Origin: a virus
Lineage: Duplodnaviria > Caudoviricetes
DNA length: 64,000 nucleotides
Direction: 5' to 3' (one strand)
Virus record (IMG/VR): IMGVR_UViG_3300034989_000047
Span: 1-64,000 of that record
Made by a program: the position numbers and the translations under genes. The notes below the pieces were generated by a model that was not told the DNA's origin, made no database searches, and saw only the letters and a program-made list of their open reading frames with translations. Numbering within the stretch: position 1 is the stretch's first letter; each line of letters begins with the position of its first letter. This document shows, piece after piece, positions 1 through 64,000 of this stretch.

Positions 1-271
1 AAATCTTAAGGGCTTGTTTTGTCGATTTCCTGTATAGTGGTGCAGGGGATTGGGGAGAAAACGCCTAAAACGACCCTTTAACTATTCCAGATATTTGGGC
101 TAAAAATGGGGATTGACGTCATTGGGGGGATGTGGGCAATGACGGGGAAGAAATATGCTGATTTTCCGCTTTATGTTGCCCATTTTGACAATACTTGTAG
201 GCTATTGATATTATTGCCGAATTCCCGAAATACCTTGGTATTGTAATTTATAACAAAGATAGGTGCTGTGA

Positions 272-389
272 AATGAGACACTTTTTTGGAATCTAATGAT
301 TTCGAGGGTTTACGCGATTTGGGTGCCAATTTGCCCTATAGGGGAAACACCCAAAACTTCCCTTCGAAATCGTCCAAAAGTGTCTCATT
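272..389. repeat. Long imperfect inverted repeat / stem-loop
   Basis: Nested arms: AATGAGACACTTTT..TGGA / TCCAAAAGTGTCTCATT, GATTTCGAGGG / CCCTTCGAAATC, TTTGGGTG / CACCCAAA, with CCCTATAGGG in the loop. Confidence 0.85.
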
Positions 390-565
390 ATTTTCTTGAC
401 AAAACCTGCCCCATTAATTGTCAGGTTGGCATGTTTCTTGACAGAACCCTATTCCAATGCCATCAAATCCAATGATAATAGGTACTTAGACTTGATTTCG
501 ATTGCTTAAAACCTTATATTGTCCCTATGATTGATGATAATATCATTAATTCTAAAGGAGGGACC

Positions 566-904
566 ATGACGCGAAATGAGATTTTCCGAAAAATGATTTC
601 TTGGGCTAAAGAGGAAGGATCGTCCAAATCATTCCTGACCGTAATTCAATTTACGCAATTTTTGCCGGACGGATGCACCGCTGATATTATCGAACTGTCT
701 CCCGAGATATTGACGCCAAAAGGACGCTTGTGTGCCCCTGTCCGCCGCGCTATTGACGCCATTATCAAAAATAAGAATGATTTTACGATTCAAGAGATTC
801 TGGCGAGTGATTTTTCTCCCGATGCCGATCACCCCCTGTACCAATATGATGCCCGCTCCCCTGGACAATTCGGACGCCTCCCCGACGATCCTTCCGATTT
901 CTAA
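566..904 (+). CDS. Hypothetical protein
   Basis: ORF 527..904; AAAGGAGG RBS precedes ATG at 566; no recognised motif. Confidence 0.65.
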   Translation: MTRNEIFRKMISWAKEEGSSKSFLTVIQFTQFLPDGCTADIIELSPEILTPKGRLCAPVRRAIDAIIKNKNDFTIQEILASDFSPDADHPLYQYDARSPGQFGRLPDDPSDF

Positions 905-935
905 GCACCCTACCTACCTCGTAATACTCTGACAT

Positions 936-1032
936 ACCCCTGCCTACAGGGGTGCAAGGTGCCCCACCTTGTCCTACATGTAGGATGCCCCTCCGATTCG
1001 CGGGGGAAAACGCGCCGGGGAGGGGGATCCCC
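936..1032. repeat. Cluster of abutting palindromes/hairpins
   Basis: ACCCCTG-ccta-CAGGGGT (936-953), CAAGGTG-ccc-CACCTTG (955-971), TCCTACATGTAGGA (972-985), GGGGATCCCC (1023-1032). Confidence 0.8.
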
Positions 1033-1111
1033 TAGAGAGACATATAGGGATAGACTATATAGGGGATATATAGATAGACACTCATTCGATCACCTTCTAG
1101 GGGATTCATTA

Positions 1112-1288
1112 GTTTATTCTTGACAGGGTTTTTACTTGACTCGCGTATTTCGACCTATTCCCTACCCCCTCTATTCCACTACTTAATATTCGGACTATGT
1201 GGTTTATTCTTGACATCCAATCCATTAATCTACCCCTGCAATGCCCTGTTCAAAATAAAGATGCGATTCATTTGGTTTATTCTTGACA
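1112..1288 (+). repeat. Three copies of GTTTATTCTTGACA (contains -35 consensus TTGACA)
   Basis: Exact copies at 1112-1125, 1202-1215 and 1275-1288. Confidence 0.85.
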
Positions 1289-1414
1289 ATGGAAATATGT
1301 CTTGCCTGATGGGTTTGCCACAGCATATCGTACCTATCCTATCTGGGGGGTATGCACTACCAATACTCAATTATGTATTACATTCTTTGGGGGGATGCTA
1401 CGGGTTAAGGTGCT

Positions 1415-1690
1415 TTTCGCCCTTTATTTATAGGGGGTATATGACGTGCCTACCCTGCCAAAGGGCCTGTCCCTATTGCTCTAAATGATGTTGCCGGCTA
1501 ATGCTCGTACCCCTATTTCGCCCTTTATCCATAGGGGGTATATGAGATACGTATACCCTCCATACTACTATGGATATTGACTCAAAGTCAGATTAGTTGA
1601 TTTTAATCAATCTCTATATCGTCCTTTATTCATAGGGGGTATATGATGATCGTAATTCACTATCGTCCTTTATTCATAGGGGGTATACGA
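1415..1690 (+). repeat. Four 30-bp direct repeats TWTCGYCCTTTATYYATAGGGGGTATAYGA
   Basis: Copies at 1415-1444, 1516-1545, 1617-1646 and 1661-1690; partial fifth copy at 1795-1809. Confidence 0.9.
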
Positions 1691-2293
1691 AGATTTTTTA
1701 TGTGCCCCCTACCACATGTATGATTATGCCTTGTCAAGGCTTTCTGCATGGGCACACAAACATGGAATCTAGAAATCATAGGTCTAGGCCAATGTTCATA
1801 GGGGGCATAGCCTGGGCATACTGGTCGTTACGGTCAGGTCAGGCTTATATACCCCAATAGAATTAGGGGCTGTGGCGCATTGGCTTTGGTTAGGTTTAAC
1901 CTTTAAGTGCGGTATTTGGCTGCGGTGGGCCACCCTACAGTTTCGCTGGGAGGGGGCTGGTGGAGGCGTGCAGTCTGAGGGGGGTATGCAGTCAGAGATG
2001 GTTAATTGGTGGTAGTGGTGGTGTGGGTAGTAGTATGTGGAAGGTTGGGGTAATTATCTGTAGTTAGGGGGAGATTGGGGGGAGAGGTTGTTATTGGGGG
2101 AGAGGTTGTTATGGGGGGAATGTGTAGGGACGGGGGGGGAGAGGGTTCTCTAGGTGTGTTGGGGGGAATGGTTTGGGAGTATCCTAGTTATGTTAATGTT
2201 ATTAGATGTTTGTGTGGAGTATTTACATTTGATGATACTTAATGTATGTTATGTCGATTTAATGTTTATATTCTAAACCAAATAAAGGAGGTT

Positions 2294-2665
2294 ATGATGA
2301 GTCCGAAAATTAGTGTAGATAATATTGCTTGGATTGCCCATGAGGTTGAATGTATGTATTGTGTAGTGATTGGGAAGCGGGTAGAAGCTGGGTGGGAATA
2401 TTTGGATAAGGAGAGTATCAAAGATATTAAAGAGGGGGTTAAGTTTATAATCGAGAACCCGGAATTAACGCCTAAGGTTATGCACAAGATGTGGGTAGAG
2501 AAGATGGAGAAGGAGGGTTGGAAGTACGGGCCTAAGGTAGATATGGAGGCGAAGGTTCATCCGGATTTAGCGGAGTACGGAGCGCGTCCTAGGTGGATGA
2601 GGATGAGGGACCAGTTAGTTAGCGTTACGATTAGGACGTTGTTAGGTATAGGGGTAGATGAGTAA
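2294..2665 (+). CDS. RyR-domain protein (array copy 1)
   Basis: AAAGGAGG RBS; motif HKMWVEKMEKEGWKYGPKVDMEAKVHPDLAEY..RD. Confidence 0.85.
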   Translation: MMSPKISVDNIAWIAHEVECMYCVVIGKRVEAGWEYLDKESIKDIKEGVKFIIENPELTPKVMHKMWVEKMEKEGWKYGPKVDMEAKVHPDLAEYGARPRWMRMRDQLVSVTIRTLLGIGVDE

Positions 2666-2880
2666 TGGTTGACCTAGAGATGGTTGGTTATGAGGAGCCC
2701 GAGGATATACCGACGTGTGGTGAGTATTCGGTTTGGACGGATTGCGGATATGAGTTTGATTGTGAGTACGGGCCGCCGTGGAATTGTGAGGAGTGTTTAG
2801 TGAATTGGGATATAGGAGGTGTGTATGATCCCAGGTGTCCGGAGGACTATCGGAGGTATGAAGGAGAAGAGAGTGAGTAG
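2665..2880 (+). CDS. Small acidic Cys-rich protein
   Basis: Overlaps stop/start of both neighbours; 6 Cys including CEEC; very D/E-rich. Confidence 0.7.
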   Translation: MVDLEMVGYEEPEDIPTCGEYSVWTDCGYEFDCEYGPPWNCEECLVNWDIGGVYDPRCPEDYRRYEGEESE

Positions 2881-3242
2881 TGATGAATTCTATTATTAGT
2901 ACCGATGAGATAGCGGTTATAGTTTACGAGGCCACCAGGATTTTTGGTAGTTTCTTTGGGGATGTTGTGTGGCCTAGGGTGGAGGAGGCACCGGAGTGGA
3001 GGCTTAAGGGAGTTAAATTTGGGGTGGAGCGTTTCGTGAAGAATCCGGACATTACTTCAAGGGAGGTGCACAGTAATTGGGTGTGGGAGATGGTATTATC
3101 GGGTTGGAGGTGGGGTAGGGAGTTGGATGTTATTAAGATGACGCATCCCGATTTAGTTGATTATGATCGGTTATCTATTCAGCAGAAGGTTCGATATAGG
3201 TTGACGGAGGTTATAACTAAAACTTTGTTAGGCGCACTATAG
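2880..3242 (+). CDS. RyR-domain protein (copy 2)
   Basis: HSNWVWEMVLSGWRWGRELDVIKMTHPDLVDYDRL. Confidence 0.85.
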   Translation: MMNSIISTDEIAVIVYEATRIFGSFFGDVVWPRVEEAPEWRLKGVKFGVERFVKNPDITSREVHSNWVWEMVLSGWRWGRELDVIKMTHPDLVDYDRLSIQQKVRYRLTEVITKTLLGAL

Positions 3243-3249
3243 TGGAGGA

Positions 3250-4038
3250 GTGATGGAATATCTTATTAGTAAAGATGAGATAGCTCATATTGTTTATGAA
3301 GCTGATCGTATTTATCGTAAGGCTTTAGGGGAGAGGCCGCGCCCGGCATGGGAAGGTGCACTTGACTGGGAAGTCCAGATAGCTAAGGAAGGAGTTAATA
3401 CTATTATAAGGAACCCGGAGTATAGTTCTGAGGTAGCTCACGATGAGTGGATGGCTTTCATGAAGGAGCGCGGGTGGACGTACGGTATGAAATTGGACAG
3501 GGAAAGAAAGGAGCATCCAGATATAGTAGAGTATAGAAGGTTGCCTTCGCAGCAGAGGGTACGGGATACGTTAGTTGACGTTTTAGTCAGGACGTTGTTA
3601 GGGAGGGAGACCCGGCTCTCTAGTCGGAGGGCGGTACACTTTAATTTAAATCAGGAGTTAGTAATGAAACCCGTTATCGAGGTAGATGAAATCGCACATA
3701 TTATTTACGAAGTTAATCGTCTTTTTTGCGAGGCGTTGGGGGACCATTCTCAGCCCAGGTGGGCGGACGTACAGAACTGGCAGGTTAAGTCGATTAAGAA
3801 CGGTATAAGTAGAGTTGTGATTAATCCGAGTCTTACGCCCGAGAAGAGTCACAAGAATTGGTTACGGGATATGGAGCTAGACGGTTGGAAGTACGGGGAG
3901 AAGAAGGATGTAGAGAAGAAAGAGCATCCGTGTATGGTGGAGTACGAGAAGTTGCCGGAGGAGCAAAGGGTGAAGGACAAGTTGTTTACGTCCATCGTAA
4001 AGGCGTTGCTGCGTTTTGAGAGTGCGGACGTAGGGTAA
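3250..4038 (+). CDS. Tandem double RyR-domain protein (copy 3)
   Basis: Two full repeats: GWTYGMKLDRERKEHPDIVEY and SHKNW..GWKYGEKKDVEKKEHPCMVEYEKLPEEQRVKD. Confidence 0.9.
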   Translation: MMEYLISKDEIAHIVYEADRIYRKALGERPRPAWEGALDWEVQIAKEGVNTIIRNPEYSSEVAHDEWMAFMKERGWTYGMKLDRERKEHPDIVEYRRLPSQQRVRDTLVDVLVRTLLGRETRLSSRRAVHFNLNQELVMKPVIEVDEIAHIIYEVNRLFCEALGDHSQPRWADVQNWQVKSIKNGISRVVINPSLTPEKSHKNWLRDMELDGWKYGEKKDVEKKEHPCMVEYEKLPEEQRVKDKLFTSIVKALLRFESADVG

Positions 4039-4139
4039 GATTCTACAGGTTTATCAAGTCTTCGTAATTCATTTAGAAGTACGTAGGAAGTCTGCGTTCT
4101 AGGAGTAGAGCTCTGGGTGAGGATATAGGAGGGGTTGGT

Positions 4140-5057
4140 TTAGAGGCAGGTCGGCAGGAGTTGGGCGATATTAATCAGGGTATCGACGCGTTCGGCGAGG
4201 TCTTGACGGTTGATAAGGATAGCGTCTTGTTTTCGTTCTTCGAGTTCGTTGAGGATTTGTTCACGGCCTAGGCCGGCGATGAGTGCGACGCCTCGGAATA
4301 CGAGGGCTTGGTCGTTCACTTCGGGGATAGCCTGTACGTAGTCGTTCGCGAGTTTATCCATAAGCGGGTAGATGACGTTTTGCGAGCAGTTCATCACTTC
4401 GGGGAGGATGAGGTTCACGGAGTAGCAGGTACCGCAGGACTCGACGGGGAGCATAACGGTTGAAGTTTCTTCATTTTTTCCGTGGCAGCAGCGAGCCCAA
4501 ATCCGGTAGCAGCCCGGGGGGACATCGAGTTCTACGTGGTTGATGTATTGACCTGCGGGCGGATAGATTTTGATGCGATAGGCGCCGTGGTAGTATCGGG
4601 TAGAGATTTCGTATCCGGAGCCGGGGGTGGGGGTGGAGAATTGGAGGTCGGAGTCGGTATCGATATTGATGAATTGAGACGGTCCTTTATCGAGGGTTGT
4701 GAGGACGATTTGGTCGTTATCGAAGTCGAGGTTCACATTGATGTTGGTGAAGTAGGCTTTGAGGGCGTTGAAGATTTCGGCTTTGGTGGTGCAGCTGGTT
4801 GTGATGTTAAGGGTTAGGGATGAGGTGTTGGTGGTGATGGTAATGTAGCGACCGGACTGGTCGGGCAGCGGGTAGTTTGACAAGTCGACGGCGGAGGCCG
4901 GGGTAGCGTATCGAGATTTCAGCTGCTCGAGCAGGGGGAAGACGGAGTAGAGTGGGGTGCCGTTGCAATACTGGACGACCAGGTCGAGAAGCCAGCAGTT
5001 GGTGAGAGGCACGCAGTTGTAGTCACGAAGCCAAACGTTCAGGCGAGAAGTTCCCAT
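4140..5057 (-). CDS. Cys-rich hypothetical protein with a central beta-domain resembling a tail-sheath insert
   Basis: 305-aa ORF; AAGGAG RBS upstream on the minus strand; the only convincing minus-strand gene in the window. Confidence 0.75.
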   Translation of the reverse strand: MGTSRLNVWLRDYNCVPLTNCWLLDLVVQYCNGTPLYSVFPLLEQLKSRYATPASAVDLSNYPLPDQSGRYITITTNTSSLTLNITTSCTTKAEIFNALKAYFTNINVNLDFDNDQIVLTTLDKGPSQFINIDTDSDLQFSTPTPGSGYEISTRYYHGAYRIKIYPPAGQYINHVELDVPPGCYRIWARCCHGKNEETSTVMLPVESCGTCYSVNLILPEVMNCSQNVIYPLMDKLANDYVQAIPEVNDQALVFRGVALIAGLGREQILNELEERKQDAILINRQDLAERVDTLINIAQLLPTCL

Positions 5058-5184
5058 AGTGTATCTCCTTGGTTATGGGTTGGTGATGGGGCATGATAGG
5101 ATTTATTCTTTTATTGTGCAAATGTATTTGAGGAAGTTTTCGGAAGTTATCCGTGTATTTGGGACTTATGGGCTTTGCAGGTTT

Positions 5185-5225
5185 ATTTTATTGTGTATTT
5201 TATTGTGTATTTTATTGTGTATTTT
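5185..5225. repeat. 12-bp tandem repeat (ATTTTATTGTGT)x3
   Basis: Directly visible in the AT-rich spacer between divergent genes. Confidence 0.9.
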
Positions 5226-5328
5226 TAAGGAGTTATGGAAGTTAATAATATTTGATAAAAATTTATGTGCGTGTTACTATAATTATATTCGATTAATTCG
5301 GATAACAACCAAGGCAAGGAGGGAACCA

Positions 5329-5547
5329 ATGCACTATTGTTGCGGGGATTATGTCATTATCCCTAGTTGTGACGACAGATTTATCGTTGTTGCGAGGTCT
5401 AGGTGGCATGACTATCTGGAGGCAGATATTTTGCTGTCCGCAGACAGTTTACGAAGAGCAGTAAAGTGGGTTGACCGTGCGGTTAGGATTGACTTAGGGA
5501 TTACTAGCAGAGGCTTCGTAAATGGATATGAAGTCTGTAGGCTTTAG
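5329..5547 (+). CDS. Small hypothetical protein
   Basis: AGGAGG RBS before ATG at 5329; the upstream part of ORF 5059 crosses repeat DNA and is probably non-coding. Confidence 0.55.
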   Translation: MHYCCGDYVIIPSCDDRFIVVARSRWHDYLEADILLSADSLRRAVKWVDRAVRIDLGITSRGFVNGYEVCRL

Positions 5548-5620
5548 CTAGAAGGGATCATCGAGTCTTTAAAGGATAATTGATTATCCTTTAATTAATA
5601 CAGGAAGGAGGTTTGTAACC

Positions 5621-6541
5621 ATGACTACAAACCGAGTTGAAGAAGAAGTAGTGGAGTTCGAAATAACTCCTAGGCAGTTAGAAGAATATAGCTCCAGGTA
5701 TGAGAGAGTCATGATAGATCTTATATTTAATAAGAAGATCATGGATAGCTTGGGGCGAATGCTTATTGAGCGGGTGGAGGGGGTGCAGGCTTATAATCAG
5801 TATATGGAGTTCACTGGCAGGTTGGATTTTGTTTTACTTATGATGGAGGTCATAGGCAAAACCGTTGAATGGAAGTCGTTAGAAATTTTAGAGCTTCCGA
5901 GTGAGGAGGCGGTTAAGAATGCTATGACTGTCACTGCCGAGATATTGAGTTGTCCGGGCAAATCTGTTCGAAGCATTAGTAGTAGCGTATGGAAGAGCTT
6001 CGATGAAATATCCCGTCGGGAGCAGGCACGGTACTTGCTTCTGGACCTAATGATTAAGGAAGTATGTAAGTTTCCTTATCGAGTAAAGACCGAAGTGGAG
6101 CCAAAAGTAACGGAGGATATGCGTTTATTATTCTATCGACTATTACAAATACAGAATACGCCGAGGGATCGCTCAATTAAGGATGCTCCCGGAGTCCCGG
6201 TAGTGTCACGTATTCATACTCTTATATGGTTGATGGCCAAGCTTTTACGGGTGGTGTCCAGTTCGAGGCCAAAGCCATTGACCCGGGATTTTGTGGTGGG
6301 ATATTCAACGGAGGTTTTGCGTATTTTGGAAAACCCTCTTAGGGGGCAAGAGGAGAGGTATCTTAGGAGAGTTAAAGAACTAACTAAAGATGGGTGGACT
6401 TTAGGTAATAGAGTTGACGTAGGGAGGAAGACAACTCCCTGGTTAATACCTTTTGAGGAGGCCCCGGTTGCCGCATTGCAACGAGACCGGGTAATGTGGG
6501 CGATTGTTTTATTGATTATCGGGTATTACGAGTGTTTTTAG
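5621..6541 (+). CDS. Long degenerate RyR-domain protein (copy 4)
   Basis: C-terminal DGWTLGNRVDVGRKTTPWLIPFEE..RD; paralogous over its length to the next two genes. Confidence 0.8.
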   Translation: MTTNRVEEEVVEFEITPRQLEEYSSRYERVMIDLIFNKKIMDSLGRMLIERVEGVQAYNQYMEFTGRLDFVLLMMEVIGKTVEWKSLEILELPSEEAVKNAMTVTAEILSCPGKSVRSISSSVWKSFDEISRREQARYLLLDLMIKEVCKFPYRVKTEVEPKVTEDMRLLFYRLLQIQNTPRDRSIKDAPGVPVVSRIHTLIWLMAKLLRVVSSSRPKPLTRDFVVGYSTEVLRILENPLRGQEERYLRRVKELTKDGWTLGNRVDVGRKTTPWLIPFEEAPVAALQRDRVMWAIVLLIIGYYECF

Positions 6542-6584
6542 AAGGTTGAGAAGAAATGTTATAAAGAAAGGGAGGTTTGTATTT

Positions 6585-7505
6585 ATGGATGCGACTGTAA
6601 ATGAAGAAGAGGTATTGGGAGTTGAGTATACAAAGGAACAGTTGGATGAGTATCGGAGGGATTCCGAGGGGATTATTCTTAATGTGTTGGACGACCAGGA
6701 GTTTATAACAGGGATATGGAAGAAGTTGGCGTGTTCGCCTATTGGGGGTGCTGCTTGTGACCAATTTATGTGCATGATTAATTGCCCGGATTTGATTATG
6801 TTATTGTTGAGGGTCATCGAAAAGACGGCTGAGTGGGAAGACCCAGGGCCGTTGAGGCCTGTAAGTGCCGAGACTGTAAGGTACACCCTAAGGATGCTTT
6901 CCGAAATTCTGAGTAATCCGGAGAAGTCGGTTCGGGAGTTGGATAGCAGTGAAGTGGGGACATTCTCTGAGTGGCCAGAGAGGATACAGGTGAAGTATTT
7001 ATTTTTTGAGTTGTTGATTAAGCAAAGATTTAATTTGCCCCGCAAGCCGGTAAGCCGGGAGACCCTTGTGTTGAGTCGGAGGGCTTGTGATTTGATGGGC
7101 CGCATGAAGGGGGTTACGATCATGCAGCAGTTAGGCTCATTACAAGGAGTTCTTGGGTTAGACGTTCTCTTGAGAATGCATACCATAATGGGCCTTATGG
7201 CTAAGATATTCAATGCTAATCCTATTTATATGTACACTCCTTTGTTACCCAGGTTTGCGGTTGGCTATGCGATAGACGTTCTCCAGGTCTTATCAAGTTT
7301 AAGGCTTTCTGTAGAGCAGAGGCATAACCGTAGAGCTGAGGGGCTATTGGATGCTGGGTGGAAGTCGGGTAAGGTGCTTGATATAGATAATAAGATTACT
7401 CATATAGTTGACCCCTTTTCAAAGTTGTCCGGGAAGATTCAGCAGAGAGAAATACTGATGGAAGCTGTAGTGTTCACCCTAGCGGGGCTAGGGCAGTATA
7501 TCTAA
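6585..7505 (+). CDS. Long degenerate RyR-domain protein (copy 5)
   Basis: GGAGG RBS; HNRRAEGLLDAGWKSGKVLDIDNKITHIVDPFSKL. Confidence 0.8.
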   Translation: MDATVNEEEVLGVEYTKEQLDEYRRDSEGIILNVLDDQEFITGIWKKLACSPIGGAACDQFMCMINCPDLIMLLLRVIEKTAEWEDPGPLRPVSAETVRYTLRMLSEILSNPEKSVRELDSSEVGTFSEWPERIQVKYLFFELLIKQRFNLPRKPVSRETLVLSRRACDLMGRMKGVTIMQQLGSLQGVLGLDVLLRMHTIMGLMAKIFNANPIYMYTPLLPRFAVGYAIDVLQVLSSLRLSVEQRHNRRAEGLLDAGWKSGKVLDIDNKITHIVDPFSKLSGKIQQREILMEAVVFTLAGLGQYI

Positions 7506-7537
7506 GCAGTCTATCGACAGAATAAGTAACATTATAG

Positions 7538-8464
7538 ATGGAGGGTACGGGCATGAACGGTAAGAAAGTCGTTGGGTTGGAGTTTACACCCGTTCAGCTG
7601 GCAGACTATAGGTTGCACGCCAGACGGTTGATATTAGAAGTGGTGGCTGATTCTAAGTTTATGGAGGGTATTTGGAGTAAGCTGTTGAGTTATCCTGGGG
7701 CATTTGCCTTGGAAAGTTTCATTAGGTTTACTGAAGCTCCGGAAGACTTGCTTTTGGCATTGGAAGTTATGGGTATGACCATCAATGGTTTGGAGTTGGG
7801 TGTATTAAGAAATGTAAGTCGTGAGGGTATACGTAATGTATTTTCGGCAACGGCCAGTATGGTATGTAGTCCTGGAGGTACCGTTAGGGATGCTTGCGAA
7901 GAGATAGCTCCGCCATTCTATTGTTGGCCACACAGGGTTAAGGTTCAGTATTTGTTTCTTGGGCTACTTTTTAAAGAGAAATTCGGTATCCCTTATACCT
8001 TTAGAGCCATTGAAACCACGGAAAATAATAATAGGATTAATCGGTTAGCTTCGGACATATCCGGGGTTATGAGGATACCGGACGAACTTTCCATTGAGGG
8101 AGTTCCGGGGATAGAGTACTTATTGAGGGTGCACACGCTTCTTGGGCTGTTAGCAAGCATTTTTCAGAGCAACCCTTCGTATATTAATACACCGTTAACT
8201 GTGCCTTGTGCTAAGGGTTATGCTGTGGATATGCTGAGGTTGTTGAAGGACTTTAATAGGACTGATGAAGATTTGCATGACGAGAGAGTTGCGGGTCTGT
8301 CTGCTTCTGGGTGGGTTTATGGCAAGGAGTCGGATTATGAAAAGAAGGTTAGTTCTATGTTAGTGCTCTATTACAAACTCCCTGATTTGATTAAAACTCG
8401 CGACAGGTTATTTAGGGCTATCGTTTTAACGTTGGTTGGCTTGGGGGAATATATTCAGAGTTAG
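7538..8464 (+). CDS. Long degenerate RyR-domain protein (copy 6)
   Basis: HDERVAGLSASGWVYGKESDYEKKVSSMLVLYYKLP..RD. Confidence 0.8.
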   Translation: MEGTGMNGKKVVGLEFTPVQLADYRLHARRLILEVVADSKFMEGIWSKLLSYPGAFALESFIRFTEAPEDLLLALEVMGMTINGLELGVLRNVSREGIRNVFSATASMVCSPGGTVRDACEEIAPPFYCWPHRVKVQYLFLGLLFKEKFGIPYTFRAIETTENNNRINRLASDISGVMRIPDELSIEGVPGIEYLLRVHTLLGLLASIFQSNPSYINTPLTVPCAKGYAVDMLRLLKDFNRTDEDLHDERVAGLSASGWVYGKESDYEKKVSSMLVLYYKLPDLIKTRDRLFRAIVLTLVGLGEYIQS

Positions 8465-8498
8465 TCCATAGAATTTATATAGAGAAAGGAAGTAAGTC

Positions 8499-8897
8499 AT
8501 GGGTAAGCCTAAGGCTATGAGTGAAGCCATGCTCATGGGGATACGTGAGTTGGTTATTGTCTGTAAGAACTCGTTGGACGAGGGAGATTACATTTCTAGG
8601 TGGGAGAAATTCGCAGAAGAAGGTTTTGTTGAGTTGCTTTATGAGGAGTACCAGCTGGAAGATGGGGTACTTGATAGGGCTCGGGTTCATGCAGATTGGG
8701 TTGATGAGCAGTTGGCAGACGGGTGGTTTTTAGGAGATATGTTTGATGAGGCTTTGAGAACTGACCCTAATTTGGTTGAGTATGAAAAGTTGTCAAAAAC
8801 AGCTTTGGATCTTGATAAGGCATTTTTTGGGATGGTGTCGGATTATTTGACAATGAAAGGGATAGAAAGGAGGGCAGAAAATGGAGCATCTAACTAG
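8499..8897 (+). CDS. RyR-domain protein (copy 7)
   Basis: HADWVDEQLADGWFLGDMFDEALRTDPNLVEYEKL..D. Confidence 0.8.
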   Translation: MGKPKAMSEAMLMGIRELVIVCKNSLDEGDYISRWEKFAEEGFVELLYEEYQLEDGVLDRARVHADWVDEQLADGWFLGDMFDEALRTDPNLVEYEKLSKTALDLDKAFFGMVSDYLTMKGIERRAENGASN

Positions 8898-9378
8898 GGG
8901 TCTTGTAAACAGTAATGGTTCTTCTGTGTTTGAGGGGTTGACGGCTTTGCTTAAGGGTAAGGTTTGTACGACGTACATTGAAGGGAGGTTTAATGCCCTT
9001 GAGGGCGATGAAGAAAAGATGGCTCAGTTTACGTATGTGGTTTCAAAGTTGGACAAGATTCGGTTGATTTTGGAATTACTCAATCTCACTATGGAGGAGA
9101 AGTCGATAGGTGATTTTAGTCCTATCGGACAAGAAGAGCTTATTAATACTATGAGTTTCTTGGTTGATATGATTCTGAAGCCAAATGTTTCAATAGAAGA
9201 GTTGTATAATGAATTTGTGACTGATATGAAAAGTTCGGGGTGGAGCTTAGGGGAGGAGTTGGATAGGGAAAACAAAATTCATCCGGGTTTAATTTTATTT
9301 AAGGATCTTCCATATTCCGTGAGGGCGAGTTATCTAACTTTCGAAGCTGTAGTCAGAATTTTATTGGAGATGAAATGA
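8881..9378 (+). CDS. RyR-domain protein (copy 8)
   Basis: SGWSLGEELDRENKIHPGLILFKDLP. Confidence 0.8.
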   Translation: MEHLTRGLVNSNGSSVFEGLTALLKGKVCTTYIEGRFNALEGDEEKMAQFTYVVSKLDKIRLILELLNLTMEEKSIGDFSPIGQEELINTMSFLVDMILKPNVSIEELYNEFVTDMKSSGWSLGEELDRENKIHPGLILFKDLPYSVRASYLTFEAVVRILLEMK

Positions 9379-9941
9379 CAGATAAAAGAAAGAAGGAATG
9401 GGTTCCATACATTATGCAAAGGGATAAGGGGGCTAAGTTTAGGCTATTAAGCAGCAGTCTTCCGACCGAGGAGGTGGAGAAGATTAAAAAGTTTATGGAA
9501 ATGGTTATGGAGGACAACGGGATTGCCGAGGGGTCAGATGAATATAATATTATTATGGGCCGATGTATACACCAGGAAAGGTTGGTTTCAAAGATTTTCA
9601 TGATATTGAGGGTGTTTGAAAGTCTTGTTACGGATGACGAAGAGATTATGTATAGGGAGCTGACTCCGGAGAGGTATGCGGTATATACCAGCAATGTAGT
9701 AGATATAGTTGCTCACCCCGAAGAGGGGGCTAAAGATAGGCATGAAAGATATCGGCGGAAGATGCTGGCTGGGGGTTGGAAGTTCGGGGTTAAGTCAGAT
9801 GTGAAGAATAAAGTCAGTGCCCTTTTAGTTCCGTATGAGTCTTTGGATAAACAGTTACGCATTTTTAATTTATTTTTTGAGATGATAGTTAGATTGGTAT
9901 TCAAGATGAAAATATATGAGGTTATTTATGAAGAACAATGA
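9375..9941 (+). CDS. RyR-domain protein (copy 9)
   Basis: HERYRRKMLAGGWKFGVKSDVKNKVSALLVPYESL. Confidence 0.8.
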   Translation: MTDKRKKEWVPYIMQRDKGAKFRLLSSSLPTEEVEKIKKFMEMVMEDNGIAEGSDEYNIIMGRCIHQERLVSKIFMILRVFESLVTDDEEIMYRELTPERYAVYTSNVVDIVAHPEEGAKDRHERYRRKMLAGGWKFGVKSDVKNKVSALLVPYESLDKQLRIFNLFFEMIVRLVFKMKIYEVIYEEQ

Positions 9942-10323
9942 AAGCACGGAGTTTCGAAAGATTAGGCTTAAGGAGTTCGCGGGGGCTGTATCGGATATAA
10001 TGCAAAGGGCCGGTTGGCTGATAACCGGAAGGGACGTGCTGCCTTATGACGCAGCACACAGTCAAGAAGTTTATGAGGCCTACACGGGTCTCGTAAAAGA
10101 ATTTATTAAAGACCCATTGGCAACTTTGAGGGGCATGTACGAGGCGTCTCGAAAGGATAAGGTTGCTGAAGGATGGGTTTATGGAGAAGAATTTAATGAA
10201 GCCAAAAAAACCAGTCCGCAAATGGTGCCATACGATGAGTTAGACCCGTTCGTTAAGTCTATGGATAAAGTATTAGAGACAGTGTTGAAGTCTGTAGCAG
10301 TTATGGTTAAGAAAGAGGAATAG
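9928..10323 (+). CDS. RyR-domain protein (copy 10)
   Basis: KVAEGWVYGEEFNEAKKTSPQMVPYDELDPFVKSMD. Confidence 0.85.
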   Translation: MKNNESTEFRKIRLKEFAGAVSDIMQRAGWLITGRDVLPYDAAHSQEVYEAYTGLVKEFIKDPLATLRGMYEASRKDKVAEGWVYGEEFNEAKKTSPQMVPYDELDPFVKSMDKVLETVLKSVAVMVKKEE

Positions 10324-10327
10324 GAAT

Positions 10328-10738
10328 ATGGAAAAGGAGTTTTCATCTAGGGCGATCGATGATTTAGAGGTAACAAACGCTAGGGGTCTTTTCTTGGCTC
10401 ATGTTTTTCGGGAGTTGATGTCAAAGGTGAGACTTCTAGTGCATGGGGAGGAGATTGAAAGGCATGAGCCAGGGTCAGAAGCTGATTTAAAGTCTTTAAT
10501 CGGTTATGTTGAGTTAATTAAAATTGTTGCGAAAACCCCGAGTCAATCCATGAAGGAGGTACATGAAGAATGGTTTGAAAGGAAGGTTAAAGAGGGGTGG
10601 GTTTATGGGGAGAGGCATAACGAAGAGAAGAAGATGAGTCCAAGAATTTTGCCGTACGACCAGGCAGTAGGTAGCATAAAGTCTATAGATAAAATATTTG
10701 AGTTGTCTGTAAGGGCATTGCTGTATAAAGGAGAATAG
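10328..10738 (+). CDS. RyR-domain protein (copy 11)
   Basis: HEEWFERKVKEGWVYGERHNEEKKMSPRILPYDQ..ID. Confidence 0.85.
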   Translation: MEKEFSSRAIDDLEVTNARGLFLAHVFRELMSKVRLLVHGEEIERHEPGSEADLKSLIGYVELIKIVAKTPSQSMKEVHEEWFERKVKEGWVYGERHNEEKKMSPRILPYDQAVGSIKSIDKIFELSVRALLYKGE

Positions 10739-10739
10739 A

Positions 10740-11174
10740 ATGATGGATGTACAAGCCATTATGGCGACAGATGAAACTAGTTTAAGGGTGTTAAGGATAA
10801 TTCATGAGGTTATGCACAAGTTTGAATGGATTCTTACCGGGAATCCCGACTCGTTAGTTTGCGAGCCTGATGAAGATGATTTCATTTCATATTTGAATAT
10901 TATGGTGAGGTTTGACCAAGACCCTACATATTCGATGAGAAAGCGTCATGAGGAGTGGCTTAAATTGAAGGTTGACGAGGGGTGGAGATATGGGAAGAAA
11001 GAAGATGAGGCGAATATGGTTGACCCCTGCATACTTCCGTATGATGAGCTTCCATACGTAATACGGGCTATGGATGAGCTTTTTGAGACTCTGATAAAAG
11101 CAATATATGCGTCGGGTAAAATTTCAGTGGTTCATCATAGTAGTGCTGATAAGGATACCCGTACATTGCATTAG
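10740..11174 (+). CDS. RyR-domain protein (copy 12)
   Basis: HEEWLKLKVDEGWRYGKKEDEANMVDPCILPYDELP..MD. Confidence 0.85.
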   Translation: MMDVQAIMATDETSLRVLRIIHEVMHKFEWILTGNPDSLVCEPDEDDFISYLNIMVRFDQDPTYSMRKRHEEWLKLKVDEGWRYGKKEDEANMVDPCILPYDELPYVIRAMDELFETLIKAIYASGKISVVHHSSADKDTRTLH

Positions 11175-11242
11175 GTTATGGTTGTGCGCACCTAGGCGGT
11201 TGTGCTAAGTCGCACGGATATGTTTTGTTTGGAGGCAGAATT

Positions 11243-11668
11243 ATGATATATAAGCCAGATTTAAAGGCCCTGCAAAGTTTGATTGTAGCTTCATGGGATA
11301 TATCTGATTGTAAGTTGGGCAAGGATAGAGTGTATGTTTATAAGATATTGAAGGTACTTTTGGATTATGATTTAGTTAAGATAACTAGGTTATATTTAAA
11401 ATATGGTGTAACCTATACAAGAGAATTGCATGCGTGGCTTTTCGATATAGTACTTTCTACGGTTTCAAAGTTCTGTCTTGAGAATGCTAACTATGTTTGG
11501 TTTCTAGTTACAGATATTTTGCTTGAAATTCTTCAGGGTGTTCATAGGGATATTCAGATTAAGCTGGGGTATATTCCCTACGATATTTGTTTGACTTTTA
11601 TGGTTAGAACAATTAGGGATACTGTGGCTTGTATTGACTATTCTAGGTGCTATCTCCTTGCTGATTGA
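11243..11668 (+). CDS. Hypothetical protein
   Basis: GGAGG RBS before ATG at 11243; helical, no motif. Confidence 0.6.
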   Translation: MIYKPDLKALQSLIVASWDISDCKLGKDRVYVYKILKVLLDYDLVKITRLYLKYGVTYTRELHAWLFDIVLSTVSKFCLENANYVWFLVTDILLEILQGVHRDIQIKLGYIPYDICLTFMVRTIRDTVACIDYSRCYLLAD

Positions 11669-12009
11669 CCCCCTATCCTATTCGGATAAATTAAACTAAT
11701 ACTGTAGTTTATAAATTTTCAGGACAAACATGGTTTGGTCTTGAAATCCTATGTAGGCATATTATATTATTATTGTAGTCATTAGAATCTAACCTAATGA
11801 CTATGGATAGGAGATATGCCATAGATATGCACTGTGATATGTCAATACTGGATGATACATCCACTTCACCGACATATTTTGGGATATTATACCCATGTCT
11901 CATGTATATCATCGACAACACATACGATATTACTGTAATATTCACTAAAGATTCCAAGTTATGCTCACATTGCTGACTATTACCGCCAAATTAACCAGTT
12001 ATCATGGTT

Positions 12010-12051
12010 TTAAGTCTTGTAACTCAATTAAAATTACGCATATTATTATTA
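12010..12051 (+). promoter_or_regulatory. Putative promoter motif shared with 13450-13492
   Basis: TTAAGTCTTG-N18/19-GCA(A)TATTATTATTA upstream of the genes at 12099 and 13518. Confidence 0.5.
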
Positions 12052-12098
12052 ATGGATATGTTAATTACACTAAGACGTGTCAGACTACAGGGGATACT

Positions 12099-12377
12099 AT
12101 GATAGATGGGATAATCGATAGAGACCTGGAGCGCGTGTCGTCTGCAATTCATCAATCGGGGGCAAAACCTGCCGCGAGGGTGATGACCACCGCCTCTGCA
12201 TTGCCTTATGCGGATATGGGGCAGCAAAAGAGGCTTCGCAAGGGCAAATGGCTGGTATCATATCTGTGCTCTAGGGGCCCAAGAGATGATTTAGAGAGGG
12301 TTGTGTTACGCGCCGGATACAAAATTCGGAGTAGGTATTCGAACAAATGGAGCCATTTTGTGATCTTCGATGAATAA
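12099..12377 (+). CDS. Hypothetical protein
   Basis: AGGGG RBS before ATG at 12099. Confidence 0.55.
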   Translation: MIDGIIDRDLERVSSAIHQSGAKPAARVMTTASALPYADMGQQKRLRKGKWLVSYLCSRGPRDDLERVVLRAGYKIRSRYSNKWSHFVIFDE

Positions 12378-12410
12378 CCATTAAGATAAGGCAACAAATA
12401 AAGAAAGGAA

Positions 12411-12863
12411 ATGAAAATGTCAAAGCACAAAAAACCAAGTTGGTCATTTACGGCTAATGCCGTTGAAGAGGTGGATGTCAATCGGGTATTGGCTGAAGCT
12501 CCTAAGAGTGCACAATGGGTGGTTATTGCCGACAAGGTTGGCGAGCCAGTATTGTTGTGTATCCGTGAGGAGTATTTGCGGAGGTTCACGGCGGATGACC
12601 GACTTGAAGTGTGTGGGACCAGTCTTCAGAATGGATGGGGGTGTAGATACCTCCCCTATTTCGGACATGAAAACGGGTGCTTGACGGTACCCAAGTGCTC
12701 TTCTTGCTCTGGGAAGCCAGTTCTTGAGGGGTGGAGAGCTTCCGATAACTATATGCACTCACACCCTATGTCGAGGGAGGAGATTCGCCGTATGGCCGCG
12801 ACAGATAACTATGTTCGGAGAATACCTGTACGTGTATATCTTGCGGGGGATTATCATGAATAA
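12411..12863 (+). CDS. Hypothetical protein (Cys-containing)
   Basis: AAAGGA RBS; CSSC motif. Confidence 0.65.
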   Translation: MKMSKHKKPSWSFTANAVEEVDVNRVLAEAPKSAQWVVIADKVGEPVLLCIREEYLRRFTADDRLEVCGTSLQNGWGCRYLPYFGHENGCLTVPKCSSCSGKPVLEGWRASDNYMHSHPMSREEIRRMAATDNYVRRIPVRVYLAGDYHE

Positions 12864-13023
12864 AAAGTATCCAATACCAACCATGGAAGAGCCGGATGAA
12901 GAGCAGCTTGAGGAATGGGTTTATGATTCCGTGTGTGATGCCACTGATGGGTGTACGGTTGAGCCTGATGGGGTATGCCCCCATGGATACCCTTCTTGGC
13001 TCCTTTATCTAGGGCTGATTTAG
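12856..13023 (+). CDS. Small putative metal-binding phage protein
   Basis: CDATDGCTVEPDGVCPHGYPSWL, a recurring small-phage-protein motif; overlaps the previous gene. Confidence 0.75.
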   Translation: MNKKYPIPTMEEPDEEQLEEWVYDSVCDATDGCTVEPDGVCPHGYPSWLLYLGLI

Positions 13024-13033
13024 GAGGTGTAAT

Positions 13034-13447
13034 ATGTCCGAGACTACGTCCATTTTGGAGGAGTTGGTTACGGGCTTTACCTTATTGCGGGCACAGGTTC
13101 CTGAGGGTGTAAAGGCTACAGAAGATTTTCTTCTGGAATACCTAGATCTACGGGCTGGGACGCTAGGGACCCTGATATGTGTCATGAAGCCATCGTGGCT
13201 TCTGTTGAAAGAAATTTTAAGTGTGGACCTGTGTACTCATTATGCAATGCAGGAGAGTTATAAAGATGCTCATATCGAGTACACAGGAATGATTCTTAGT
13301 ACTATTGCCGCACAGGTGTTAATCAGGACATATAGAAATACATATGTACGGACGGACACTTATCGTGATACCAGTTTACGATTCGCGACGAATATTAAAG
13401 ATATGTTAATTGAATATAGACGTATGCCTCATGATAAGTTTTATTAA
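13034..13447 (+). CDS. Hypothetical protein
   Basis: AGGAGGT RBS; no motif. Confidence 0.65.
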   Translation: MSETTSILEELVTGFTLLRAQVPEGVKATEDFLLEYLDLRAGTLGTLICVMKPSWLLLKEILSVDLCTHYAMQESYKDAHIEYTGMILSTIAAQVLIRTYRNTYVRTDTYRDTSLRFATNIKDMLIEYRRMPHDKFY

Positions 13448-13517
13448 GGTTAAGTCTTGCGGTAGTAACAGTTAGTTGCAATATTATTATTAGGACTTGC
13501 GATAGAAAGGACTCAAA

Positions 13518-13874
13518 ATGAAAGTTACAGGGAAACATGTTATAACGCCAATTCCGCAATGTTATTTTTGCGGACAAGACAAGGACCGGAGGTCCAGGGG
13601 GAAGAAAGTACAAGTGGCACGGGCGATACTGGACCATACCCCATGTAAAGACTGCGCCGACATGATGGAGACTGGGATTCTGTTGGTAGAAGTTTCCAAG
13701 GGCTCGACGGCAGAAGTCCCCATATGGAAAGGACAGCAGGTGGCGGTCACCCCCGAGTTTATTGAGGAGGCATTCGACTCAAAAATCGCGAAAAAAGTTC
13801 TCGATGTCAGATTTGCCTTCATTGATGGTGAGGGTTGGGATCTGTTGGGATTGCCCCGGGAGGGTTATGAGTAG
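13518..13874 (+). CDS. Putative Zn-binding hypothetical protein
   Basis: CYFC ... PCKDC; AAAGGA RBS. Confidence 0.7.
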   Translation: MKVTGKHVITPIPQCYFCGQDKDRRSRGKKVQVARAILDHTPCKDCADMMETGILLVEVSKGSTAEVPIWKGQQVAVTPEFIEEAFDSKIAKKVLDVRFAFIDGEGWDLLGLPREGYE

Positions 13875-13986
13875 GAGATGAATTCCCGGTGTATTCCGTT
13901 TTGATTCGAAACGGAATTGGGGGGTACAAATAATTAGTTCCGTGCTAGACACGGTGGAAAAGCAAAGAAAAGAAGCGGAGTGCATC

Positions 13987-14766
13987 ATGAAAACAAAAAA
14001 CACAAAAAACACAAAAAACACAAAAAACACAAAAACAAAAAAAGCGGCATACGGAGTTATTAGTTCTCGTACCATCGCGAAGCCACCGAAAGGAAGTGCA
14101 GGAGGAAACGCCGCAGAGGTCCTCAAGAAGGGGACACCAAGAGTTCGCAAAGTGTCCAAAGTCGTAAAGACAGCGGATGTGGAGACCAAAAAGACGAGGG
14201 TAAAAAAGACGAAGGGAGCCGCGCAGGCCTTCGGGATATTTGAGGTTACCCTTCCCGATGGAAGGGCGATCCAAAGGAGGTTTAAGGCGGGGAAGCAGGT
14301 TGTCGGCGCAATACTCGTTAAGGTGGTCGCCGATGATAGGTGGTACGTTCTGCTCTGGACGTCCAAAGATGATTTGGACAAACGGGCAGAGAAAATATAT
14401 GCCCGTTGGGTGGATGAGGGGTCGGATAAGTTCCAGGAGAAGATATATCACGCGGTGCGAACTACCCGGGAGGTCAGGCTTGTTGGTGAGCAGGAGACCA
14501 AAAAGAAGGTGGAAAGCGAAGACCGGACCGTTCTCAATCGAGTTCGCAAGGGACATCCGAAGCCGACAGAAGTGACGGAGCCGGTAGACAGCGAGGAAGG
14601 AGAGGCGCGATTCATCTCGGCCGAGGAGCTGAACGGAGGGAAGGCATCGAAAAAGACCAAAAAGAAGGCCGCCAAAAAGACCACCTCCAAAAAGACCACC
14701 CCCAAGGCCACCAAGGCCACAAAAGCGAAAAAGACCTCGAAGAAAGGCGTTACGCCCGTAGCGTAG
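13987..14766 (+). CDS. Lys-rich protein with histone-H1-like tails
   Basis: N-terminal (TKN)n encoded by a 9-bp tandem repeat; C-terminal KKTKKKAAKKTTSKKTTPKATKATKAKK. Confidence 0.75.
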   Translation: MKTKNTKNTKNTKNTKTKKAAYGVISSRTIAKPPKGSAGGNAAEVLKKGTPRVRKVSKVVKTADVETKKTRVKKTKGAAQAFGIFEVTLPDGRAIQRRFKAGKQVVGAILVKVVADDRWYVLLWTSKDDLDKRAEKIYARWVDEGSDKFQEKIYHAVRTTREVRLVGEQETKKKVESEDRTVLNRVRKGHPKPTEVTEPVDSEEGEARFISAEELNGGKASKKTKKKAAKKTTSKKTTPKATKATKAKKTSKKGVTPVA

Positions 14767-14786
14767 AAACAACCAAGCAACCAATA

Positions 14787-14812
14787 CCCTAGTGGGGAGA
14801 TTCCCCCTAGGG
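14787..14812 (+). terminator. GC-rich stem-loop directly before an RBS
   Basis: CCCTAG-T-GGGGA-gat-TCCCC-CTAGGG followed by AAAGGAGG; no U-tract, so it may be regulatory rather than a terminator. Confidence 0.45.
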
Positions 14813-14824
14813 AAAGGAGGGGTT

Positions 14825-15940
14825 ATGAAACTTTATTTTGTGATGATGATGATGATGTTATGTGCGTGTTCAGATGATATGTCGGATATTGCCGATGGGG
14901 AGGATGGAGGTGATATGTCTTCGAATGTCGATGGGGATATTGATACGGATACCGACACCGACACGGACACGGATACCGACACGGACACGGACACCGATGC
15001 CGATGCCGATGGGGATACGGATACCGATGCCGATGCCGATGGGGATACGGATACCGACACCGACACGGACACGGACACCGATGGGGATACGGATACCGAC
15101 ACCGACACGGACACGGACACCGATGGGGATACGGATACCGATACCGATGGGGACACCGATACGGACACGGACACGGACACTGACACTGACACGGATACGG
15201 ACATTGATACTGACACCGATGCCGATATGGATACCGATACCGATGCCGATACCGATACCGATGGGGATGCCGATGGGGATATTCCGGTAGATGGGTGGAT
15301 AGAGGGGGAAACGGTGTGCGATGGGAATATCCTATCTGTATGCACATCTTCCGGTTCGGATTGTCGGGCTGTATCTGTAATGGAATGCCCTCGTATGTGT
15401 GTAGCTGGGGCATGTGTTGAGTGCGGCGAGTATTCCGACTGCGAAAACCCGGGAAGGGAGGTGTGTGAGGATGGATATTGCAAAACAGCGGATGGATGGG
15501 CTGAGATTACGCTTGAGCCTACTGTTTTGGAGATAGAGCCTATTGAGCTTATTTTTCGTGGCGGAGCAGTCTTTGATTCAGAGGAATCAAAGGTTGTAAT
15601 ACAGATGGAGTCGATGAACCGGGAGAAATATACCTTTGAGTTGGGCGTCGATACAATTTATAGGTCTTCTGAGATAAACGCCGCGGGTCTACTTATGCTC
15701 AATGGGACACCTGACCCGGATTCTCGTGGGAGTTTTTTTGATTTCAAAATTGAAGATGCGGAGATTACTAGCCTAAGCTATATGTATCCAACAGAAGAAT
15801 TTCACGGAAATATCCCTATCGCGGAAGGAGATATGAGGCCAGGCGGAGAAATTAGTGGGGCAATAAGCGTAAGTACCTGCCCTACGTATCCCAAGTGCTT
15901 CAATTTAAAGGGGAGGTTCTACACAAAGATTCATCTCTAG
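14825..15940 (+). CDS. Putative lipoprotein with Asp-Thr repeat linker and Cys-rich domain
   Basis: MKLYFVMMMMMLCAC lipobox-like signal; ~115 aa of (DT/DA/DG)n; Cys-rich segment CVAGACVECGEYSDC. Confidence 0.8.
   Translation: MKLYFVMMMMMLCACSDDMSDIADGEDGGDMSSNVDGDIDTDTDTDTDTDTDTDTDTDADADGDTDTDADADGDTDTDTDTDTDTDGDTDTDTDTDTDTDGDTDTDTDGDTDTDTDTDTDTDTDTDIDTDTDADMDTDTDADTDTDGDADGDIPVDGWIEGETVCDGNILSVCTSSGSDCRAVSVMECPRMCVAGACVECGEYSDCENPGREVCEDGYCKTADGWAEITLEPTVLEIEPIELIFRGGAVFDSEESKVVIQMESMNREKYTFELGVDTIYRSSEINAAGLLMLNGTPDPDSRGSFFDFKIEDAEITSLSYMYPTEEFHGNIPIAEGDMRPGGEISGAISVSTCPTYPKCFNLKGRFYTKIHL
14927..15280 (+). repeat. Low-complexity 6-bp repeat tract encoding (DT)n
   Basis: GAYACN units with higher-order duplicated blocks. 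Confidence 0.9.
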
Positions 15941-16087
15941 GACACACGCCTTCCCCGTTTTCCTTTTAGATTTTATCCATTAAATTTCTTGTCACTGTTC
16001 GATTCAATTTATTCCCTAATTACTCGCCCAATAATTCTATGTACTCCCCCACGCAACATTAAAAAGAATCCATCAGAACTCAGTCTG

Positions 16088-16104
16088 AACCGGTCTGACC
16101 GGTT
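16088..16104. promoter_or_regulatory. Perfect inverted repeat upstream of the terminase
   Basis: AACCGGTC-T-GACCGGTT. Confidence 0.5.
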
Positions 16105-16193
16105 TTAGAATTGTATCCTTGATAAACCTCTGAAGGGTTGAAAAATTTCGGTGATATGGCATATTTGTCTTAGAGGATATTAAGGAGTTTTTT

Positions 16194-18761
16194 ATGGAAT
16201 CACTACAGGATACACGAGACACACAAGAGGTTTATGAGGATAATCTAGACCAAGCAGAGGAGGTGCTTAGGGATACTTCACTAGATACCAAAAAGGGGAG
16301 ACTTACTGACAAGCAGATATGTAAACTTTCCGATGTCATTTTGAGCTTTTCTCAAATGATGTGCGGGATAAATTTGCACGATTATGAGTTAGAGTTTGGG
16401 TGGAGGGCTATTTATTCGATATTGGTTGAAGATGCTGAAGAGATAACCGCTCTTTTTGCTAGACAGTCAGGCAAGACAGAGACGGTTGCAGTTACAGTTT
16501 GTGGCTTGATGGTGATGTTGCCGTTGTTAGCTGAGAAGCTTCCGCAGGATGACAGAATACATAAGTTTAAGGATGGCTTTTGGGTGGGCATATATGCCCC
16601 TCATTATCATCAGTCAGACATTATGTTTCGTCGTATGAAGGCTAGAATGTATTCTCAGGAGTCTAAAGCTACCTTATTAGACCCAGAAATTGACATCGAT
16701 TTGACGAAGAAGAAAGTAATAGAGAATCTTAAGCTTCCTAATGGGTCGTTTGTTCATTGTGGAACTGCGGCTCCACAGTCCAAAATTGAGGGGGAAACCT
16801 TTCATTTAATTATTTGCGAAGAAGCGCAAGATATAGATAGGAATGCGCTTAGGTCGTCCATTCACCCGATGGCTGCGGCCACGGCTGGGTCATTAATAAA
16901 GATAGGCACAGTTAATAGAGTAAAGTCTGATTTTTTTGAAGCTTGCAAGAGGAATAAGAGGTCAGATATCGTTAACGGAAAAACTAGAGCAGCAAAACGT
17001 AAGCATTTTGAGTTTGATTATACGGTTGCTCAGAGAAATAATCCGAAATATAGTAAGTATGTAGAAAAGGAGATTGAACGGTTAGGGTACGACTCGGATG
17101 ATTTCAGGATGAAGTATAGACTTCATTGGTTATTAGAACGTGGCATGTTCGTAAACTCGGATATGTTTGATGAGTGTGGCATTAGAGAAGCTGATTATCT
17201 GAAAGTGTACAAAGGAGGCAGAGGGCGCAGAAGAGCAATAAAGTTTGTGCGTTCTCATAATTTAATAACTTATGATCCTTCAACGCAAAAAATTGTGGCG
17301 GCAGTAGATGTGGGTAAGGAGTTTTCGACTGTTGTTACTGTTGGTAGGCCGTTTTATGATATGCCTATTGATTATGCGGATACTATTCGATTTCCTATCC
17401 ATATTTGGAATTGGCTTGAGTTACAGGGAGATGACCATGAGGAGCAGCACTCCAAAATTCTTGATTTCTTAGCCAACTACAGGATTTCGGATGTTATAGT
17501 GGATGCTACGGGTAAGGGGGATCCAGTTTATTCGAGGTTGGCTGCGGATCTCAGAAGTTTAGATATAGCAGTTCATCCCTTTATTTTTTCCGCTACGAGC
17601 AAAGATAGGGGTTATAAGGCTCTTTTACAGGAGATTAACAGTAAACGGTTTACATATCCAGCCGGACCTATGGCGGCAAGAACACAGAAGTGGAAAAGGT
17701 TCCAGTTGCAGATGACCGACTTAAGAAAAACTTGGAGGGGAAACACTATGGTTGTCCAGAAAGATAAGTCCAGTGATGAGGCGCGAGACGATTATTGTAT
17801 GGCAGAGGACATGGAGGTTCTAACCCAAAGCGGTTGGGAAGGGTTTAAGACATTTTCTACCACTTCATTGGTTGCGAACTATGATCCGGGCACTGAAACA
17901 ATCCAGTACCTACCTGCAACTAGGGTCATCCGCAGAAGTCTGCATCAAAACGAGTTTATGGTCAGTATTCAGGGGGACTTTGTGGACCAATTAGTCACGG
18001 ACCAACACAAGATGTATTTTGAGAAAGTGACTAAGGGCAATATTTGGATTAGGGATATAGACACAGCGGAGAGCCTACTTCAAGTATCCCCGAATAAGAT
18101 TTCAATTCCGGCAGCGGCGAAGCAGACCCCCAGGTGGGCGACGTACCAGCGTCATGAGATACTCTCGATTGTACATAGGATACTGACAGGGGAGTTGCCG
18201 AGTATTCCAAAGTCCATGCTTGGGGCATTGACTTCGGATGAATGCTATTTTTTGTTGAGTTTACTTCTTACTAACGGGGAGTGTGGAGAGATAGGAGACA
18301 CGGATAGAGGGTATTTTGTTAAAAGTAAGGCATTGGCTGATGGAGTGCATGAGTTAGCATTTAAGTCGGGGAATTATTCACGAATAGAAATGACGGATAC
18401 AGGTTATTTGGTTCACATTTTTGATCTCAAAAGGAGTCCCATAGTTACTTGTGAGAAGAAGGAGTATAGTGGTTCGGTGTGGTGTGTAACAGTGCCTACT
18501 GGGTTCTTTATATGCAGACGCAATGGGAAAATTTCTGTGACGGGCAATTGCGACTCGGCAATGATGCTAAATTGGTTGGTGAATGTTGGGGCTTCCATGG
18601 AGGTTGAAGAAGGTGATAACATGCTTCTAGGCAGGGTTGCTCGATTGGCGTCTAATGGAGATATTCACGGGGCGGTACGTGCAATGAGTCAAAGGCTGAA
18701 AACCTACAGGAAAAATTTAGGTTTTAGCAAAAAGCGTAGGCAGAACTCAAAGTGGGATTAA
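16194..18761 (+). CDS. terL: Terminase large subunit (intein-containing)
   Basis: Walker A ARQSGKT, Walker B IICEEAQ, nuclease motifs AVDVGK and VDATGKG, and RDDY/CDS split by an intein. Confidence 0.92.
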   Translation: MESLQDTRDTQEVYEDNLDQAEEVLRDTSLDTKKGRLTDKQICKLSDVILSFSQMMCGINLHDYELEFGWRAIYSILVEDAEEITALFARQSGKTETVAVTVCGLMVMLPLLAEKLPQDDRIHKFKDGFWVGIYAPHYHQSDIMFRRMKARMYSQESKATLLDPEIDIDLTKKKVIENLKLPNGSFVHCGTAAPQSKIEGETFHLIICEEAQDIDRNALRSSIHPMAAATAGSLIKIGTVNRVKSDFFEACKRNKRSDIVNGKTRAAKRKHFEFDYTVAQRNNPKYSKYVEKEIERLGYDSDDFRMKYRLHWLLERGMFVNSDMFDECGIREADYLKVYKGGRGRRRAIKFVRSHNLITYDPSTQKIVAAVDVGKEFSTVVTVGRPFYDMPIDYADTIRFPIHIWNWLELQGDDHEEQHSKILDFLANYRISDVIVDATGKGDPVYSRLAADLRSLDIAVHPFIFSATSKDRGYKALLQEINSKRFTYPAGPMAARTQKWKRFQLQMTDLRKTWRGNTMVVQKDKSSDEARDDYCMAEDMEVLTQSGWEGFKTFSTTSLVANYDPGTETIQYLPATRVIRRSLHQNEFMVSIQGDFVDQLVTDQHKMYFEKVTKGNIWIRDIDTAESLLQVSPNKISIPAAAKQTPRWATYQRHEILSIVHRILTGELPSIPKSMLGALTSDECYFLLSLLLTNGECGEIGDTDRGYFVKSKALADGVHELAFKSGNYSRIEMTDTGYLVHIFDLKRSPIVTCEKKEYSGSVWCVTVPTGFFICRRNGKISVTGNCDSAMMLNWLVNVGASMEVEEGDNMLLGRVARLASNGDIHGAVRAMSQRLKTYRKNLGFSKKRRQNSKWD
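17796..18548 (+). mobile_element. Intein (251 aa) with degenerate LAGLIDADG region
   Basis: Block A CMAEDMEVLTQSGW, block B VTDQHKM, block F YSGSVWCVTVPTGFF, C-terminus VTGN followed by Cys+1. Confidence 0.9.
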
Positions 18762-18772
18762 TGGAGGAGTAA

Positions 18773-20377
18773 ATGTCCGGATATTCGGTGTCTTCAGCTG
18801 AGATAAGGTTTGGCATAGCCAATTCCTTTGAAACCCTTTTCAGTGAGGAATTGGGTTTAAACCATGCGCGTAGGCTTCAAGCATATCGGCGTTATTGGTT
18901 AGCATATTTTGGGGAGCATTGGTCGTATAAGAGAGACCCAGGGGAAGTGGAGAATACGGTCAACTATTGCAGAAAGGCAATAAATAGTCATTTGGATTTC
19001 GCGTTTAGTAAAGGTTTTGAAAATATAGTTCCGGATGATCCCTCGACGACAGAAAATGAGCAATTAACCCGTGATTTCATTAAGGTGAAGTTGGATGAAA
19101 CGTGGGAGAAAAACAATAAAGAGCTTTGGCTGGTTGATTGCGGTCAGGGGGGTGGGGTTACAGGGGATGTATTTGCTCGGGTCAGTTGGGATAAGACCGA
19201 TTTATTCGAGGATGCCTATGCCAGGGTGGACATAATTCCGAGTCATTTTTGCTTCCCTGAGTTCTGCGGGCCGCACGGGGTCGACAGAAAGCGCATAAAG
19301 AGGTTACTGATAGTCATCCCGACTTTTATGGATGTTAACTGGAATGAGTTGGCTCCCGGAAGGCTGCTAGAAAAGAACTTGGGCAACAATCGAGTTACCC
19401 TAGTGATGAAGGCGGAGCTTTGGACGTCACCAGTGGTGGACGAGAACGGGAATATTCAAACACCGGCTATGGTATATGAGTATGAAGATAATAATCTGAT
19501 AAGTGAGAGAGTTAATCCCCTACAGGAAATCCCTGTAGTTCATATACCCAATTACCCGGTTACGGGGGAATACTACGGCATCTCGGATTTGGTAGACGTA
19601 GTAGATTTGAATACAGAGTTCAATGAAAAGATTACGGACATTTCAGACATCATTGATTATCACGGGTCGCCACAAACGATTGTCAAAGGATGTCGGCTAA
19701 ATCAGCTTGAGCGAGGGGCTAATCGTATTTGGGGTATTCCCGAGACGGGGGATGTGTTCAACCTTGAGTTGAAGGGGGATATGTCGGCAGCGTTAAAGCA
19801 CGTTGAGTTCTTGAAGAAGTCTTTTCAGGAGCTCTCGAGTTGTCCCGACCATTTCTGGGGTACCCCTTTGCCTATCAGCAACACTTCAGGGGCAGCATTA
19901 CAGATTATGTTCATGCCAGTTTTGCAAAAACGGGACATGAAAGCGATGGTTTACGGTGCGGGAATTCAGAGAATCAATCGACTTATTTTGAGAATGAATG
20001 AGATAGCTGATTTGGATTTTGCGAAAAAGATGAAGAATATTAAAAATCGCTATCGAAACAAGGTAAAGTTCCCTGACCCGATGCCTAGGGATGAAGTTCG
20101 TGAGCTTGAAAGGAACAAGTTGGAAAAAGACCTCGGGATTACTTCCCGGAAGTTCATTCTAAAGAGTAGAGGGCTGACCGATGCCCAAGCAAAAGATATC
20201 ATGAAAGATGCCGATAAAGATCGGGAAGAAGAGGCCTTGCAGGATTACGAAGTAGGGCTTGGAAGCGGAAACGGAAATTTTGCTCGTGGAGGGTCCAGCG
20301 ACACTCGGGGTGAAAAGATTTCTGAAGCCATGAATGACAAAGCCGACGGTCCGAATTCTCCTAAAGAGGAAGAATAG
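18773..20377 (+). CDS. Portal protein (SPP1 gp6-like)
   Basis: Follows terL; NPLQEIPVVHIPN..YGISDL and SNTSGAAL motifs; 534 aa. Confidence 0.85.
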   Translation: MSGYSVSSAEIRFGIANSFETLFSEELGLNHARRLQAYRRYWLAYFGEHWSYKRDPGEVENTVNYCRKAINSHLDFAFSKGFENIVPDDPSTTENEQLTRDFIKVKLDETWEKNNKELWLVDCGQGGGVTGDVFARVSWDKTDLFEDAYARVDIIPSHFCFPEFCGPHGVDRKRIKRLLIVIPTFMDVNWNELAPGRLLEKNLGNNRVTLVMKAELWTSPVVDENGNIQTPAMVYEYEDNNLISERVNPLQEIPVVHIPNYPVTGEYYGISDLVDVVDLNTEFNEKITDISDIIDYHGSPQTIVKGCRLNQLERGANRIWGIPETGDVFNLELKGDMSAALKHVEFLKKSFQELSSCPDHFWGTPLPISNTSGAALQIMFMPVLQKRDMKAMVYGAGIQRINRLILRMNEIADLDFAKKMKNIKNRYRNKVKFPDPMPRDEVRELERNKLEKDLGITSRKFILKSRGLTDAQAKDIMKDADKDREEEALQDYEVGLGSGNGNFARGGSSDTRGEKISEAMNDKADGPNSPKEEE

Positions 20378-20382
20378 TTTGA

Positions 20383-21252
20383 ATGCCAGCTGATAAAATA
20401 CTTGGAGAGGTTGTAGACGTTTTATTCAGGTCTTGGGTTCGAGAGTCCAGATATGTCCGGACACCTTTTCAAAAGATGAATAGAAAGATTCAGGGAAGGT
20501 TGGGCAAGTCAGGGTTTAATGCCTCGGGGGAATGGATGCTTAAAAGAAACGCTGATAGACTTTCTGCGGCAATTCGGAAGGACATGGGTAAAGTCTTTAA
20601 CGAGGTTGATTTAGAAATACAGTCTGCGGTGGAAAGAGCAGCTGCTAGAGCAGTTAAGTACCAGAAGAGATTTTTGAAGGCTGCGAATGTCCCCTTTTTA
20701 AAGAGTGCCGAAATCAATGCTATTCATAATGAAGCGTCGAAGATTTTGAACGAAGATTTCCCGAAGGGTTCTGGATTAAGCTATCGTGACCGGCTGAAAA
20801 TGATAAGAATGCGGCATGAAAGAGAACTTCTGGGGTCGTTACGAGCTTCCTATAAGTCAGGAGATGCGTTAGCCCGTATAGCTAAAGAGGCCAAATTACG
20901 GCTTACGAGCAATACTCCCGGAGTAAAGGTACGTGTTTCAGGGGGGAGTGTTGCCAAGCAGGTCTCTAGGGTTATGGTCGCAGAGGAGGCTAGAATTTCT
21001 CATGAGATAGAACGGCGTATTTTGATCGCGCATAACGTTGAGTATGGTTATTGGAGGTTGAGCCCAGAGCATAAGTGGGAGGGGGGTTCAGAAATCTGTG
21101 AAGTATTGGCGGCGAGGACTGGTGAGGGGTTAGCAACTTCTGTAAAGAGGGAAAAGCACGGCCCGCTTATCCTTGAAGGGCTTTATCGTCTAGACGCCTG
21201 GCCGGAATATCCCCATCCATATTGTAAATGTCATATGGAGCCTTGGATTTAA
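20383..21252 (+). CDS. Head morphogenesis / minor capsid protein (SPP1 gp7-like)
   Basis: C-terminal EIC..PHPYCKC; follows the portal. Confidence 0.7.
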   Translation: MPADKILGEVVDVLFRSWVRESRYVRTPFQKMNRKIQGRLGKSGFNASGEWMLKRNADRLSAAIRKDMGKVFNEVDLEIQSAVERAAARAVKYQKRFLKAANVPFLKSAEINAIHNEASKILNEDFPKGSGLSYRDRLKMIRMRHERELLGSLRASYKSGDALARIAKEAKLRLTSNTPGVKVRVSGGSVAKQVSRVMVAEEARISHEIERRILIAHNVEYGYWRLSPEHKWEGGSEICEVLAARTGEGLATSVKREKHGPLILEGLYRLDAWPEYPHPYCKCHMEPWI

Positions 21253-21371
21253 TCGGAAAATTTAAGTTGAAATCAGGTTCATTAGACTATAGAATTATTG
21301 TGTTGGTCGTTAAGACTGTTTAACGGTTAATTTTGTTGGGGAGTCAAGTAGTTACCTAAAGGAGGCCGAAA

Positions 21372-21563
21372 ATGGCGAATAGTGCTGGGAAAGTTACCGG
21401 TGGTGACCAGAGTAAAACCGATACCAATCGGGGGTCATCTATGACCTTCCCTTTCACCAAGGGAGGCAGAAAGACCAATCGAATTGGGAGCCCTCCGGGG
21501 ACACCCAATTCGAATACAGTTGACGGAAATGCCCGAAAGGCGAGTGACCCGAGGTACGCGTAA
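21372..21563 (+). CDS. Small Gly/Thr-rich protein
   Basis: Strong AAAGGAGG RBS; lies in the head module. Confidence 0.6.
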   Translation: MANSAGKVTGGDQSKTDTNRGSSMTFPFTKGGRKTNRIGSPPGTPNSNTVDGNARKASDPRYA

Positions 21564-21603
21564 AGACTTCGGTAAGTTCATGGATTCATTATAGGAGTAA
21601 ATT

Positions 21604-22407
21604 ATGGGTGTAGAAAACGAAAATAATCAAGACACAGCTTCCGAGGGTAAAGCTCATGGAGGGGTAACCCCTTCGGTAGAGGGCGGTGGAGCTCCTCCGG
21701 AGGCATCACAGAAAACAGAAAAGAAGACTGAAGAGGAGAATGTAGGACCACTTTATTCGGCAGCACAGTTGAATGAGCTTTTGAATAAAGTCAGAAAAGA
21801 CGAGAAGGCTAAGCATCAAGGAAAGCTTGAAGAAACCGCAAAGTTAATCAAAAGCCAAGCGGAGAGTCTCAAGCAGTTTGAGGCTAAGTTAGAGGAAGCA
21901 AAGAGTAAAATGGATACTCTTAAGGAAACTAAGTCCAAAGCAAAGGGCGAAGTTTCCGAAGAGTTGGAGAAGCTCCGAGAAGAAAAGAGGAAGCTGGAAT
22001 TGGGTATGGAAGAGTTGGCAACCTTGTCGGCGAAGCAGATTCAGGCTGTGGAGCTACAGGGGGTTAAGGAGAGATTGATTTTAAAGCATGGACTTAAGTT
22101 TCCGGAATTGGTTTATGGGGAAACTGTTGAAGAGTTGGAGAAGTCAGCTGAAGAAGCTTTGAAGAGAGAGCAAGCTCTTATTCAAGAAGCCGTAAAGGAA
22201 GCTGAAGTTCGTGCGAAAGAAAAACTTTCTTCTACCATGGTTGAAGGCCTTCCAAAGCCTATGTCTCCAAACGCATCGTTGGGCAATGGCAATGATTTGC
22301 CTACTGGCCATAAGTCGTTTGAGCAGATTGCGGCTCTTCCTAAAGACCAGTTTCTGAAAATTCGGTCGGAGATACTCCAAGAAGCTAGGAGAAAAGCCGG
22401 AATTTAA
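21604..22407 (+). CDS. Capsid scaffolding protein
   Basis: E/K-rich coiled coil immediately upstream of the capsid gene; VYGETVEELEKSAE motif. Confidence 0.75.
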   Translation: MGVENENNQDTASEGKAHGGVTPSVEGGGAPPEASQKTEKKTEEENVGPLYSAAQLNELLNKVRKDEKAKHQGKLEETAKLIKSQAESLKQFEAKLEEAKSKMDTLKETKSKAKGEVSEELEKLREEKRKLELGMEELATLSAKQIQAVELQGVKERLILKHGLKFPELVYGETVEELEKSAEEALKREQALIQEAVKEAEVRAKEKLSSTMVEGLPKPMSPNASLGNGNDLPTGHKSFEQIAALPKDQFLKIRSEILQEARRKAGI

Positions 22408-22435
22408 CTACCGGCATAGCTAAGGAGAATCAGAT

Positions 22436-23398
22436 ATGGCAAGTTATTCCGGTGTACAGACGGCGGGGGATGTTAAGGCTCTTCCTCAAGCAGTGTTGGA
22501 TGTCTTTTCCATGGACATGCTTCATGAAGCTTTAGGCATCATGAAGTTTGATGTCTTTGCGGTCAAAAAGACAGAGCTCACGAAGCAGCCGGGTGAGACC
22601 ATCACCATGACTCGGTACAACAACATCCCCCGGGGCGGCCGTTTGGATGAGCATGTCGAGATGGTTGAGAAGTCGATGTCTGCAAGTCAGCAGGCTATCA
22701 CGGTCACTGAGTGGGGCAACGCGATTGGTGTTACCGAAAAACTGCTTCAGCTTTCGGCAGACGACCAAATGTCCGAGGCAGGAGTTCAGTTGGGTCGGGA
22801 CTATGCCGTAGTTCATGACCTCATGCACCGCGATGCATTGACCGCAGCAACCCAAGCCCTGTATGCGGGTGATCATACCTCCATGGCCGCGATGGTTGGT
22901 GGGACGGATTATTTCGACGTTGAAATGATTCGACAGGGTGTGGAGATTCTCCAAACGGGCAATGCTCCCAAGTTCATGGGTGATTTCTACGTGTGTTTCA
23001 TCACCCCTCACCAAGCCGCATCGATCAAGCGAGACCCCGATTGGATTGGAGCGCAGAATTATGCGGGCACTCGAGCACTGTTCACCGGTGAGATTGGCCG
23101 TTGGGAGGATGTTATCTTCATTTCAACCACGCATTGTCGTTCGGGTGCGGGAGCTTCGGTAGACCCCGGATACGAGGCCACTTTCGTGAACGCAGCGGTT
23201 GGAGGCGGAGTCCCGGCGCATGTTTATGAGGGTTTCCTGTTGGGAGACAGTGCCTATGGCAAAGCCACGGCACTCCCGGCAGAGGTTCGTCAGAGTGAGG
23301 TCAAAGATTACGGCAGAAAGCACGGATTGGCCTGGTACGCGATTATGGGTTCCGGGATTTTGGATGACAAGTTTGTCGTCCGTATGTTGAGCGTGTAG
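22436..23398 (+). CDS. Major capsid protein (N4 gp56-like family)
   Basis: PGETITMTRY, EWGNAIGVTE, YVCFITPHQA..DPDW, GEIGRWEDVIFI, DYGRKHGLAWY. Confidence 0.88.
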   Translation: MASYSGVQTAGDVKALPQAVLDVFSMDMLHEALGIMKFDVFAVKKTELTKQPGETITMTRYNNIPRGGRLDEHVEMVEKSMSASQQAITVTEWGNAIGVTEKLLQLSADDQMSEAGVQLGRDYAVVHDLMHRDALTAATQALYAGDHTSMAAMVGGTDYFDVEMIRQGVEILQTGNAPKFMGDFYVCFITPHQAASIKRDPDWIGAQNYAGTRALFTGEIGRWEDVIFISTTHCRSGAGASVDPGYEATFVNAAVGGGVPAHVYEGFLLGDSAYGKATALPAEVRQSEVKDYGRKHGLAWYAIMGSGILDDKFVVRMLSV

Positions 23399-23412
23399 TC
23401 CGAGGAGGGCAA

Positions 23413-23712
23413 ATGGCAAAGACGAAAAAGGTTTCTAAGGAATATGTAGTTCCGAGTCAGAGTGCCGTAGAAGCTAAGCCGAAGGAGAAGGTTCCTGAGG
23501 TTAAGGAGTCGAAGCCGATAGTTGCGTTTTCTGTGAACAAGGCGAAGGATATTCGCCATGCGGTACCGGCGGAAGATGTTTTGTTCAAAGCAGTAGCTTT
23601 GCAGGACGCTTCGAGGTTCGTTGGCGGGTGGATCACTTTAGAAGCAGGAAAAGAAGTCCGTGCTCGAAAAGAGGTTATTGAGAGTCTTCGGCGTCAAGGA
23701 CTAGTGAGGTAA
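23413..23712 (+). CDS. Hypothetical head-associated protein
   Basis: GAGGAGG RBS; follows the capsid gene. Confidence 0.6.
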   Translation: MAKTKKVSKEYVVPSQSAVEAKPKEKVPEVKESKPIVAFSVNKAKDIRHAVPAEDVLFKAVALQDASRFVGGWITLEAGKEVRARKEVIESLRRQGLVR

Positions 23713-23716
23713 TTGT

Positions 23717-24496
23717 GTGGCCACACTTGAGCAAGTTGTCGATGCAATCCGGGTTAAGGTCTCGGACTATGCACAGCCAAGAAAGTTTGACATAAGCTAT
23801 TACGAAGCTGCGATTTCCTTTGCTCTAAGTAAGCTAAGTCACGATTTCCACGAAGAGTATCTCACCATAGCCGATGTCCCCTATGATCGGGAGTTCCTCC
23901 TGATTAAGCTTGCCACAATCGAGATGTGCTATACCCGGTCGCAGTCAGTACAGCAGTCTGATTTAGATCCCGATTCAGACGATGATTTCGGACCGGTCAC
24001 TTCGGTTCAAACCCCCGATTTGATGGTTATGAAGCGCGGGGAATCCAGCGAGGACACCGCTTCTAGGTGGCTTCGGATTGCCGCAGATTTACAAGCTGAG
24101 TATGACGACGAGTTGCGTAACTCCGGGGGGTCAGCTTTTGTCGCCGAAATCGTAGTTGATACGGTTAATCGTAAGTCGATGAAGACCGGGGGGCTTGCAA
24201 GTAGAAAGCTGGATATGGGGCTGCCGGCGGTAGCGCTGTCGGCTGTAGTTGAGAGTAATACTGTGGCACTTACTTGGAGTAAGCTGTATAGCGATTTGTT
24301 TCAGCAGTATGAGGTTTATCGTGCCACTTCGATTACTTTCAGCGATAAGCAGCGCATTTCTGTAATCTGCGATAATCATGAAGTTGAGTATCTTGATACC
24401 GGACTTCAGTCAGGGACGTATCACTATCGGGTGTATACGGTTAATCCAAATCTAATAAAAACTCCGAGTAATAGTGTAACCATAGAGGTAGTCTGA
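23717..24496 (+). CDS. Head-tail adaptor with C-terminal FN3-like domain
   Basis: Helical N-terminus typical of connectors; VALTWS..YEVYR..YLDTGLQSGTYHYRV. Confidence 0.65.
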   Translation: MATLEQVVDAIRVKVSDYAQPRKFDISYYEAAISFALSKLSHDFHEEYLTIADVPYDREFLLIKLATIEMCYTRSQSVQQSDLDPDSDDDFGPVTSVQTPDLMVMKRGESSEDTASRWLRIAADLQAEYDDELRNSGGSAFVAEIVVDTVNRKSMKTGGLASRKLDMGLPAVALSAVVESNTVALTWSKLYSDLFQQYEVYRATSITFSDKQRISVICDNHEVEYLDTGLQSGTYHYRVYTVNPNLIKTPSNSVTIEVV

Positions 24497-24918
24497 TGGT
24501 AACCGAGTCCCTTGCCCAACGGTCAGCGGATGTGGTTATTAGAAGATACCGAACATCCACTATTTTGGTTAGGAAGTATGTATCCTCCGGAGTTCCGGAC
24601 AGATTTGGTCAAGCTATTCCTGTTTATGCTACTGGATTAGATGTTGTTGGGCGGGCGATACACCACCCCACCAAGGAGCAAATATCGTTTATTGGGGATG
24701 CCGAGAGATACGGAGCCGCATTTCTGTTTAGTAGGTTAGAAATGTTGCGGAAGTTCCCGGGGTTGGCCGAGGGGAAGTGGATAACCACCTATGACCGGAT
24801 TGTGTGGAACGGCAATGATTATAAGCTTGAAAAAGTTCAGCCTACGGGGCAAGTAGGGCGAACGTTTTCACTTGTAATAGCTTTGGGGAACACCCCGGAA
24901 GGAGAACGAGTTCCATGA
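24496..24918 (+). CDS. Head closure / stopper protein
   Basis: DRFGQ..., DRIVWNGNDYKLEKV; gene order. Confidence 0.6.
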   Translation: MVTESLAQRSADVVIRRYRTSTILVRKYVSSGVPDRFGQAIPVYATGLDVVGRAIHHPTKEQISFIGDAERYGAAFLFSRLEMLRKFPGLAEGKWITTYDRIVWNGNDYKLEKVQPTGQVGRTFSLVIALGNTPEGERVP

Positions 24919-25388
24919 CAGACCCGTTTTATGGGGATTGGATGCAGCTTTCGGCTATGGTTCGTCGGGGGAAGTCTCCCAAGACGATTACTGTGGCTTC
25001 CAGAAAGCTGGAAGCGTTGGGGAATGAGATACGAAGGTCCATAAGGGGGCACATACGAAAGCAGGATTTGGACTGGGGACCTCTAGTCTCGGGAAGCATT
25101 AGGAGGAAGGGGTTTGATAAAATTTATGTGAGTCGTGGGGCTTATATGAAGTCTATCACGGTAGATGTTACGAAAACCGATGTAGGAGCGGAGGTTGTTG
25201 TATCTCCGGAAGGTGAGCATTATTCTGGGTTGGACATGAAGACCTTGGCGCATTATTTGGAGTACGGTACGAAGAAGATGATATCTCGTCCTTTGTGGCG
25301 CCCTGTATTTTCCGAAGTTGAAAGCATGCGTACATCGAGTAAGCTAATAAAGTCTGTTGGTTCGTATGTCTTGACAGGGATGGAATAG
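24915..25388 (+). CDS. Neck / tail-completion protein (HK97 gp10-like)
   Basis: AHYLEYGTKKMISRPLWRP motif. Confidence 0.75.
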   Translation: MTDPFYGDWMQLSAMVRRGKSPKTITVASRKLEALGNEIRRSIRGHIRKQDLDWGPLVSGSIRRKGFDKIYVSRGAYMKSITVDVTKTDVGAEVVVSPEGEHYSGLDMKTLAHYLEYGTKKMISRPLWRPVFSEVESMRTSSKLIKSVGSYVLTGME

Positions 25389-26096
25389 ATGAGTTTGTCG
25401 GTTAGTCAGGAAGCGTTCGAGATAGCACTGATAGGTCGGTATTCCGGATTCACGATGGATGTTCTAGGTGTGCCGACAGGGGTACCGGTGTTTTTGGAAG
25501 CGCCTTCTGATGAGCTGATAACAGATAGGGTTTTTCCTTCGGTTTCAATCAGGTATCTAGGTGAAGATGAAGCTTCTGATTTGAGGGAGTCTTCGGATAA
25601 AGATACCGAGGAAGTTGATTATGATGATTCCGTATTTCCTCCTGAGCGGGTTATGCGGGAGACCTCCGACCCGATACGTTTGAGGTACTCTATAGATACT
25701 TGGCATAAAGACCGAGCCGCAGAAGACCAGGTGCTTTACCATGAAATGCTTAGGCGACGTACCCCGAGTCGAGGGCATATTTCTGTTTTGAATTTGGACA
25801 GTGAACCGGTTGATTTATGGCTGTTCAAGGTTAATGGGAGTTTGGCAACACATGACTATGAAGACATCGATACCTATGTTTATCATAAGAGCATTACGGT
25901 AGAAACGCTTGTGTACTTGGCTGAAGTTGAGTACGATGATGTTGTAAGGGAAAAGGTTGTGGAAGAGGTTCATTGGGAAGTGCAGTCGAGGGGAATGGTA
26001 TTGGGGTCTAAGGGGATGTTGGTTGGGGTTGAAAGTTCAAAAGACGTTACGGATGTTGATATGGTCGTAACGGTAGATAGTTTAGAACGGCTTTAA
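25389..26096 (+). CDS. Tail terminator (Pvc16/DUF4255-like)
   Basis: Lies directly before the sheath; PSVSI..PIRLRYSIDTW. Confidence 0.55.
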   Translation: MSLSVSQEAFEIALIGRYSGFTMDVLGVPTGVPVFLEAPSDELITDRVFPSVSIRYLGEDEASDLRESSDKDTEEVDYDDSVFPPERVMRETSDPIRLRYSIDTWHKDRAAEDQVLYHEMLRRRTPSRGHISVLNLDSEPVDLWLFKVNGSLATHDYEDIDTYVYHKSITVETLVYLAEVEYDDVVREKVVEEVHWEVQSRGMVLGSKGMLVGVESSKDVTDVDMVVTVDSLERL

Positions 26097-26156
26097 AACA
26101 AGCCTCCCTTTAAGTATCATCAGTCACGTGGGAGGGAATGAGTTGAGGAGAAAGCA

Positions 26157-28625
26157 ATGGGATATTACACGAGGCCTGATGTTTACGTCGAGGAGTTAAG
26201 CAGCGCAGAGGGTCCGGTTCGATCTGCCCAGACGGGTCGAGGCGGAATGCAGGCGATCACGTATAAGGGACCGGTGGGAGTCCCGATTCGTACACGAAAC
26301 TTTGAAGCTTGGAAAAAGATTTTCGGCGGATATGAGGAGCGGAGTGATGCTGCATATGAAGCTGAGAGTTTTTTCAAAGAGGGGGGTTTCGAGCTGATCA
26401 CCGTTCGGCAGGCTCACTATGCCGATTTGAGTGACAAGACTTCCGTTGCTGGGGCAGCCTCGTTTCGGATGCATAAAACGGCCGGTGTGGCAGCAACGCC
26501 GGCTACAAAAACCAGCTTAGTAGGGCCGTTCAACATTAGGCTAGGAGGGGATGTTAACTTCACGTTCGAGGTTGGCGGTAGTGGTAGCTTGACCGCAGAG
26601 GTAGTGGCTTCACCAGGGTATATTACGTGTACCTCTTCTGAAGGGACCAATCAGGATGGGTTAACGCTTGAAATTTCAGTCAATTCTGGGCCGGTTCAAA
26701 CTATTATTCTGAGTGGAGTAGCCATTACATACCAAGAAATCATAAATCAGGTGAACTCTCAAATCATAGGAGCTGCTTGTGTTGCAGGTTTGGGTTCTGC
26801 GCCGGTTATCGGTTCTGATCGTTATGGGGCTTCGAGTTCTATAGACATCGTTGGGGGTACTTCTACTTTGACTTGGGATACTTCAAGTATGACTGGAGCC
26901 GGCAATGTGGCCGACGACTCTGCGGTTACAGCCACAGAAATGAAAGTTATATTGGATTCCACCCCCACTTTTACAACCTACGGGGTTGCACAAGTCAACG
27001 CTGACGGGTCTTTCACGATAAGCTCGGTCGATACCGGGACGGCTGTTGCCCTTGAGTTTACCGATGCAAACACCACTTTTGGATTTTCGGTTGAAACGCT
27101 CAACGGAACCGACGATGGGGCGACCTTCGACACACTCAAGGTGAGTGCTGGGTATCACGGGTATCTGTCCCCCGGGCTGTCCGGGGATTTGCTGAAGACC
27201 AAAGCAGTTCCAAATCCATTCGTTACTTCAGGGGGCTCCGGTCATGATTTGGCCGCGAACATTACCATTGGAGACACAGCAATTCAGGTTGAGTCCATAA
27301 GCGGGATTAACGAAAACACCGTTCTTACGGTGTCCGATGGTACGCATACGGAGCAGAAGATTGTTTCGGGTACGCGTACGGAAATCAGTGGAAGTACTAT
27401 AAGCTATTTCGTGGACGTTTCCAGTGCGTTTACCTACGGGTATACCGATGGAAGCACCACCATCCATTCGAATGAGTTTGACCTCTATATCTACGAGGGG
27501 ACCAAGGAAGTCGAGCGGTGGGAAGGTTTGTCCATGCTCGATACGGCTGACAACTATGTCGAAACCATCGTGAACGATGAAAGCATCGGGTCGGTGTATG
27601 TAGTTGTCGAAGACCAAAACGCAGTTCCACCGGGAGTTGGTTTGGATACCCCAGCGGAAGATACGGCCGCGGTGTCCCTAGCCGGGGGTGCAGATGAAAC
27701 GACGGGGATTGTGCCCCTCGACTGGGTGGGACTCGAGTCCGGGGGTACTGGGCTGTACGCTTGGGATACAGTGAATGAGTTCATGCCTTTCTGTACCGTG
27801 GGGGAAATCAGCCCAATCGTGGTCCATATGGCGGCGCTTTACGCGAAGAGTCGGATTTATATGGAGTACTTGACCTATCTTGAGGCAGGTCTCTCGGGGT
27901 CGGCAGCTGTCAGTTATCGGAACGGCACTTTGGGTGTCAATTCGGATTGCTCCAGTCTGTACGCTGGTGGAATTCAGGTATTCGATCCGGTTGGTTCCGG
28001 GTCCAATCCCAGACGAAACCTCGCGGGGATGGGTGCGATGATGGCTATTCGAGCCAGGGTTGACTCATTGCCGGGAGACGGTGGTGGACCTTGGGAGGCT
28101 CCGGCGGGAGAAGGCGACTATGGTACGGTGAACTACGCTCTAGACGTCGTGACGGAGTACAAAGATTCCGAGACAGGCGGGATGAACGAGGCCGGAATCA
28201 ATGTCATCCGGAAGTTCGGGAGTACAAATCCGGTTACGGTTTGGGGATGCAGAACGCTGTCCACAGACCCGAACAGGCGATTTTTGTACATTAACGTACG
28301 AAGGTTTTTCCAGTTTGTGGAGAAGTCGATTGCAGATTCCACCCGGTGGGCCGTTCATCGAAACAACAATTATAAGTTGTGGGCAAAACTTACCGACAAG
28401 GGGGATGATTTCTTGAGTTCGCTTTTGGTTCGGGGGGCCTTCCCCACGAGGGTCAAGGAGCTGGCGTTCTTTATCGATGTGGGGACGGCGAACGGAGTCA
28501 TGACTCAAGAGGATATTGACGCAGGTAGAGTGAAAGGAAGAATCGGCATGGCGGCTAACAAACCGGGTGAATTCCTGATTTGGGAGTTCACTCAGTATGA
28601 TAGCGGTTGGGCCATTTCTGAGTGA
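26157..28625 (+). CDS. Contractile tail sheath protein with large inserted domains
   Basis: PDVYVEE, KGPVGVP, WEAPAG, GINVIRKF, VWGCRTLS, YINVRRF, KPGEF. Confidence 0.92.
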   Translation: MGYYTRPDVYVEELSSAEGPVRSAQTGRGGMQAITYKGPVGVPIRTRNFEAWKKIFGGYEERSDAAYEAESFFKEGGFELITVRQAHYADLSDKTSVAGAASFRMHKTAGVAATPATKTSLVGPFNIRLGGDVNFTFEVGGSGSLTAEVVASPGYITCTSSEGTNQDGLTLEISVNSGPVQTIILSGVAITYQEIINQVNSQIIGAACVAGLGSAPVIGSDRYGASSSIDIVGGTSTLTWDTSSMTGAGNVADDSAVTATEMKVILDSTPTFTTYGVAQVNADGSFTISSVDTGTAVALEFTDANTTFGFSVETLNGTDDGATFDTLKVSAGYHGYLSPGLSGDLLKTKAVPNPFVTSGGSGHDLAANITIGDTAIQVESISGINENTVLTVSDGTHTEQKIVSGTRTEISGSTISYFVDVSSAFTYGYTDGSTTIHSNEFDLYIYEGTKEVERWEGLSMLDTADNYVETIVNDESIGSVYVVVEDQNAVPPGVGLDTPAEDTAAVSLAGGADETTGIVPLDWVGLESGGTGLYAWDTVNEFMPFCTVGEISPIVVHMAALYAKSRIYMEYLTYLEAGLSGSAAVSYRNGTLGVNSDCSSLYAGGIQVFDPVGSGSNPRRNLAGMGAMMAIRARVDSLPGDGGGPWEAPAGEGDYGTVNYALDVVTEYKDSETGGMNEAGINVIRKFGSTNPVTVWGCRTLSTDPNRRFLYINVRRFFQFVEKSIADSTRWAVHRNNNYKLWAKLTDKGDDFLSSLLVRGAFPTRVKELAFFIDVGTANGVMTQEDIDAGRVKGRIGMAANKPGEFLIWEFTQYDSGWAISE

Positions 28626-28651
28626 GGATAGGATAGCTAAACAAGGAGGGC

Positions 28652-29107
28652 GTGATGCCAGATCCGTATCGAAATTTTAAGTTTGAGGTTGAGATTGACG
28701 GTTTTGTTCGGGCGGGATTTTCTAAAGTTTCCGGGTTAAGTCGGACCACTGAGGATACCGAGTACCGAGAGGGTGGGGAGAATGAAACCCCCCACAAGCT
28801 CCCGGGTCAAACTTCGTTTTCGGACGTCACCCTAAGCCGCGGGGTTTCGGATGACGAAGATTTTCAAAACTGGAGCGATACCATCTTCAATGTAGACCAG
28901 GTGGATGGTGAACAGGGCGATGAAAACTTCCGAAGAACGGTGGTGGTCTATCTCAAGAACAAAGCCGGCGAGCGGGTTATCAAGTGGACTATTCTTCGAG
29001 CCTGGCCAAAAGAGTTTTCTACGGAGGACCTTGACGGTGCGGGGAATGACGCCTTGATTGACAATCTCGTTTTGGTAAACGAGGGAATAAAGCGCGAGCG
29101 TCTCTAG
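28652..29107 (+). CDS. Tail tube protein (T4 gp19 / Afp1-5-like)
   Basis: DPYRNFKFEVEIDG..AGFSKVSGL..EYREGG..KLPG..VTLSRG..AWP. Confidence 0.92.
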   Translation: MMPDPYRNFKFEVEIDGFVRAGFSKVSGLSRTTEDTEYREGGENETPHKLPGQTSFSDVTLSRGVSDDEDFQNWSDTIFNVDQVDGEQGDENFRRTVVVYLKNKAGERVIKWTILRAWPKEFSTEDLDGAGNDALIDNLVLVNEGIKRERL

Positions 29108-29161
29108 GCCGCGTAATTTACAATAGTTATTATTGTTTCAACAAGTAGGAGATATAGCACG

Positions 29162-30037
29162 ATGAAGTACTCTTCCAACAACGACTATCAAGACAGTTTG
29201 GATTCGACGGCTTCCGATTGGGAAGTTGACGATAGCGAAGAAGTCGAGTTTGTTCCGGACGATACCGTGGAGCTCCCGGTAGGGATACGAAAGGATGGAC
29301 AGGTTTATCGAACGGTCGTTATCGACGAGCTTGGGGGTGTTGACGACCGTCTTGTTGCGGATTCGAAAGTGCGGGGCAACGGGGCGAAGGCGATGTCTCT
29401 AGTGATATGCCGGTCGGTACAGGAAGTTCCAGGGTTGCTAAAGCAGAAGCAGAATCCGGATAAGATGTTCAACCGAGAGTTTGCCCGGGCGATGACGGAG
29501 ATTGATCGGGTATTCTTGATTACGCGCATTTTCATGCTGTCCGGACGTAACGAGTCTGCCTTTGTTGGGACCTGTAGGCACTGTAAAAAGGTGCATTATG
29601 AGAAGGTGTATCTATCGAATCTTCAAGTCGATAAGTGGCCGGACGACAAGCCACCAGAGATTGAGTTTCATTTAAAAGGAGGGTTCAAGGAAAGGAAGGA
29701 TAACGGTGAGTACATTTATCATCGAGATGGGGTTTTAAGCTTTCCTACGGGAAAGACTTCTGAGTTGATTGGAAAGATCACCAACGAAGCGGAGGCTTTG
29801 GACAGTATGCTCGCTTCCTGTATCAAGAATGTGGGTACTTATGGAAGGGTGGATAGTTCCATGGCTCAGGCGTTAAAGAAGACTGACCGTGAAGAGTTGC
29901 TATATTCACTGAGCGACGGGCTCCCAGGCATAAAGCAGGGTAAGTGGATCACTTGCGAATGTGGAGTGGACCTTGAGTTGAGTTTGGACTTAGTCTCTTT
30001 TTTCGACGGACGGCGGCGGAGAGCGAGAAAGCCCTAG
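29162..30037 (+). CDS. Tail assembly chaperone / baseplate hub assembly protein
   Basis: Between tube and TMP; CRHC and CECG motifs; ends near a slippery heptamer. Confidence 0.7.
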   Translation: MKYSSNNDYQDSLDSTASDWEVDDSEEVEFVPDDTVELPVGIRKDGQVYRTVVIDELGGVDDRLVADSKVRGNGAKAMSLVICRSVQEVPGLLKQKQNPDKMFNREFARAMTEIDRVFLITRIFMLSGRNESAFVGTCRHCKKVHYEKVYLSNLQVDKWPDDKPPEIEFHLKGGFKERKDNGEYIYHRDGVLSFPTGKTSELIGKITNEAEALDSMLASCIKNVGTYGRVDSSMAQALKKTDREELLYSLSDGLPGIKQGKWITCECGVDLELSLDLVSFFDGRRRRARKP

Positions 30038-30180
30038 ATAATCTTTATGAGTGTGTGAACTACCTAGCACATCGTTACGGTTGGTCTGAGTCTGAAATTT
30101 TACGATTGCCGATAAGACGGCTTAATCGATACACCGAGTTAATCAACCGTGATCGGCGAAAGGAAGAAGGCAAGCGATGA
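29998..30180 (+). CDS. -1 frameshift extension of the chaperone (DUF6760-like segment)
   Basis: T TTT TTC at 29998-30004; the -1 frame reads ..LYECVNYLAHRYGWSESEILRLPIRRLNRYTELI..; its TGA at 30178-30180 overlaps the TMP ATG. Confidence 0.75.
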   Translation, partial: FFRRTAAESEKALDNLYECVNYLAHRYGWSESEILRLPIRRLNRYTELINRDRRKEEGKR

Positions 30181-33017
30181 GTGCCGGTAGTCAGATGCTT
30201 TTGGGGATTAGGCTTCAGTTAGACGCTGAAGGGTTAGTGACAGGGGCCTCCGTAGCCGAGAGTTCGCTTCAAAAAATCCAAAACAATGTGCACACCACGC
30301 AGCGGAAGGTTTCCGAAGCTGGTAACGCAATGAAAGACTCGATGAATGCGAGTCTCGGCGTAGGCGCTTTGGGAACGGCTGCGATGGGGGTTGGGAAGGC
30401 TTTAGATGCAGCTATCACTCCGGCGATAGACCAAGCGAAGTCTTTCCAGGTGGAGATGTCTCAGTTGCGGTTTGTTTCGAAGGCAACTGAGGATGAGTTG
30501 AGGGAGCTCGAGCAGGTTGCTTTGAAGACCGGTTTAGAGACCCAGTTTTCCCCGCAGGAGGCGGCTGCGGCCATCCGGATGTTGAAGGCAGCGGGTTTGT
30601 CTACTGAGACATCCCTTAAGAGTTTGAGTGCAACTCTTGACACAGTGACGGGTTCCGCGGGGTTGCTTGATTTGCAGACGGGTGCCACGGCCACCGCGGC
30701 GGCGTTGTTGAAGTTCAGCCATACGGGGGAAGCCGCCCGGGATATTATGGATACGTTTGCCAATGCGACAAGGGAAACGAACCTTCAGTTCCACGACTTG
30801 CCCATCTTCATCAACTCTTTGCGGGATGCGCCGGCAAAGATTAAGGCCACCTCGTCGGAGGCAATCGCTCTAGTCGGTGTGCTGAAGAACGCCGGTATGC
30901 AAGCTGCTCAGGCCGGTCAGACGGTGGATATGTTTGCCAACAAGTTCCTTGTGGTCTATCGAAGATTGGAGAAGTATTTAGCTAAGAAGAAAATTTCTGA
31001 GCAAGATTTATTGGCAGGGTATACCGACAAGAAGATGCCCCAAACGGTACGTGCTTTTCAGAAGCTGGGTGTTTCGATGTTCGACGTTAACGGCAACCTG
31101 AAGAACATGACTCAGTTCTTTGGGGAGTTGATCGATGCTTCGACGAAGTTATCCGGGGAGAGTGCGAAGAGTTTTTTGGTAACAGCTTCTACGGTGTTTG
31201 GAGCTAGGGGAGGCCCCCTTATTACCGCGCTTCGGGATATGAAACGGGGTTCTCTTACTGGTAGGGCAGCGTTTGAAGACTTGGTTCATACCCTAGAGAA
31301 GTCCGGCGGGGCTTCCCGGGAGGCCGCTAAGGCGTTTGAGGATACGCAAGTTGGTTTGGAAGTGTTTATTCAAGGTACAAAGGATACGATCAATATCGCT
31401 CTGGGAAAGACTTTGATACCGTATTTGCATAAGTTTGGGGGTGTTTGGAAGAAGGTGTTGGGGGCTTTCTTGGAGTTCATCGAGAATAACCCGACGTTTG
31501 CCAAGGCTTTGATGGGCACTGCGGCAGCTTTGATGATAGCTGCAAAGGTTGCTGGGTTGGTCATTCTAGCCTTCGCCGGGCTGTTGTTTTGGTCTACGGT
31601 GGTAGCTCCCGCAGTCGCTGCGGCAGGGGGTGCCGCCGGCATCGCTGCAATAGGATTTGGGGCATTGCAGGCCATGTTGTGGCCTTTGATTCTGATTGCC
31701 GGAGCTGTGGCGATTGTATTTGTGGCTTTGTACGGCGTAATAAAGATATTTAAGTATCTAATGACGGGCAATTTAGAGATTGCGAAGTCCTTCCAAAGAT
31801 TGATGAAGACCTTCTCGATGATAAAGAAGGGGATTACCGAGCTTTGGTCCGGGGAAAAGGGCAAAGAGCAAACGGTTAAAGCACTGAAAGCCATGGGGCT
31901 TTATGGGATCGTCACTACTATCATAGGGATTAAGAATCGGATTGTTGCCGTTTTCGGTGGGTTTGTAGACGGGCTTATTTATGGGTTTAAGTCGATAGCG
32001 TTAGTGTTGTATCCCGTTCAGTTGGTGATAAGTTATGTTATCGATGCCTTCAGAAGATTGTTTGAGTCTTGGGGTCCGATGAAGGACGTTTACGAAGTGG
32101 CTAAGGGGTGGAGAGCCTTCGGGTTTATACTGGGGTGGATAGCTTCTGTGGTTCTAACTGCATTGATAGTTAAGGTGTCATTGTTAGCCTTGCCGTTCGT
32201 TATTCTCGCGGCGAAGGTATTAATTGTAGCAGCAGTTATCTATGGTATATTTTGGATATTGCGTAAAATTTTTGTGGGACTCGGTACTTTAATAGGTTGG
32301 GTTGCGTTTAAGATTTATCAGTTGTTTGTCTGGTTAAGAGAGAAGGCATTTGCATTCGGAGTTTATTTCTATGTTGCTTTCTTGAAGCTCAAAGTTTCTC
32401 TAGTGAAATTAGCTGTTGGGATATTCCGAGCAGTCGCTAATCCTATAGTAGGAGTAGGTATATTTATTCGGGATAGTTTTAATAACGCTGTCGGATATTT
32501 GATGAGTTTGAAGACCCGTGCGGCACAGGCTGCGAGTGGTTTCATACAGGCATTTTTTGACGCTATTCAGAGTAGGTGGGAAGCGGTTAAGGAATGGTTT
32601 AGTGGAGCGTTGCAGTGGATTCGGGACCGGCTTCCGGGTTCGGACGCCAAAGTAGGCCCTTTATCTACTCTCACGAGAGCTGGGCAGGGATTCTCGCAGG
32701 CATTCGGTGAGGGCATAGAGCAAGGGGCTCCGGAGCTTCAGGGAAGAGTTACTCGAGTCCTTGAGGGCACAGCGCCGGACGGGGAAGGACTTGCCGGGGC
32801 TTATGCCAAGCCTGACGGAGTTCTCCCGAAGGGTGAAGGTGCTGAGGACCGGAAGGCTTCTATTACCAACAGTCGAGGTGGAACGGTAATTACGATTCAA
32901 AAGATGGAGTTCAATGTTGCGGAGGCCACTCCGGAAGAAGCCGAAAGTCTTGCTGAGCAGATTATCGAACGGATAAGGACGATGCTAGATGAAGAGCAGG
33001 AAGTGGGGTTTGTATGA
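30177..33017 (+). CDS. Tape measure protein (TP901-like)
   Basis: FQVEMSQL..AT..EL..TQFSPQEAAAA..AGLS core; Ala/Gly-rich with hydrophobic segments; LPGSDAKVGPLSTL. Confidence 0.88.
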   Translation: MSAGSQMLLGIRLQLDAEGLVTGASVAESSLQKIQNNVHTTQRKVSEAGNAMKDSMNASLGVGALGTAAMGVGKALDAAITPAIDQAKSFQVEMSQLRFVSKATEDELRELEQVALKTGLETQFSPQEAAAAIRMLKAAGLSTETSLKSLSATLDTVTGSAGLLDLQTGATATAAALLKFSHTGEAARDIMDTFANATRETNLQFHDLPIFINSLRDAPAKIKATSSEAIALVGVLKNAGMQAAQAGQTVDMFANKFLVVYRRLEKYLAKKKISEQDLLAGYTDKKMPQTVRAFQKLGVSMFDVNGNLKNMTQFFGELIDASTKLSGESAKSFLVTASTVFGARGGPLITALRDMKRGSLTGRAAFEDLVHTLEKSGGASREAAKAFEDTQVGLEVFIQGTKDTINIALGKTLIPYLHKFGGVWKKVLGAFLEFIENNPTFAKALMGTAAALMIAAKVAGLVILAFAGLLFWSTVVAPAVAAAGGAAGIAAIGFGALQAMLWPLILIAGAVAIVFVALYGVIKIFKYLMTGNLEIAKSFQRLMKTFSMIKKGITELWSGEKGKEQTVKALKAMGLYGIVTTIIGIKNRIVAVFGGFVDGLIYGFKSIALVLYPVQLVISYVIDAFRRLFESWGPMKDVYEVAKGWRAFGFILGWIASVVLTALIVKVSLLALPFVILAAKVLIVAAVIYGIFWILRKIFVGLGTLIGWVAFKIYQLFVWLREKAFAFGVYFYVAFLKLKVSLVKLAVGIFRAVANPIVGVGIFIRDSFNNAVGYLMSLKTRAAQAASGFIQAFFDAIQSRWEAVKEWFSGALQWIRDRLPGSDAKVGPLSTLTRAGQGFSQAFGEGIEQGAPELQGRVTRVLEGTAPDGEGLAGAYAKPDGVLPKGEGAEDRKASITNSRGGTVITIQKMEFNVAEATPEEAESLAEQIIERIRTMLDEEQEVGFV

Positions 33018-33562
33018 GGGTAAACGGAACCAGGGCCGAGAGGGCTTATCTAGCGAAGATTCTGGATGGGGAAGTAACGTATATTTATGAGTTTCAATTT
33101 AACCCTTCTGAAGATGAAAAGACCCGTGAAGTTGCTTGGGCGTGGGCTGTCGTAGGGCCGCTTTTGCCTGAAGCCATCTTCATACGGCTTTCTAGGGAAG
33201 CCTTCAGTCTTCAGCTTTTTCTAGATGCGACAGAGAACTATGACCCGGAGAAGCAAGGGGTAGGAGCTGACATTGCAGCGTTGGACAGTTTTACTATGCC
33301 CTATCCGGAAATCTATTGTGCGGATATGGGGCAAGTAGCTTCGCCGCCGTTGACGCTTTTTGGTATTGGTGAGGATGCTTATTATGTTGTGGTCAATGGG
33401 GTTAACGTTAGAGTCGTTAGACGGAATAGTGAAATGCATCCGACCAGAGCGTATGTTGATTTGAAGCTTACATCCACATATGTAGATACTTCACAAATGC
33501 TAAATTCATTGAACAAGAATTCTGAGTTAGCTCGTAAGGTGTTGGTAGCAAGGAGGGCGTAG
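33014..33562 (+). CDS. Tail tube initiator (CIS tube protein-like)
   Basis: FQFNPSE, LFLDATE, PPLTLF, PTRAYVDLKL. Confidence 0.7.
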   Translation: MRVNGTRAERAYLAKILDGEVTYIYEFQFNPSEDEKTREVAWAWAVVGPLLPEAIFIRLSREAFSLQLFLDATENYDPEKQGVGADIAALDSFTMPYPEIYCADMGQVASPPLTLFGIGEDAYYVVVNGVNVRVVRRNSEMHPTRAYVDLKLTSTYVDTSQMLNSLNKNSELARKVLVARRA

Positions 33563-33858
33563 TGCTTACAGTAAGTTCAAGATACATTACAGTTGGGAAG
33601 ATTAATTATGTAGTATCTTCCGGCGAGAGTGTCGGTCTTTTGAGGATGCGGCCAACTACTACGGTTTCACTTGATGAAACACAGTCATACGTAGTGAAAG
33701 CCGGTGATACTTTTGAGAGTCTTGCGGCGAAATATCTAGGTAATGGAAGAAAGTGGTGGGTGTTGGCTGATGCGAATCCCCATATATTCTGGCCTTTAAG
33801 CTTAAGAGCTGGTGATAGAATTGTAATACCTTCAAAAGCCCAGGCGTTATTATCATGA
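33562..33858 (+). CDS. LysM-like tail protein X
   Basis: YVVKAGDTFESLAAKYLGNGRKWWVLADANP..LRAGDRIVIP. Confidence 0.85.
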   Translation: MLTVSSRYITVGKINYVVSSGESVGLLRMRPTTTVSLDETQSYVVKAGDTFESLAAKYLGNGRKWWVLADANPHIFWPLSLRAGDRIVIPSKAQALLS

Positions 33859-35348
33859 AAGAAATATTCATTTCTATGTGGGTTGGCGGCCGGAGATTTT
33901 CGAGTTGGACCGTTAACAGGATTATATCATTGAGGCTTACGGACCACTTAAAAAAAGCTAATTCTGGAAAGATTGTCTTCAGTGACCCTAGGGCAGAGTT
34001 GAACACTTCAGGGATTTTAAGAAAAGGGGGTTTAATTCATTTTATGGTTGGGTGGACCCATGAAGTAGAACCAAGAGGTCCATACGTTATAAAGTCTTAT
34101 GGTATGAATTTTCCTGCAAACGGTGAGCCGAGGTTCACTATAAATTTTCAGGATTTAAGCCACAAGCTAGATAAGAAGCAGAAAAAGCGAAAGCATATTG
34201 GGACGGCTGCAAGTATTCTAAAGAAGATAGCAAAAGAACATGGGTTGGGTTACGATATAGATTCAATAGACGGTTTGGAGTTTACCGATGATTTTCCGTT
34301 GAATCAGGCATCTTATTCGGACGCCACGCTGCTACAGTTACTGGCCGATCGTTATGGGTATGTCTGGGGAGTTTCGGGTGGAAATCTGATATTTAAACGT
34401 CCAGCAGACAGGCAAATGAAAAAGAAAGCTGAGCCTGCAGTGCTATCTTATAGGATAAATGACTACTCGATTTCTTCCTTAGTTCCTGAAGTTAAGTATT
34501 CTAAACGCGGAAAGAAAAAGGGAGCTAATAAGCAGGATAGTAATATAGACTTTGGGGCGGATAATGACGAGGGTGGAGGTATCTTAGAGGATATGCTCGC
34601 CAAGGATATGACCGAGGAAGAAAGGCAAGAGTTGTTCGCCGAGCATAAAAATGAGGCTGAGCTTGCGGTGTTGATAGAAGAGAATCTGGGGTCACTTTTA
34701 GCGAAGAATGTAGGTGAAGGGTTTCGTAAGTTCTATCATGAAGCTGTAGACAGTTCTGAGCGGCTTATAAGCTGGGCAGCTGGAACGGGATACCAGACAA
34801 CTAATGAGAGTTTCAATCGAGCTGAGAGCCAATGGTATACACGACAGATTAAGAAGGATGTTGAGTTACATACGGACCCAAATTTAAGTGATAACCCAGA
34901 TGCCCCTCAGTCAATTTATGATGAGGTTTGGGAGTTAGAGAACGCCGAGACTACCTGGGCTACACCGGCAACGCTTGAGGAGCTTGCTCGCCGCAGGAAA
35001 GCTAGATTAAGCGTAACAGAAACAATAACGGTTAAGATTATTTTGAATATCGCTTCAATTAAGTATCATCCGGGGGAGATAATTACGCTTGCTGGGGTTG
35101 GCATTTATAATGGAAATTACTTGATAAAAGAAGTGGAGCATATTTTTAGTCGGCGTGGGATGCCGTTTAAAACACGGATAACAGCATTCAAGAGAGCGTC
35201 AGGTATAAGTAGAGCGGCTATACAGAGAATTGCTAGGCAGGAGGAACGAGTCAGAAACGGTAGGGCGTCTATTTCAGGGATAGCTGAAAAGACATATGAG
35301 CCAGAATTGGATCGAATCGGTATTGTGAATAAGGTTGATAATGCTTAG
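33855..35348 (+). CDS. Baseplate hub (late control D / gp27-like)
   Basis: SDATLLQLLADRYGY; GNYLIKEVEHIF; gene order. Confidence 0.75.
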   Translation: MKEIFISMWVGGRRFSSWTVNRIISLRLTDHLKKANSGKIVFSDPRAELNTSGILRKGGLIHFMVGWTHEVEPRGPYVIKSYGMNFPANGEPRFTINFQDLSHKLDKKQKKRKHIGTAASILKKIAKEHGLGYDIDSIDGLEFTDDFPLNQASYSDATLLQLLADRYGYVWGVSGGNLIFKRPADRQMKKKAEPAVLSYRINDYSISSLVPEVKYSKRGKKKGANKQDSNIDFGADNDEGGGILEDMLAKDMTEEERQELFAEHKNEAELAVLIEENLGSLLAKNVGEGFRKFYHEAVDSSERLISWAAGTGYQTTNESFNRAESQWYTRQIKKDVELHTDPNLSDNPDAPQSIYDEVWELENAETTWATPATLEELARRRKARLSVTETITVKIILNIASIKYHPGEIITLAGVGIYNGNYLIKEVEHIFSRRGMPFKTRITAFKRASGISRAAIQRIARQEERVRNGRASISGIAEKTYEPELDRIGIVNKVDNA

Positions 35349-36549
35349 TTCGGATGAGTTCAAAAGAAGATTTTCCAAACGGTATTTTGGTAAGTATCGA
35401 GCGTATGTTCGGGATGTTCAAGACCCCAAGAAGCTTGGTCGGATAAAGGCCGTCGTTCCAGCAGTTTTAGGAAATGAAGACGATGTTGGTTGGGCGTATC
35501 CCCTCCCCTCTTCTGGGGGTGGCGTTAATACGGGAGACCTTCAGCTTCCGGAGAAAAAGGACTTTGTTTGGATAGAGTTTGAGGAAGGTGATGTGAGCCG
35601 GCCACTGTGGTCTCCGGGGTCGTGGGGAATACGCGGCGGGGAGAGCATGGTTCCGAAGCACTCTAGGGGGGAGTTGGATGAAACTGATTATGTGTATAGA
35701 GAGACGGGGAACATTCCCCCAACGCAGTTCTCCGGACAATACGGCAACGTTCGGGTGATTCAAAACAGGTCTGGAGGCAATTTCATAGAGCTCGACGATA
35801 CTCCGGGAGAAGAGCGCTTACAGATAAGCCATCGAACGGGTACTCGAGTAGAAATGACGGCTGACGGGAGTCTTCAGGAGGCCTCGGCGGGGACTGTCCG
35901 GAGGAACATCGGCGGAGCGCATTCGGTAGAGGTTGCTGGGAACGAAGAAGTTTCGATTAAAGGAGCGAGTACGTTCACGGCTGAAGCGCAGAGAACGGAG
36001 ACCTATGAGGGGCCGGTCACCCAGAACTTTGGTGAGTTGACTCAAGTGGTGGGGAACATCTCCCAGAAGAGTGAAGCCAAGACTCAGGTAGTGTCCGGAC
36101 CTTGGGCGGTACAGTGTGGGGGCCAGGGGAGCATGATGTTCAACGGTGCCCTTGCGTTCATGATACAGCAGAACCTTCAGATGACCGTTTTAGAGAATGC
36201 GGAAATCGCTGTATCCAATGCCACGGGATTGCCTACAGCGGACTCCCTGTTGATTCAGGGATACAATGGAAATGTTCATCTAACCGCAACGGACGCTACT
36301 GGATTAGTGTCTAAAGCTGAGGTGTTGTTGAAGGGGAACTCCCCCACGGCGAATATCCTCCTAGGTGGGGATACTGCAACGGAGCCGATGGTCTTGGGCA
36401 ACTTGTTCAAAACTTGGATCACGACGTCATTGTTGTTGCACACCCACCCGACGGGTACCGGGCCTAGCGGTCCTCCTGTTGAAGCTGCGGCTATTTCGGC
36501 TCAAATAGATACTTTTTTGTCTACGGTTATTATGGGGAAGTTCGTATGA
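35341..36549 (+). CDS. Baseplate central spike (gpV / gp5 / VgrG-like)
   Basis: GKYRAYVRDVQDPKKLGRIKAVVP, VWIEFEEGDVSRP, IELDDTPGEERL, C-terminal HTH metal-binding motif. Confidence 0.88.
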   Translation: MLSSDEFKRRFSKRYFGKYRAYVRDVQDPKKLGRIKAVVPAVLGNEDDVGWAYPLPSSGGGVNTGDLQLPEKKDFVWIEFEEGDVSRPLWSPGSWGIRGGESMVPKHSRGELDETDYVYRETGNIPPTQFSGQYGNVRVIQNRSGGNFIELDDTPGEERLQISHRTGTRVEMTADGSLQEASAGTVRRNIGGAHSVEVAGNEEVSIKGASTFTAEAQRTETYEGPVTQNFGELTQVVGNISQKSEAKTQVVSGPWAVQCGGQGSMMFNGALAFMIQQNLQMTVLENAEIAVSNATGLPTADSLLIQGYNGNVHLTATDATGLVSKAEVLLKGNSPTANILLGGDTATEPMVLGNLFKTWITTSLLLHTHPTGTGPSGPPVEAAAISAQIDTFLSTVIMGKFV

Positions 36550-37070
36550 GTATGCTTTCAGTAGTTGCCCAGTTTCCCGGGAATCTTCAAAGTTTGTGGG
36601 AGGAGGCTGATGAGAATACTACGGTGTATGAAACGGCAGATTTGATAGAAGATTTTTGGGGGAATTGTGAAGTTTCAGGGTATCCTCAACCGGCCAATCA
36701 AACGAATGTTATTTTGCAGACATCGTATCCGGGGTTCGGTCTCATTTCTGAGCCGCTTTTATCTCATACAGCGGCGTATGCAGCTCAAGCTTTCGAGACG
36801 GGTTTGACAGCTTTATGTTTGGCTACAACTTTTATTTTGGTAGCGCCCCCTTCGGCCGTACCACCGATTTTTCCTGCACCCGGAGGGACGGCTACCCCGG
36901 GGTTGTTGACCGCGGCTTTGACCGCGATATTTACAAGCGGAGCTGCTCCAGGGGCGGTAACACCCACTGCTCCTTTGGTTGCAGCGGAGATACTCAAATT
37001 TTTAAATGGGTGGTTATGTAATGTTTTGATTCCGCCGGCCACGACGCCGGTTCCATTGCCAATAATATGA
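36546..37070 (+). CDS. Pro/Ala-rich hypothetical protein (possible spike tip)
   Basis: ATGA-coupled to the spike gene. Confidence 0.55.
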   Translation: MSMLSVVAQFPGNLQSLWEEADENTTVYETADLIEDFWGNCEVSGYPQPANQTNVILQTSYPGFGLISEPLLSHTAAYAAQAFETGLTALCLATTFILVAPPSAVPPIFPAPGGTATPGLLTAALTAIFTSGAAPGAVTPTAPLVAAEILKFLNGWLCNVLIPPATTPVPLPII

Positions 37071-37285
37071 AAAAGTTCGATGAAATTATTGTGAGAGATA
37101 CAGCCAAGGAAATTGCCCGGCGATGCAAAAAAGCACAAAGCCAGAGCCTTGCTGTAAGAGCTAAAGTTTTTGTTGATGTAGTCGTATTCCTTGCGGAGTA
37201 TCGAATAAATCAACTGGAAAAGCAGTTAAGAGCTCTTGCAGTGGTTACCCGAGATAGGGTTGAGAGGAGCAATAATCATGGCTGA
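37067..37285 (+). CDS. Small hypothetical protein
   Basis: ATGA-coupled; fills the operon gap. Confidence 0.55.
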   Translation: MKKFDEIIVRDTAKEIARRCKKAQSQSLAVRAKVFVDVVVFLAEYRINQLEKQLRALAVVTRDRVERSNNHG

Positions 37286-38228
37286 GTGGAAAAGCTTTAA
37301 TCCAAGTGACTTAATGCCCAATGAAATTATGGACTTAGCTTCAACATGCAGTTCTGTGGGAGACCAGGTTGCCACAGTTTTGGATGCCGCGGCAACAGTG
37401 TTGGATGTAATAAAGAATTTTGTTTCGGGGTATAATGACCCGTTAGCTTCTGTCATCGATTCGTTACAGGATTTGATAATGTCCACTGTTCAGCAGTTTA
37501 CCCAGGCCGGGGTTTATATGCTGAAGCATGTTCCGTTATCTTCTAAGATTCCTGCGAGTCCTACGAAGTGGCTGTATGACGTGGCGAGTTCTTTGGACGA
37601 TGTCTATGATGAAAATCGGCCGATATTGGTTGACCCTAATGCCTATATAGGAGCCGTAGTTTTCATGGCAACATCCCAATACTACAAAGATTTGATGAGT
37701 TTGTTCTATGGTATGCTGAGATTGTTTGGACTGGCCGGGCCTACAGAAGACCAAATAGCTGCTTGGAAAGATATCGGAGTTGACATCCCCATAGTTCCTG
37801 GAGTTGGGAGGGCACCTGATTGGGAGTCAAAGCGAATGATTGATTTCATTCCTGAGTTGGGGACTCTTGCCGATTTGCTTATCAACTTCTCTTTGGGGAT
37901 AGCCGCAGCTCAGGGGGCTTCGGATTTGTACGGTATGTTCGCCGATCAGCTTGCGGCAAAAGCGGAAGCATTGAGGTCCATTGCTGACGATGCAGCGTCG
38001 ATTGCCAGCAAGTTTGAGCAGAATATGGGGTTTGAGGGGGCTTATATGCTGCCTATCTATGGACAAGGGGATAAGGAGTGGTTACAGAGTCAACTGATCA
38101 ATTCTACTGGAGGGCCTAGGGATATACGGGATGCACAGTTCTCCCTAGGTGTGGTATTCTTGGCTACAGGAGGCACATCAACCCCGGCCGATTTGTTGTT
38201 TACATTGATGGGGTTGAGTACGGAGTAA
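37278..38228 (+). CDS. Hypothetical baseplate-region protein
   Basis: GAGGAG RBS; helical; GRAPDWES. Confidence 0.65.
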   Translation: MAEWKSFNPSDLMPNEIMDLASTCSSVGDQVATVLDAAATVLDVIKNFVSGYNDPLASVIDSLQDLIMSTVQQFTQAGVYMLKHVPLSSKIPASPTKWLYDVASSLDDVYDENRPILVDPNAYIGAVVFMATSQYYKDLMSLFYGMLRLFGLAGPTEDQIAAWKDIGVDIPIVPGVGRAPDWESKRMIDFIPELGTLADLLINFSLGIAAAQGASDLYGMFADQLAAKAEALRSIADDAASIASKFEQNMGFEGAYMLPIYGQGDKEWLQSQLINSTGGPRDIRDAQFSLGVVFLATGGTSTPADLLFTLMGLSTE

Positions 38229-38234
38229 TTCATT

Positions 38235-38603
38235 ATGGACTATCCGCAGGGAATAAAGTTTCCATTTCGTATTCAGCCAGCCGGAGGCGTGGGTTTGGTA
38301 AACTCCGGTATGAAAATAACCTCTAATCTGCATGCTTTGATTTTAACCTTTGTGAATGAAAGACTGATTTACAAGGATGTGGGTACTATAGGATATATGG
38401 CCGTGCTCAGAGCTAATAGTATGGTAGGACTATTGCGACATTTAATAGAGGAAGCCATTACTTCGTTTGAGCCGAGAGCTGCAAGAGTGCGGGTCGAAGT
38501 CATCCCTAGAGAAGAGTCGGGCACTCAGCGGGTGTATGTAAAAGTTTCATATGTTTTTACTCTTTCGGGTGAAATGGTCTATAGTGAGTTAAGGTTAATT
38601 TAG
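38235..38603 (+). CDS. Baseplate wedge gp25/gpW-like
   Basis: GIKFPFRI, ER..GT, IEEAITSFEPRARV. Confidence 0.85.
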   Translation: MDYPQGIKFPFRIQPAGGVGLVNSGMKITSNLHALILTFVNERLIYKDVGTIGYMAVLRANSMVGLLRHLIEEAITSFEPRAARVRVEVIPREESGTQRVYVKVSYVFTLSGEMVYSELRLI

Positions 38604-38611
38604 GAGGCACG

Positions 38612-40378
38612 ATGCCTACAATAACACTGCTTTCAGGTAATGTGGCACACATCAATTTGGAGTCCCGTGATTTTGAAAGTTTTAGGAATGATATAGTTGG
38701 TGAAGGGGGTTTAGCTGATTTATACCTGCCCAACTGGACGGATAGGTCTCCCCTAGACCTTGGGGTAGCGTTAACAGAGGTGATGGCATTTTTTGCGGAT
38801 AACCTGTCATACTATCAAGATAGGTGTGCAAATGAGGCATTACCCTTAACTTGCATAGAGAGACGTTCGGTAATTGAGCATTGTCGATGGATAGGGTATG
38901 AGCTTCAGCCGATTCAGGGGGCTTCTGTTGATTTGACTATTGTCACCAATGGAAGCGGCACGATGCCGGCAGGAACTAAGATACAGGTAGATACTTCTGA
39001 TGGGTCAAAGCAGGCAACCTTTGAGTTGTATGAAGATTTTGTTTCTACTGGGGCAGGAACGTATATTGCACAGCTTGCGGTTCACGGGGAGTCCCGGGAG
39101 GATACCCCTCAGTCGAGTTCCGGTGGAGCAGGTCAGCAGTTTACCTTGCAGGCGGCGCCGATGGCGTTAGGGCCGGACGGTAGCCCGAGTCTTGAAGTAT
39201 GGATTGAAGAGGGTGGACCAGCAGAGATATGGACGCTAGTTGGGAATTTTATCGAGTCTTCGGCTACCGATAAAGTCTACCGTATTTATACGGATGAAAA
39301 CGATATTACAACGGTAGAGTTTGGCGATGGTGTGAAGGGGAAAATCCCGGATGCTGGAGTAGGAAATATTGTCTTCAAGTATCGCGTTGGTGGGGGTGTT
39401 GAGGGAAATCAGGTAGGTCCGAATAAGCTCACAAGGTTTCCGGCACAGCATACTTTTGTGGATTCCGTAACGAACCCATTAAGGCCCTCCGGAGGGCAAG
39501 AAAAGGAGTCAGTAGAAACAGCAAAGGTTAATGCTCCGGCGAGTTTAATCTCGATGGAGAGAGCTGTAAGGCATGATGATTTTGCTGTTCAGGCTATGAA
39601 GGTTTCAGGGGTCGCTTCTGCAAGTGCCAGCAGGGATTCTCGAAGCCCTTTGATTGAGATTGTAACGCTTGCGGCTTATGGGGAGAATCCGGTTCCTACA
39701 GGTACTTGGAATAAGTGGACACAATCAGGTAGCGGACTGCTCGGTCAGGTAGGAGAGCATTTACTGACGTTGTGTACTGTCCCGATTATTCTTGATATTA
39801 GGCCATGTCGTCCGATTTATGCAAATGTGGCTTTCGAGGTGTTCTTCATACGTACGATACATGTTGAAGACGGGCTGGCCGCAGTTCGGAGTACTATTAG
39901 GGATTATTTTTCTTCGGAAAGTCGGGAGATAGGTGTGCTGTGCCCCGTATCGGGTCTAATCGCACGGATAGAGCAGACATATGGGGTTGATTATCTCAAT
40001 ACTTTGAGGTTTCAAAGAACACCCCTAGAGAGAAGGCTGTCTGGACTCAATTCGGACATAACTTTTCAGATGATTAAAGTTGGACCGGAGACCTTACAGG
40101 ATAGGCATACTATAACCTTTATAACTCCGAGTACTTTTGAAGTGTATTCGGAGCAGTATGGGCAGCAGATGGGGGTTGGTTCGTTAGATTCGACTTACAC
40201 TACAGATGATGGAGGTTTTTCTTTTAAAATCTCAAGCGGATCATATCCACCAATGGTTAAAGAAAAGTGGGAAATAGTAACAGGGGCTTATGTGGGTAAC
40301 ATAGATCTGGATTATGATGAAGTCTGTGTGCTATCCGAGGATGAGGAAATACCCATAACACCGAGAGTTGCTGATTAA
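38612..40378 (+). CDS. Baseplate J-like protein
   Basis: RDFESFR, PNWTD..DLGVAL, LSYYQDR.ANE, VEFGDGVKGKIP, YRVGGG..GN, RAVRHDDF. Confidence 0.88.
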   Translation: MPTITLLSGNVAHINLESRDFESFRNDIVGEGGLADLYLPNWTDRSPLDLGVALTEVMAFFADNLSYYQDRCANEALPLTCIERRSVIEHCRWIGYELQPIQGASVDLTIVTNGSGTMPAGTKIQVDTSDGSKQATFELYEDFVSTGAGTYIAQLAVHGESREDTPQSSSGGAGQQFTLQAAPMALGPDGSPSLEVWIEEGGPAEIWTLVGNFIESSATDKVYRIYTDENDITTVEFGDGVKGKIPDAGVGNIVFKYRVGGGVEGNQVGPNKLTRFPAQHTFVDSVTNPLRPSGGQEKESVETAKVNAPASLISMERAVRHDDFAVQAMKVSGVASASASRDSRSPLIEIVTLAAYGENPVPTGTWNKWTQSGSGLLGQVGEHLLTLCTVPIILDIRPCRPIYANVAFEVFFIRTIHVEDGLAAVRSTIRDYFSSESREIGVLCPVSGLIARIEQTYGVDYLNTLRFQRTPLERRLSGLNSDITFQMIKVGPETLQDRHTITFITPSTFEVYSEQYGQQMGVGSLDSTYTTDDGGFSFKISSGSYPPMVKEKWEIVTGAYVGNIDLDYDEVCVLSEDEEIPITPRVAD

Positions 40379-40758
40379 TGGAATTACTTAATACCCTCAC
40401 TAAGTTCAGGGCCGATAGGCTATATCAGCCGTTGGACAATCTCATTAGAAGGGATATTAATGATAATTCAGTTGAGACCATTATTGTTGGGAGTGTTTTA
40501 GAGAATCGCAAAGTTAATATTGAGTATGGATTAGAGCTTACTATAGCGAATAGGTTTCAGACCGGGGAGTTGATTTTAATTCAGGATTCATCAGGCATAG
40601 GTTTAAGTCATCGATACAGTTTTTCTGAGCCTGAAATTAGCGAAGTTGAATTTAGTTCTGGAATAGTAGGAGTTAATATTCAACTTTATATTCAGTGTAC
40701 TGGGATAGGTGAAAATCCCATATTTCGGTATAGGTATACAACCATACCGGTTACCTAG
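40378..40758 (+). CDS. Hypothetical virion protein
   Basis: Coupled to baseplate J; beta-rich. Confidence 0.6.
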   Translation: MELLNTLTKFRADRLYQPLDNLIRRDINDNSVETIIVGSVLENRKVNIEYGLELTIANRFQTGELILIQDSSGIGLSHRYSFSEPEISEVEFSSGIVGVNIQLYIQCTGIGENPIFRYRYTTIPVT

Positions 40759-40769
40759 GAGGGTATCGA

Positions 40770-41582
40770 ATGGCTTCTAAGCATTATGAATTGTCGGGTA
40801 TTGATAGCAATGTTGAAATTGGAAAAAGGGGTCCGAGGGTTAAGGATAACAGTGGTGCTGTAGAGTTTCGGAATCAAGCCGACGATGATTTTGTCGTTGT
40901 CCGTGGTGCGGACCCGGTAGCTGCAAATGATTTCGTCACCAAGCGGTATATGGAGACCCGGGCTTCGGTTTATGTTACCGGGCAGATTGACGGGGGATCT
41001 CCACCGGCTGCGGGGACTCCGGGAAGAGTGTTCATATGCACCACTACAGGTGGTGGGTACACTATTAATTATCTCTACTGGGATAACGGAGTTACGTGGG
41101 ATGAGATTGTTCCGGCTGAGGGGCAAGTGGTGTCTGTCACCGATGATCTTTCAGGAGGAACGGTAGAGTTCACAGGAGACCATCTCTATCTTTGGGATGC
41201 CGACGGAAGTGCCTGGGTAGACCTCGGGCCGACGCCGGCGGCACAGGAGGTTGTGAAGTCGTCGAGACTGGCTTTTGATTATGCCGATGTTGGAGCAAAT
41301 TTGATTGTCAATGTCCCGGCAAACGCGATTGTAACCAAGGTTATTCTCAATGTCACTCAAGCGTGGGATGTAAACCAGCCGTATGTTGAGGTAGGAGATG
41401 CCGCAGACGCCGACCGGCTGATGCAAGAGAAGGGAAACGACTTAGCGAAGGTTGGGGTTCAGGTTACCGACGCAGGATATCTCTATGGAGTGGCAACCGA
41501 CGTGAATGTGACTTTGAGCAACAATGGAGGTACTCCTACACAAGGGCAGGCGATTATCGTTGTTCATTATGACCTGATTTAG
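40770..41582 (+). CDS. Virion structural / fibre-associated protein
   Basis: ADPVAANDFVTKRY fibre-like motif; C-terminal VPANAIV..VGDAADADR domain. Confidence 0.65.
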   Translation: MASKHYELSGIDSNVEIGKRGPRVKDNSGAVEFRNQADDDFVVVRGADPVAANDFVTKRYMETRASVYVTGQIDGGSPPAAGTPGRVFICTTTGGGYTINYLYWDNGVTWDEIVPAEGQVVSVTDDLSGGTVEFTGDHLYLWDADGSAWVDLGPTPAAQEVVKSSRLAFDYADVGANLIVNVPANAIVTKVILNVTQAWDVNQPYVEVGDAADADRLMQEKGNDLAKVGVQVTDAGYLYGVATDVNVTLSNNGGTPTQGQAIIVVHYDLI

Positions 41583-41589
41583 GTGAAGA

Positions 41590-41844
41590 ATGGGTAATGT
41601 AAAAGCGGGCAACCTTGAAGGGACATTGCAAGAGGAGTTCTATATCGGGAAGGGGGATATAGATACTCCAGGACAGAATATTATAGGACTTCGAACTGAT
41701 GGTTCTGGGAACGCTGAGTATAAAGAAGCTGGGGGTTCCTGGAAGCCATTTAGTTCGTTTGATGTAGATAGTATTCTTGTGGATGACGTAACAGGTGAAG
41801 TGTTAACAGACGACGTTCTTGGTAACGTTTTGGTAAGAGAGTAA
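41590..41844 (+). CDS. Small virion-associated protein
   Basis: In operon; AGGTG RBS. Confidence 0.6.
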   Translation: MGNVKAGNLEGTLQEEFYIGKGDIDTPGQNIIGLRTDGSGNAEYKEAGGSWKPFSSFDVDSILVDDVTGEVLTDDVLGNVLVRE

Positions 41845-41847
41845 AGC

Positions 41848-42792
41848 ATGAGTTTTCATTCGACAGTCAGTCTAGGAGCAAGGCATGGTCCGCATAATTG
41901 GGAGTATGCAAATCAGGCCGCAAGGGAGGGTGCTACCGGTTTTCTTTCTACCGATGTCTATAAAGTCGCTTTGCAGCTAGACGATTTGTCTTTATGGCTC
42001 TTGGTTGATACTTCCCCTACTTGGCAAGCGTTCGGTACCCTATCCGCTCACGGCGATCTTTCAGGGTTGCCCGCACCTGCGGACGACCATACTCAGTACT
42101 TGCACATCGACGGTAGAAGAGCGATGTCAGGTAATTTGAGTTTGGGTGGAAATGCAATTACCAGTGTAGGTAATGTTGACGGTCGAGACGTTTCGGCTGA
42201 TGGGTCCACTTTGGATTCTCATGTAGGAAATACTTCAAACCCTCACAGCGTGTCAGCGGCGCAGGTGGGGGCTATACCGGCTATCTCGAGTCCTGCTCAT
42301 GGGGATATTATCTATCGAGGGTCTTCAGCGTGGGACCGCCTAGCTGCTGGAACTTCAGGGTATTTGTTGCAGACCAACGGAGCAGGGGTGGCACCTTCTT
42401 GGGTTGAAGCCCCGGTAGGAATGGTTACAGTTGCAAGTGGAGTTAGTGAGGCTGAGTCAAGTACAACGTCGTCATCATTTCAACAGAAGCTTAGAGTTAC
42501 AACTCCTTCTTTGACTAACGGATTGTCTTATTTGATTCAATGGTCTTGCGAAATAGGGGCATGGGCTGATGAGGATGTTGAGTTTCGAATGCAGCTTGAC
42601 GATACCACAACCATAGCCACACATTCCTGGAAGAACAATCCGTATGTCACGCGATATATGCCATGTAGTGGTTTTTACCCGAGTTCGGCGTTGAGCGGTG
42701 CAGTCAACATTGATATGGATTGGAATAATGCGTATGGGTTTAACCCTGCGTATATCAGAAGAGCTCGCATAATGATTTTCCAGCTCCCCTAG
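41848..42792 (+). CDS. Tail fibre-like protein
   Basis: HGDLSGL..DDHTQY, GNVDGRDVSADG, NPHSVSAAQVG, GTSGYLLQTNGAG fibre motifs. Confidence 0.75.
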   Translation: MSFHSTVSLGARHGPHNWEYANQAAREGATGFLSTDVYKVALQLDDLSLWLLVDTSPTWQAFGTLSAHGDLSGLPAPADDHTQYLHIDGRRAMSGNLSLGGNAITSVGNVDGRDVSADGSTLDSHVGNTSNPHSVSAAQVGAIPAISSPAHGDIIYRGSSAWDRLAAGTSGYLLQTNGAGVAPSWVEAPVGMVTVASGVSEAESSTTSSSFQQKLRVTTPSLTNGLSYLIQWSCEIGAWADEDVEFRMQLDDTTTIATHSWKNNPYVTRYMPCSGFYPSSALSGAVNIDMDWNNAYGFNPAYIRRARIMIFQLP

Positions 42793-42812
42793 AGAAAGGC
42801 AGAGGGCATTAC

Positions 42813-44459
42813 ATGGCTATCTATACGTATTATAAGTCTACAGATTTTCCAGCACAAAAAGTTGCACCGGGGAAACTGCATAAAGAAATAGCAGAGAGTA
42901 GTATTACCGTTGATCTAAATGGTATAACTACTCAGGGTAATGAGGATGAAGTTTATTTAGATTTTGATGGGACATTGTCTTCTGGCGAAGAAGCCACTCT
43001 TGACGCGATTGTTGCAGCACACGGTGGGGACGAAGACCCAGCACAGAGTTCTGAGATAACTGAGTTTTTGGATATTAATACCATTGTTACAGATCCAACA
43101 ACGAGTTTGTATGGTCCGTTTTTTATAATGCAGTTAATGTTGAACAGGAAAGCCTTGTATAATGACAGTGATAGTCCATTATACGAAGCAGGGTACACTC
43201 CTTTGTTGGGGGAGCTGGGTTCTGTACAATATCTTTTAGACATCCACGAAAAGACAGGATGGCATAGGGTGGAGCTAATGCAAGCAAGATATTCTAAGCC
43301 AAAAGCTTTGTTGATCTATTATGGGTATTTGAACTCCTTTAATTACTCCAACAATTCTTGGAATAATGAATTAGTCGCTCAAGATATGGCTAAGTATAGT
43401 CTTATAGTCTTAGGTGGGTCCATTGTTAGGCATGAGTCGGGAAGCCATACTGGGAGCAATGGGGCAGCATCCCTAGAGGACACGAGTAAGAGCTGGGAGA
43501 CAAATGAGCTCGTTGGGCTTACTGTAACAAACAGTACCGACGGGAGTTCTGGTACAATAACAGCCAATACGGCTACTACAGTCACGGCCACGTTATCTGG
43601 GGGTACCGATAATGATTGGGATACTGATGACGTGTATGATATTCGTCATCCAGACTATACAAACGCTTCGACTATCATAGCTAGGGTAAAAGCTCTTAAT
43701 CCGAGAACGAAGATTTTTGGATACGTGAAAACTCCACTTGAGTATACACCCTGGACAGCTCGGGTTAACGAGTGGGATGCAGAGGGGGTTCATGGGATCT
43801 TTATGGATGAGTCCGGGTATGATTATGGTACTACATCCACAAATAGCAGGACTGCGTTCAACACTAAGGTTGACTTTGTTCACGGTAAAACCAATTCGAA
43901 CCTTTGTTTTGTTAATTCTTGGAATATGGATCATGTGCTGGGTACAGTGAACGATGCCTCATACCCAAACACTACGTGGAATCCAAGTTTAGTTGAGTCC
44001 AATTTGACTTGGGATGATTATTATTTGCTTGAGAGTTTTGCGGTTAATACTTCGGCATATTCCGCGAACAATGGATATGAGTCAAAGGCCAATTGGGCGT
44101 ATAGAGGGGCTAAGGCCATCGCTCATCGATATACGTATGGAATTAATCTTGTAGGTTCTGGAATAGTCTCTAATGGAAACGCAAATGGGAGCGACCTTTT
44201 CAACTTTGGGTTTATTTCAGCTTTGATGTTTGCTTTGGAGGCTTTTGGAACAAGCGATGCTTATTATGGGGCTTCGTCCGCGGAAGTCGATTGGTGGAGT
44301 AGGCCAGATGTTTCTGACATGGGTTTAGTTTATGAAGTTACGCCGGTTATTCAAGTAGATGCAGGTGATTCGGATGTCTATCACAGATATGTCGAGTTTG
44401 GTAAATTGTCGCTGGACTTTTCTACCGGGGCACAGAGCTCAAGTATTACGAAGTACTAG
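42813..44459 (+). CDS. Virion protein with putative TIM-barrel glycoside hydrolase domain (spherulin-4/GH114-like)
   Basis: KALNPRTKIFGYV ... W..GVHGIFMDESGYDYG ... CFVNSWN ... LLESF. Confidence 0.6.
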   Translation: MAIYTYYKSTDFPAQKVAPGKLHKEIAESSITVDLNGITTQGNEDEVYLDFDGTLSSGEEATLDAIVAAHGGDEDPAQSSEITEFLDINTIVTDPTTSLYGPFFIMQLMLNRKALYNDSDSPLYEAGYTPLLGELGSVQYLLDIHEKTGWHRVELMQARYSKPKALLIYYGYLNSFNYSNNSWNNELVAQDMAKYSLIVLGGSIVRHESGSHTGSNGAASLEDTSKSWETNELVGLTVTNSTDGSSGTITANTATTVTATLSGGTDNDWDTDDVYDIRHPDYTNASTIIARVKALNPRTKIFGYVKTPLEYTPWTARVNEWDAEGVHGIFMDESGYDYGTTSTNSRTAFNTKVDFVHGKTNSNLCFVNSWNMDHVLGTVNDASYPNTTWNPSLVESNLTWDDYYLLESFAVNTSAYSANNGYESKANWAYRGAKAIAHRYTYGINLVGSGIVSNGNANGSDLFNFGFISALMFALEAFGTSDAYYGASSAEVDWWSRPDVSDMGLVYEVTPVIQVDAGDSDVYHRYVEFGKLSLDFSTGAQSSSITKY

Positions 44460-44561
44460 GGTTAGGGATATTGGTTTGTGTATTGCGTAAGTATGCTCTG
44501 ATTTTAGGATTAGAGCGTATTGGTATTGAGCATGTTCTTGGGGAAGACATGGAGTTTGGGT

Positions 44562-45071
44562 ATGGACAAAAGGGATGTTCCATCAGAGCCGACTGGAGTG
44601 AGGCAGCAAGATATTCGGGCATTACATGCCCGAATAATGGAGTTGGAGCTTCGCATGAAAGCCGAGTTGGACAGAAAAAAGGACGCAAAAGTTGTAGACC
44701 TGGAAGTCGTACAGCTCAAAGAAGCTGTAAGCAAGCATGAATGCAGCCAGATTACTCGTATAGAGCTTATGTCGTCGAGCATGTCGGCCATTCAGAAGAG
44801 TATAAGCAATATTGAGGGAAGCATTAGCCGATGGAAATCTTTTCGTCTAGGAGGAGTGCTCGCGATCGTTCTAGCGCTGATTTCCGGGGCAACCTATATA
44901 ATCAGGGCTGAAACGAAAGCAGATACAGTTAGCACTTCGGTAAAACGGATTGAAGAAGACGTAGCCGAGATGAGGGAGCAGTTCGACGGGATAACCCCGA
45001 AGAAAGAGGCCGATGAAGAGACTTTAAACGTTATTCGAAGTACGATAATGGAAGCCCTTTCCGGGAGGTAA
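44562..45071 (+). CDS. Coiled-coil membrane protein
   Basis: Single TM segment GGVLAIVLALISGATYII flanked by coiled coils. Confidence 0.65.
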   Translation: MDKRDVPSEPTGVRQQDIRALHARIMELELRMKAELDRKKDAKVVDLEVVQLKEAVSKHECSQITRIELMSSSMSAIQKSISNIEGSISRWKSFRLGGVLAIVLALISGATYIIRAETKADTVSTSVKRIEEDVAEMREQFDGITPKKEADEETLNVIRSTIMEALSGR

Positions 45072-45072
45072 C

Positions 45073-45672
45073 GTGGAGACACATGTAAGGCAGGTAGGGG
45101 AAGTTGTAATATCGCAGTTCCCTATATTTGATGAAGACGGTGTTTCGTATCTATCAGGTGTGCTTCCGAGTTCTTTTGATATTTCCCAGTTTCGCAATGA
45201 CACCGAGGTTGCGGTTACAGCTACAGTTTCGGAGATAGGTACCAGCGGGATTTATCAAGTTACGTTCACCCCCACCGATTCGGCGCAGTGGGCTATCGTG
45301 GTAAAGCTTCCGAGTACAGGTGACGTTTGGGGCATGCATGTTACCTCATTTGTTGAAGACTTCAATGGGGTATCGGAGGCGCAAATGAACGCGGCATACG
45401 ATGAGGACACTTCGATACTCTTTCTAGAGATGTGGTTGGATAGGAATGGAGAGACGGTGCTTACTGGGCTGGTTTCGGCCAGTGTTGAGGTGTACGACGA
45501 CTTAGAGAATCTTTTATTTTCAGGAAGTTCGAGTACACCTAAAGTCGATGGTCGGTTTAGTGTGTCAGGTGTTGTTTCTCTAGTGGAGAACCGGCCGCAC
45601 AATGCAGTGGTTTCTATAACTGATAGTCTGGGAACGGTCGTAACCGGACAGGCTTTCACCACGGTGGGTTAG
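45073..45672 (+). CDS. Ig-like virion protein
   Basis: VSEIGTSGIYQVTFTP beta-sandwich motif. Confidence 0.6.
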   Translation: METHVRQVGEVVISQFPIFDEDGVSYLSGVLPSSFDISQFRNDTEVAVTATVSEIGTSGIYQVTFTPTDSAQWAIVVKLPSTGDVWGMHVTSFVEDFNGVSEAQMNAAYDEDTSILFLEMWLDRNGETVLTGLVSASVEVYDDLENLLFSGSSSTPKVDGRFSVSGVVSLVENRPHNAVVSITDSLGTVVTGQAFTTVG

Positions 45673-45905
45673 TGTTTTTAATATCGAAAAATAAGCGGTC
45701 TCAAGTGCTGTTTCGTCGGGGGTTGGAGGGGGATAAGCCACCGGATATTTTCTTTGAGTCGCCGCTTAGGGTAACAACAGAAAGACTGATTACTATGGTG
45801 GATTCACTTAATACAGTGGTGGCGTCAGAGTACGAGTGCAAAGTTGTGGATGAATTAACAATATCCCTTGAGAATGAGCCTGTGTTATCTTTGGGTTGTG
45901 AGTAG
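45672..45905 (+). CDS. Small hypothetical protein
   Basis: Fills the operon gap; coupled to the upstream stop. Confidence 0.5.
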   Translation: MFLISKNKRSQVLFRRGLEGDKPPDIFFESPLRVTTERLITMVDSLNTVVASEYECKVVDELTISLENEPVLSLGCE

Positions 45906-45913
45906 GAGGGTCT

Positions 45914-46267
45914 ATGAGTGTTCCTAATGTTTTAAGGGTGGTGAAGAAACGGCATTCTCAAAGGCCATACCTTAGAGTGAGAGTCAGCGGGTCCGATGAG
46001 ACCCCTTTTGATTTCACGGGTGCCTTGTCAGTCACGTTCACTATGGTCAATAGAATAAGTGGAGTTGAGAAGGTCAATTCGGCCGGGGTTATTGTAAGTC
46101 CGGTTACAGAGGGCCTACTCGAGTATCAGTGGAAGGCTGTTGATGTAGATACCGCCGGAGAATATATTGCAGAGTTTGACGTGGATTACGGGGCTGGGGA
46201 AACGATGACACTTCCAGAAAATGGTAATATTTTGGTTACTATTTTTGAGGATGTAAACGACGAGTAG
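45914..46267 (+). CDS. BppU-N-like baseplate/fibre adaptor
   Basis: PFDFTGA..VTFTM..GLLEYQW..DVDTAGEYIAEFDV..TLP. Confidence 0.7.
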   Translation: MSVPNVLRVVKKRHSQRPYLRVRVSGSDETPFDFTGALSVTFTMVNRISGVEKVNSAGVIVSPVTEGLLEYQWKAVDVDTAGEYIAEFDVDYGAGETMTLPENGNILVTIFEDVNDE

Positions 46268-46275
46268 GTGATACT

Positions 46276-48186
46276 ATGGCTGCAAAAATAAATATCGAAA
46301 TCACAGGGTTTCCTCTAGGCAGTCCGGGTGAAAGTGAAATTCATCCCTATTCTGTGATTGAAAGTTCTTCTCCTCTGATTAATCTTTCGCTGACTGATGA
46401 CACGGGGGTAAACCAATATTTTTGGTCTTTTGTTTCTAGACCCTTAGGGTCTACGGTGACCCTGGTTAACGCCACGTCACCCATAGCGAGTTTCAATCCG
46501 GATATAGGTCTTGCTGGAACGTATATTGTTCAGTGCTCACTGAATAATGGCGCAACCATTTTGACTAATGGGGTTGCTTTCACGACAGAAGTTATGGAAG
46601 TTCGAATACCCAGCGCAAAAGAGACCAAGGAGTTCGATGCCTATGCGGGATGGGACCCGGCTTTACAGGATTTCATGCGCAAAGTCGACGACGGCATCGG
46701 GGGAATTGGGGCGACCTACTGGGAGCAGTTTGCCGGCAGTCTCATTGGGGGCTCCGGGGTATACCTGAAACCGGCATTGGACGAGAGGGTATCACTTCCA
46801 GCAGGAACCTACAATGAACCTTCACTTGTCTTTGGTGGGGATGCCGATACCGGGTTTTGGCTAAGGACTACAGGGGAGCTCTCATCCACCATTAATGGGC
46901 ATCCAGGGGTAACCCTATATGAAATGTTTGATGGTCTCTATTTGGAAAGCTATGACGTGGATGATTCTCGGTATGAGTTTTATTTGTGTCATTATAAAGA
47001 GTCATCAGCCGGCCCAGCTGCCTTCTACGTAATGGCTATTGGTACAGACGATAATGCAGGGTCAATCCTTAATTTATGGAGCAGGGCAGGATATACTGTT
47101 GGAAGTAGTTATGTTGAGGTAGCTGCTTATGATGGGACAGATACGCATGTCGGGGTTAGTGCCTATAATAGTTCAGGGTATACCAGTTCAATTTCTATCC
47201 TGGCTATAGCGGAAGACATAACAAGCGTTAATGTTCACTCTCGTTGTATGGGTACCGAGTGGTCTTATCTACAGATTACATCCGAGTCGATATTTGGAGG
47301 GGCATCTCTAGTACTGTCGTGCAAGGGTAAAGCCGGAGCTTCGGTGGATGAGGGCAGAATACAAATAGGTGAGAGTAATACGGGTAAGATTACCTTCTGG
47401 AATGCTGATATTTATGCGGCTCCGTCTTGGCCGGGTGATTATGTTTACCTAATCGATGATTTCACGGAAATGGATGATTATTATAGTGCTTTTGGGGAGG
47501 TATCTCTTATTAACGCCATAGTCCAAGCATCGACCACGGGATTTAGCGTTTCGGGTTTAACAGAAGATCAAATAGTTTTCGGGGCTCCGAGTGGGGCGCT
47601 CGATCAGTCTCCGGATTTCATGTTAACTGATACTTTAAGGTTTAAGGTAGCTGCCGATTCAATTGTTTCGTATGATTATTCAAGCGTGTTTGGTAGGTAT
47701 GTAAATTCTGAGTTTTCAGGAGCCCAGTTTGTCGCCTACTCTAGGCGAGGTACAGATACTGGCTCTGCTCAGGTCGCTGATAATTTAGTCTTAGTTTGTG
47801 AAACTACTGGGGATGATACGGCATCATTTCGGTTAGTTTCTGGGGGTACGGATAATCCTATAAAGCTTTCAGAGAATCGGGTTATGGCTTTTAAGGTTAA
47901 AGTAGTATCTTCTGGGGTAGACACAAGTACAGGAGTTCGGGTGCAAGAACGTCATGTGCTTTTTTGGAATAGTTCTGTAAATTCCTGGGATTGGGGGCCG
48001 GCGGCTACAGTCATTAATGATAGGTCTACTTGGGCGTCTTCTATTGGGGTTTATATGGGGGGTGTTGACGGAGAGTTTGGATTATCGATAGCAGTTACCG
48101 GAACAAGTGGAAATCCGAATATTTTTCATGTGGCTTATGTTACTGAAATGGTTATAGCTCAAACGGCGTACAATGCGAGTAGTTAA
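46276..48186 (+). CDS. Tail fibre / receptor-binding protein with N-terminal PKD-like domain
   Basis: YFWSFVSRPLGS..ASFNPD..GTYIVQ; PAGTYNEPSLVFGGDADTGFW fibre motif. Confidence 0.7.
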   Translation: MAAKINIEITGFPLGSPGESEIHPYSVIESSSPLINLSLTDDTGVNQYFWSFVSRPLGSTVTLVNATSPIASFNPDIGLAGTYIVQCSLNNGATILTNGVAFTTEVMEVRIPSAKETKEFDAYAGWDPALQDFMRKVDDGIGGIGATYWEQFAGSLIGGSGVYLKPALDERVSLPAGTYNEPSLVFGGDADTGFWLRTTGELSSTINGHPGVTLYEMFDGLYLESYDVDDSRYEFYLCHYKESSAGPAAFYVMAIGTDDNAGSILNLWSRAGYTVGSSYVEVAAYDGTDTHVGVSAYNSSGYTSSISILAIAEDITSVNVHSRCMGTEWSYLQITSESIFGGASLVLSCKGKAGASVDEGRIQIGESNTGKITFWNADIYAAPSWPGDYVYLIDDFTEMDDYYSAFGEVSLINAIVQASTTGFSVSGLTEDQIVFGAPSGALDQSPDFMLTDTLRFKVAADSIVSYDYSSVFGRYVNSEFSGAQFVAYSRRGTDTGSAQVADNLVLVCETTGDDTASFRLVSGGTDNPIKLSENRVMAFKVKVVSSGVDTSTGVRVQERHVLFWNSSVNSWDWGPAATVINDRSTWASSIGVYMGGVDGEFGLSIAVTGTSGNPNIFHVAYVTEMVIAQTAYNASS

Positions 48187-48939
48187 ATGAAGATAGAGAA
48201 TGCTAAAATTCGGTGTATAAATCTTGAACGGTCACATAAGAGGTGGATAGATATTGTCACATTATTTGGCGATAAAGTGGTACGGATTGACGCCGTAGAC
48301 GGGATGCAGTTTGCTTCAGGTGAGTGGGACCGTATGGGCAAGCCTTGCTGGGCTGAACTCCCTCTCGATGTGACTACAAGGTATTTTGAAATGTACCCTA
48401 CCACCTATGGCTGTAATCTTTCTCATATTAAGTCATGGGAGCACTTTTTAAACGGCGATGAAGAGTGGGGAATCTTTGTGGAAGATGATACTATGCCTAT
48501 CAAGGATATTTTATCGGTAGATATTCCCGATGACTGTGACTTCTTCTATCTTATTGGGCCTGACCATCCGGGTTACCGTATAGGGTTATTCCCTGATGGG
48601 CAAGTGCGGTTTGCCCGGACGTTGGGGGCGTATTTAATGTCTCGCAAAGCTGCTGAACTGGCTATACGGGCTATGAATACCCATTATTATCAGGCCGACA
48701 CCCAAGTGCCGATTAGAATTTTTGACTCTATGAAACATCATAAAATAAAAGTGCCGAATTGGGCGGACTTGCCCAGGGTAAAAGCCTATGGGCCTACTGA
48801 GTCTATAGTGGGTCATTCTGAGCACGCAGAGTTGTCAACGTTTACGATTGATGGCAAAAAGAATTGGATACCAGATGAGCTAAAGAGTATAAAGTATACC
48901 AGTCATCAAAGGAGGCACCATGATAGTAATTACAAATAA
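48187..48939 (+). CDS. Glycosyltransferase family 25
   Basis: INLERSHKRW, RIDAVDG, GCNLSHIKSW, VEDD, GAYLMSRKAA. Confidence 0.88.
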   Translation: MKIENAKIRCINLERSHKRWIDIVTLFGDKVVRIDAVDGMQFASGEWDRMGKPCWAELPLDVTTRYFEMYPTTYGCNLSHIKSWEHFLNGDEEWGIFVEDDTMPIKDILSVDIPDDCDFFYLIGPDHPGYRIGLFPDGQVRFARTLGAYLMSRKAAELAIRAMNTHYYQADTQVPIRIFDSMKHHKIKVPNWADLPRVKAYGPTESIVGHSEHAELSTFTIDGKKNWIPDELKSIKYTSHQRRHHDSNYK

Positions 48940-49447
48940 TCAATTGGCTGTAGTTAGCGCAGTGTTCGATAAGCTCGGAAACACAACCGATGAGGTTTCG
49001 CGGTGGGAGTTTGCAGTTAGGATTTGTAAGTTTAAACCGTTTGTTGATGCATTAAACGAAGCCAGAAAACCATCCGAAGGGGCAAAGAGATTCCAGGATA
49101 GACTACAGGGTTTGGCCATGAAACACGGGTCTGTCGTTGAAGAAGTTAATGGGTTTCGTAGATATGAAATTCCCGAGGGGACAAAGGGTGCATTTGCTCG
49201 GGAGCAAGAAATTCTCCGGAAGGAGTATGCATCTGAGTTTCAGGAGTTTGTTAAGCACCAAGAAAACTTGAGAACGCTCGGGAATAAAGAAATAGAGTTG
49301 GACATAGAGCCGATAAAGTATGAATGGTGTGATAACCTGATTAATGCTAAGGAGGTCGCTTTCCTTATGGGATTGGGGCTGATAACGGCCAGTGTTCAAG
49401 AAGACGCTAAAAATGTACCCAACGTTATGCGCAAAGTAGGAGGTTGA
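48920..49447 (+). CDS. Hypothetical protein (possible fibre chaperone)
   Basis: AAGGAGG RBS; helical and charged. Confidence 0.6.
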   Translation: MIVITNNQLAVVSAVFDKLGNTTDEVSRWEFAVRICKFKPFVDALNEARKPSEGAKRFQDRLQGLAMKHGSVVEEVNGFRRYEIPEGTKGAFAREQEILRKEYASEFQEFVKHQENLRTLGNKEIELDIEPIKYEWCDNLINAKEVAFLMGLGLITASVQEDAKNVPNVMRKVGG

Positions 49448-49448
49448 A

Positions 49449-50684
49449 TTGCTCGGATGGGGCATTCAGTATTGGGGCATAGACTACTGGGGTGGTATAG
49501 GGCCTACTTTAGACGAAGGGTTTGGAGAGTTTCAGTTCAGGGTGGTGGCTATGTCCCAAGGGTACACCATAAAGGTTACTCTAACCACTCCGGATGCGGC
49601 TGATAGCCCCCAGTGGTCTCGAAGGTTTATGATTCTTCGTAAGAGTAACGAATGGTCGCAGGCGGTCGATGATACGAATGTCTTTGTTATTTCTGATGTA
49701 GTTGATTTGGGGTCTACTGAGTATTCATTCTTGGATCCTGATTTGGTTGCGGGCAAGGACTACTACTATCGGCTGTTTCTTTTGGGTACAGATGGGATTT
49801 GGTATTCAAGTCGAGCTGAAATGGATTCGGCTTACCCCTATGAGCGGTGGGGGAGTGCGAAGTCAATGTATATGAGCCTTCCTAGGGGATGGAGGTCTCA
49901 TGACGAAACCCAAGATTTGTACAACTTTGTGGAAATGTTCGGCGCGGTTGCGGACAATCTCAAGACCGATTGTGAATACTTAAAGACTCTGTTTTCTATC
50001 TACGATGTTCATGAAGATTTACTCCCGATAGCGGACAGCAAGATTGGGTGGCCAACTTGGATTCAAGCCGGAGGGGTTCATAAAAGGCGGGATTCGGCGA
50101 ATGCTGTTGAGACGTATAAGCGGTTAGGAACTGAGTATGGGTATAGCCAGCTTTTTGCATCTGTTACAGATTGGGAGTTTACTCTCACTTCCGGGTGGAA
50201 GTACCTTTTTTGGTCGAACAGTGCCTATAGCACCACTCCGGATTTAACTGATCCTGATTTATTGGCCGATGTAGGCGGAGTCGGTGACCTCCTTCGGTAT
50301 ACGAACGATCCCTCTAGGTGGCAGTCTTATACCGGATTGGGATTTTATTTGACGGAGATACCCGGAGTTACAGGCCCGTTCACACAAGCTATGTGGGATA
50401 GAATTCTATTTCTTATCGAGTGGGGGAAAGCCTCTTACGTAGTGTATGAGGTTCGGATTGTCCCGATATCGGAAGAAGAATATTTAGCGGACTGGGTACT
50501 CGATGAAGCTTTGGAGCCCCTTATTGCGTTTATCGAGCGTAGCGTGAGTTCTGAGTTGGACGAAGAAGACGCCCCCTATTCTCCGGATTTACTTGTGTTT
50601 ACGTCGAATACTGCGGTGTGCATAACGAACACAGATTATAGTCGGGTATGGCATAGTTATCTAAGTTTTGATTTTCCTCCATAG
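49449..50684 (+). CDS. Baseplate wedge / tail protein I-like with FN3-like N-terminus
   Basis: LP..W...D..DLYNF; LLPIADSKIGW; YKRLGT.YG. Confidence 0.65.
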   Translation: MLGWGIQYWGIDYWGGIGPTLDEGFGEFQFRVVAMSQGYTIKVTLTTPDAADSPQWSRRFMILRKSNEWSQAVDDTNVFVISDVVDLGSTEYSFLDPDLVAGKDYYYRLFLLGTDGIWYSSRAEMDSAYPYERWGSAKSMYMSLPRGWRSHDETQDLYNFVEMFGAVADNLKTDCEYLKTLFSIYDVHEDLLPIADSKIGWPTWIQAGGVHKRRDSANAVETYKRLGTEYGYSQLFASVTDWEFTLTSGWKYLFWSNSAYSTTPDLTDPDLLADVGGVGDLLRYTNDPSRWQSYTGLGFYLTEIPGVTGPFTQAMWDRILFLIEWGKASYVVYEVRIVPISEEEYLADWVLDEALEPLIAFIERSVSSELDEEDAPYSPDLLVFTSNTAVCITNTDYSRVWHSYLSFDFPP

Positions 50685-50704
50685 AGGTTTAAAAAGAGGT
50701 CGTA

Positions 50705-51229
50705 ATGAAAATTGTAGGTCGATGGCAGGATGTTTATAGGTATTCGAACGGGCAGGTCACCCCGGGGAGAGCCGGAGAGTTTGTCTGGGGGTTTAACCAG
50801 ATACAGAATTCTTTTCGGACGTTGTTGGCTTGTTGGGCTCGAGAAGAGTCTGGGTATGGACGTATCGGGTTCATGGGGATTGGTACGGGGTTACCGGGCT
50901 GGGACACCACACCTCCGGTTCAGAGCTACGACCAAAGCACTCTAGAGGCAGAGTATTATCGGTTGACGATTCCCCAAGGGGAAATCATTTTTATTGACCC
51001 GAGTACTGGGTCACCCGCAGGGAGTCCCACCAATAAGTTAGAAATCACCGTTATCATCGGGTATTCGGCGGCCAACGGCACAATGCGAGAATTCGGTCTG
51101 TTCGGGGGAACGGCCACATCCACTTTGGATACCGGCGAAATGGTGAATTGGATTGTGCATGATAGGATCGACAAAACATCAGGTTTTGAAATTCAACGAA
51201 AAGTCAGAATTGAGTTTGTTACCCAGTAG
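50705..51229 (+). CDS. Fibre-attachment / collar protein
   Basis: MGIGTG, LEAEYYR, ANGTMREFGLFGG, IDKTS. Confidence 0.65.
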   Translation: MKIVGRWQDVYRYSNGQVTPGRAGEFVWGFNQIQNSFRTLLACWAREESGYGRIGFMGIGTGLPGWDTTPPVQSYDQSTLEAEYYRLTIPQGEIIFIDPSTGSPAGSPTNKLEITVIIGYSAANGTMREFGLFGGTATSTLDTGEMVNWIVHDRIDKTSGFEIQRKVRIEFVTQ

Positions 51230-51240
51230 GAGGAGGCATA

Positions 51241-53115
51241 ATGCCAGGCAATGTTCCAAACATAAGTGACGATACTTTCAACTTTATCAAGGAGTATGCA
51301 AAAGTTGTACTTCAACAAGGCGTTCCTATTACCGATGCGGATTGGAATGAGCTTCAGGACATTATTCGTTTGCGAGAAATCCGGCAGAATATTGTAGCTC
51401 TTGGGAATTGCCGGCTTGCAGCAGGAGCTTCGAGTGATACTCCAGGCTTTGTTATCACGGGTACCGGGGCTTCGAACAATTTCACCATTTCAGGAGGGCT
51501 TGCTTGTGTTGATGGGGTTATTGTGCCTTCGCAGCATGGGGTCAGCGAGCCCGGAGACATTGAGTACGATTCTTCTGATAACTATATGATGGAGGGCACG
51601 GTTTCATCGATTGGAGGGGGCAATATTGTTGATGAGCACACATTTTATTCGTCTTTTATGAATGTGGTGAATTGTCGAATCCGAATGACTTCGGGTACTG
51701 AGAGTGGCAATGACTTCGTCATATCAGCTTTAGTGAATGCCACCACGCTAACGTTGAGTGGGGGTACCGGTACGATAGCCCCTGGCGACACCTATCTTAT
51801 GCTGCCTCCAGCGCTTACCACACCGGGCACTATTCGGGTTGACCAGGTTTACATTCAAGCATGGTTTGACGATATAAACGCTGAAGAAGATACTGATTTA
51901 TTGAATCCAGCTTTGGGGTTGGAACCATCGCATCGCAGTAAATTGAGGTCGTGCGTTCGGGTTGCAGAAGGGGGCGTCTCTCCGAGCACCCCTGACCCCT
52001 ATTCCACTGGGGTTCGTTATCTGAATATTGGGTATATTGAGCGCAGTGTTTCGGACGTTATCCTCCCATGGTTTTGCTTCCCGGCTGGAGCCTCTCAGGT
52101 TAAGTCGGGGTTGGGGGGCACCGACTTTTATACCTCTTTACCCATGCTGGTTTGGCGGAATATGGGGAGGAAAAGCGATGCGGAGGTGGATAGTGCCACG
52201 TTCAGCATCTACCAGTGGCAAGGCAGATTCATTCTAGTGAAGGGTGGGTATCTCGAAGCTGATGGGCATGTCTTTGTAGGTACGAGCACAACGTATCCTG
52301 TTTGGTTCGACACCGAGGGGTTTGTGAAGTACGGGTCGGACAACACCCCGGGAGCCGACTTAGGTCTTGCATATCTAGATGACGATACGTGGGATTCTGA
52401 AACTCAGTTTGCTTCCTCCGGACCGATTTTTAAGGGGGGTGAAATAGCGGTCCACAATACCCTAGCTCTTAAGGAGGGTTCTTTTCTCCAACTAGAGGAT
52501 GACGCGCATCTTTTGGGTGACCCCACTGTGTTGGGGGCTAATCCCATGAAGATGTTTGGTGTGGATGCAGGGTATTATTCCCAGATACATTATAATGATA
52601 GCGAAATATGGTGGACATTGAATACCTCCTATGATCGGGCTACTGGGGAGTTCACTTCGGTCGCACCGATTTCGGCGAGTTTTCTTGTTCGGTTCATTGA
52701 AGGGGGTTTTCGCCTAATGTACCATGCTTTTTCCTATACTGCGTGGACAATAGGGGATTGGACAAATGAGGTAATTGTTGACCCGTTGATGGTCCATGCG
52801 AAAGATTTTAACCTGACCCGAGAGTTACAGACGTATATCGTTGATCAGGAAAGAGTTTTTACGCGTAGGATGGGGTTTTTAGCCGTTAGACTTCATCATG
52901 CCATGCAGGGCAAGCATGTGGCGTTGTTCAGGACTGAAGAAAATGCGACGTTGTTTGAGATGATAAGCGGAAACAGCGGGTATTTTTCAATCAATGAAAA
53001 CGAAGCGGGGCGCGTAAATGTCTATCCGGAAGGCTCAGATCAGGTAAGAATTCAGAATAAGCTGACACAGCAAGTTGATATAGGGTATGGTTACATAGAT
53101 ATGACGGGTGTCTAG
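51241..53115 (+). CDS. DUF6519-like tail fibre/baseplate protein
   Basis: N-terminal YAKVVLQQGVPITDADWNE; DTDLLNPALG. Confidence 0.7.
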   Translation: MPGNVPNISDDTFNFIKEYAKVVLQQGVPITDADWNELQDIIRLREIRQNIVALGNCRLAAGASSDTPGFVITGTGASNNFTISGGLACVDGVIVPSQHGVSEPGDIEYDSSDNYMMEGTVSSIGGGNIVDEHTFYSSFMNVVNCRIRMTSGTESGNDFVISALVNATTLTLSGGTGTIAPGDTYLMLPPALTTPGTIRVDQVYIQAWFDDINAEEDTDLLNPALGLEPSHRSKLRSCVRVAEGGVSPSTPDPYSTGVRYLNIGYIERSVSDVILPWFCFPAGASQVKSGLGGTDFYTSLPMLVWRNMGRKSDAEVDSATFSIYQWQGRFILVKGGYLEADGHVFVGTSTTYPVWFDTEGFVKYGSDNTPGADLGLAYLDDDTWDSETQFASSGPIFKGGEIAVHNTLALKEGSFLQLEDDAHLLGDPTVLGANPMKMFGVDAGYYSQIHYNDSEIWWTLNTSYDRATGEFTSVAPISASFLVRFIEGGFRLMYHAFSYTAWTIGDWTNEVIVDPLMVHAKDFNLTRELQTYIVDQERVFTRRMGFLAVRLHHAMQGKHVALFRTEENATLFEMISGNSGYFSINENEAGRVNVYPEGSDQVRIQNKLTQQVDIGYGYIDMTGV

Positions 53116-53171
53116 GCTGTCTAGGCATCGAAGCTGTTGCCCCGGGCTAACGGGGCGTTAGGAGGAAATGC

Positions 53172-53702
53172 ATGGCCAGTACAATGAGTAAGAGGGACAT
53201 TCTTGCTGTGTCTGCCAGTGGTGTAGCTACCAAAAAGCTTCATCAGTGGTTGCAGGATGCCCGAAATGACATGGTGAATTTAGCGGCTGGAGCCGATATC
53301 TATCACCAGGGTATCGATGACGGAGCATTGGAGGGCCGTGCAGACGCGGCCGTAACTCTCGCTTCGGCAATCGAGTTGGCGAATTCTTTGAGGCGAAAGA
53401 TTGTGGCGCATTTTGTCTCCACAGGTCAGGCGGGGGCACACGCAACGGCCGACACGACTAACGTTATCGCGGCGCCGGCGGCGACGGACCAGACTACGTG
53501 TCTCGCATTGGTGAATGAATTGGCGACGGATTTTGATGCGCATTTGGTTGAGACAGGTGTGCATCTCAATGATGATACCGCCAATGCGGTGAGTGGGTCC
53601 GCGGCGACAGATCTCACGACGTTGATCGCGAGAGTAAATTTAGTCAAAGCTAAATACAACCTCCATACGGCGGCGGCTTTGACCTCAGCGTATGTTCTGT
53701 AG
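53172..53702 (+). CDS. Ala-rich virion protein with internal repeat
   Basis: Repeated H..ADT.N....ATD.TT..A.VN segments; AGGAGG RBS. Confidence 0.7.
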   Translation: MASTMSKRDILAVSASGVATKKLHQWLQDARNDMVNLAAGADIYHQGIDDGALEGRADAAVTLASAIELANSLRRKIVAHFVSTGQAGAHATADTTNVIAAPAATDQTTCLALVNELATDFDAHLVETGVHLNDDTANAVSGSAATDLTTLIARVNLVKAKYNLHTAAALTSAYVL

Positions 53703-53711
53703 GAGGAGCAA

Positions 53712-54101
53712 ATGAGTGTATTAAAAGTTGGTTACAATGTTTTTGCAGGGGCTTCGCAGGCAGGGACAAACTCCGGAACCCCCGGTGTGGTTCAGGCAGA
53801 GGTCAATCAGAGCAAAGCTTATTACATGCGGATTGAAGAGCTGACCGGCAATACCTTTTGGGACAAAATCACGAAAGCGTATGTCGCCGGGCCAGTCACT
53901 CAGGCGAACGATATTGAGATTCAGGGGTCCTGCCCCTATTCGGGGTCTCCGAACACCATCCGGAGGCTTTCAGATCGAATCCCCTACGAAGCTCTCGCGG
54001 GGATTGGTGCCGATGGTTGCACCATCACTGTCTATGCCGATGGGGATACACCCGGAGTAGATGGTGTGTCGATTACGCTTGCGTACAAGCCGGATGCATA
54101 G
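53712..54101 (+). CDS. Hypothetical virion protein
   Basis: AGGAGG RBS; last gene before a terminator. Confidence 0.65.
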   Translation: MSVLKVGYNVFAGASQAGTNSGTPGVVQAEVNQSKAYYMRIEELTGNTFWDKITKAYVAGPVTQANDIEIQGSCPYSGSPNTIRRLSDRIPYEALAGIGADGCTITVYADGDTPGVDGVSITLAYKPDA

Positions 54102-54126
54102 TATAAAGAGTCACCTCTAAGCCATG

Positions 54127-54174
54127 GCCCTCTTGTGGTTCTCGCTAACACCCCACAAGAGGGCATCTTTTTTT
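54127..54174 (+). terminator. Rho-independent terminator
   Basis: 12-bp stem GCCCTCTTGTGG / CCACAAGAGGGC followed by a T7 tract. Confidence 0.85.
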
Positions 54175-54197
54175 CAGCTAAAAATTCAGGAGGAGTC

Positions 54198-54584
54198 ATG
54201 GAAACGTTCAAGGAAGCTTGGGAGTTTGTGTCGGAGTCTATTTGGCCGCATTGGATAGGAATATTTTACACTCTCGTGGTATCGGTAACAGCGCAGACGG
54301 TGAAAACCAGGGTTCTAACCTCGGAATATGCTCGAAAATACCGAGTGGTTTTCTGGATACGGAGAGTTTTCCCGCTAACTCTCATAGGGCTAAGCGCTCT
54401 GATTGGGTGCATAGTTCAAAGTGAGGTCGCTCCGGGAGTAACCTCTCTAGGGCACAGAGTATTATATTTTAGTGCATGCGCATGTTTTGCTATAATCGGA
54501 TATGACATTGTAAAGCAATGGGCAAAAAAGAGATACGATGTTGATTTGGATATAGGAGGTAAAGATGTTCTTAAGCTGGATTAA
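54198..54584 (+). CDS. Putative holin (3 TM)
   Basis: Three hydrophobic segments, charged C-terminus, AGGAGG RBS. Confidence 0.55.
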   Translation: METFKEAWEFVSESIWPHWIGIFYTLVVSVTAQTVKTRVLTSEYARKYRVVFWIRRVFPLTLIGLSALIGCIVQSEVAPGVTSLGHRVLYFSACACFAIIGYDIVKQWAKKRYDVDLDIGGKDVLKLD

Positions 54585-54915
54585 GTCAGCTTTTTCTTGG
54601 GTAAAAAAGAATGTGGTGTTAATAGCTGTTGCCGCTGGTGGGGTTATAGCCATGTTGTTTGCCGTATCCCATGAGAAAAGCAAAATTAGAGGCATAGAGC
54701 TTACAAAGGAGATGGAAAAGCTTCAGAGTGATAAAAAGAACATAGAAGCCATTCGTAAACTATATATAGAAGACATTAAAAAAGACTCTATTGAAGTAAA
54801 AATCATTAAAGAAGAAGTCGAGAAAATCGACAGGAAGATTGAGAGGGTTAAAAATGAAGTCAAGCAGCTTGAGCCGTCAGAAGTTGTTAATCGCTTTAAT
54901 AGCCTGTACGGTTAG
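54565..54915 (+). CDS. Putative inner-membrane spanin
   Basis: N-terminal TM followed by a coiled coil; overlaps the next gene. Confidence 0.5.
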   Translation: MFLSWIKSAFSWVKKNVVLIAVAAGGVIAMLFAVSHEKSKIRGIELTKEMEKLQSDKKNIEAIRKLYIEDIKKDSIEVKIIKEEVEKIDRKIERVKNEVKQLEPSEVVNRFNSLYG

Positions 54916-55312
54916 TCTGTCGGCGAGCGCTCAATCCGTAAGGTTGGAGTTTAACGGGAAGTCCGGGGTATGGTTTCCTGATGAGATGAGCAATAGGATT
55001 TTAAGCGATGTAGAAACCGTACCCCTTCTCAAGAAAAAGATTCAGCTACTTGAAGAGAGTCTAAAGTTAAGTGAAAACTCGCTTAATAAAGCTGTAAGTC
55101 TAGAGACGGTCGAGCATGGGCACATGGAGATGCTATATTTAAGCTTGGAGGGGTCTCTCAAAGCACTTGAGGGGGCATGGGAAGAGAATGACAAGCTAAA
55201 GAGGTCTAAGAGTCCGTGGTGGAAGCACCCAGCAGTATGGTTTACGGTTGGGGTTGTGGTAACTTCTGGGATCATGGTCGGAGCTACACAAGTAATAAAA
55301 GTATCTAAGTAG
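54854..55312 (+). CDS. Putative spanin-like envelope protein
   Basis: Signal peptide (LLIALIAC..ASA), coiled coil, C-terminal TM. Confidence 0.45.
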   Translation: MKSSSLSRQKLLIALIACTVSLSASAQSVRLEFNGKSGVWFPDEMSNRILSDVETVPLLKKKIQLLEESLKLSENSLNKAVSLETVEHGHMEMLYLSLEGSLKALEGAWEENDKLKRSKSPWWKHPAVWFTVGVVVTSGIMVGATQVIKVSK

Positions 55313-55318
55313 CACTTC

Positions 55319-55346
55319 TTGACAAAACATCACCTTCAATTACAAT
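55319..55346 (+). promoter_or_regulatory. Sigma70-type promoter
   Basis: TTGACA-N16-TACAAT upstream of the ATPase gene. Confidence 0.65.
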
Positions 55347-55452
55347 TACTGTACATGAAACTTTATTAGGGTTTGTGTAAAGTAAATAGAGTTTATTAGG
55401 TCTATTGCAGGGTATAGGCAGACGGAGAGCTGCATCCCCAGGAAGGTATCGA

Positions 55453-56823
55453 ATGGAAAAATTATTTTTTACTATGACTCCTGATTACGCGATGAGTTGG
55501 GGCTTATGGGAGGGGCTAAGGGAGCTGTTACAAAACTCCCTAGACGAGCTCGACCAAGGGGCTGAAATGAAAGTGTTCTATGAGAACGACACTTTGTATA
55601 TTCGTACTATGGGAGACGAAATTGGCGCGGATTCGTTTTTGTTAGGTGAGTCCGGAAAGAGGGAAATCAAGGGTTTGCGTGGAAAGCACGGGGAGGGATT
55701 GGCATTAGGGTTACTGGCTTTATGCAGAGCTGGTATAAAGGTTTGGGTGAAATCAGGAGATTATTCATGGGAGCCTTCTTTCGAGATGGTAAGGAGTCTT
55801 AATGGATTTGTTATCAATAGAGATTTATTTTGTTTAACGCAAAAACCAGTCAATGAACGTTATACTCAAGAAGTCCTTGTAGGTATAAGTATTCTCCCGG
55901 ATGTTTGGGAAGAATACAAAATTAAATTTTTACCACTTATAGAAGAGACAATCCCAGTTGACAAGTTCCATAAAGCTCCAATGGGTACATTGATTTTAGA
56001 CAAACGGTTCTCGGGAATGATATATTCTAAGGGAATATATGTTCAAACAAGAGATGATTTCGATTATGGTTACGATTTGAATAATCTTACTCTTGATCGT
56101 GATAGGAATATGTTACCGGATTTTGACGTGAAGTGGGAAGCCGGGCAGGTACTCTCCCATTATGAACAACAGTCTAAGTCCCGGGTAGTTTATGATTTGA
56201 TTCTTAAAGACAAGCCTGAATGTACTTTTCCAAATTTATCCGATGGTAGTCACGAAAGACTTGGTAAGTATTTTCAAGAAGACCACGGTGAGGACGCAGT
56301 TCCAGTTAGTTCAGAAGAAGAGTCCTCGGTTGTTCGGAGGGCAGGCAAGGTGCCTGTCATTGTCGGCGGTAGGGCAAAAGAGGTATTAAAAAAGTCGAAA
56401 GTTCCAGCGGTTTCAGACTTAGAAAAAGATTATTCAGTACAAGTTGTGCGAAATATCCATGACAGTGAGCTAACAGAGGTTCAGAGTACAGTGCTGAGAT
56501 ACGTTGTAGGTTTATACTATAAGTTAATAGGGGATATGGCAAAGTGGAAGTCTGATGAGATTGATGAAGAATTTATTGATTTTCTAATATTGTCTACATT
56601 TACGGTTGAAGTTGTAGAGCTATCTCGTGAAGATGCTTATTATTGCATTGACTATGATAATGAAGTTATCGGTATTACTACTGAAGTTCTACGGAATCGA
56701 GAATTTGCCCAAAGAATACTATTCCGTGGCATGGCAGATTATGCAGTAGCAAAGGAAAAAGTCTCTACAATTTTAACCGGAGTGGAACATTTATGGTCTA
56801 TATGTTATGATTTTTCAGTCTAA
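55453..56823 (+). CDS. GHKL (HATPase_c-like) ATPase-domain protein
   Basis: N-box LRELLQNSLDE; LGESGK..GKHGEGLALG. Confidence 0.75.
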   Translation: MEKLFFTMTPDYAMSWGLWEGLRELLQNSLDELDQGAEMKVFYENDTLYIRTMGDEIGADSFLLGESGKREIKGLRGKHGEGLALGLLALCRAGIKVWVKSGDYSWEPSFEMVRSLNGFVINRDLFCLTQKPVNERYTQEVLVGISILPDVWEEYKIKFLPLIEETIPVDKFHKAPMGTLILDKRFSGMIYSKGIYVQTRDDFDYGYDLNNLTLDRDRNMLPDFDVKWEAGQVLSHYEQQSKSRVVYDLILKDKPECTFPNLSDGSHERLGKYFQEDHGEDAVPVSSEEESSVVRRAGKVPVIVGGRAKEVLKKSKVPAVSDLEKDYSVQVVRNIHDSELTEVQSTVLRYVVGLYYKLIGDMAKWKSDEIDEEFIDFLILSTFTVEVVELSREDAYYCIDYDNEVIGITTEVLRNREFAQRILFRGMADYAVAKEKVSTILTGVEHLWSICYDFSV

Positions 56824-57031
56824 GTTCAATCGTACAGGTAAGAGTATGCAAAATTTTGAAAAGGGTTCTTTTTCTGTTGACTCATATAGTAGGTACTGTG
56901 TAGAGTAGTACGCGGAGTTAGCGGTTGAATAAATAAGAATTCTGTAAATTGAGGACTGCACGGTTACGTTAAGGTCTTCACTTTTAATAATGTGTGGACC
57001 ACTGTGCTAACCATTTCTACTAGGAGTATCA

Positions 57032-58141
57032 ATGAGCATCGAGGTATCTAGGGTGTTGGCGTATCCAGGATTAAGTGACAGAGAGGTTCGTGTTATTCTG
57101 ACTATCGAGGAGTTATCTAAAGTTAAGGATGTAATTAAAGAAGATCTCATCACTTATTTATCGATAAGTAAATCAACGGTTGAGAGGGTACTACGGAGTT
57201 TAAAACAAAAGGGGATACTTCTAATGAAAAGAAGCGGTCCCTATCGGTGGATATATTCCTTTACTGCGGCTCTTCATTCGGATGACGATGCAGTGGGTCT
57301 TCATCCGGATGACGCCTCGGGAGACCTTCAGAATGGGGGCTCTGCAGTGGGTCTTCAGTCAGATGAAGACCCACAAGAAAGAGGGACTCTTTCTCTTTTC
57401 TTCTCTTCTTCCCTAGCTTTATTTAAAAATACTATTACTTATTTGGGTCCCCCAAATGTGGCTCTTCACCTGAGTGAAGACCCACGAGTCAAAATGGCTC
57501 CATTGAGGTTTAAGCAGAGGAGCTCCTTGTCAGATGCGCTTGAAGAAGTCGTCTCTAGACCCCCGAAGGAGAAACCACCGAAGAAGCCTTTCAGTTGGCC
57601 GAGTAGGGAAGAACGTCTTAGAGACAAAATGGAAGACAAGTCTCTTGACGAATACAACTGCAACGATATGCGGTTTGTTTTTGAAGACGCTTGGAAAGCG
57701 AAGGGATGGAGGGGGAGCATCCCTAGATGGGTGGGGAAGGACCGGGGGCTTATGAAACGCCTTATTGTTAATTATGGTGCTGAGCAAGTTGTGCTGTACG
57801 TTAAGTACGTAATTAAAAATTGGGAAGACGTATGTCGTAGGTATAAGATCCACGGTTACCCGACGGTTGGGATACTGTCTGCGTATAGTAGGTCTCTTTA
57901 TCCAGAGATGGTTAACGGATTGCCTGTTGTGCATGATAACGAGTATCGGGATAGATCCATGGTGGTGGACGCCAGTGTCGAGGAGTTTAGAGAGAAACGC
58001 GGTATGAGCAAGGAGGAACGGGATGCTGAGTCTCGTTTGGCGCGGAAGTATGGTCTAGGTGATTATGAGCTACAGCTCATATCGTCTCGGGGATTGAGTG
58101 TTGAAGAATTTATTGCGGAGACATTCGGTGAGGACAGTTAG
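57032..58141 (+). CDS. Replication initiator with N-terminal winged HTH
   Basis: KEDLITYLSISKSTVERVLRSLKQKGIL; upstream of the DnaC-like and DnaB genes; internal DNA repeats. Confidence 0.7.
   Translation: MSIEVSRVLAYPGLSDREVRVILTIEELSKVKDVIKEDLITYLSISKSTVERVLRSLKQKGILLMKRSGPYRWIYSFTAALHSDDDAVGLHPDDASGDLQNGGSAVGLQSDEDPQERGTLSLFFSSSLALFKNTITYLGPPNVALHLSEDPRVKMAPLRFKQRSSLSDALEEVVSRPPKEKPPKKPFSWPSREERLRDKMEDKSLDEYNCNDMRFVFEDAWKAKGWRGSIPRWVGKDRGLMKRLIVNYGAEQVVLYVKYVIKNWEDVCRRYKIHGYPTVGILSAYSRSLYPEMVNGLPVVHDNEYRDRSMVVDASVEEFREKRGMSKEERDAESRLARKYGLGDYELQLISSRGLSVEEFIAETFGEDS
57266..57485. repeat. Iteron-like repeats plus AT-rich tract (putative origin)
   Basis: Four GYGGSTCTTCA-N6-TGA units at 57266, 57293, 57347 and 57458; 57347-57374 is a perfect 11-bp inverted repeat. 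Confidence 0.75.
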
Positions 58142-58222
58142 TCGAGTAAAGGCAATTAAGGCTGGATGTTTTATGCTATATTCTTTTTGATGTTGTTGAT
58201 GAAAAGCATAAGTGGAGGAGCG

Positions 58223-58525
58223 ATGGCCAGCGAAAAAAGAACCGTAAGCCCGAGAAGTCTGATTCGGTGCAAGCATATCTTCATAACCCCGGATGAGACG
58301 GGGAAGAAATTTTGGGTAAAGCTTATTGATTTTACTTCAGGGAAAACCATCGGGCATTCCGGGGGCCGGGTAGTGCATGTGTTAAAGGCATATAGCGAGA
58401 ACGATATTGCGAGGTTCTGCCGAGATTGGGCAGTACGGTTTAAAGTCCCTCCGGAGGCAATCATACGGGGGAAAACCCCGGAAAAATATCATGAAGAGTA
58501 CAAAGAAACATGGGGGGTTGGATGA
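58223..58525 (+). CDS. Hypothetical protein
   Basis: GGAGGAG RBS before ATG at 58223. Confidence 0.6.
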   Translation: MASEKRTVSPRSLIRCKHIFITPDETGKKFWVKLIDFTSGKTIGHSGGRVVHVLKAYSENDIARFCRDWAVRFKVPPEAIIRGKTPEKYHEEYKETWGVG

Positions 58526-59142
58526 CGAAGCTCCGAAGAGGACACATGCATCTTATGAACATTGGGGTGAAATATTGGAGGGCAACCAGAGCGGCTTTAA
58601 GTGAAGCTCAGAGAGCCGCTTGTGGGTATTACCTTTCTCATATGGATGAGTTTGTACCTTCTGGAGTTGGAGTCTTCTTGCATGGGGATAACGGCGTTGG
58701 GAAGTCTTATTTGGGTTCCGTTATGTGCAAAGTCGCTTGGGGGATGTATGGATACCCTAGTTTTTGTGTAACGGCTTCGGAGCTGAAGGAGGCCTGGATT
58801 ACAGATAGGCCGGTGTATCCTGAAGCGCGGCAAACGGTTAGTGAACGAGCAAACGACGTTCGTTTTTTAGTCATTGATGATTTAGGCAAGGAGTACCGAG
58901 CAGGCTCCGGGTTTGCTGAGAATCGATTTGGGGCCTTGATTAGAAGTCGGGTACGTGACGGTAAGGTTACGGTTATAACTACAAACTTTTCCATGAAGGA
59001 GTTTGAGGGGACCTACGGCCGGTCTACTTGTGAGTTGGCTCGCGAGAGTATGCACATAATAAATTTGGTCGATGTTAATCACAGGAGTGCCGAGGCGTTT
59101 AAGTTGCTGAGGCAAGTATCAAAGTTTCAAGGAGTAAAGTGA
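58522..59142 (+). CDS. DnaC/IstB-like helicase loader (AAA+)
   Basis: Walker A GDNGVGKS; Walker B LVIDDLGKE; TVITTN. Confidence 0.85.
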   Translation: MTKLRRGHMHLMNIGVKYWRATRAALSEAQRAACGYYLSHMDEFVPSGVGVFLHGDNGVGKSYLGSVMCKVAWGMYGYPSFCVTASELKEAWITDRPVYPEARQTVSERANDVRFLVIDDLGKEYRAGSGFAENRFGALIRSRVRDGKVTVITTNFSMKEFEGTYGRSTCELARESMHIINLVDVNHRSAEAFKLLRQVSKFQGVK

Positions 59143-60110
59143 TGGCTAGAGTGCAAGTTGTTAATTTCGGGAAATATCGGGGGATGAAGATACATGGAAG
59201 CACGATTATGAGCCCCCCGATGGCTGAGAATCATTTAGATGAAGCATCATGGTTGACTGCAATGGTCGAGAGTAACGGCCGTTTTGGGTGTGTGATGAAT
59301 TATGATGGAACGGGAATGACTGCGGGTATCCATCAGGCAATCGCGGTTTATCCTTCGGCTCTTGCGGACAATAATCGAGCCAATGACCAGGGGCCCTTGT
59401 GGAAGTTGCTTGATGAGTTTAGAACTCTTGGTTTAACGGCAGCTATAGATCGGCATCTTAAAGAATATGGTGTGTATCTATCCTTGGATGGCAAGTGTGT
59501 ATCCGAGGATACAGGTAAGCCGGTTATCGGTCAGTTTATCCGGAACATGTTCACAGGAGATGCTGAGGGATTTATGCCTTTAGATGGTAAGGGAAGAAGG
59601 GAGTGTCGTAGATGGGTTGTGGAGTTTCATGAGGCGTTTTCAGAGCCATATGGTTTGGATGCACAGTTGAATTACGGTAAACGTCATTTTGAGTCCATGA
59701 GCCGGCGTAGGCTCCGTTTTTGTCGTAATGATGCATATGCAAAAATGACCTTGTCTGAGGTGTTCTACGATGGGGTTTCGTTAACAGCCGTTTGTGGTTT
59801 GCCCGACCATTACAGTTTAGCTATGAGCATGTTTTGGAGCCATTCGGTTAATGCTCCAGGGTATGCTCTAAAAGTCCTTTGCAGAAAAGTCGTAGATAAG
59901 CTTGGAGTTGAAGCCATAAAGGAGCAGAGCCCTATGGTCTCGAAAGCTATAGTTGCTGCCTTTGGTAATTCTTCGTTTGGTCGTTGGAGTGATGACTTGG
60001 AAAACGGTCGGTATCAGAGAACTCGGAACTATGCTAAGAAGTACTGGGATGCAGGGTTGTTTGATGTAGAGTGCATTATGCCTTATAAAGTATCAAGGAG
60101 GACAGCATGA
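59139..60110 (+). CDS. Putative lysozyme-fold protein (candidate endolysin)
   Basis: VESNGRFGCVMNYDGTGMTAGIHQ resembles the E-x(n)-N-x-D-x-x-G-x-x-x-G-x-x-Q lysozyme-like signature. Confidence 0.45.
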   Translation: MMARVQVVNFGKYRGMKIHGSTIMSPPMAENHLDEASWLTAMVESNGRFGCVMNYDGTGMTAGIHQAIAVYPSALADNNRANDQGPLWKLLDEFRTLGLTAAIDRHLKEYGVYLSLDGKCVSEDTGKPVIGQFIRNMFTGDAEGFMPLDGKGRRECRRWVVEFHEAFSEPYGLDAQLNYGKRHFESMSRRRLRFCRNDAYAKMTLSEVFYDGVSLTAVCGLPDHYSLAMSMFWSHSVNAPGYALKVLCRKVVDKLGVEAIKEQSPMVSKAIVAAFGNSSFGRWSDDLENGRYQRTRNYAKKYWDAGLFDVECIMPYKVSRRTA

Positions 60111-60532
60111 GCGATAAAGATTGGATAGGAGTTGAGTTGGATGGGACATTAGCCACAGAGGTTTCCTACCAGGATGCTTTAGGGATTGGGCAGCCCGTGG
60201 CTATGATGGTTAAGCGTGTGAAGTGGTGGTTGGACGAGGGGAAAGACGTTCGAATAATTACGGCCAGAGTGGAAGGCATAACCAGTCCTGCTGTAACTGC
60301 AGGTATTCGTGATTGGTGCATTAGGAATCTTGGGAAAATTCTTCCTATAGTGAGTGGGATTGATGAGGGAACTACGGAGTTTTGGTCGGCAAGAGCTGTT
60401 CAAGTAGTAAAAAATACCGGAAGGATCTCGAGTAGTGAGAATTTGTGGCGAGACCAACGGATGTTTGATGCTCGAGCACAAGACCGGAAGGACCGCTTGG
60501 CTAAGATAGCTGCTCGAAAGACCGATAAGTGA
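60107..60532 (+). CDS. HAD-like phage protein with non-canonical active site
   Basis: WIGVELDGTLA, IGQPV, VRIITARV, EFWSARAVQV. Confidence 0.7.
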   Translation: MSDKDWIGVELDGTLATEVSYQDALGIGQPVAMMVKRVKWWLDEGKDVRIITARVEGITSPAVTAGIRDWCIRNLGKILPIVSGIDEGTTEFWSARAVQVVKNTGRISSSENLWRDQRMFDARAQDRKDRLAKIAARKTDK

Positions 60533-60533
60533 A

Positions 60534-61052
60534 GTGGAAAAGGATGCTACAGTTTTGGGTAGGATTTTACGTCTCACTTGTGTCAGCCAAGATGTGGCTT
60601 CATGGATTGTAGTTCTATGCGTTCGTCTTCTTTATGGGGGTCGACTGTGGTTCTTTGGCGGCCTGTGGTGTGAACTCCCCCTTGGGAAAGCCACGTGCCG
60701 GCATGTTCGCCCTCTAGGGCACGGGGGGTGGTATAGACCGCCTAAGCATGTAAGTAGAGCAGAAGGGCAACAGTACGCTTTGAGAGAAGCTGTGGATTAT
60801 GTAGTTGATTATGAAGTGTATAGTTTGTTCAGGTGGATATTTAGATTGCCTTATGCTGGTTTGTTTTGTTTTTTTGTGGGGTTTAAATATTTTTTATTGG
60901 TCTATGTTCTTTCAGGGGTTCAGTTTGGATTATTGGGCTTTGAAATGAGACAAAAAGTCATAAGGTTTTTGAGATCAAGGTATGCTGTTGGTACTCTGGG
61001 GGTCTATGAGGTTGCAGAAGAGTACATGAAGTATAAAGTCGGCATTCGATAG
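60534..61052 (+). CDS. Hypothetical membrane protein
   Basis: Hydrophobic segments; in operon. Confidence 0.5.
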   Translation: MEKDATVLGRILRLTCVSQDVASWIVVLCVRLLYGGRLWFFGGLWCELPLGKATCRHVRPLGHGGWYRPPKHVSRAEGQQYALREAVDYVVDYEVYSLFRWIFRLPYAGLFCFFVGFKYFLLVYVLSGVQFGLLGFEMRQKVIRFLRSRYAVGTLGVYEVAEEYMKYKVGIR

Positions 61053-61060
61053 GTTTAGAT

Positions 61061-61492
61061 ATGCTTAGAGGTGAGTTGTCTAACATGCTGTCACCCATGT
61101 TTGGGGTGGATTTCCGGATTCTTTTGGAGGAGCCAGAGAGTTCAAAAGTCGGCAAGATTGTCGATAGGTTTCTTATGGCTTCAGGTATGCCAGGGTTTCT
61201 GATGTATCGGTACAAGTGGAGGGATGGGGCGGTAGATTGGATTAGTAGGGAGTTTGAGTACAGAGCAGTAGGGTTTATTGTGGGGAAGGGTGTCTATTCA
61301 GAAATTATAAAAGAAGTTCTTTTACAAGGGTTATCCGATGTGTTGTTGTTTGATGACCGATACAAATTCAAGCAGTGGGTTTGTGTAGCGCCAGATTTAG
61401 TTAGGGTATTCACAAATGACCCGTATCTTTTGGGGTTAAATAAAGTCGTAGATAGGCATTCAGGATGGACAGAGAGGGTACATGGACTATGA
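61061..61492 (+). CDS. Hypothetical protein
   Basis: In operon; overlaps the DnaB start. Confidence 0.6.
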   Translation: MLRGELSNMLSPMFGVDFRILLEEPESSKVGKIVDRFLMASGMPGFLMYRYKWRDGAVDWISREFEYRAVGFIVGKGVYSEIIKEVLLQGLSDVLLFDDRYKFKQWVCVAPDLVRVFTNDPYLLGLNKVVDRHSGWTERVHGL

Positions 61493-62741
61493 ATCAATAG
61501 CAATATCGAAGGCTATTATTGATAATGCGGTCGGGGAAATTATCGACAAGGGTATAAAGGATGATTATTTTGTTACCAATTTGTCGGTATGGCAGTTTGT
61601 TCTATGGTCTTATCGTGAGCATGGTGGACCCCCTTCTATAGAGATTGTTCAGCAACATTTTCCGAGTTTTGAGGTTAAGAAGTCGGATGCTCCAGTAGGG
61701 CTTATAGTAGATGAGCTGAAAAAGCGACATATTCACAACGCGATGCGTGAGTCTCTTCGAGGTATGGCTCGATTGATGGAGAAGGCGAAGCCATTAGACG
61801 CGTTCGGGTTGATGAAGGAGACGGTATTAAGGATACAGGCCGACGAAGATTCTTCTAGGGATGTGAATCTAGTTGAAAATACTGAGGCGCGATTAAGCGA
61901 GTATAATGACATTGCAAAGTGCGAGGGGATGATAGGCATACCTACGCCTTGGAAGATGTTGAATGAGGCTACGTTAGGTTTACAGTCTGAAGATTTAATA
62001 ATGCTGGCGGGTAGAAGTGGGGTGGGTAAGACCTGGAGTGAGGTTGTTTTTGCTTGTACTGAGTGGATGATGGGCTATGTCCCGTTAGTTATTTCAAATG
62101 AAATGTCAGTGAAGCAAATGGTCAGGCGCATTGATGCTACTTGTGCTAAATTGCCTTATAAGAGATTTAGAGCAGGTATGCTTAGTGGAGAAGAGTTGGA
62201 GAGGTGGGAGCGTTCGTTGCGTGACATGAAAGATGGGTTGCCATTTTGGGTTTCAGGGGATAGGAGGCAACTTACTGTCACGGGGATACGTGCCAAGGTT
62301 CGAAAGTATAAGCCGAATGTTCTATGGATTGATGGCGGGTATTTACTTTCGGATGAGTCGCATGGACGGCAGTCTTGGGAGCGATGGTCTAATGTCTGTG
62401 GTCAACTTAAGAGATTGGGACAAGACGAGGGCATACCGGTAGGTATTTCACATCAGTTTAATTTGGAGGGTAGGGGGTCTGAAGGTTCGGCCGATACACT
62501 TAAGTATGGTGATGTGAAAATGTGGTTTGATCTTATTTTGGGTATGTACCAGACAGATGAATTAAGGTTGAATAAAGAGATGTTGTTCAGGGTGTTGAAG
62601 ATACGGGAGAGTGAAGAGTTCAACGTGGAGTGGGTCAGTGGATGGGATTTGGATGCGATGGAGTTCCCAGATAAAGGTCCGGGTACAGAAGAGGTCAAAA
62701 GGGCACAGGAAGTTATGGTAACTGAAGAAATAGATTATTGA
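61482..62741 (+). CDS. dnaB: Replicative DNA helicase (DnaB-like)
   Basis: AGRSGVGKT, ISNEMS, LWIDG, LKRLG..IPV..HQFN. Confidence 0.9.
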   Translation: MDYESIAISKAIIDNAVGEIIDKGIKDDYFVTNLSVWQFVLWSYREHGGPPSIEIVQQHFPSFEVKKSDAPVGLIVDELKKRHIHNAMRESLRGMARLMEKAKPLDAFGLMKETVLRIQADEDSSRDVNLVENTEARLSEYNDIAKCEGMIGIPTPWKMLNEATLGLQSEDLIMLAGRSGVGKTWSEVVFACTEWMMGYVPLVISNEMSVKQMVRRIDATCAKLPYKRFRAGMLSGEELERWERSLRDMKDGLPFWVSGDRRQLTVTGIRAKVRKYKPNVLWIDGGYLLSDESHGRQSWERWSNVCGQLKRLGQDEGIPVGISHQFNLEGRGSEGSADTLKYGDVKMWFDLILGMYQTDELRLNKEMLFRVLKIRESEEFNVEWVSGWDLDAMEFPDKGPGTEEVKRAQEVMVTEEIDY

Positions 62742-62995
62742 GGAGAGTCATGTTTATAGAAGTCGGGGAAAAGGACTTTAAAAAGTTAGTTGAGGTTATC
62801 AAGTATGTCATTTCACGTGAGGGCGAAGTGGTTGACACCGTTATGGTGGAGCATCTTCATGGAGTGCTATCGGAAGTTGTTGATCATGTAAAGAATGAAC
62901 GTTTCGGTAGAGTTGGGGGTAGGGCCTCCGGGGTGGCGATGCAAATAGATGCGGTATTGCCGTTGTTCGGCGGAAATAGGGGCGAGGGCGAATAG
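62738..62995 (+). CDS. Small hypothetical protein
   Basis: Coupled to both neighbours. Confidence 0.5.
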   Translation: MRRVMFIEVGEKDFKKLVEVIKYVISREGEVVDTVMVEHLHGVLSEVVDHVKNERFGRVGGRASGVAMQIDAVLPLFGGNRGEGE

Positions 62996-64000
62996 TGAAC
63001 AAGAAGCAATTATGGAAGATGCTTGAGGAGTTAGGAGTCAAAGAAGTCATAGAGTATGAAAAAAATGTTCAGATCCCTTGTCTGTTAGCTGAGTGGCGGT
63101 TTGGCCATACTAAAGGAAGCGACCACGCTGGGTCTATGGGCATTTCTTTTAATGATAAGGGAAAGCCATCGTTGGTGAATTGCTTTGCATGCCAGTTTAA
63201 AGGTAATTTGTCCTATTTGTTGTTCAAGTATGCTCAATTATCGGGGAAAAATATACAAAAGATTAGGGATTGGGTTGATGATATTGAGGAAGGTGATCCA
63301 ATTCAGATGGTTTTGGATATACGCGGGTTTGATGAAAGGGATGGTGAGGAGGTTCATAAGGTCGATACTTTATGTGAAGGCTTGTTGAGTATGCATTTTG
63401 AGAGTGGGTACAGACCGGAGGTGTTGGCCAAGAGAGGTCTGGAAGACGACACCCTAGGTGCATGGGAATGCATGTATGATCGTAGATTTAATCGGTTTGT
63501 ATTTCCAGTAAGAGAGATGCAAAAACCTATTGGGTACAATTGTTTTAATTATTCCAATTTAGTTGGGGCAGTAGGGCGCTCAGTGGCAGGGAAAAAGAGG
63601 TATCACAATTATTTTAATTTTCCTACATCGAGATATTTTCTAGGTGAGCATTTAGCTCAGAAGGATACTGTTGCTGTAGTTGTTGAGGGAGTGGTGGATA
63701 CCATTTCTGTTTGGCAGGAGATACACCGAGCCGGGAGGTCTGATGAATATAGTGTATTGGGTCTTTTGGGTACGGAGGTGTCTGGTAAGAGGGAGAAGTT
63801 CCTATGCGACAACTTTAAGTCTGTAGTTGCATTTTTTGATAATGACCCGGCCGGATGGACGGGACAAAGAAAGCTTATTGTAGCTATTCAGGATAAGACT
63901 CTGTTGAGAGGAGTGAGGTATCCGAGAGTAGCTGGATATGTCAAAAGTGACCCGGCCAAGTTGGTAGAGGATGGGGTGGATGTAATATCGCTTATCGATA
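62995..64000 (+). CDS. DNA primase (Zn finger + Toprim), truncated by the window end
   Basis: Not in the ORF track because no stop falls in the window. GTG at 62995 gives MNKKQLW..IPC..H..NCFAC; in-frame VVEGVVD and FFDNDPAG Toprim motifs. Confidence 0.85.
   Translation, partial: MNKKQLWKMLEELGVKEVIEYEKNVQIPCLLAEWRFGHTKGSDHAGSMGISFNDKGKPSLVNCFACQFKGNLSYLLFKYAQLSGKNIQKIRDWVDDIEEGDPIQMVLDIRGFDERDGEEVHKVDTLCEGLLSMHFESGYRPEVLAKRGLEDDTLGAWECMYDRRFNRFVFPVREMQKPIGYNCFNYSNLVGAVGRSVAGKKRYHNYFNFPTSRYFLGEHLAQKDTVAVVVEGVVDTISVWQEIHRAGRSDEYSVLGLLGTEVSGKREKFLCDNFKSVVAFFDNDPAGWTGQRKLIVAIQDKTLLRGVRYPRVAGYVKSDPAKLVEDGVDVISLID

What the first reader, a model, noticed from the sequence alone, without database searches (positions are those of the whole stretch)
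2294..11174. Tandem array of 12 divergent RyR-domain genes: a gene accordion and candidate anti-defence / signal-binding arsenal
Seen: twelve co-oriented, tightly packed genes (13 intact domains) share H-x2-W/R-x6-7-GW-x-[YFLW]G-x3-[DN]-x3-K-x-[HST]P-x-[LI]V-x-[YF]-x2-L-x5-6-D, spanning ~9 kb with very divergent flanks. Established: this is the RyR repeat of ryanodine receptors, also found in bacteria and phages, in my experience as one or a few copies per phage. Inference: a massive diversified expansion in the accessory region looks like arms-race amplification, each paralogue binding or degrading a different nucleotide-type immune signal or host target. I recall, but cannot verify here, reports linking phage RyR proteins to ADP-ribose-derived immune signals.
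Basis: partly seen in the sequence, partly recalled or inferred. Interest (0 to 1): 0.92.

Follow-up and report, generated by a model that had tools for sequence, protein, structure and literature searches.

The report
Phage array of twelve RyR-domain genes
An uncultured 109-kb wetland phage carries twelve neighbouring genes of the ryanodine-receptor "RyR" type, which other phages carry singly to disarm a bacterial alarm signal, and most copies have rebuilt the signal-binding pocket, so they may target different signals.

Summary
Window 2294-11174 encodes 12 co-oriented genes with 13 RyR (PF02026) domains, and these are the only RyR matches in the 109,495-bp phage genome.

The array is exceptional:
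- 297 of 50,697 isolated phage records have a match, with 299 places in all.
- 54 of 54 other viral loci hold exactly one domain.
- 0 of 20 terminase-level relatives hold any.

Two 2026 preprints show that phage RyR proteins (RyDEP, RyR Tad) hydrolyse or sequester Thoeris cADPR signals.

It is not a recent "accordion". Paralogues are 13-41% identical. Each has an orthologue in two further lineages. Whole-gene dN/dS is 0.10-0.64 against the sister phage.

The four main ligand-contact residues (H-W-H-D) are present in 127 of 139 outside domains. In the array they survive in only 3 of 13 domains. The other ten carry paralogue-specific replacements that are conserved across lineages.

Best reading: an old, lineage-specific multigene family of nucleotide-signal binders or hydrolases with diversified pockets. 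Function is inferred, not tested. Earlier scan notes concern bacterial RyR-TIR pairs, not a phage array.

The parts
960..2240 (.). Upstream stretch without a convincing ORF. It holds three copies of GGTTTATTCTTGACA (1107-1288), four copies of a 45-nt repeat (1400-1690) and a G-rich tract. It may be a regulatory region for the first block; this is inference only.
   Evidence: no Rfam family; the promoter scan was not above shuffles
2294..2665 (+). g01, a single RyR domain with the canonical pocket H-W-H-D. It is the fastest-evolving canonical member.
   Evidence: PF02026 32 bits; pocket table; dN/dS 0.64 against G001 and 0.91 against L066
2665..2880 (+). gC, a 71-aa Cys-rich protein that is not an RyR protein. 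Its start and stop overlap g01 and g02. It is more conserved than its neighbours.
   Evidence: no Pfam or PHROG hit; 96% and 92% aa identity in G001 and L066, dN/dS 0.22 and 0.11; the Atlas search was uninformative
2880..3242 (+). g02, a single RyR domain with pocket H-W-H-Y (the acid position D is replaced by Y in all three lineages).
   Evidence: PF02026 35.9 bits
3250..4038 (+). g03, two RyR domains in one protein. Both have H-W-H-D. The second domain (g03b) matches all six RyR Tad contact residues.
   Evidence: PF02026 76.3 bits, 2 stretches
4140..5057 (-). gM-, a conserved 305-aa gene on the opposite strand that splits the array. It is not an RyR protein. The model shows a beta-rich body with a C-terminal helical bundle. 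Function unknown.
   Evidence: 98% and 92% aa identity in G001 and L066, dN/dS 0.16 in the minus frame; 20 homologues; AF2 pLDDT 85.8; weak matches to FliD D2-D3 and sheath-insert folds
5059..5547 (+). gX, a doubtful ORF. Its 5' part holds a 12-nt tandem repeat. The stretch may instead carry divergent promoters plus a shorter gene.
   Evidence: a 12-nt deletion at 5184 in contigs of 4 of 4 runs; no Pfam or PHROG hit
5621..6541 (+). g04, a long form: about 170 aa of helical N-terminal region plus a C-terminal RyR domain. Pocket Y-R-T-D.
   Evidence: full-length alignment with g05 and g06; PF02026 E 0.0105; leave-clade-out profile 53 bits
6546..7505 (+). g05, a long form with pocket H-R-T-E.
7538..8464 (+). 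g06, a long form with pocket H-R-S-D here, R-N-G-D in G001 and R-N-S-D in L066. It is the most divergent allele between lineages.
   Evidence: 56% aa identity to G001, dS 1.16; AF2 pLDDT 66.6; residues 160-306 against RyR3 Repeat12 and the Bt-hRyR chimera, Z 8.3-9.3
8499..8897 (+). g07, a single domain with pocket H-W-D-D.
   Evidence: PF02026 26.6 bits
8881..9378 (+). g08, a single domain with a short N-terminal extension. Pocket Y-F-H-Y.
   Evidence: PF02026 E 1.6e-4; leave-one-out 68.5 bits
9375..9941 (+). g09, a single domain with an N-terminal extension. Pocket H-Y-S-N.
   Evidence: PF02026 25 bits; phrog_5154
9916..10323 (+). g10, a single domain with pocket Y-S-S-D.
   Evidence: PF02026 32.2 bits
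10328..10738 (+). g11, a single domain with pocket H-W-S-D.
   Evidence: PF02026 34.7 bits
10740..11174 (+). g12, a single domain with pocket H-W-D-D.
   Evidence: PF02026 37.3 bits

Best explanation
The block is an old multigene family of RyR/Repeat12-domain proteins, specific to one phage lineage, in a myovirus-like phage. It most likely arose by repeated tandem duplication of one or a few founder genes.

I read it as an anti-signalling arsenal. The canonical members are g01, g03a and g03b (plus one extra gene in lineage L066). They keep the H-W-H-D pocket of RyDEP and RyR Tad and most likely bind, and perhaps hydrolyse, TIR-made cyclic ADP-ribose signals such as 2'cADPR, 3'cADPR and cADPR. 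That would blunt Thoeris-type defence.

The ten remodelled domains keep the fold core (G-W-x-[YFLWS]-G). Each has a stable, paralogue-specific replacement of one to four of the four main contact residues. They are maintained by purifying selection. They most likely recognise other nucleotide-derived ligands.

What is shown: family membership, rarity, age, selection and pocket remodelling. What is inferred: ligand binding, anti-defence activity and the identity of the ligands.
For: Family membership.
- 13 PF02026 matches, all inside the block.
- The profile of the 13 domains hits RyR repeats at E 4e-30 and RyDEP 35TM at 3.7e-10.
- The g06 C-terminal domain matches the Bt-hRyR chimera and RyR3 Repeat12 at Z 8.3-9.3 and the B. 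theta RyR protein at Z 7.6-7.8.

Known function of relatives.
- RyDEP is a glycosidase on 2'/3'cADPR with residues H75, W78, H100 and D117. Six of eight other phage homologues bind these signals.
- RyR Tad (CB1 gp68) is a sponge for 1''-3' gcADPR (KD 43 nM). Its contact residues are H129, W132, K147, H154, K170 and D171.
- I read gp68 from its record. These residues lie at offsets 0, +3, +18, +25, +41 and +42, in the same register as in the array.

Rarity.
- 297 phage records hold 299 places.
- 54 of 54 other viral loci hold one domain each.
- 0 of 20 terminase relatives have any match; 8 of these are at least 90% complete.

Age and tandem origin.
- The same gene order is found in G001 and L066.
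- Each paralogue forms a three-lineage group with support 0.95-1.0, and neighbours cluster together.
- One clade for all array domains is not rejected. The constrained tree is 55 lnL units better, p-AU 0.96.

Selection.
- dN/dS is 0.10-0.64 against G001 and 0.12-0.36 against L066, except g01 at 0.91.
- Median dN is 0.067 against 0.006 for 126 other ORFs (p 6e-6).

Pocket remodelling.
- H-W-H-D is present in 127 of 139 outside domains but in only 3 of 13 array domains.
- 63 of 78 pocket positions are invariant among the three lineages.

Many TIR signals exist, some still unknown (10.64898/2025.12.03.692087).
Against: - No binding, hydrolysis or phage-rescue data exist for any of these proteins.
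- The host is unknown, so it is not known whether it has Thoeris.
- Ten of 13 domains lack residues whose mutation weakened RyR Tad binding about 100-fold. They may bind nothing.
- No gene shows whole-gene dN/dS above 1. Elevated dS in the array (median 0.232 against 0.094) points to allele exchange as much as to selection.
- The excess conservation of pocket positions over the rest of the domain is modest (81% against 70%, Fisher p 0.04).
- No NAPRTase-family (Namat-like) gene was found, unlike the RyDEP locus.
- The outside domains came from the 150 best hits to a profile of the array, so they are a biased sample.
- Clustering of the divergent paralogues may owe something to long-branch attraction (warning).
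Confidence: 0.5

Rival explanations
1. Only the canonical domains act on immune signals. The remodelled paralogues have lost nucleotide binding and work through protein contacts. They might pair with one another or with host RyR-domain proteins through the alpha1/alpha4 dimer face, as decoys or dominant-negative partners of host effectors.
For: Ten of 13 domains lack one to four of the four main contact residues. RyDEP and RyR Tad dimerise through alpha1 and alpha4. Earlier AI notes of this scan, which I did not check, describe bacterial RyR-domain proteins beside TIR genes. The long forms g04-g06 carry an extra N-terminal region with a weak RyR-like profile match lacking the binding hairpin (hhalign 86%, E 5e-6).
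Against: No interaction was tested. The replacements sit in the pocket rather than on the dimer face, and they are conserved per paralogue, which suits altered ligand choice at least as well. The structure model did not confirm that the N-terminal region is RyR-like (cyclin-like rows only, Z 4.2).
Confidence: 0.2
2. The family has no defence role. It senses or buffers ordinary adenine nucleotides (ATP, ADP, NAD derivatives) to tune phage or host metabolism, as proposed for Repeat12 of animal RyR channels.
For: RyR3 Repeat12 binds ATP analogues and ADP (PDB titles; text). RyR Tad binds several ADPR-type molecules.
Against: Both characterised phage members act against Thoeris. A housekeeping role would not predict 0 of 20 relatives having the domain. 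It also would not predict the fast evolution relative to the rest of the genome.
Confidence: 0.12
3. The array is a recent 'gene accordion', that is, a transient amplification under acute selection, or a set of decaying duplicates.
For: Copy number differs at one site after g03: none in G000, one 80-aa mini gene in G001, two genes in L066. The T4 tifA amplification is a phage precedent (PMC9391042; search listing and abstract start only).
Against: Paralogues are 13-41% identical to g03b. The longest shared DNA is 49 nt at 71-73% identity. All 13 domains have orthologues in three lineages. dN/dS is well below 1 for 11 of 12 genes in both comparisons.
Confidence: 0.03

Closest known systems
RyDEP (mycobacteriophage DyoEdafos gp78; PDB 35TM; Lopez Rivera et al., bioRxiv 2026, PMC13232231)
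   Same: It belongs to the same Pfam family. The array profile hits 35TM at E 3.7e-10. g01, g03a and g03b carry H, W, H and D at the spacing of H75, W78, H100 and D117.
   Different: RyDEP is a single gene inside a NARP1 operon. Here there are 12 genes and no NAPRTase-family gene. Ten domains lack part of the dyad or the contact residues. Glycosidase activity cannot be read from sequence, because sponge homologues keep the same residues.
RyR Tad (Pectobacterium phage vB_PatP_CB1 gp68; bioRxiv 10.64898/2026.06.04.730250)
   Same: It is about 45% identical to g03b by tblastn. All six reported contact residues are identical in g03b and lie in the same register. Like g08, g09 and g04-g06, it has an extra N-terminal domain.
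   Different: It is one copy beside the primase of an N4-like podovirus. The N-terminal domains are unrelated by any test made here. Only g03b matches all six residues.
Repeat12 (R12) domain of animal ryanodine receptors, and the B. thetaiotaomicron RyR protein (3NRT)
   Same: Same fold and motif. g03 has two repeats in one chain, as R12 does.
   Different: The array proteins are small soluble phage proteins, not part of an ion channel. Whether the two domains of g03 pack like R12 was not modelled here.
Viral gene accordions (T4 tifA amplification, PMC9391042, listing only; poxvirus K3L, recalled)
   Same: Tandem copies of a counter-defence-type gene.
   Different: Accordions are recent, near-identical and unstable. 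This array is old, highly diverged and syntenic in three lineages.
Multigene families of large DNA viruses (recalled; not searched beyond)
   Same: A lineage-specific radiation of one immune-evasion fold into many diverged, stably inherited paralogues.
   Different: I found none described for RyR domains or for phage signal sponges in my searches.

Membership tests
Pfam PF02026 RyR / Repeat12-domain family | Match to the family HMM at or above the curated cut-off (27.4 bits) | tested here: met
   Seven of 13 domains are over the cut-off in the genome search. Six of 12 proteins are over it by hmmscan. The six weaker domains are tied to the rest by leave-one-out profiles of 31-129 bits.
Pfam PF02026 RyR / Repeat12-domain family | Core motif G-W-x-[YFLWS]-G and the helical RyR fold | tested here: met
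   G11, W12 and G15 are invariant in 13 of 13 domains. Residues 160-306 of the g06 model match the Bt-hRyR chimera at Z 9.3 and RyR3 R12 at Z 8.3. The B. theta RyR protein matches at Z 7.7, rmsd 2.1 over 67 residues. Only one paralogue was modelled, at mean pLDDT 66.6.
RyDEP / RyR Tad class (phage anti-Thoeris cADPR binders or glycosidases) | Ligand-contact residues H, W, H, D (plus K and K in RyR Tad) | tested here: inconclusive
   Met in g01, g03a and g03b (all six only in g03b). Not met in the other 10 of 13 domains. The class label therefore fits only part of the array.
RyDEP / RyR Tad class (phage anti-Thoeris cADPR binders or glycosidases) | Binding or hydrolysis of 2'cADPR or 3'cADPR, and rescue of phage from Thoeris | not testable with these tools
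   This needs purified protein and plaque assays.
RyDEP / RyR Tad class (phage anti-Thoeris cADPR binders or glycosidases) | Homodimer through helices alpha1 and alpha4 | not tested
   No complex prediction was run. A pass would be expected from likeness to solved dimers and would not discriminate.
RyDEP-NARP1 module | RyR gene embedded in an NAD+ reconstitution operon (Adps plus Namat) | tested here: not met
   PF04095 (NAPRTase) has 0 matches in the genome, while the control genomes rang in 9 of 14. None was seen among 30 further ORFs scanned with Pfam. The Prs-like partner was not searched on its own.
Gene accordion (recent tandem amplification) | Near-identical copies with unstable copy number | tested here: not met
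   13-41% aa identity to g03b. No long DNA repeats. Orthologous sets in three lineages. An indel at one site only.

The most novel reading that the evidence does not exclude
The array is a natural panel of about ten distinct RyR-fold pockets. Each would be tuned to a different nucleotide immune signal, including TIR products that are still unidentified, such as those of Thoeris types X and XI. One phage could then silence a whole spectrum of signalling defences. The proteins could also be used as baits to capture and identify unknown signals.
Probability: 0.27. Interest if true: 0.9.

Novelty: new variant of a known kind. Interest (0 to 1): 0.75.

Why it matters
Phage RyR-domain proteins were shown only in 2026 to sequester or hydrolyse TIR-made cyclic ADP-ribose signals. 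In every other phage examined here they are single-copy and keep an almost invariant pocket.

A phage lineage that has kept 12-14 paralogues, with ten stable pocket variants, makes three things testable:
- how far the RyR fold can be retuned;
- whether it reaches signals beyond 2'/3'cADPR;
- what the still-unknown Thoeris signals are.

It would also be the first phage example I could find of a large, old multigene family of a signal-binding counter-defence fold. That differs from a transient gene amplification.

Tried and rejected
Searches and tests that led nowhere:
- Near-identical DNA in isolated phages: none.
- The search for related loci with all 13 domains failed because the alignment had no conserved stretch. 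A four-sequence alignment then gave only 3 loci.
- P0015 in viral contigs: none.
- The metagenome scan gave only an 1,850-bp contig.
- The N-terminal region of the long forms as a degenerate RyR repeat: hhalign gives 86%. The AF2 model (pLDDT 66.6) and VIA give only cyclin-like rows at Z 4.2 for residues 21-150. This is left open.
- Foldseek on the whole g06 model: no match at E<=0.001.
- gM-: no Pfam or PHROG hit. The Atlas score of 0.81 is a lead only. Fold matches are weak (TM 0.27-0.46).
- gM- homologues mark other phages that are not relatives. None of those 5 records has a terminase match. Their RyR counts are 0, 1, 0, 0 and 0.
- gC: nothing informative.
- Promoter and terminator scans were not above shuffles.
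- No Rfam family in 1-16000.
- No tRNA genes.
- No RNA holder was listed among the sequencing runs, so expression could not be examined.
- Contig joints at 5806-6411, 7617-8179 and 8268-8389 come from single contigs with short or low-depth support. I read them as divergent alleles, not as proven deletions.
- The careful IQ-TREE search did not finish, so the quick tree was used.
- I did not run complex prediction, because a pass between RyR domains would follow from solved dimers.

Literature. My searches and term look-ups in the two RyR preprints found no mention of multi-copy RyR arrays in phages. I did not open any supplementary files. The homologue lists and trees of PMC13232231 could bear on that claim.

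Full report
WHAT IS THERE

The window is the first 64 kb of a 109,495-bp IMG/VR virus record rated 100% complete. Its two ends share 127 identical bases. The phage is myovirus-like, with a terminase, portal, tail sheath, tape measure and baseplate. It also encodes PolA, RecA, a DNA ligase, ParB, QueC with radical-SAM enzymes, and a glycosyltransferase. The + strand has G 29% and C 16%.

Between 2294 and 11174 lie twelve + strand genes that I call g01 to g12.
- By hmmscan, six proteins pass the PF02026 cut-off, three fall below it and three give nothing at E<=0.01.
- The six-frame search of the whole genome finds 13 RyR matches, 7 over the cut-off. All lie inside the block and none elsewhere.
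- Every domain scores 31-129 bits against a profile built from the others, with g04-g06 left out together.
- The joint profile hits animal RyR repeats (E 4e-30), the B. thetaiotaomicron RyR protein (2.6e-14) and 35TM (3.7e-10).

The block also holds three ORFs that are not RyR genes:
- gC (2665-2880; 71 aa; Cys-rich);
- gM- (4140-5057; minus strand; 305 aa);
- gX (5059-5547), a doubtful ORF.

The array therefore forms two tightly packed runs, g01-gC-g02-g03 and (gX)-g04...g12. Within each run, gene starts and stops overlap or lie a few bases apart.

WHAT THE FAMILY DOES ELSEWHERE

I read the abstract and sections 2, 4, 5, 25 and 27 of PMC13232231.
- RyDEP (DyoEdafos gp78, PDB 35TM) is a glycosidase that opens 2'cADPR and 3'cADPR and defeats Thoeris.
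- H75 and D117 form the catalytic dyad. W78 stacks on adenine. H100 holds the phosphates.
- Six of eight other phage homologues bind these signals without cleaving them.

From 10.64898/2026.06.04.730250 I saw passages only.
- RyR Tad (vB_PatP_CB1 gp68) sequesters 1''-3' gcADPR with a KD of 43 nM.
- Its contact residues are H129, W132, K147, H154, K170 and D171.

I fetched gp68 from its record. These six residues lie at offsets 0, +3, +18, +25, +41 and +42. That register is identical in the array, and it matches the spacing of the RyDEP residues.

From 10.64898/2025.12.03.692087 I read the abstract and sections 9 and 10. Eleven Thoeris types use several signals, some still unknown, and a few bacteria hold six or seven TIR genes.

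HOW UNUSUAL THE ARRAY IS

- tblastn of g03b against 50,697 phage records finds 297 records and 299 places, so single copy is the rule.
- A local HMM that finds 13 domains in this genome finds exactly one in each of 54 other viral loci with up to 10 kb on each side.
- Twenty viral records share this phage's terminase type (35-64% identity to the query alignment's first sequence). Eight of them are at least 90% complete. None has any PF02026 match at E<=0.01.
- The profile itself matches 8,948 representative proteins, so the domain is common. The array is not.

AGE AND ORIGIN

Two further lineages carry the array in the same order.
- G001 is a 110,050-bp record about 91-93% identical in DNA.
- L066 is a 12,310-bp contig of a MAG.

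Amino-acid identity to G000 ranges from 56% to 97% in G001 and from 54% to 85% in L066 for the RyR genes. The terminase is 99.6% identical in G001. gM- and gC are 92% identical in L066.

Copy number varies only after g03. G000 has nothing there, G001 has an 80-aa mini RyR gene, and L066 has two genes.

For the trees I used 180 domains, 41 from the three lineages and 139 from outside. I dropped 14 representatives of this lineage, proteins of 400 aa or more, and 4 short matches.
- Each paralogue forms a three-lineage group with support 0.95-1.0.
- g01, g02, g03a and g03b (with the L066 extra gene) form one clade (0.978).
- g04-g06 and g08-g12 form another (0.862).
- g07 sits apart, next to one long outside branch.

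A quick IQ-TREE with a site-mixture model on 63 rows gives the same picture. It warns of long branches. Holding all 15 array rows together gives a tree 55 lnL units better than the free quick tree, with p-AU 0.96. A single founder is therefore not rejected.

Paralogues share 13-41% identity with g03b, and no DNA repeat longer than 49 nt links them. This is an old radiation by tandem duplication, not a recent accordion.

SELECTION

I used my own Nei-Gojobori script.
- Against G001, the 12 RyR genes have median dN 0.067, against 0.006 in 126 other ORFs (p 6e-6).
- Median dS is 0.232 against 0.094 (p 7e-4).
- Median dN/dS is 0.196, against 0.088 in 98 ORFs with dS above 0.02 (p 3e-4).
- Against L066, dN/dS is 0.12-0.36, except g01 at 0.91.

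All copies are therefore constrained genes. They evolve faster than the rest of the genome. The raised dS, above all in g06 (1.16), points to exchange of diverged alleles. No gene shows whole-gene positive selection.

Contigs of four other wetland runs cover all 30 bins of 1-14000. They break into short pieces inside the array, which fits strain diversity.

THE POCKET

In 139 outside domains the contact columns are nearly fixed:
- H in 137;
- W in 138;
- K in 127;
- H in 134;
- K in 133;
- D in 129.

H-W-H-D is present in 127 of the 139. In G000 only g01, g03a and g03b keep H-W-H-D, and only g03b keeps all six.

The other pockets read as follows:

| Gene | Pocket |
|---|---|
| g02 | HWHY |
| g04 | YRTD |
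| g05 | HRTE |
| g06 | HRSD |
| g07 | HWDD |
| g08 | YFHY |
| g09 | HYSN |
| g10 | YSSD |
| g11 | HWSD |
| g12 | HWDD |

G11, W12 and G15 stay invariant. The variants are the same in all three lineages, except in g06 and one change in g03b of L066. In all, 63 of 78 pocket positions are invariant, against 1,060 of 1,525 other positions (p 0.04).

One caveat applies. The outside set consists of the best hits to a profile of the array.

READING

The canonical members most likely act like RyR Tad or RyDEP on cyclic ADP-ribose signals. The remodelled members are kept by selection with stable, different pockets. That is best explained by different ligands. It could also mean a loss of nucleotide binding in favour of protein contacts.

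Several observations count against the reading or are missing:
- No assay exists for any of these proteins.
- The host is unknown.
- No NAPRTase-family gene accompanies the array.
- The long-form N-terminal region is unresolved.

The MAG that holds L066 is titled as an uncultured archaeon. It has four TIR_2 ORFs and one further RyR ORF on another contig. Binning is not evidence of a host.

VERDICT

This is a new variant of a known kind. Earlier notes of this scan concern bacterial RyR-TIR pairs, not phage arrays.

Noticed in passing
window 960-2240: A stretch of about 1.3 kb upstream of g01 has no convincing ORF. It holds three copies of GGTTTATTCTTGACA, four copies of a 45-nt repeat with the core CCTTTATT.ATAGGGGGTATA, and a G-rich tract. 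In the four laid runs the summed contig depth over 1-1868 is higher than in the array, by up to roughly fourfold in three of them.
   Followed up: partly
window 4140-5057 (minus strand): This is the only convincing minus-strand gene in the region. It is more conserved than the RyR genes around it (92% aa identity in L066). Homologues at 40-57% identity occur in other large phage contigs. In three of those loci (L069-L071) the homologue lies on the G-rich strand. In G000 the G-rich strand is the one that carries nearly all genes, and this gene lies on the opposite strand. The model is confident (pLDDT 85.8), but the fold matches are weak.
   Followed up: partly
window 2665-2880: A 71-aa protein with six Cys sits between g01 and g02 with overlapping start and stop codons. 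It is 92-96% conserved across lineages, whereas g01 is only 54-76% conserved. No family was found for it.
   Followed up: partly
window 16194-18761: The large terminase is 855 aa. Many homologues are about 590 aa and cover only about 60% of it. Other homologues carry Hint or LAGLIDADG domains. An intein-sized insert is therefore likely. A helicase at G000 68099-70552 also has a LAGLIDADG domain.
   Followed up: no
whole genome G000: Strand asymmetry is extreme: G 29% against C 16% on the + strand. Nearly all genes lie on one strand. No tRNA genes were found.
   Followed up: no
G000 80151-83874 (L076 16151-19874): QueC lies with two radical-SAM proteins, and a family-2 glycosyltransferase follows at 84732-85514. 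This suggests a 7-deazaguanine-type DNA modification pathway. That reading comes from recall and was not tested.
   Followed up: no
window 13942-15940: Two ORFs contain short tandem repeats. One has Lys/Thr-rich repeats at 13942-14766. The other has a 12/18-nt periodic array at 14893-15323.
   Followed up: no
window 5181-5225: A 12-nt tandem repeat (three copies) lies inside the doubtful ORF gX. Contigs of all four laid runs lack 12 nt at 5184.
   Followed up: no
L066 and its MAG (G027): The third-lineage contig is binned in a 3.8-Mb MAG titled as an uncultured archaeon. That MAG has four TIR_2 ORFs over the cut-off and one more RyR ORF on contig C80. Binning may be spurious.
   Followed up: partly
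window 2294-2665: g01 keeps the canonical pocket but has the highest dN/dS of the array (0.64 and 0.91). Either constraint is relaxed or selection is acting outside the pocket.
   Followed up: partly
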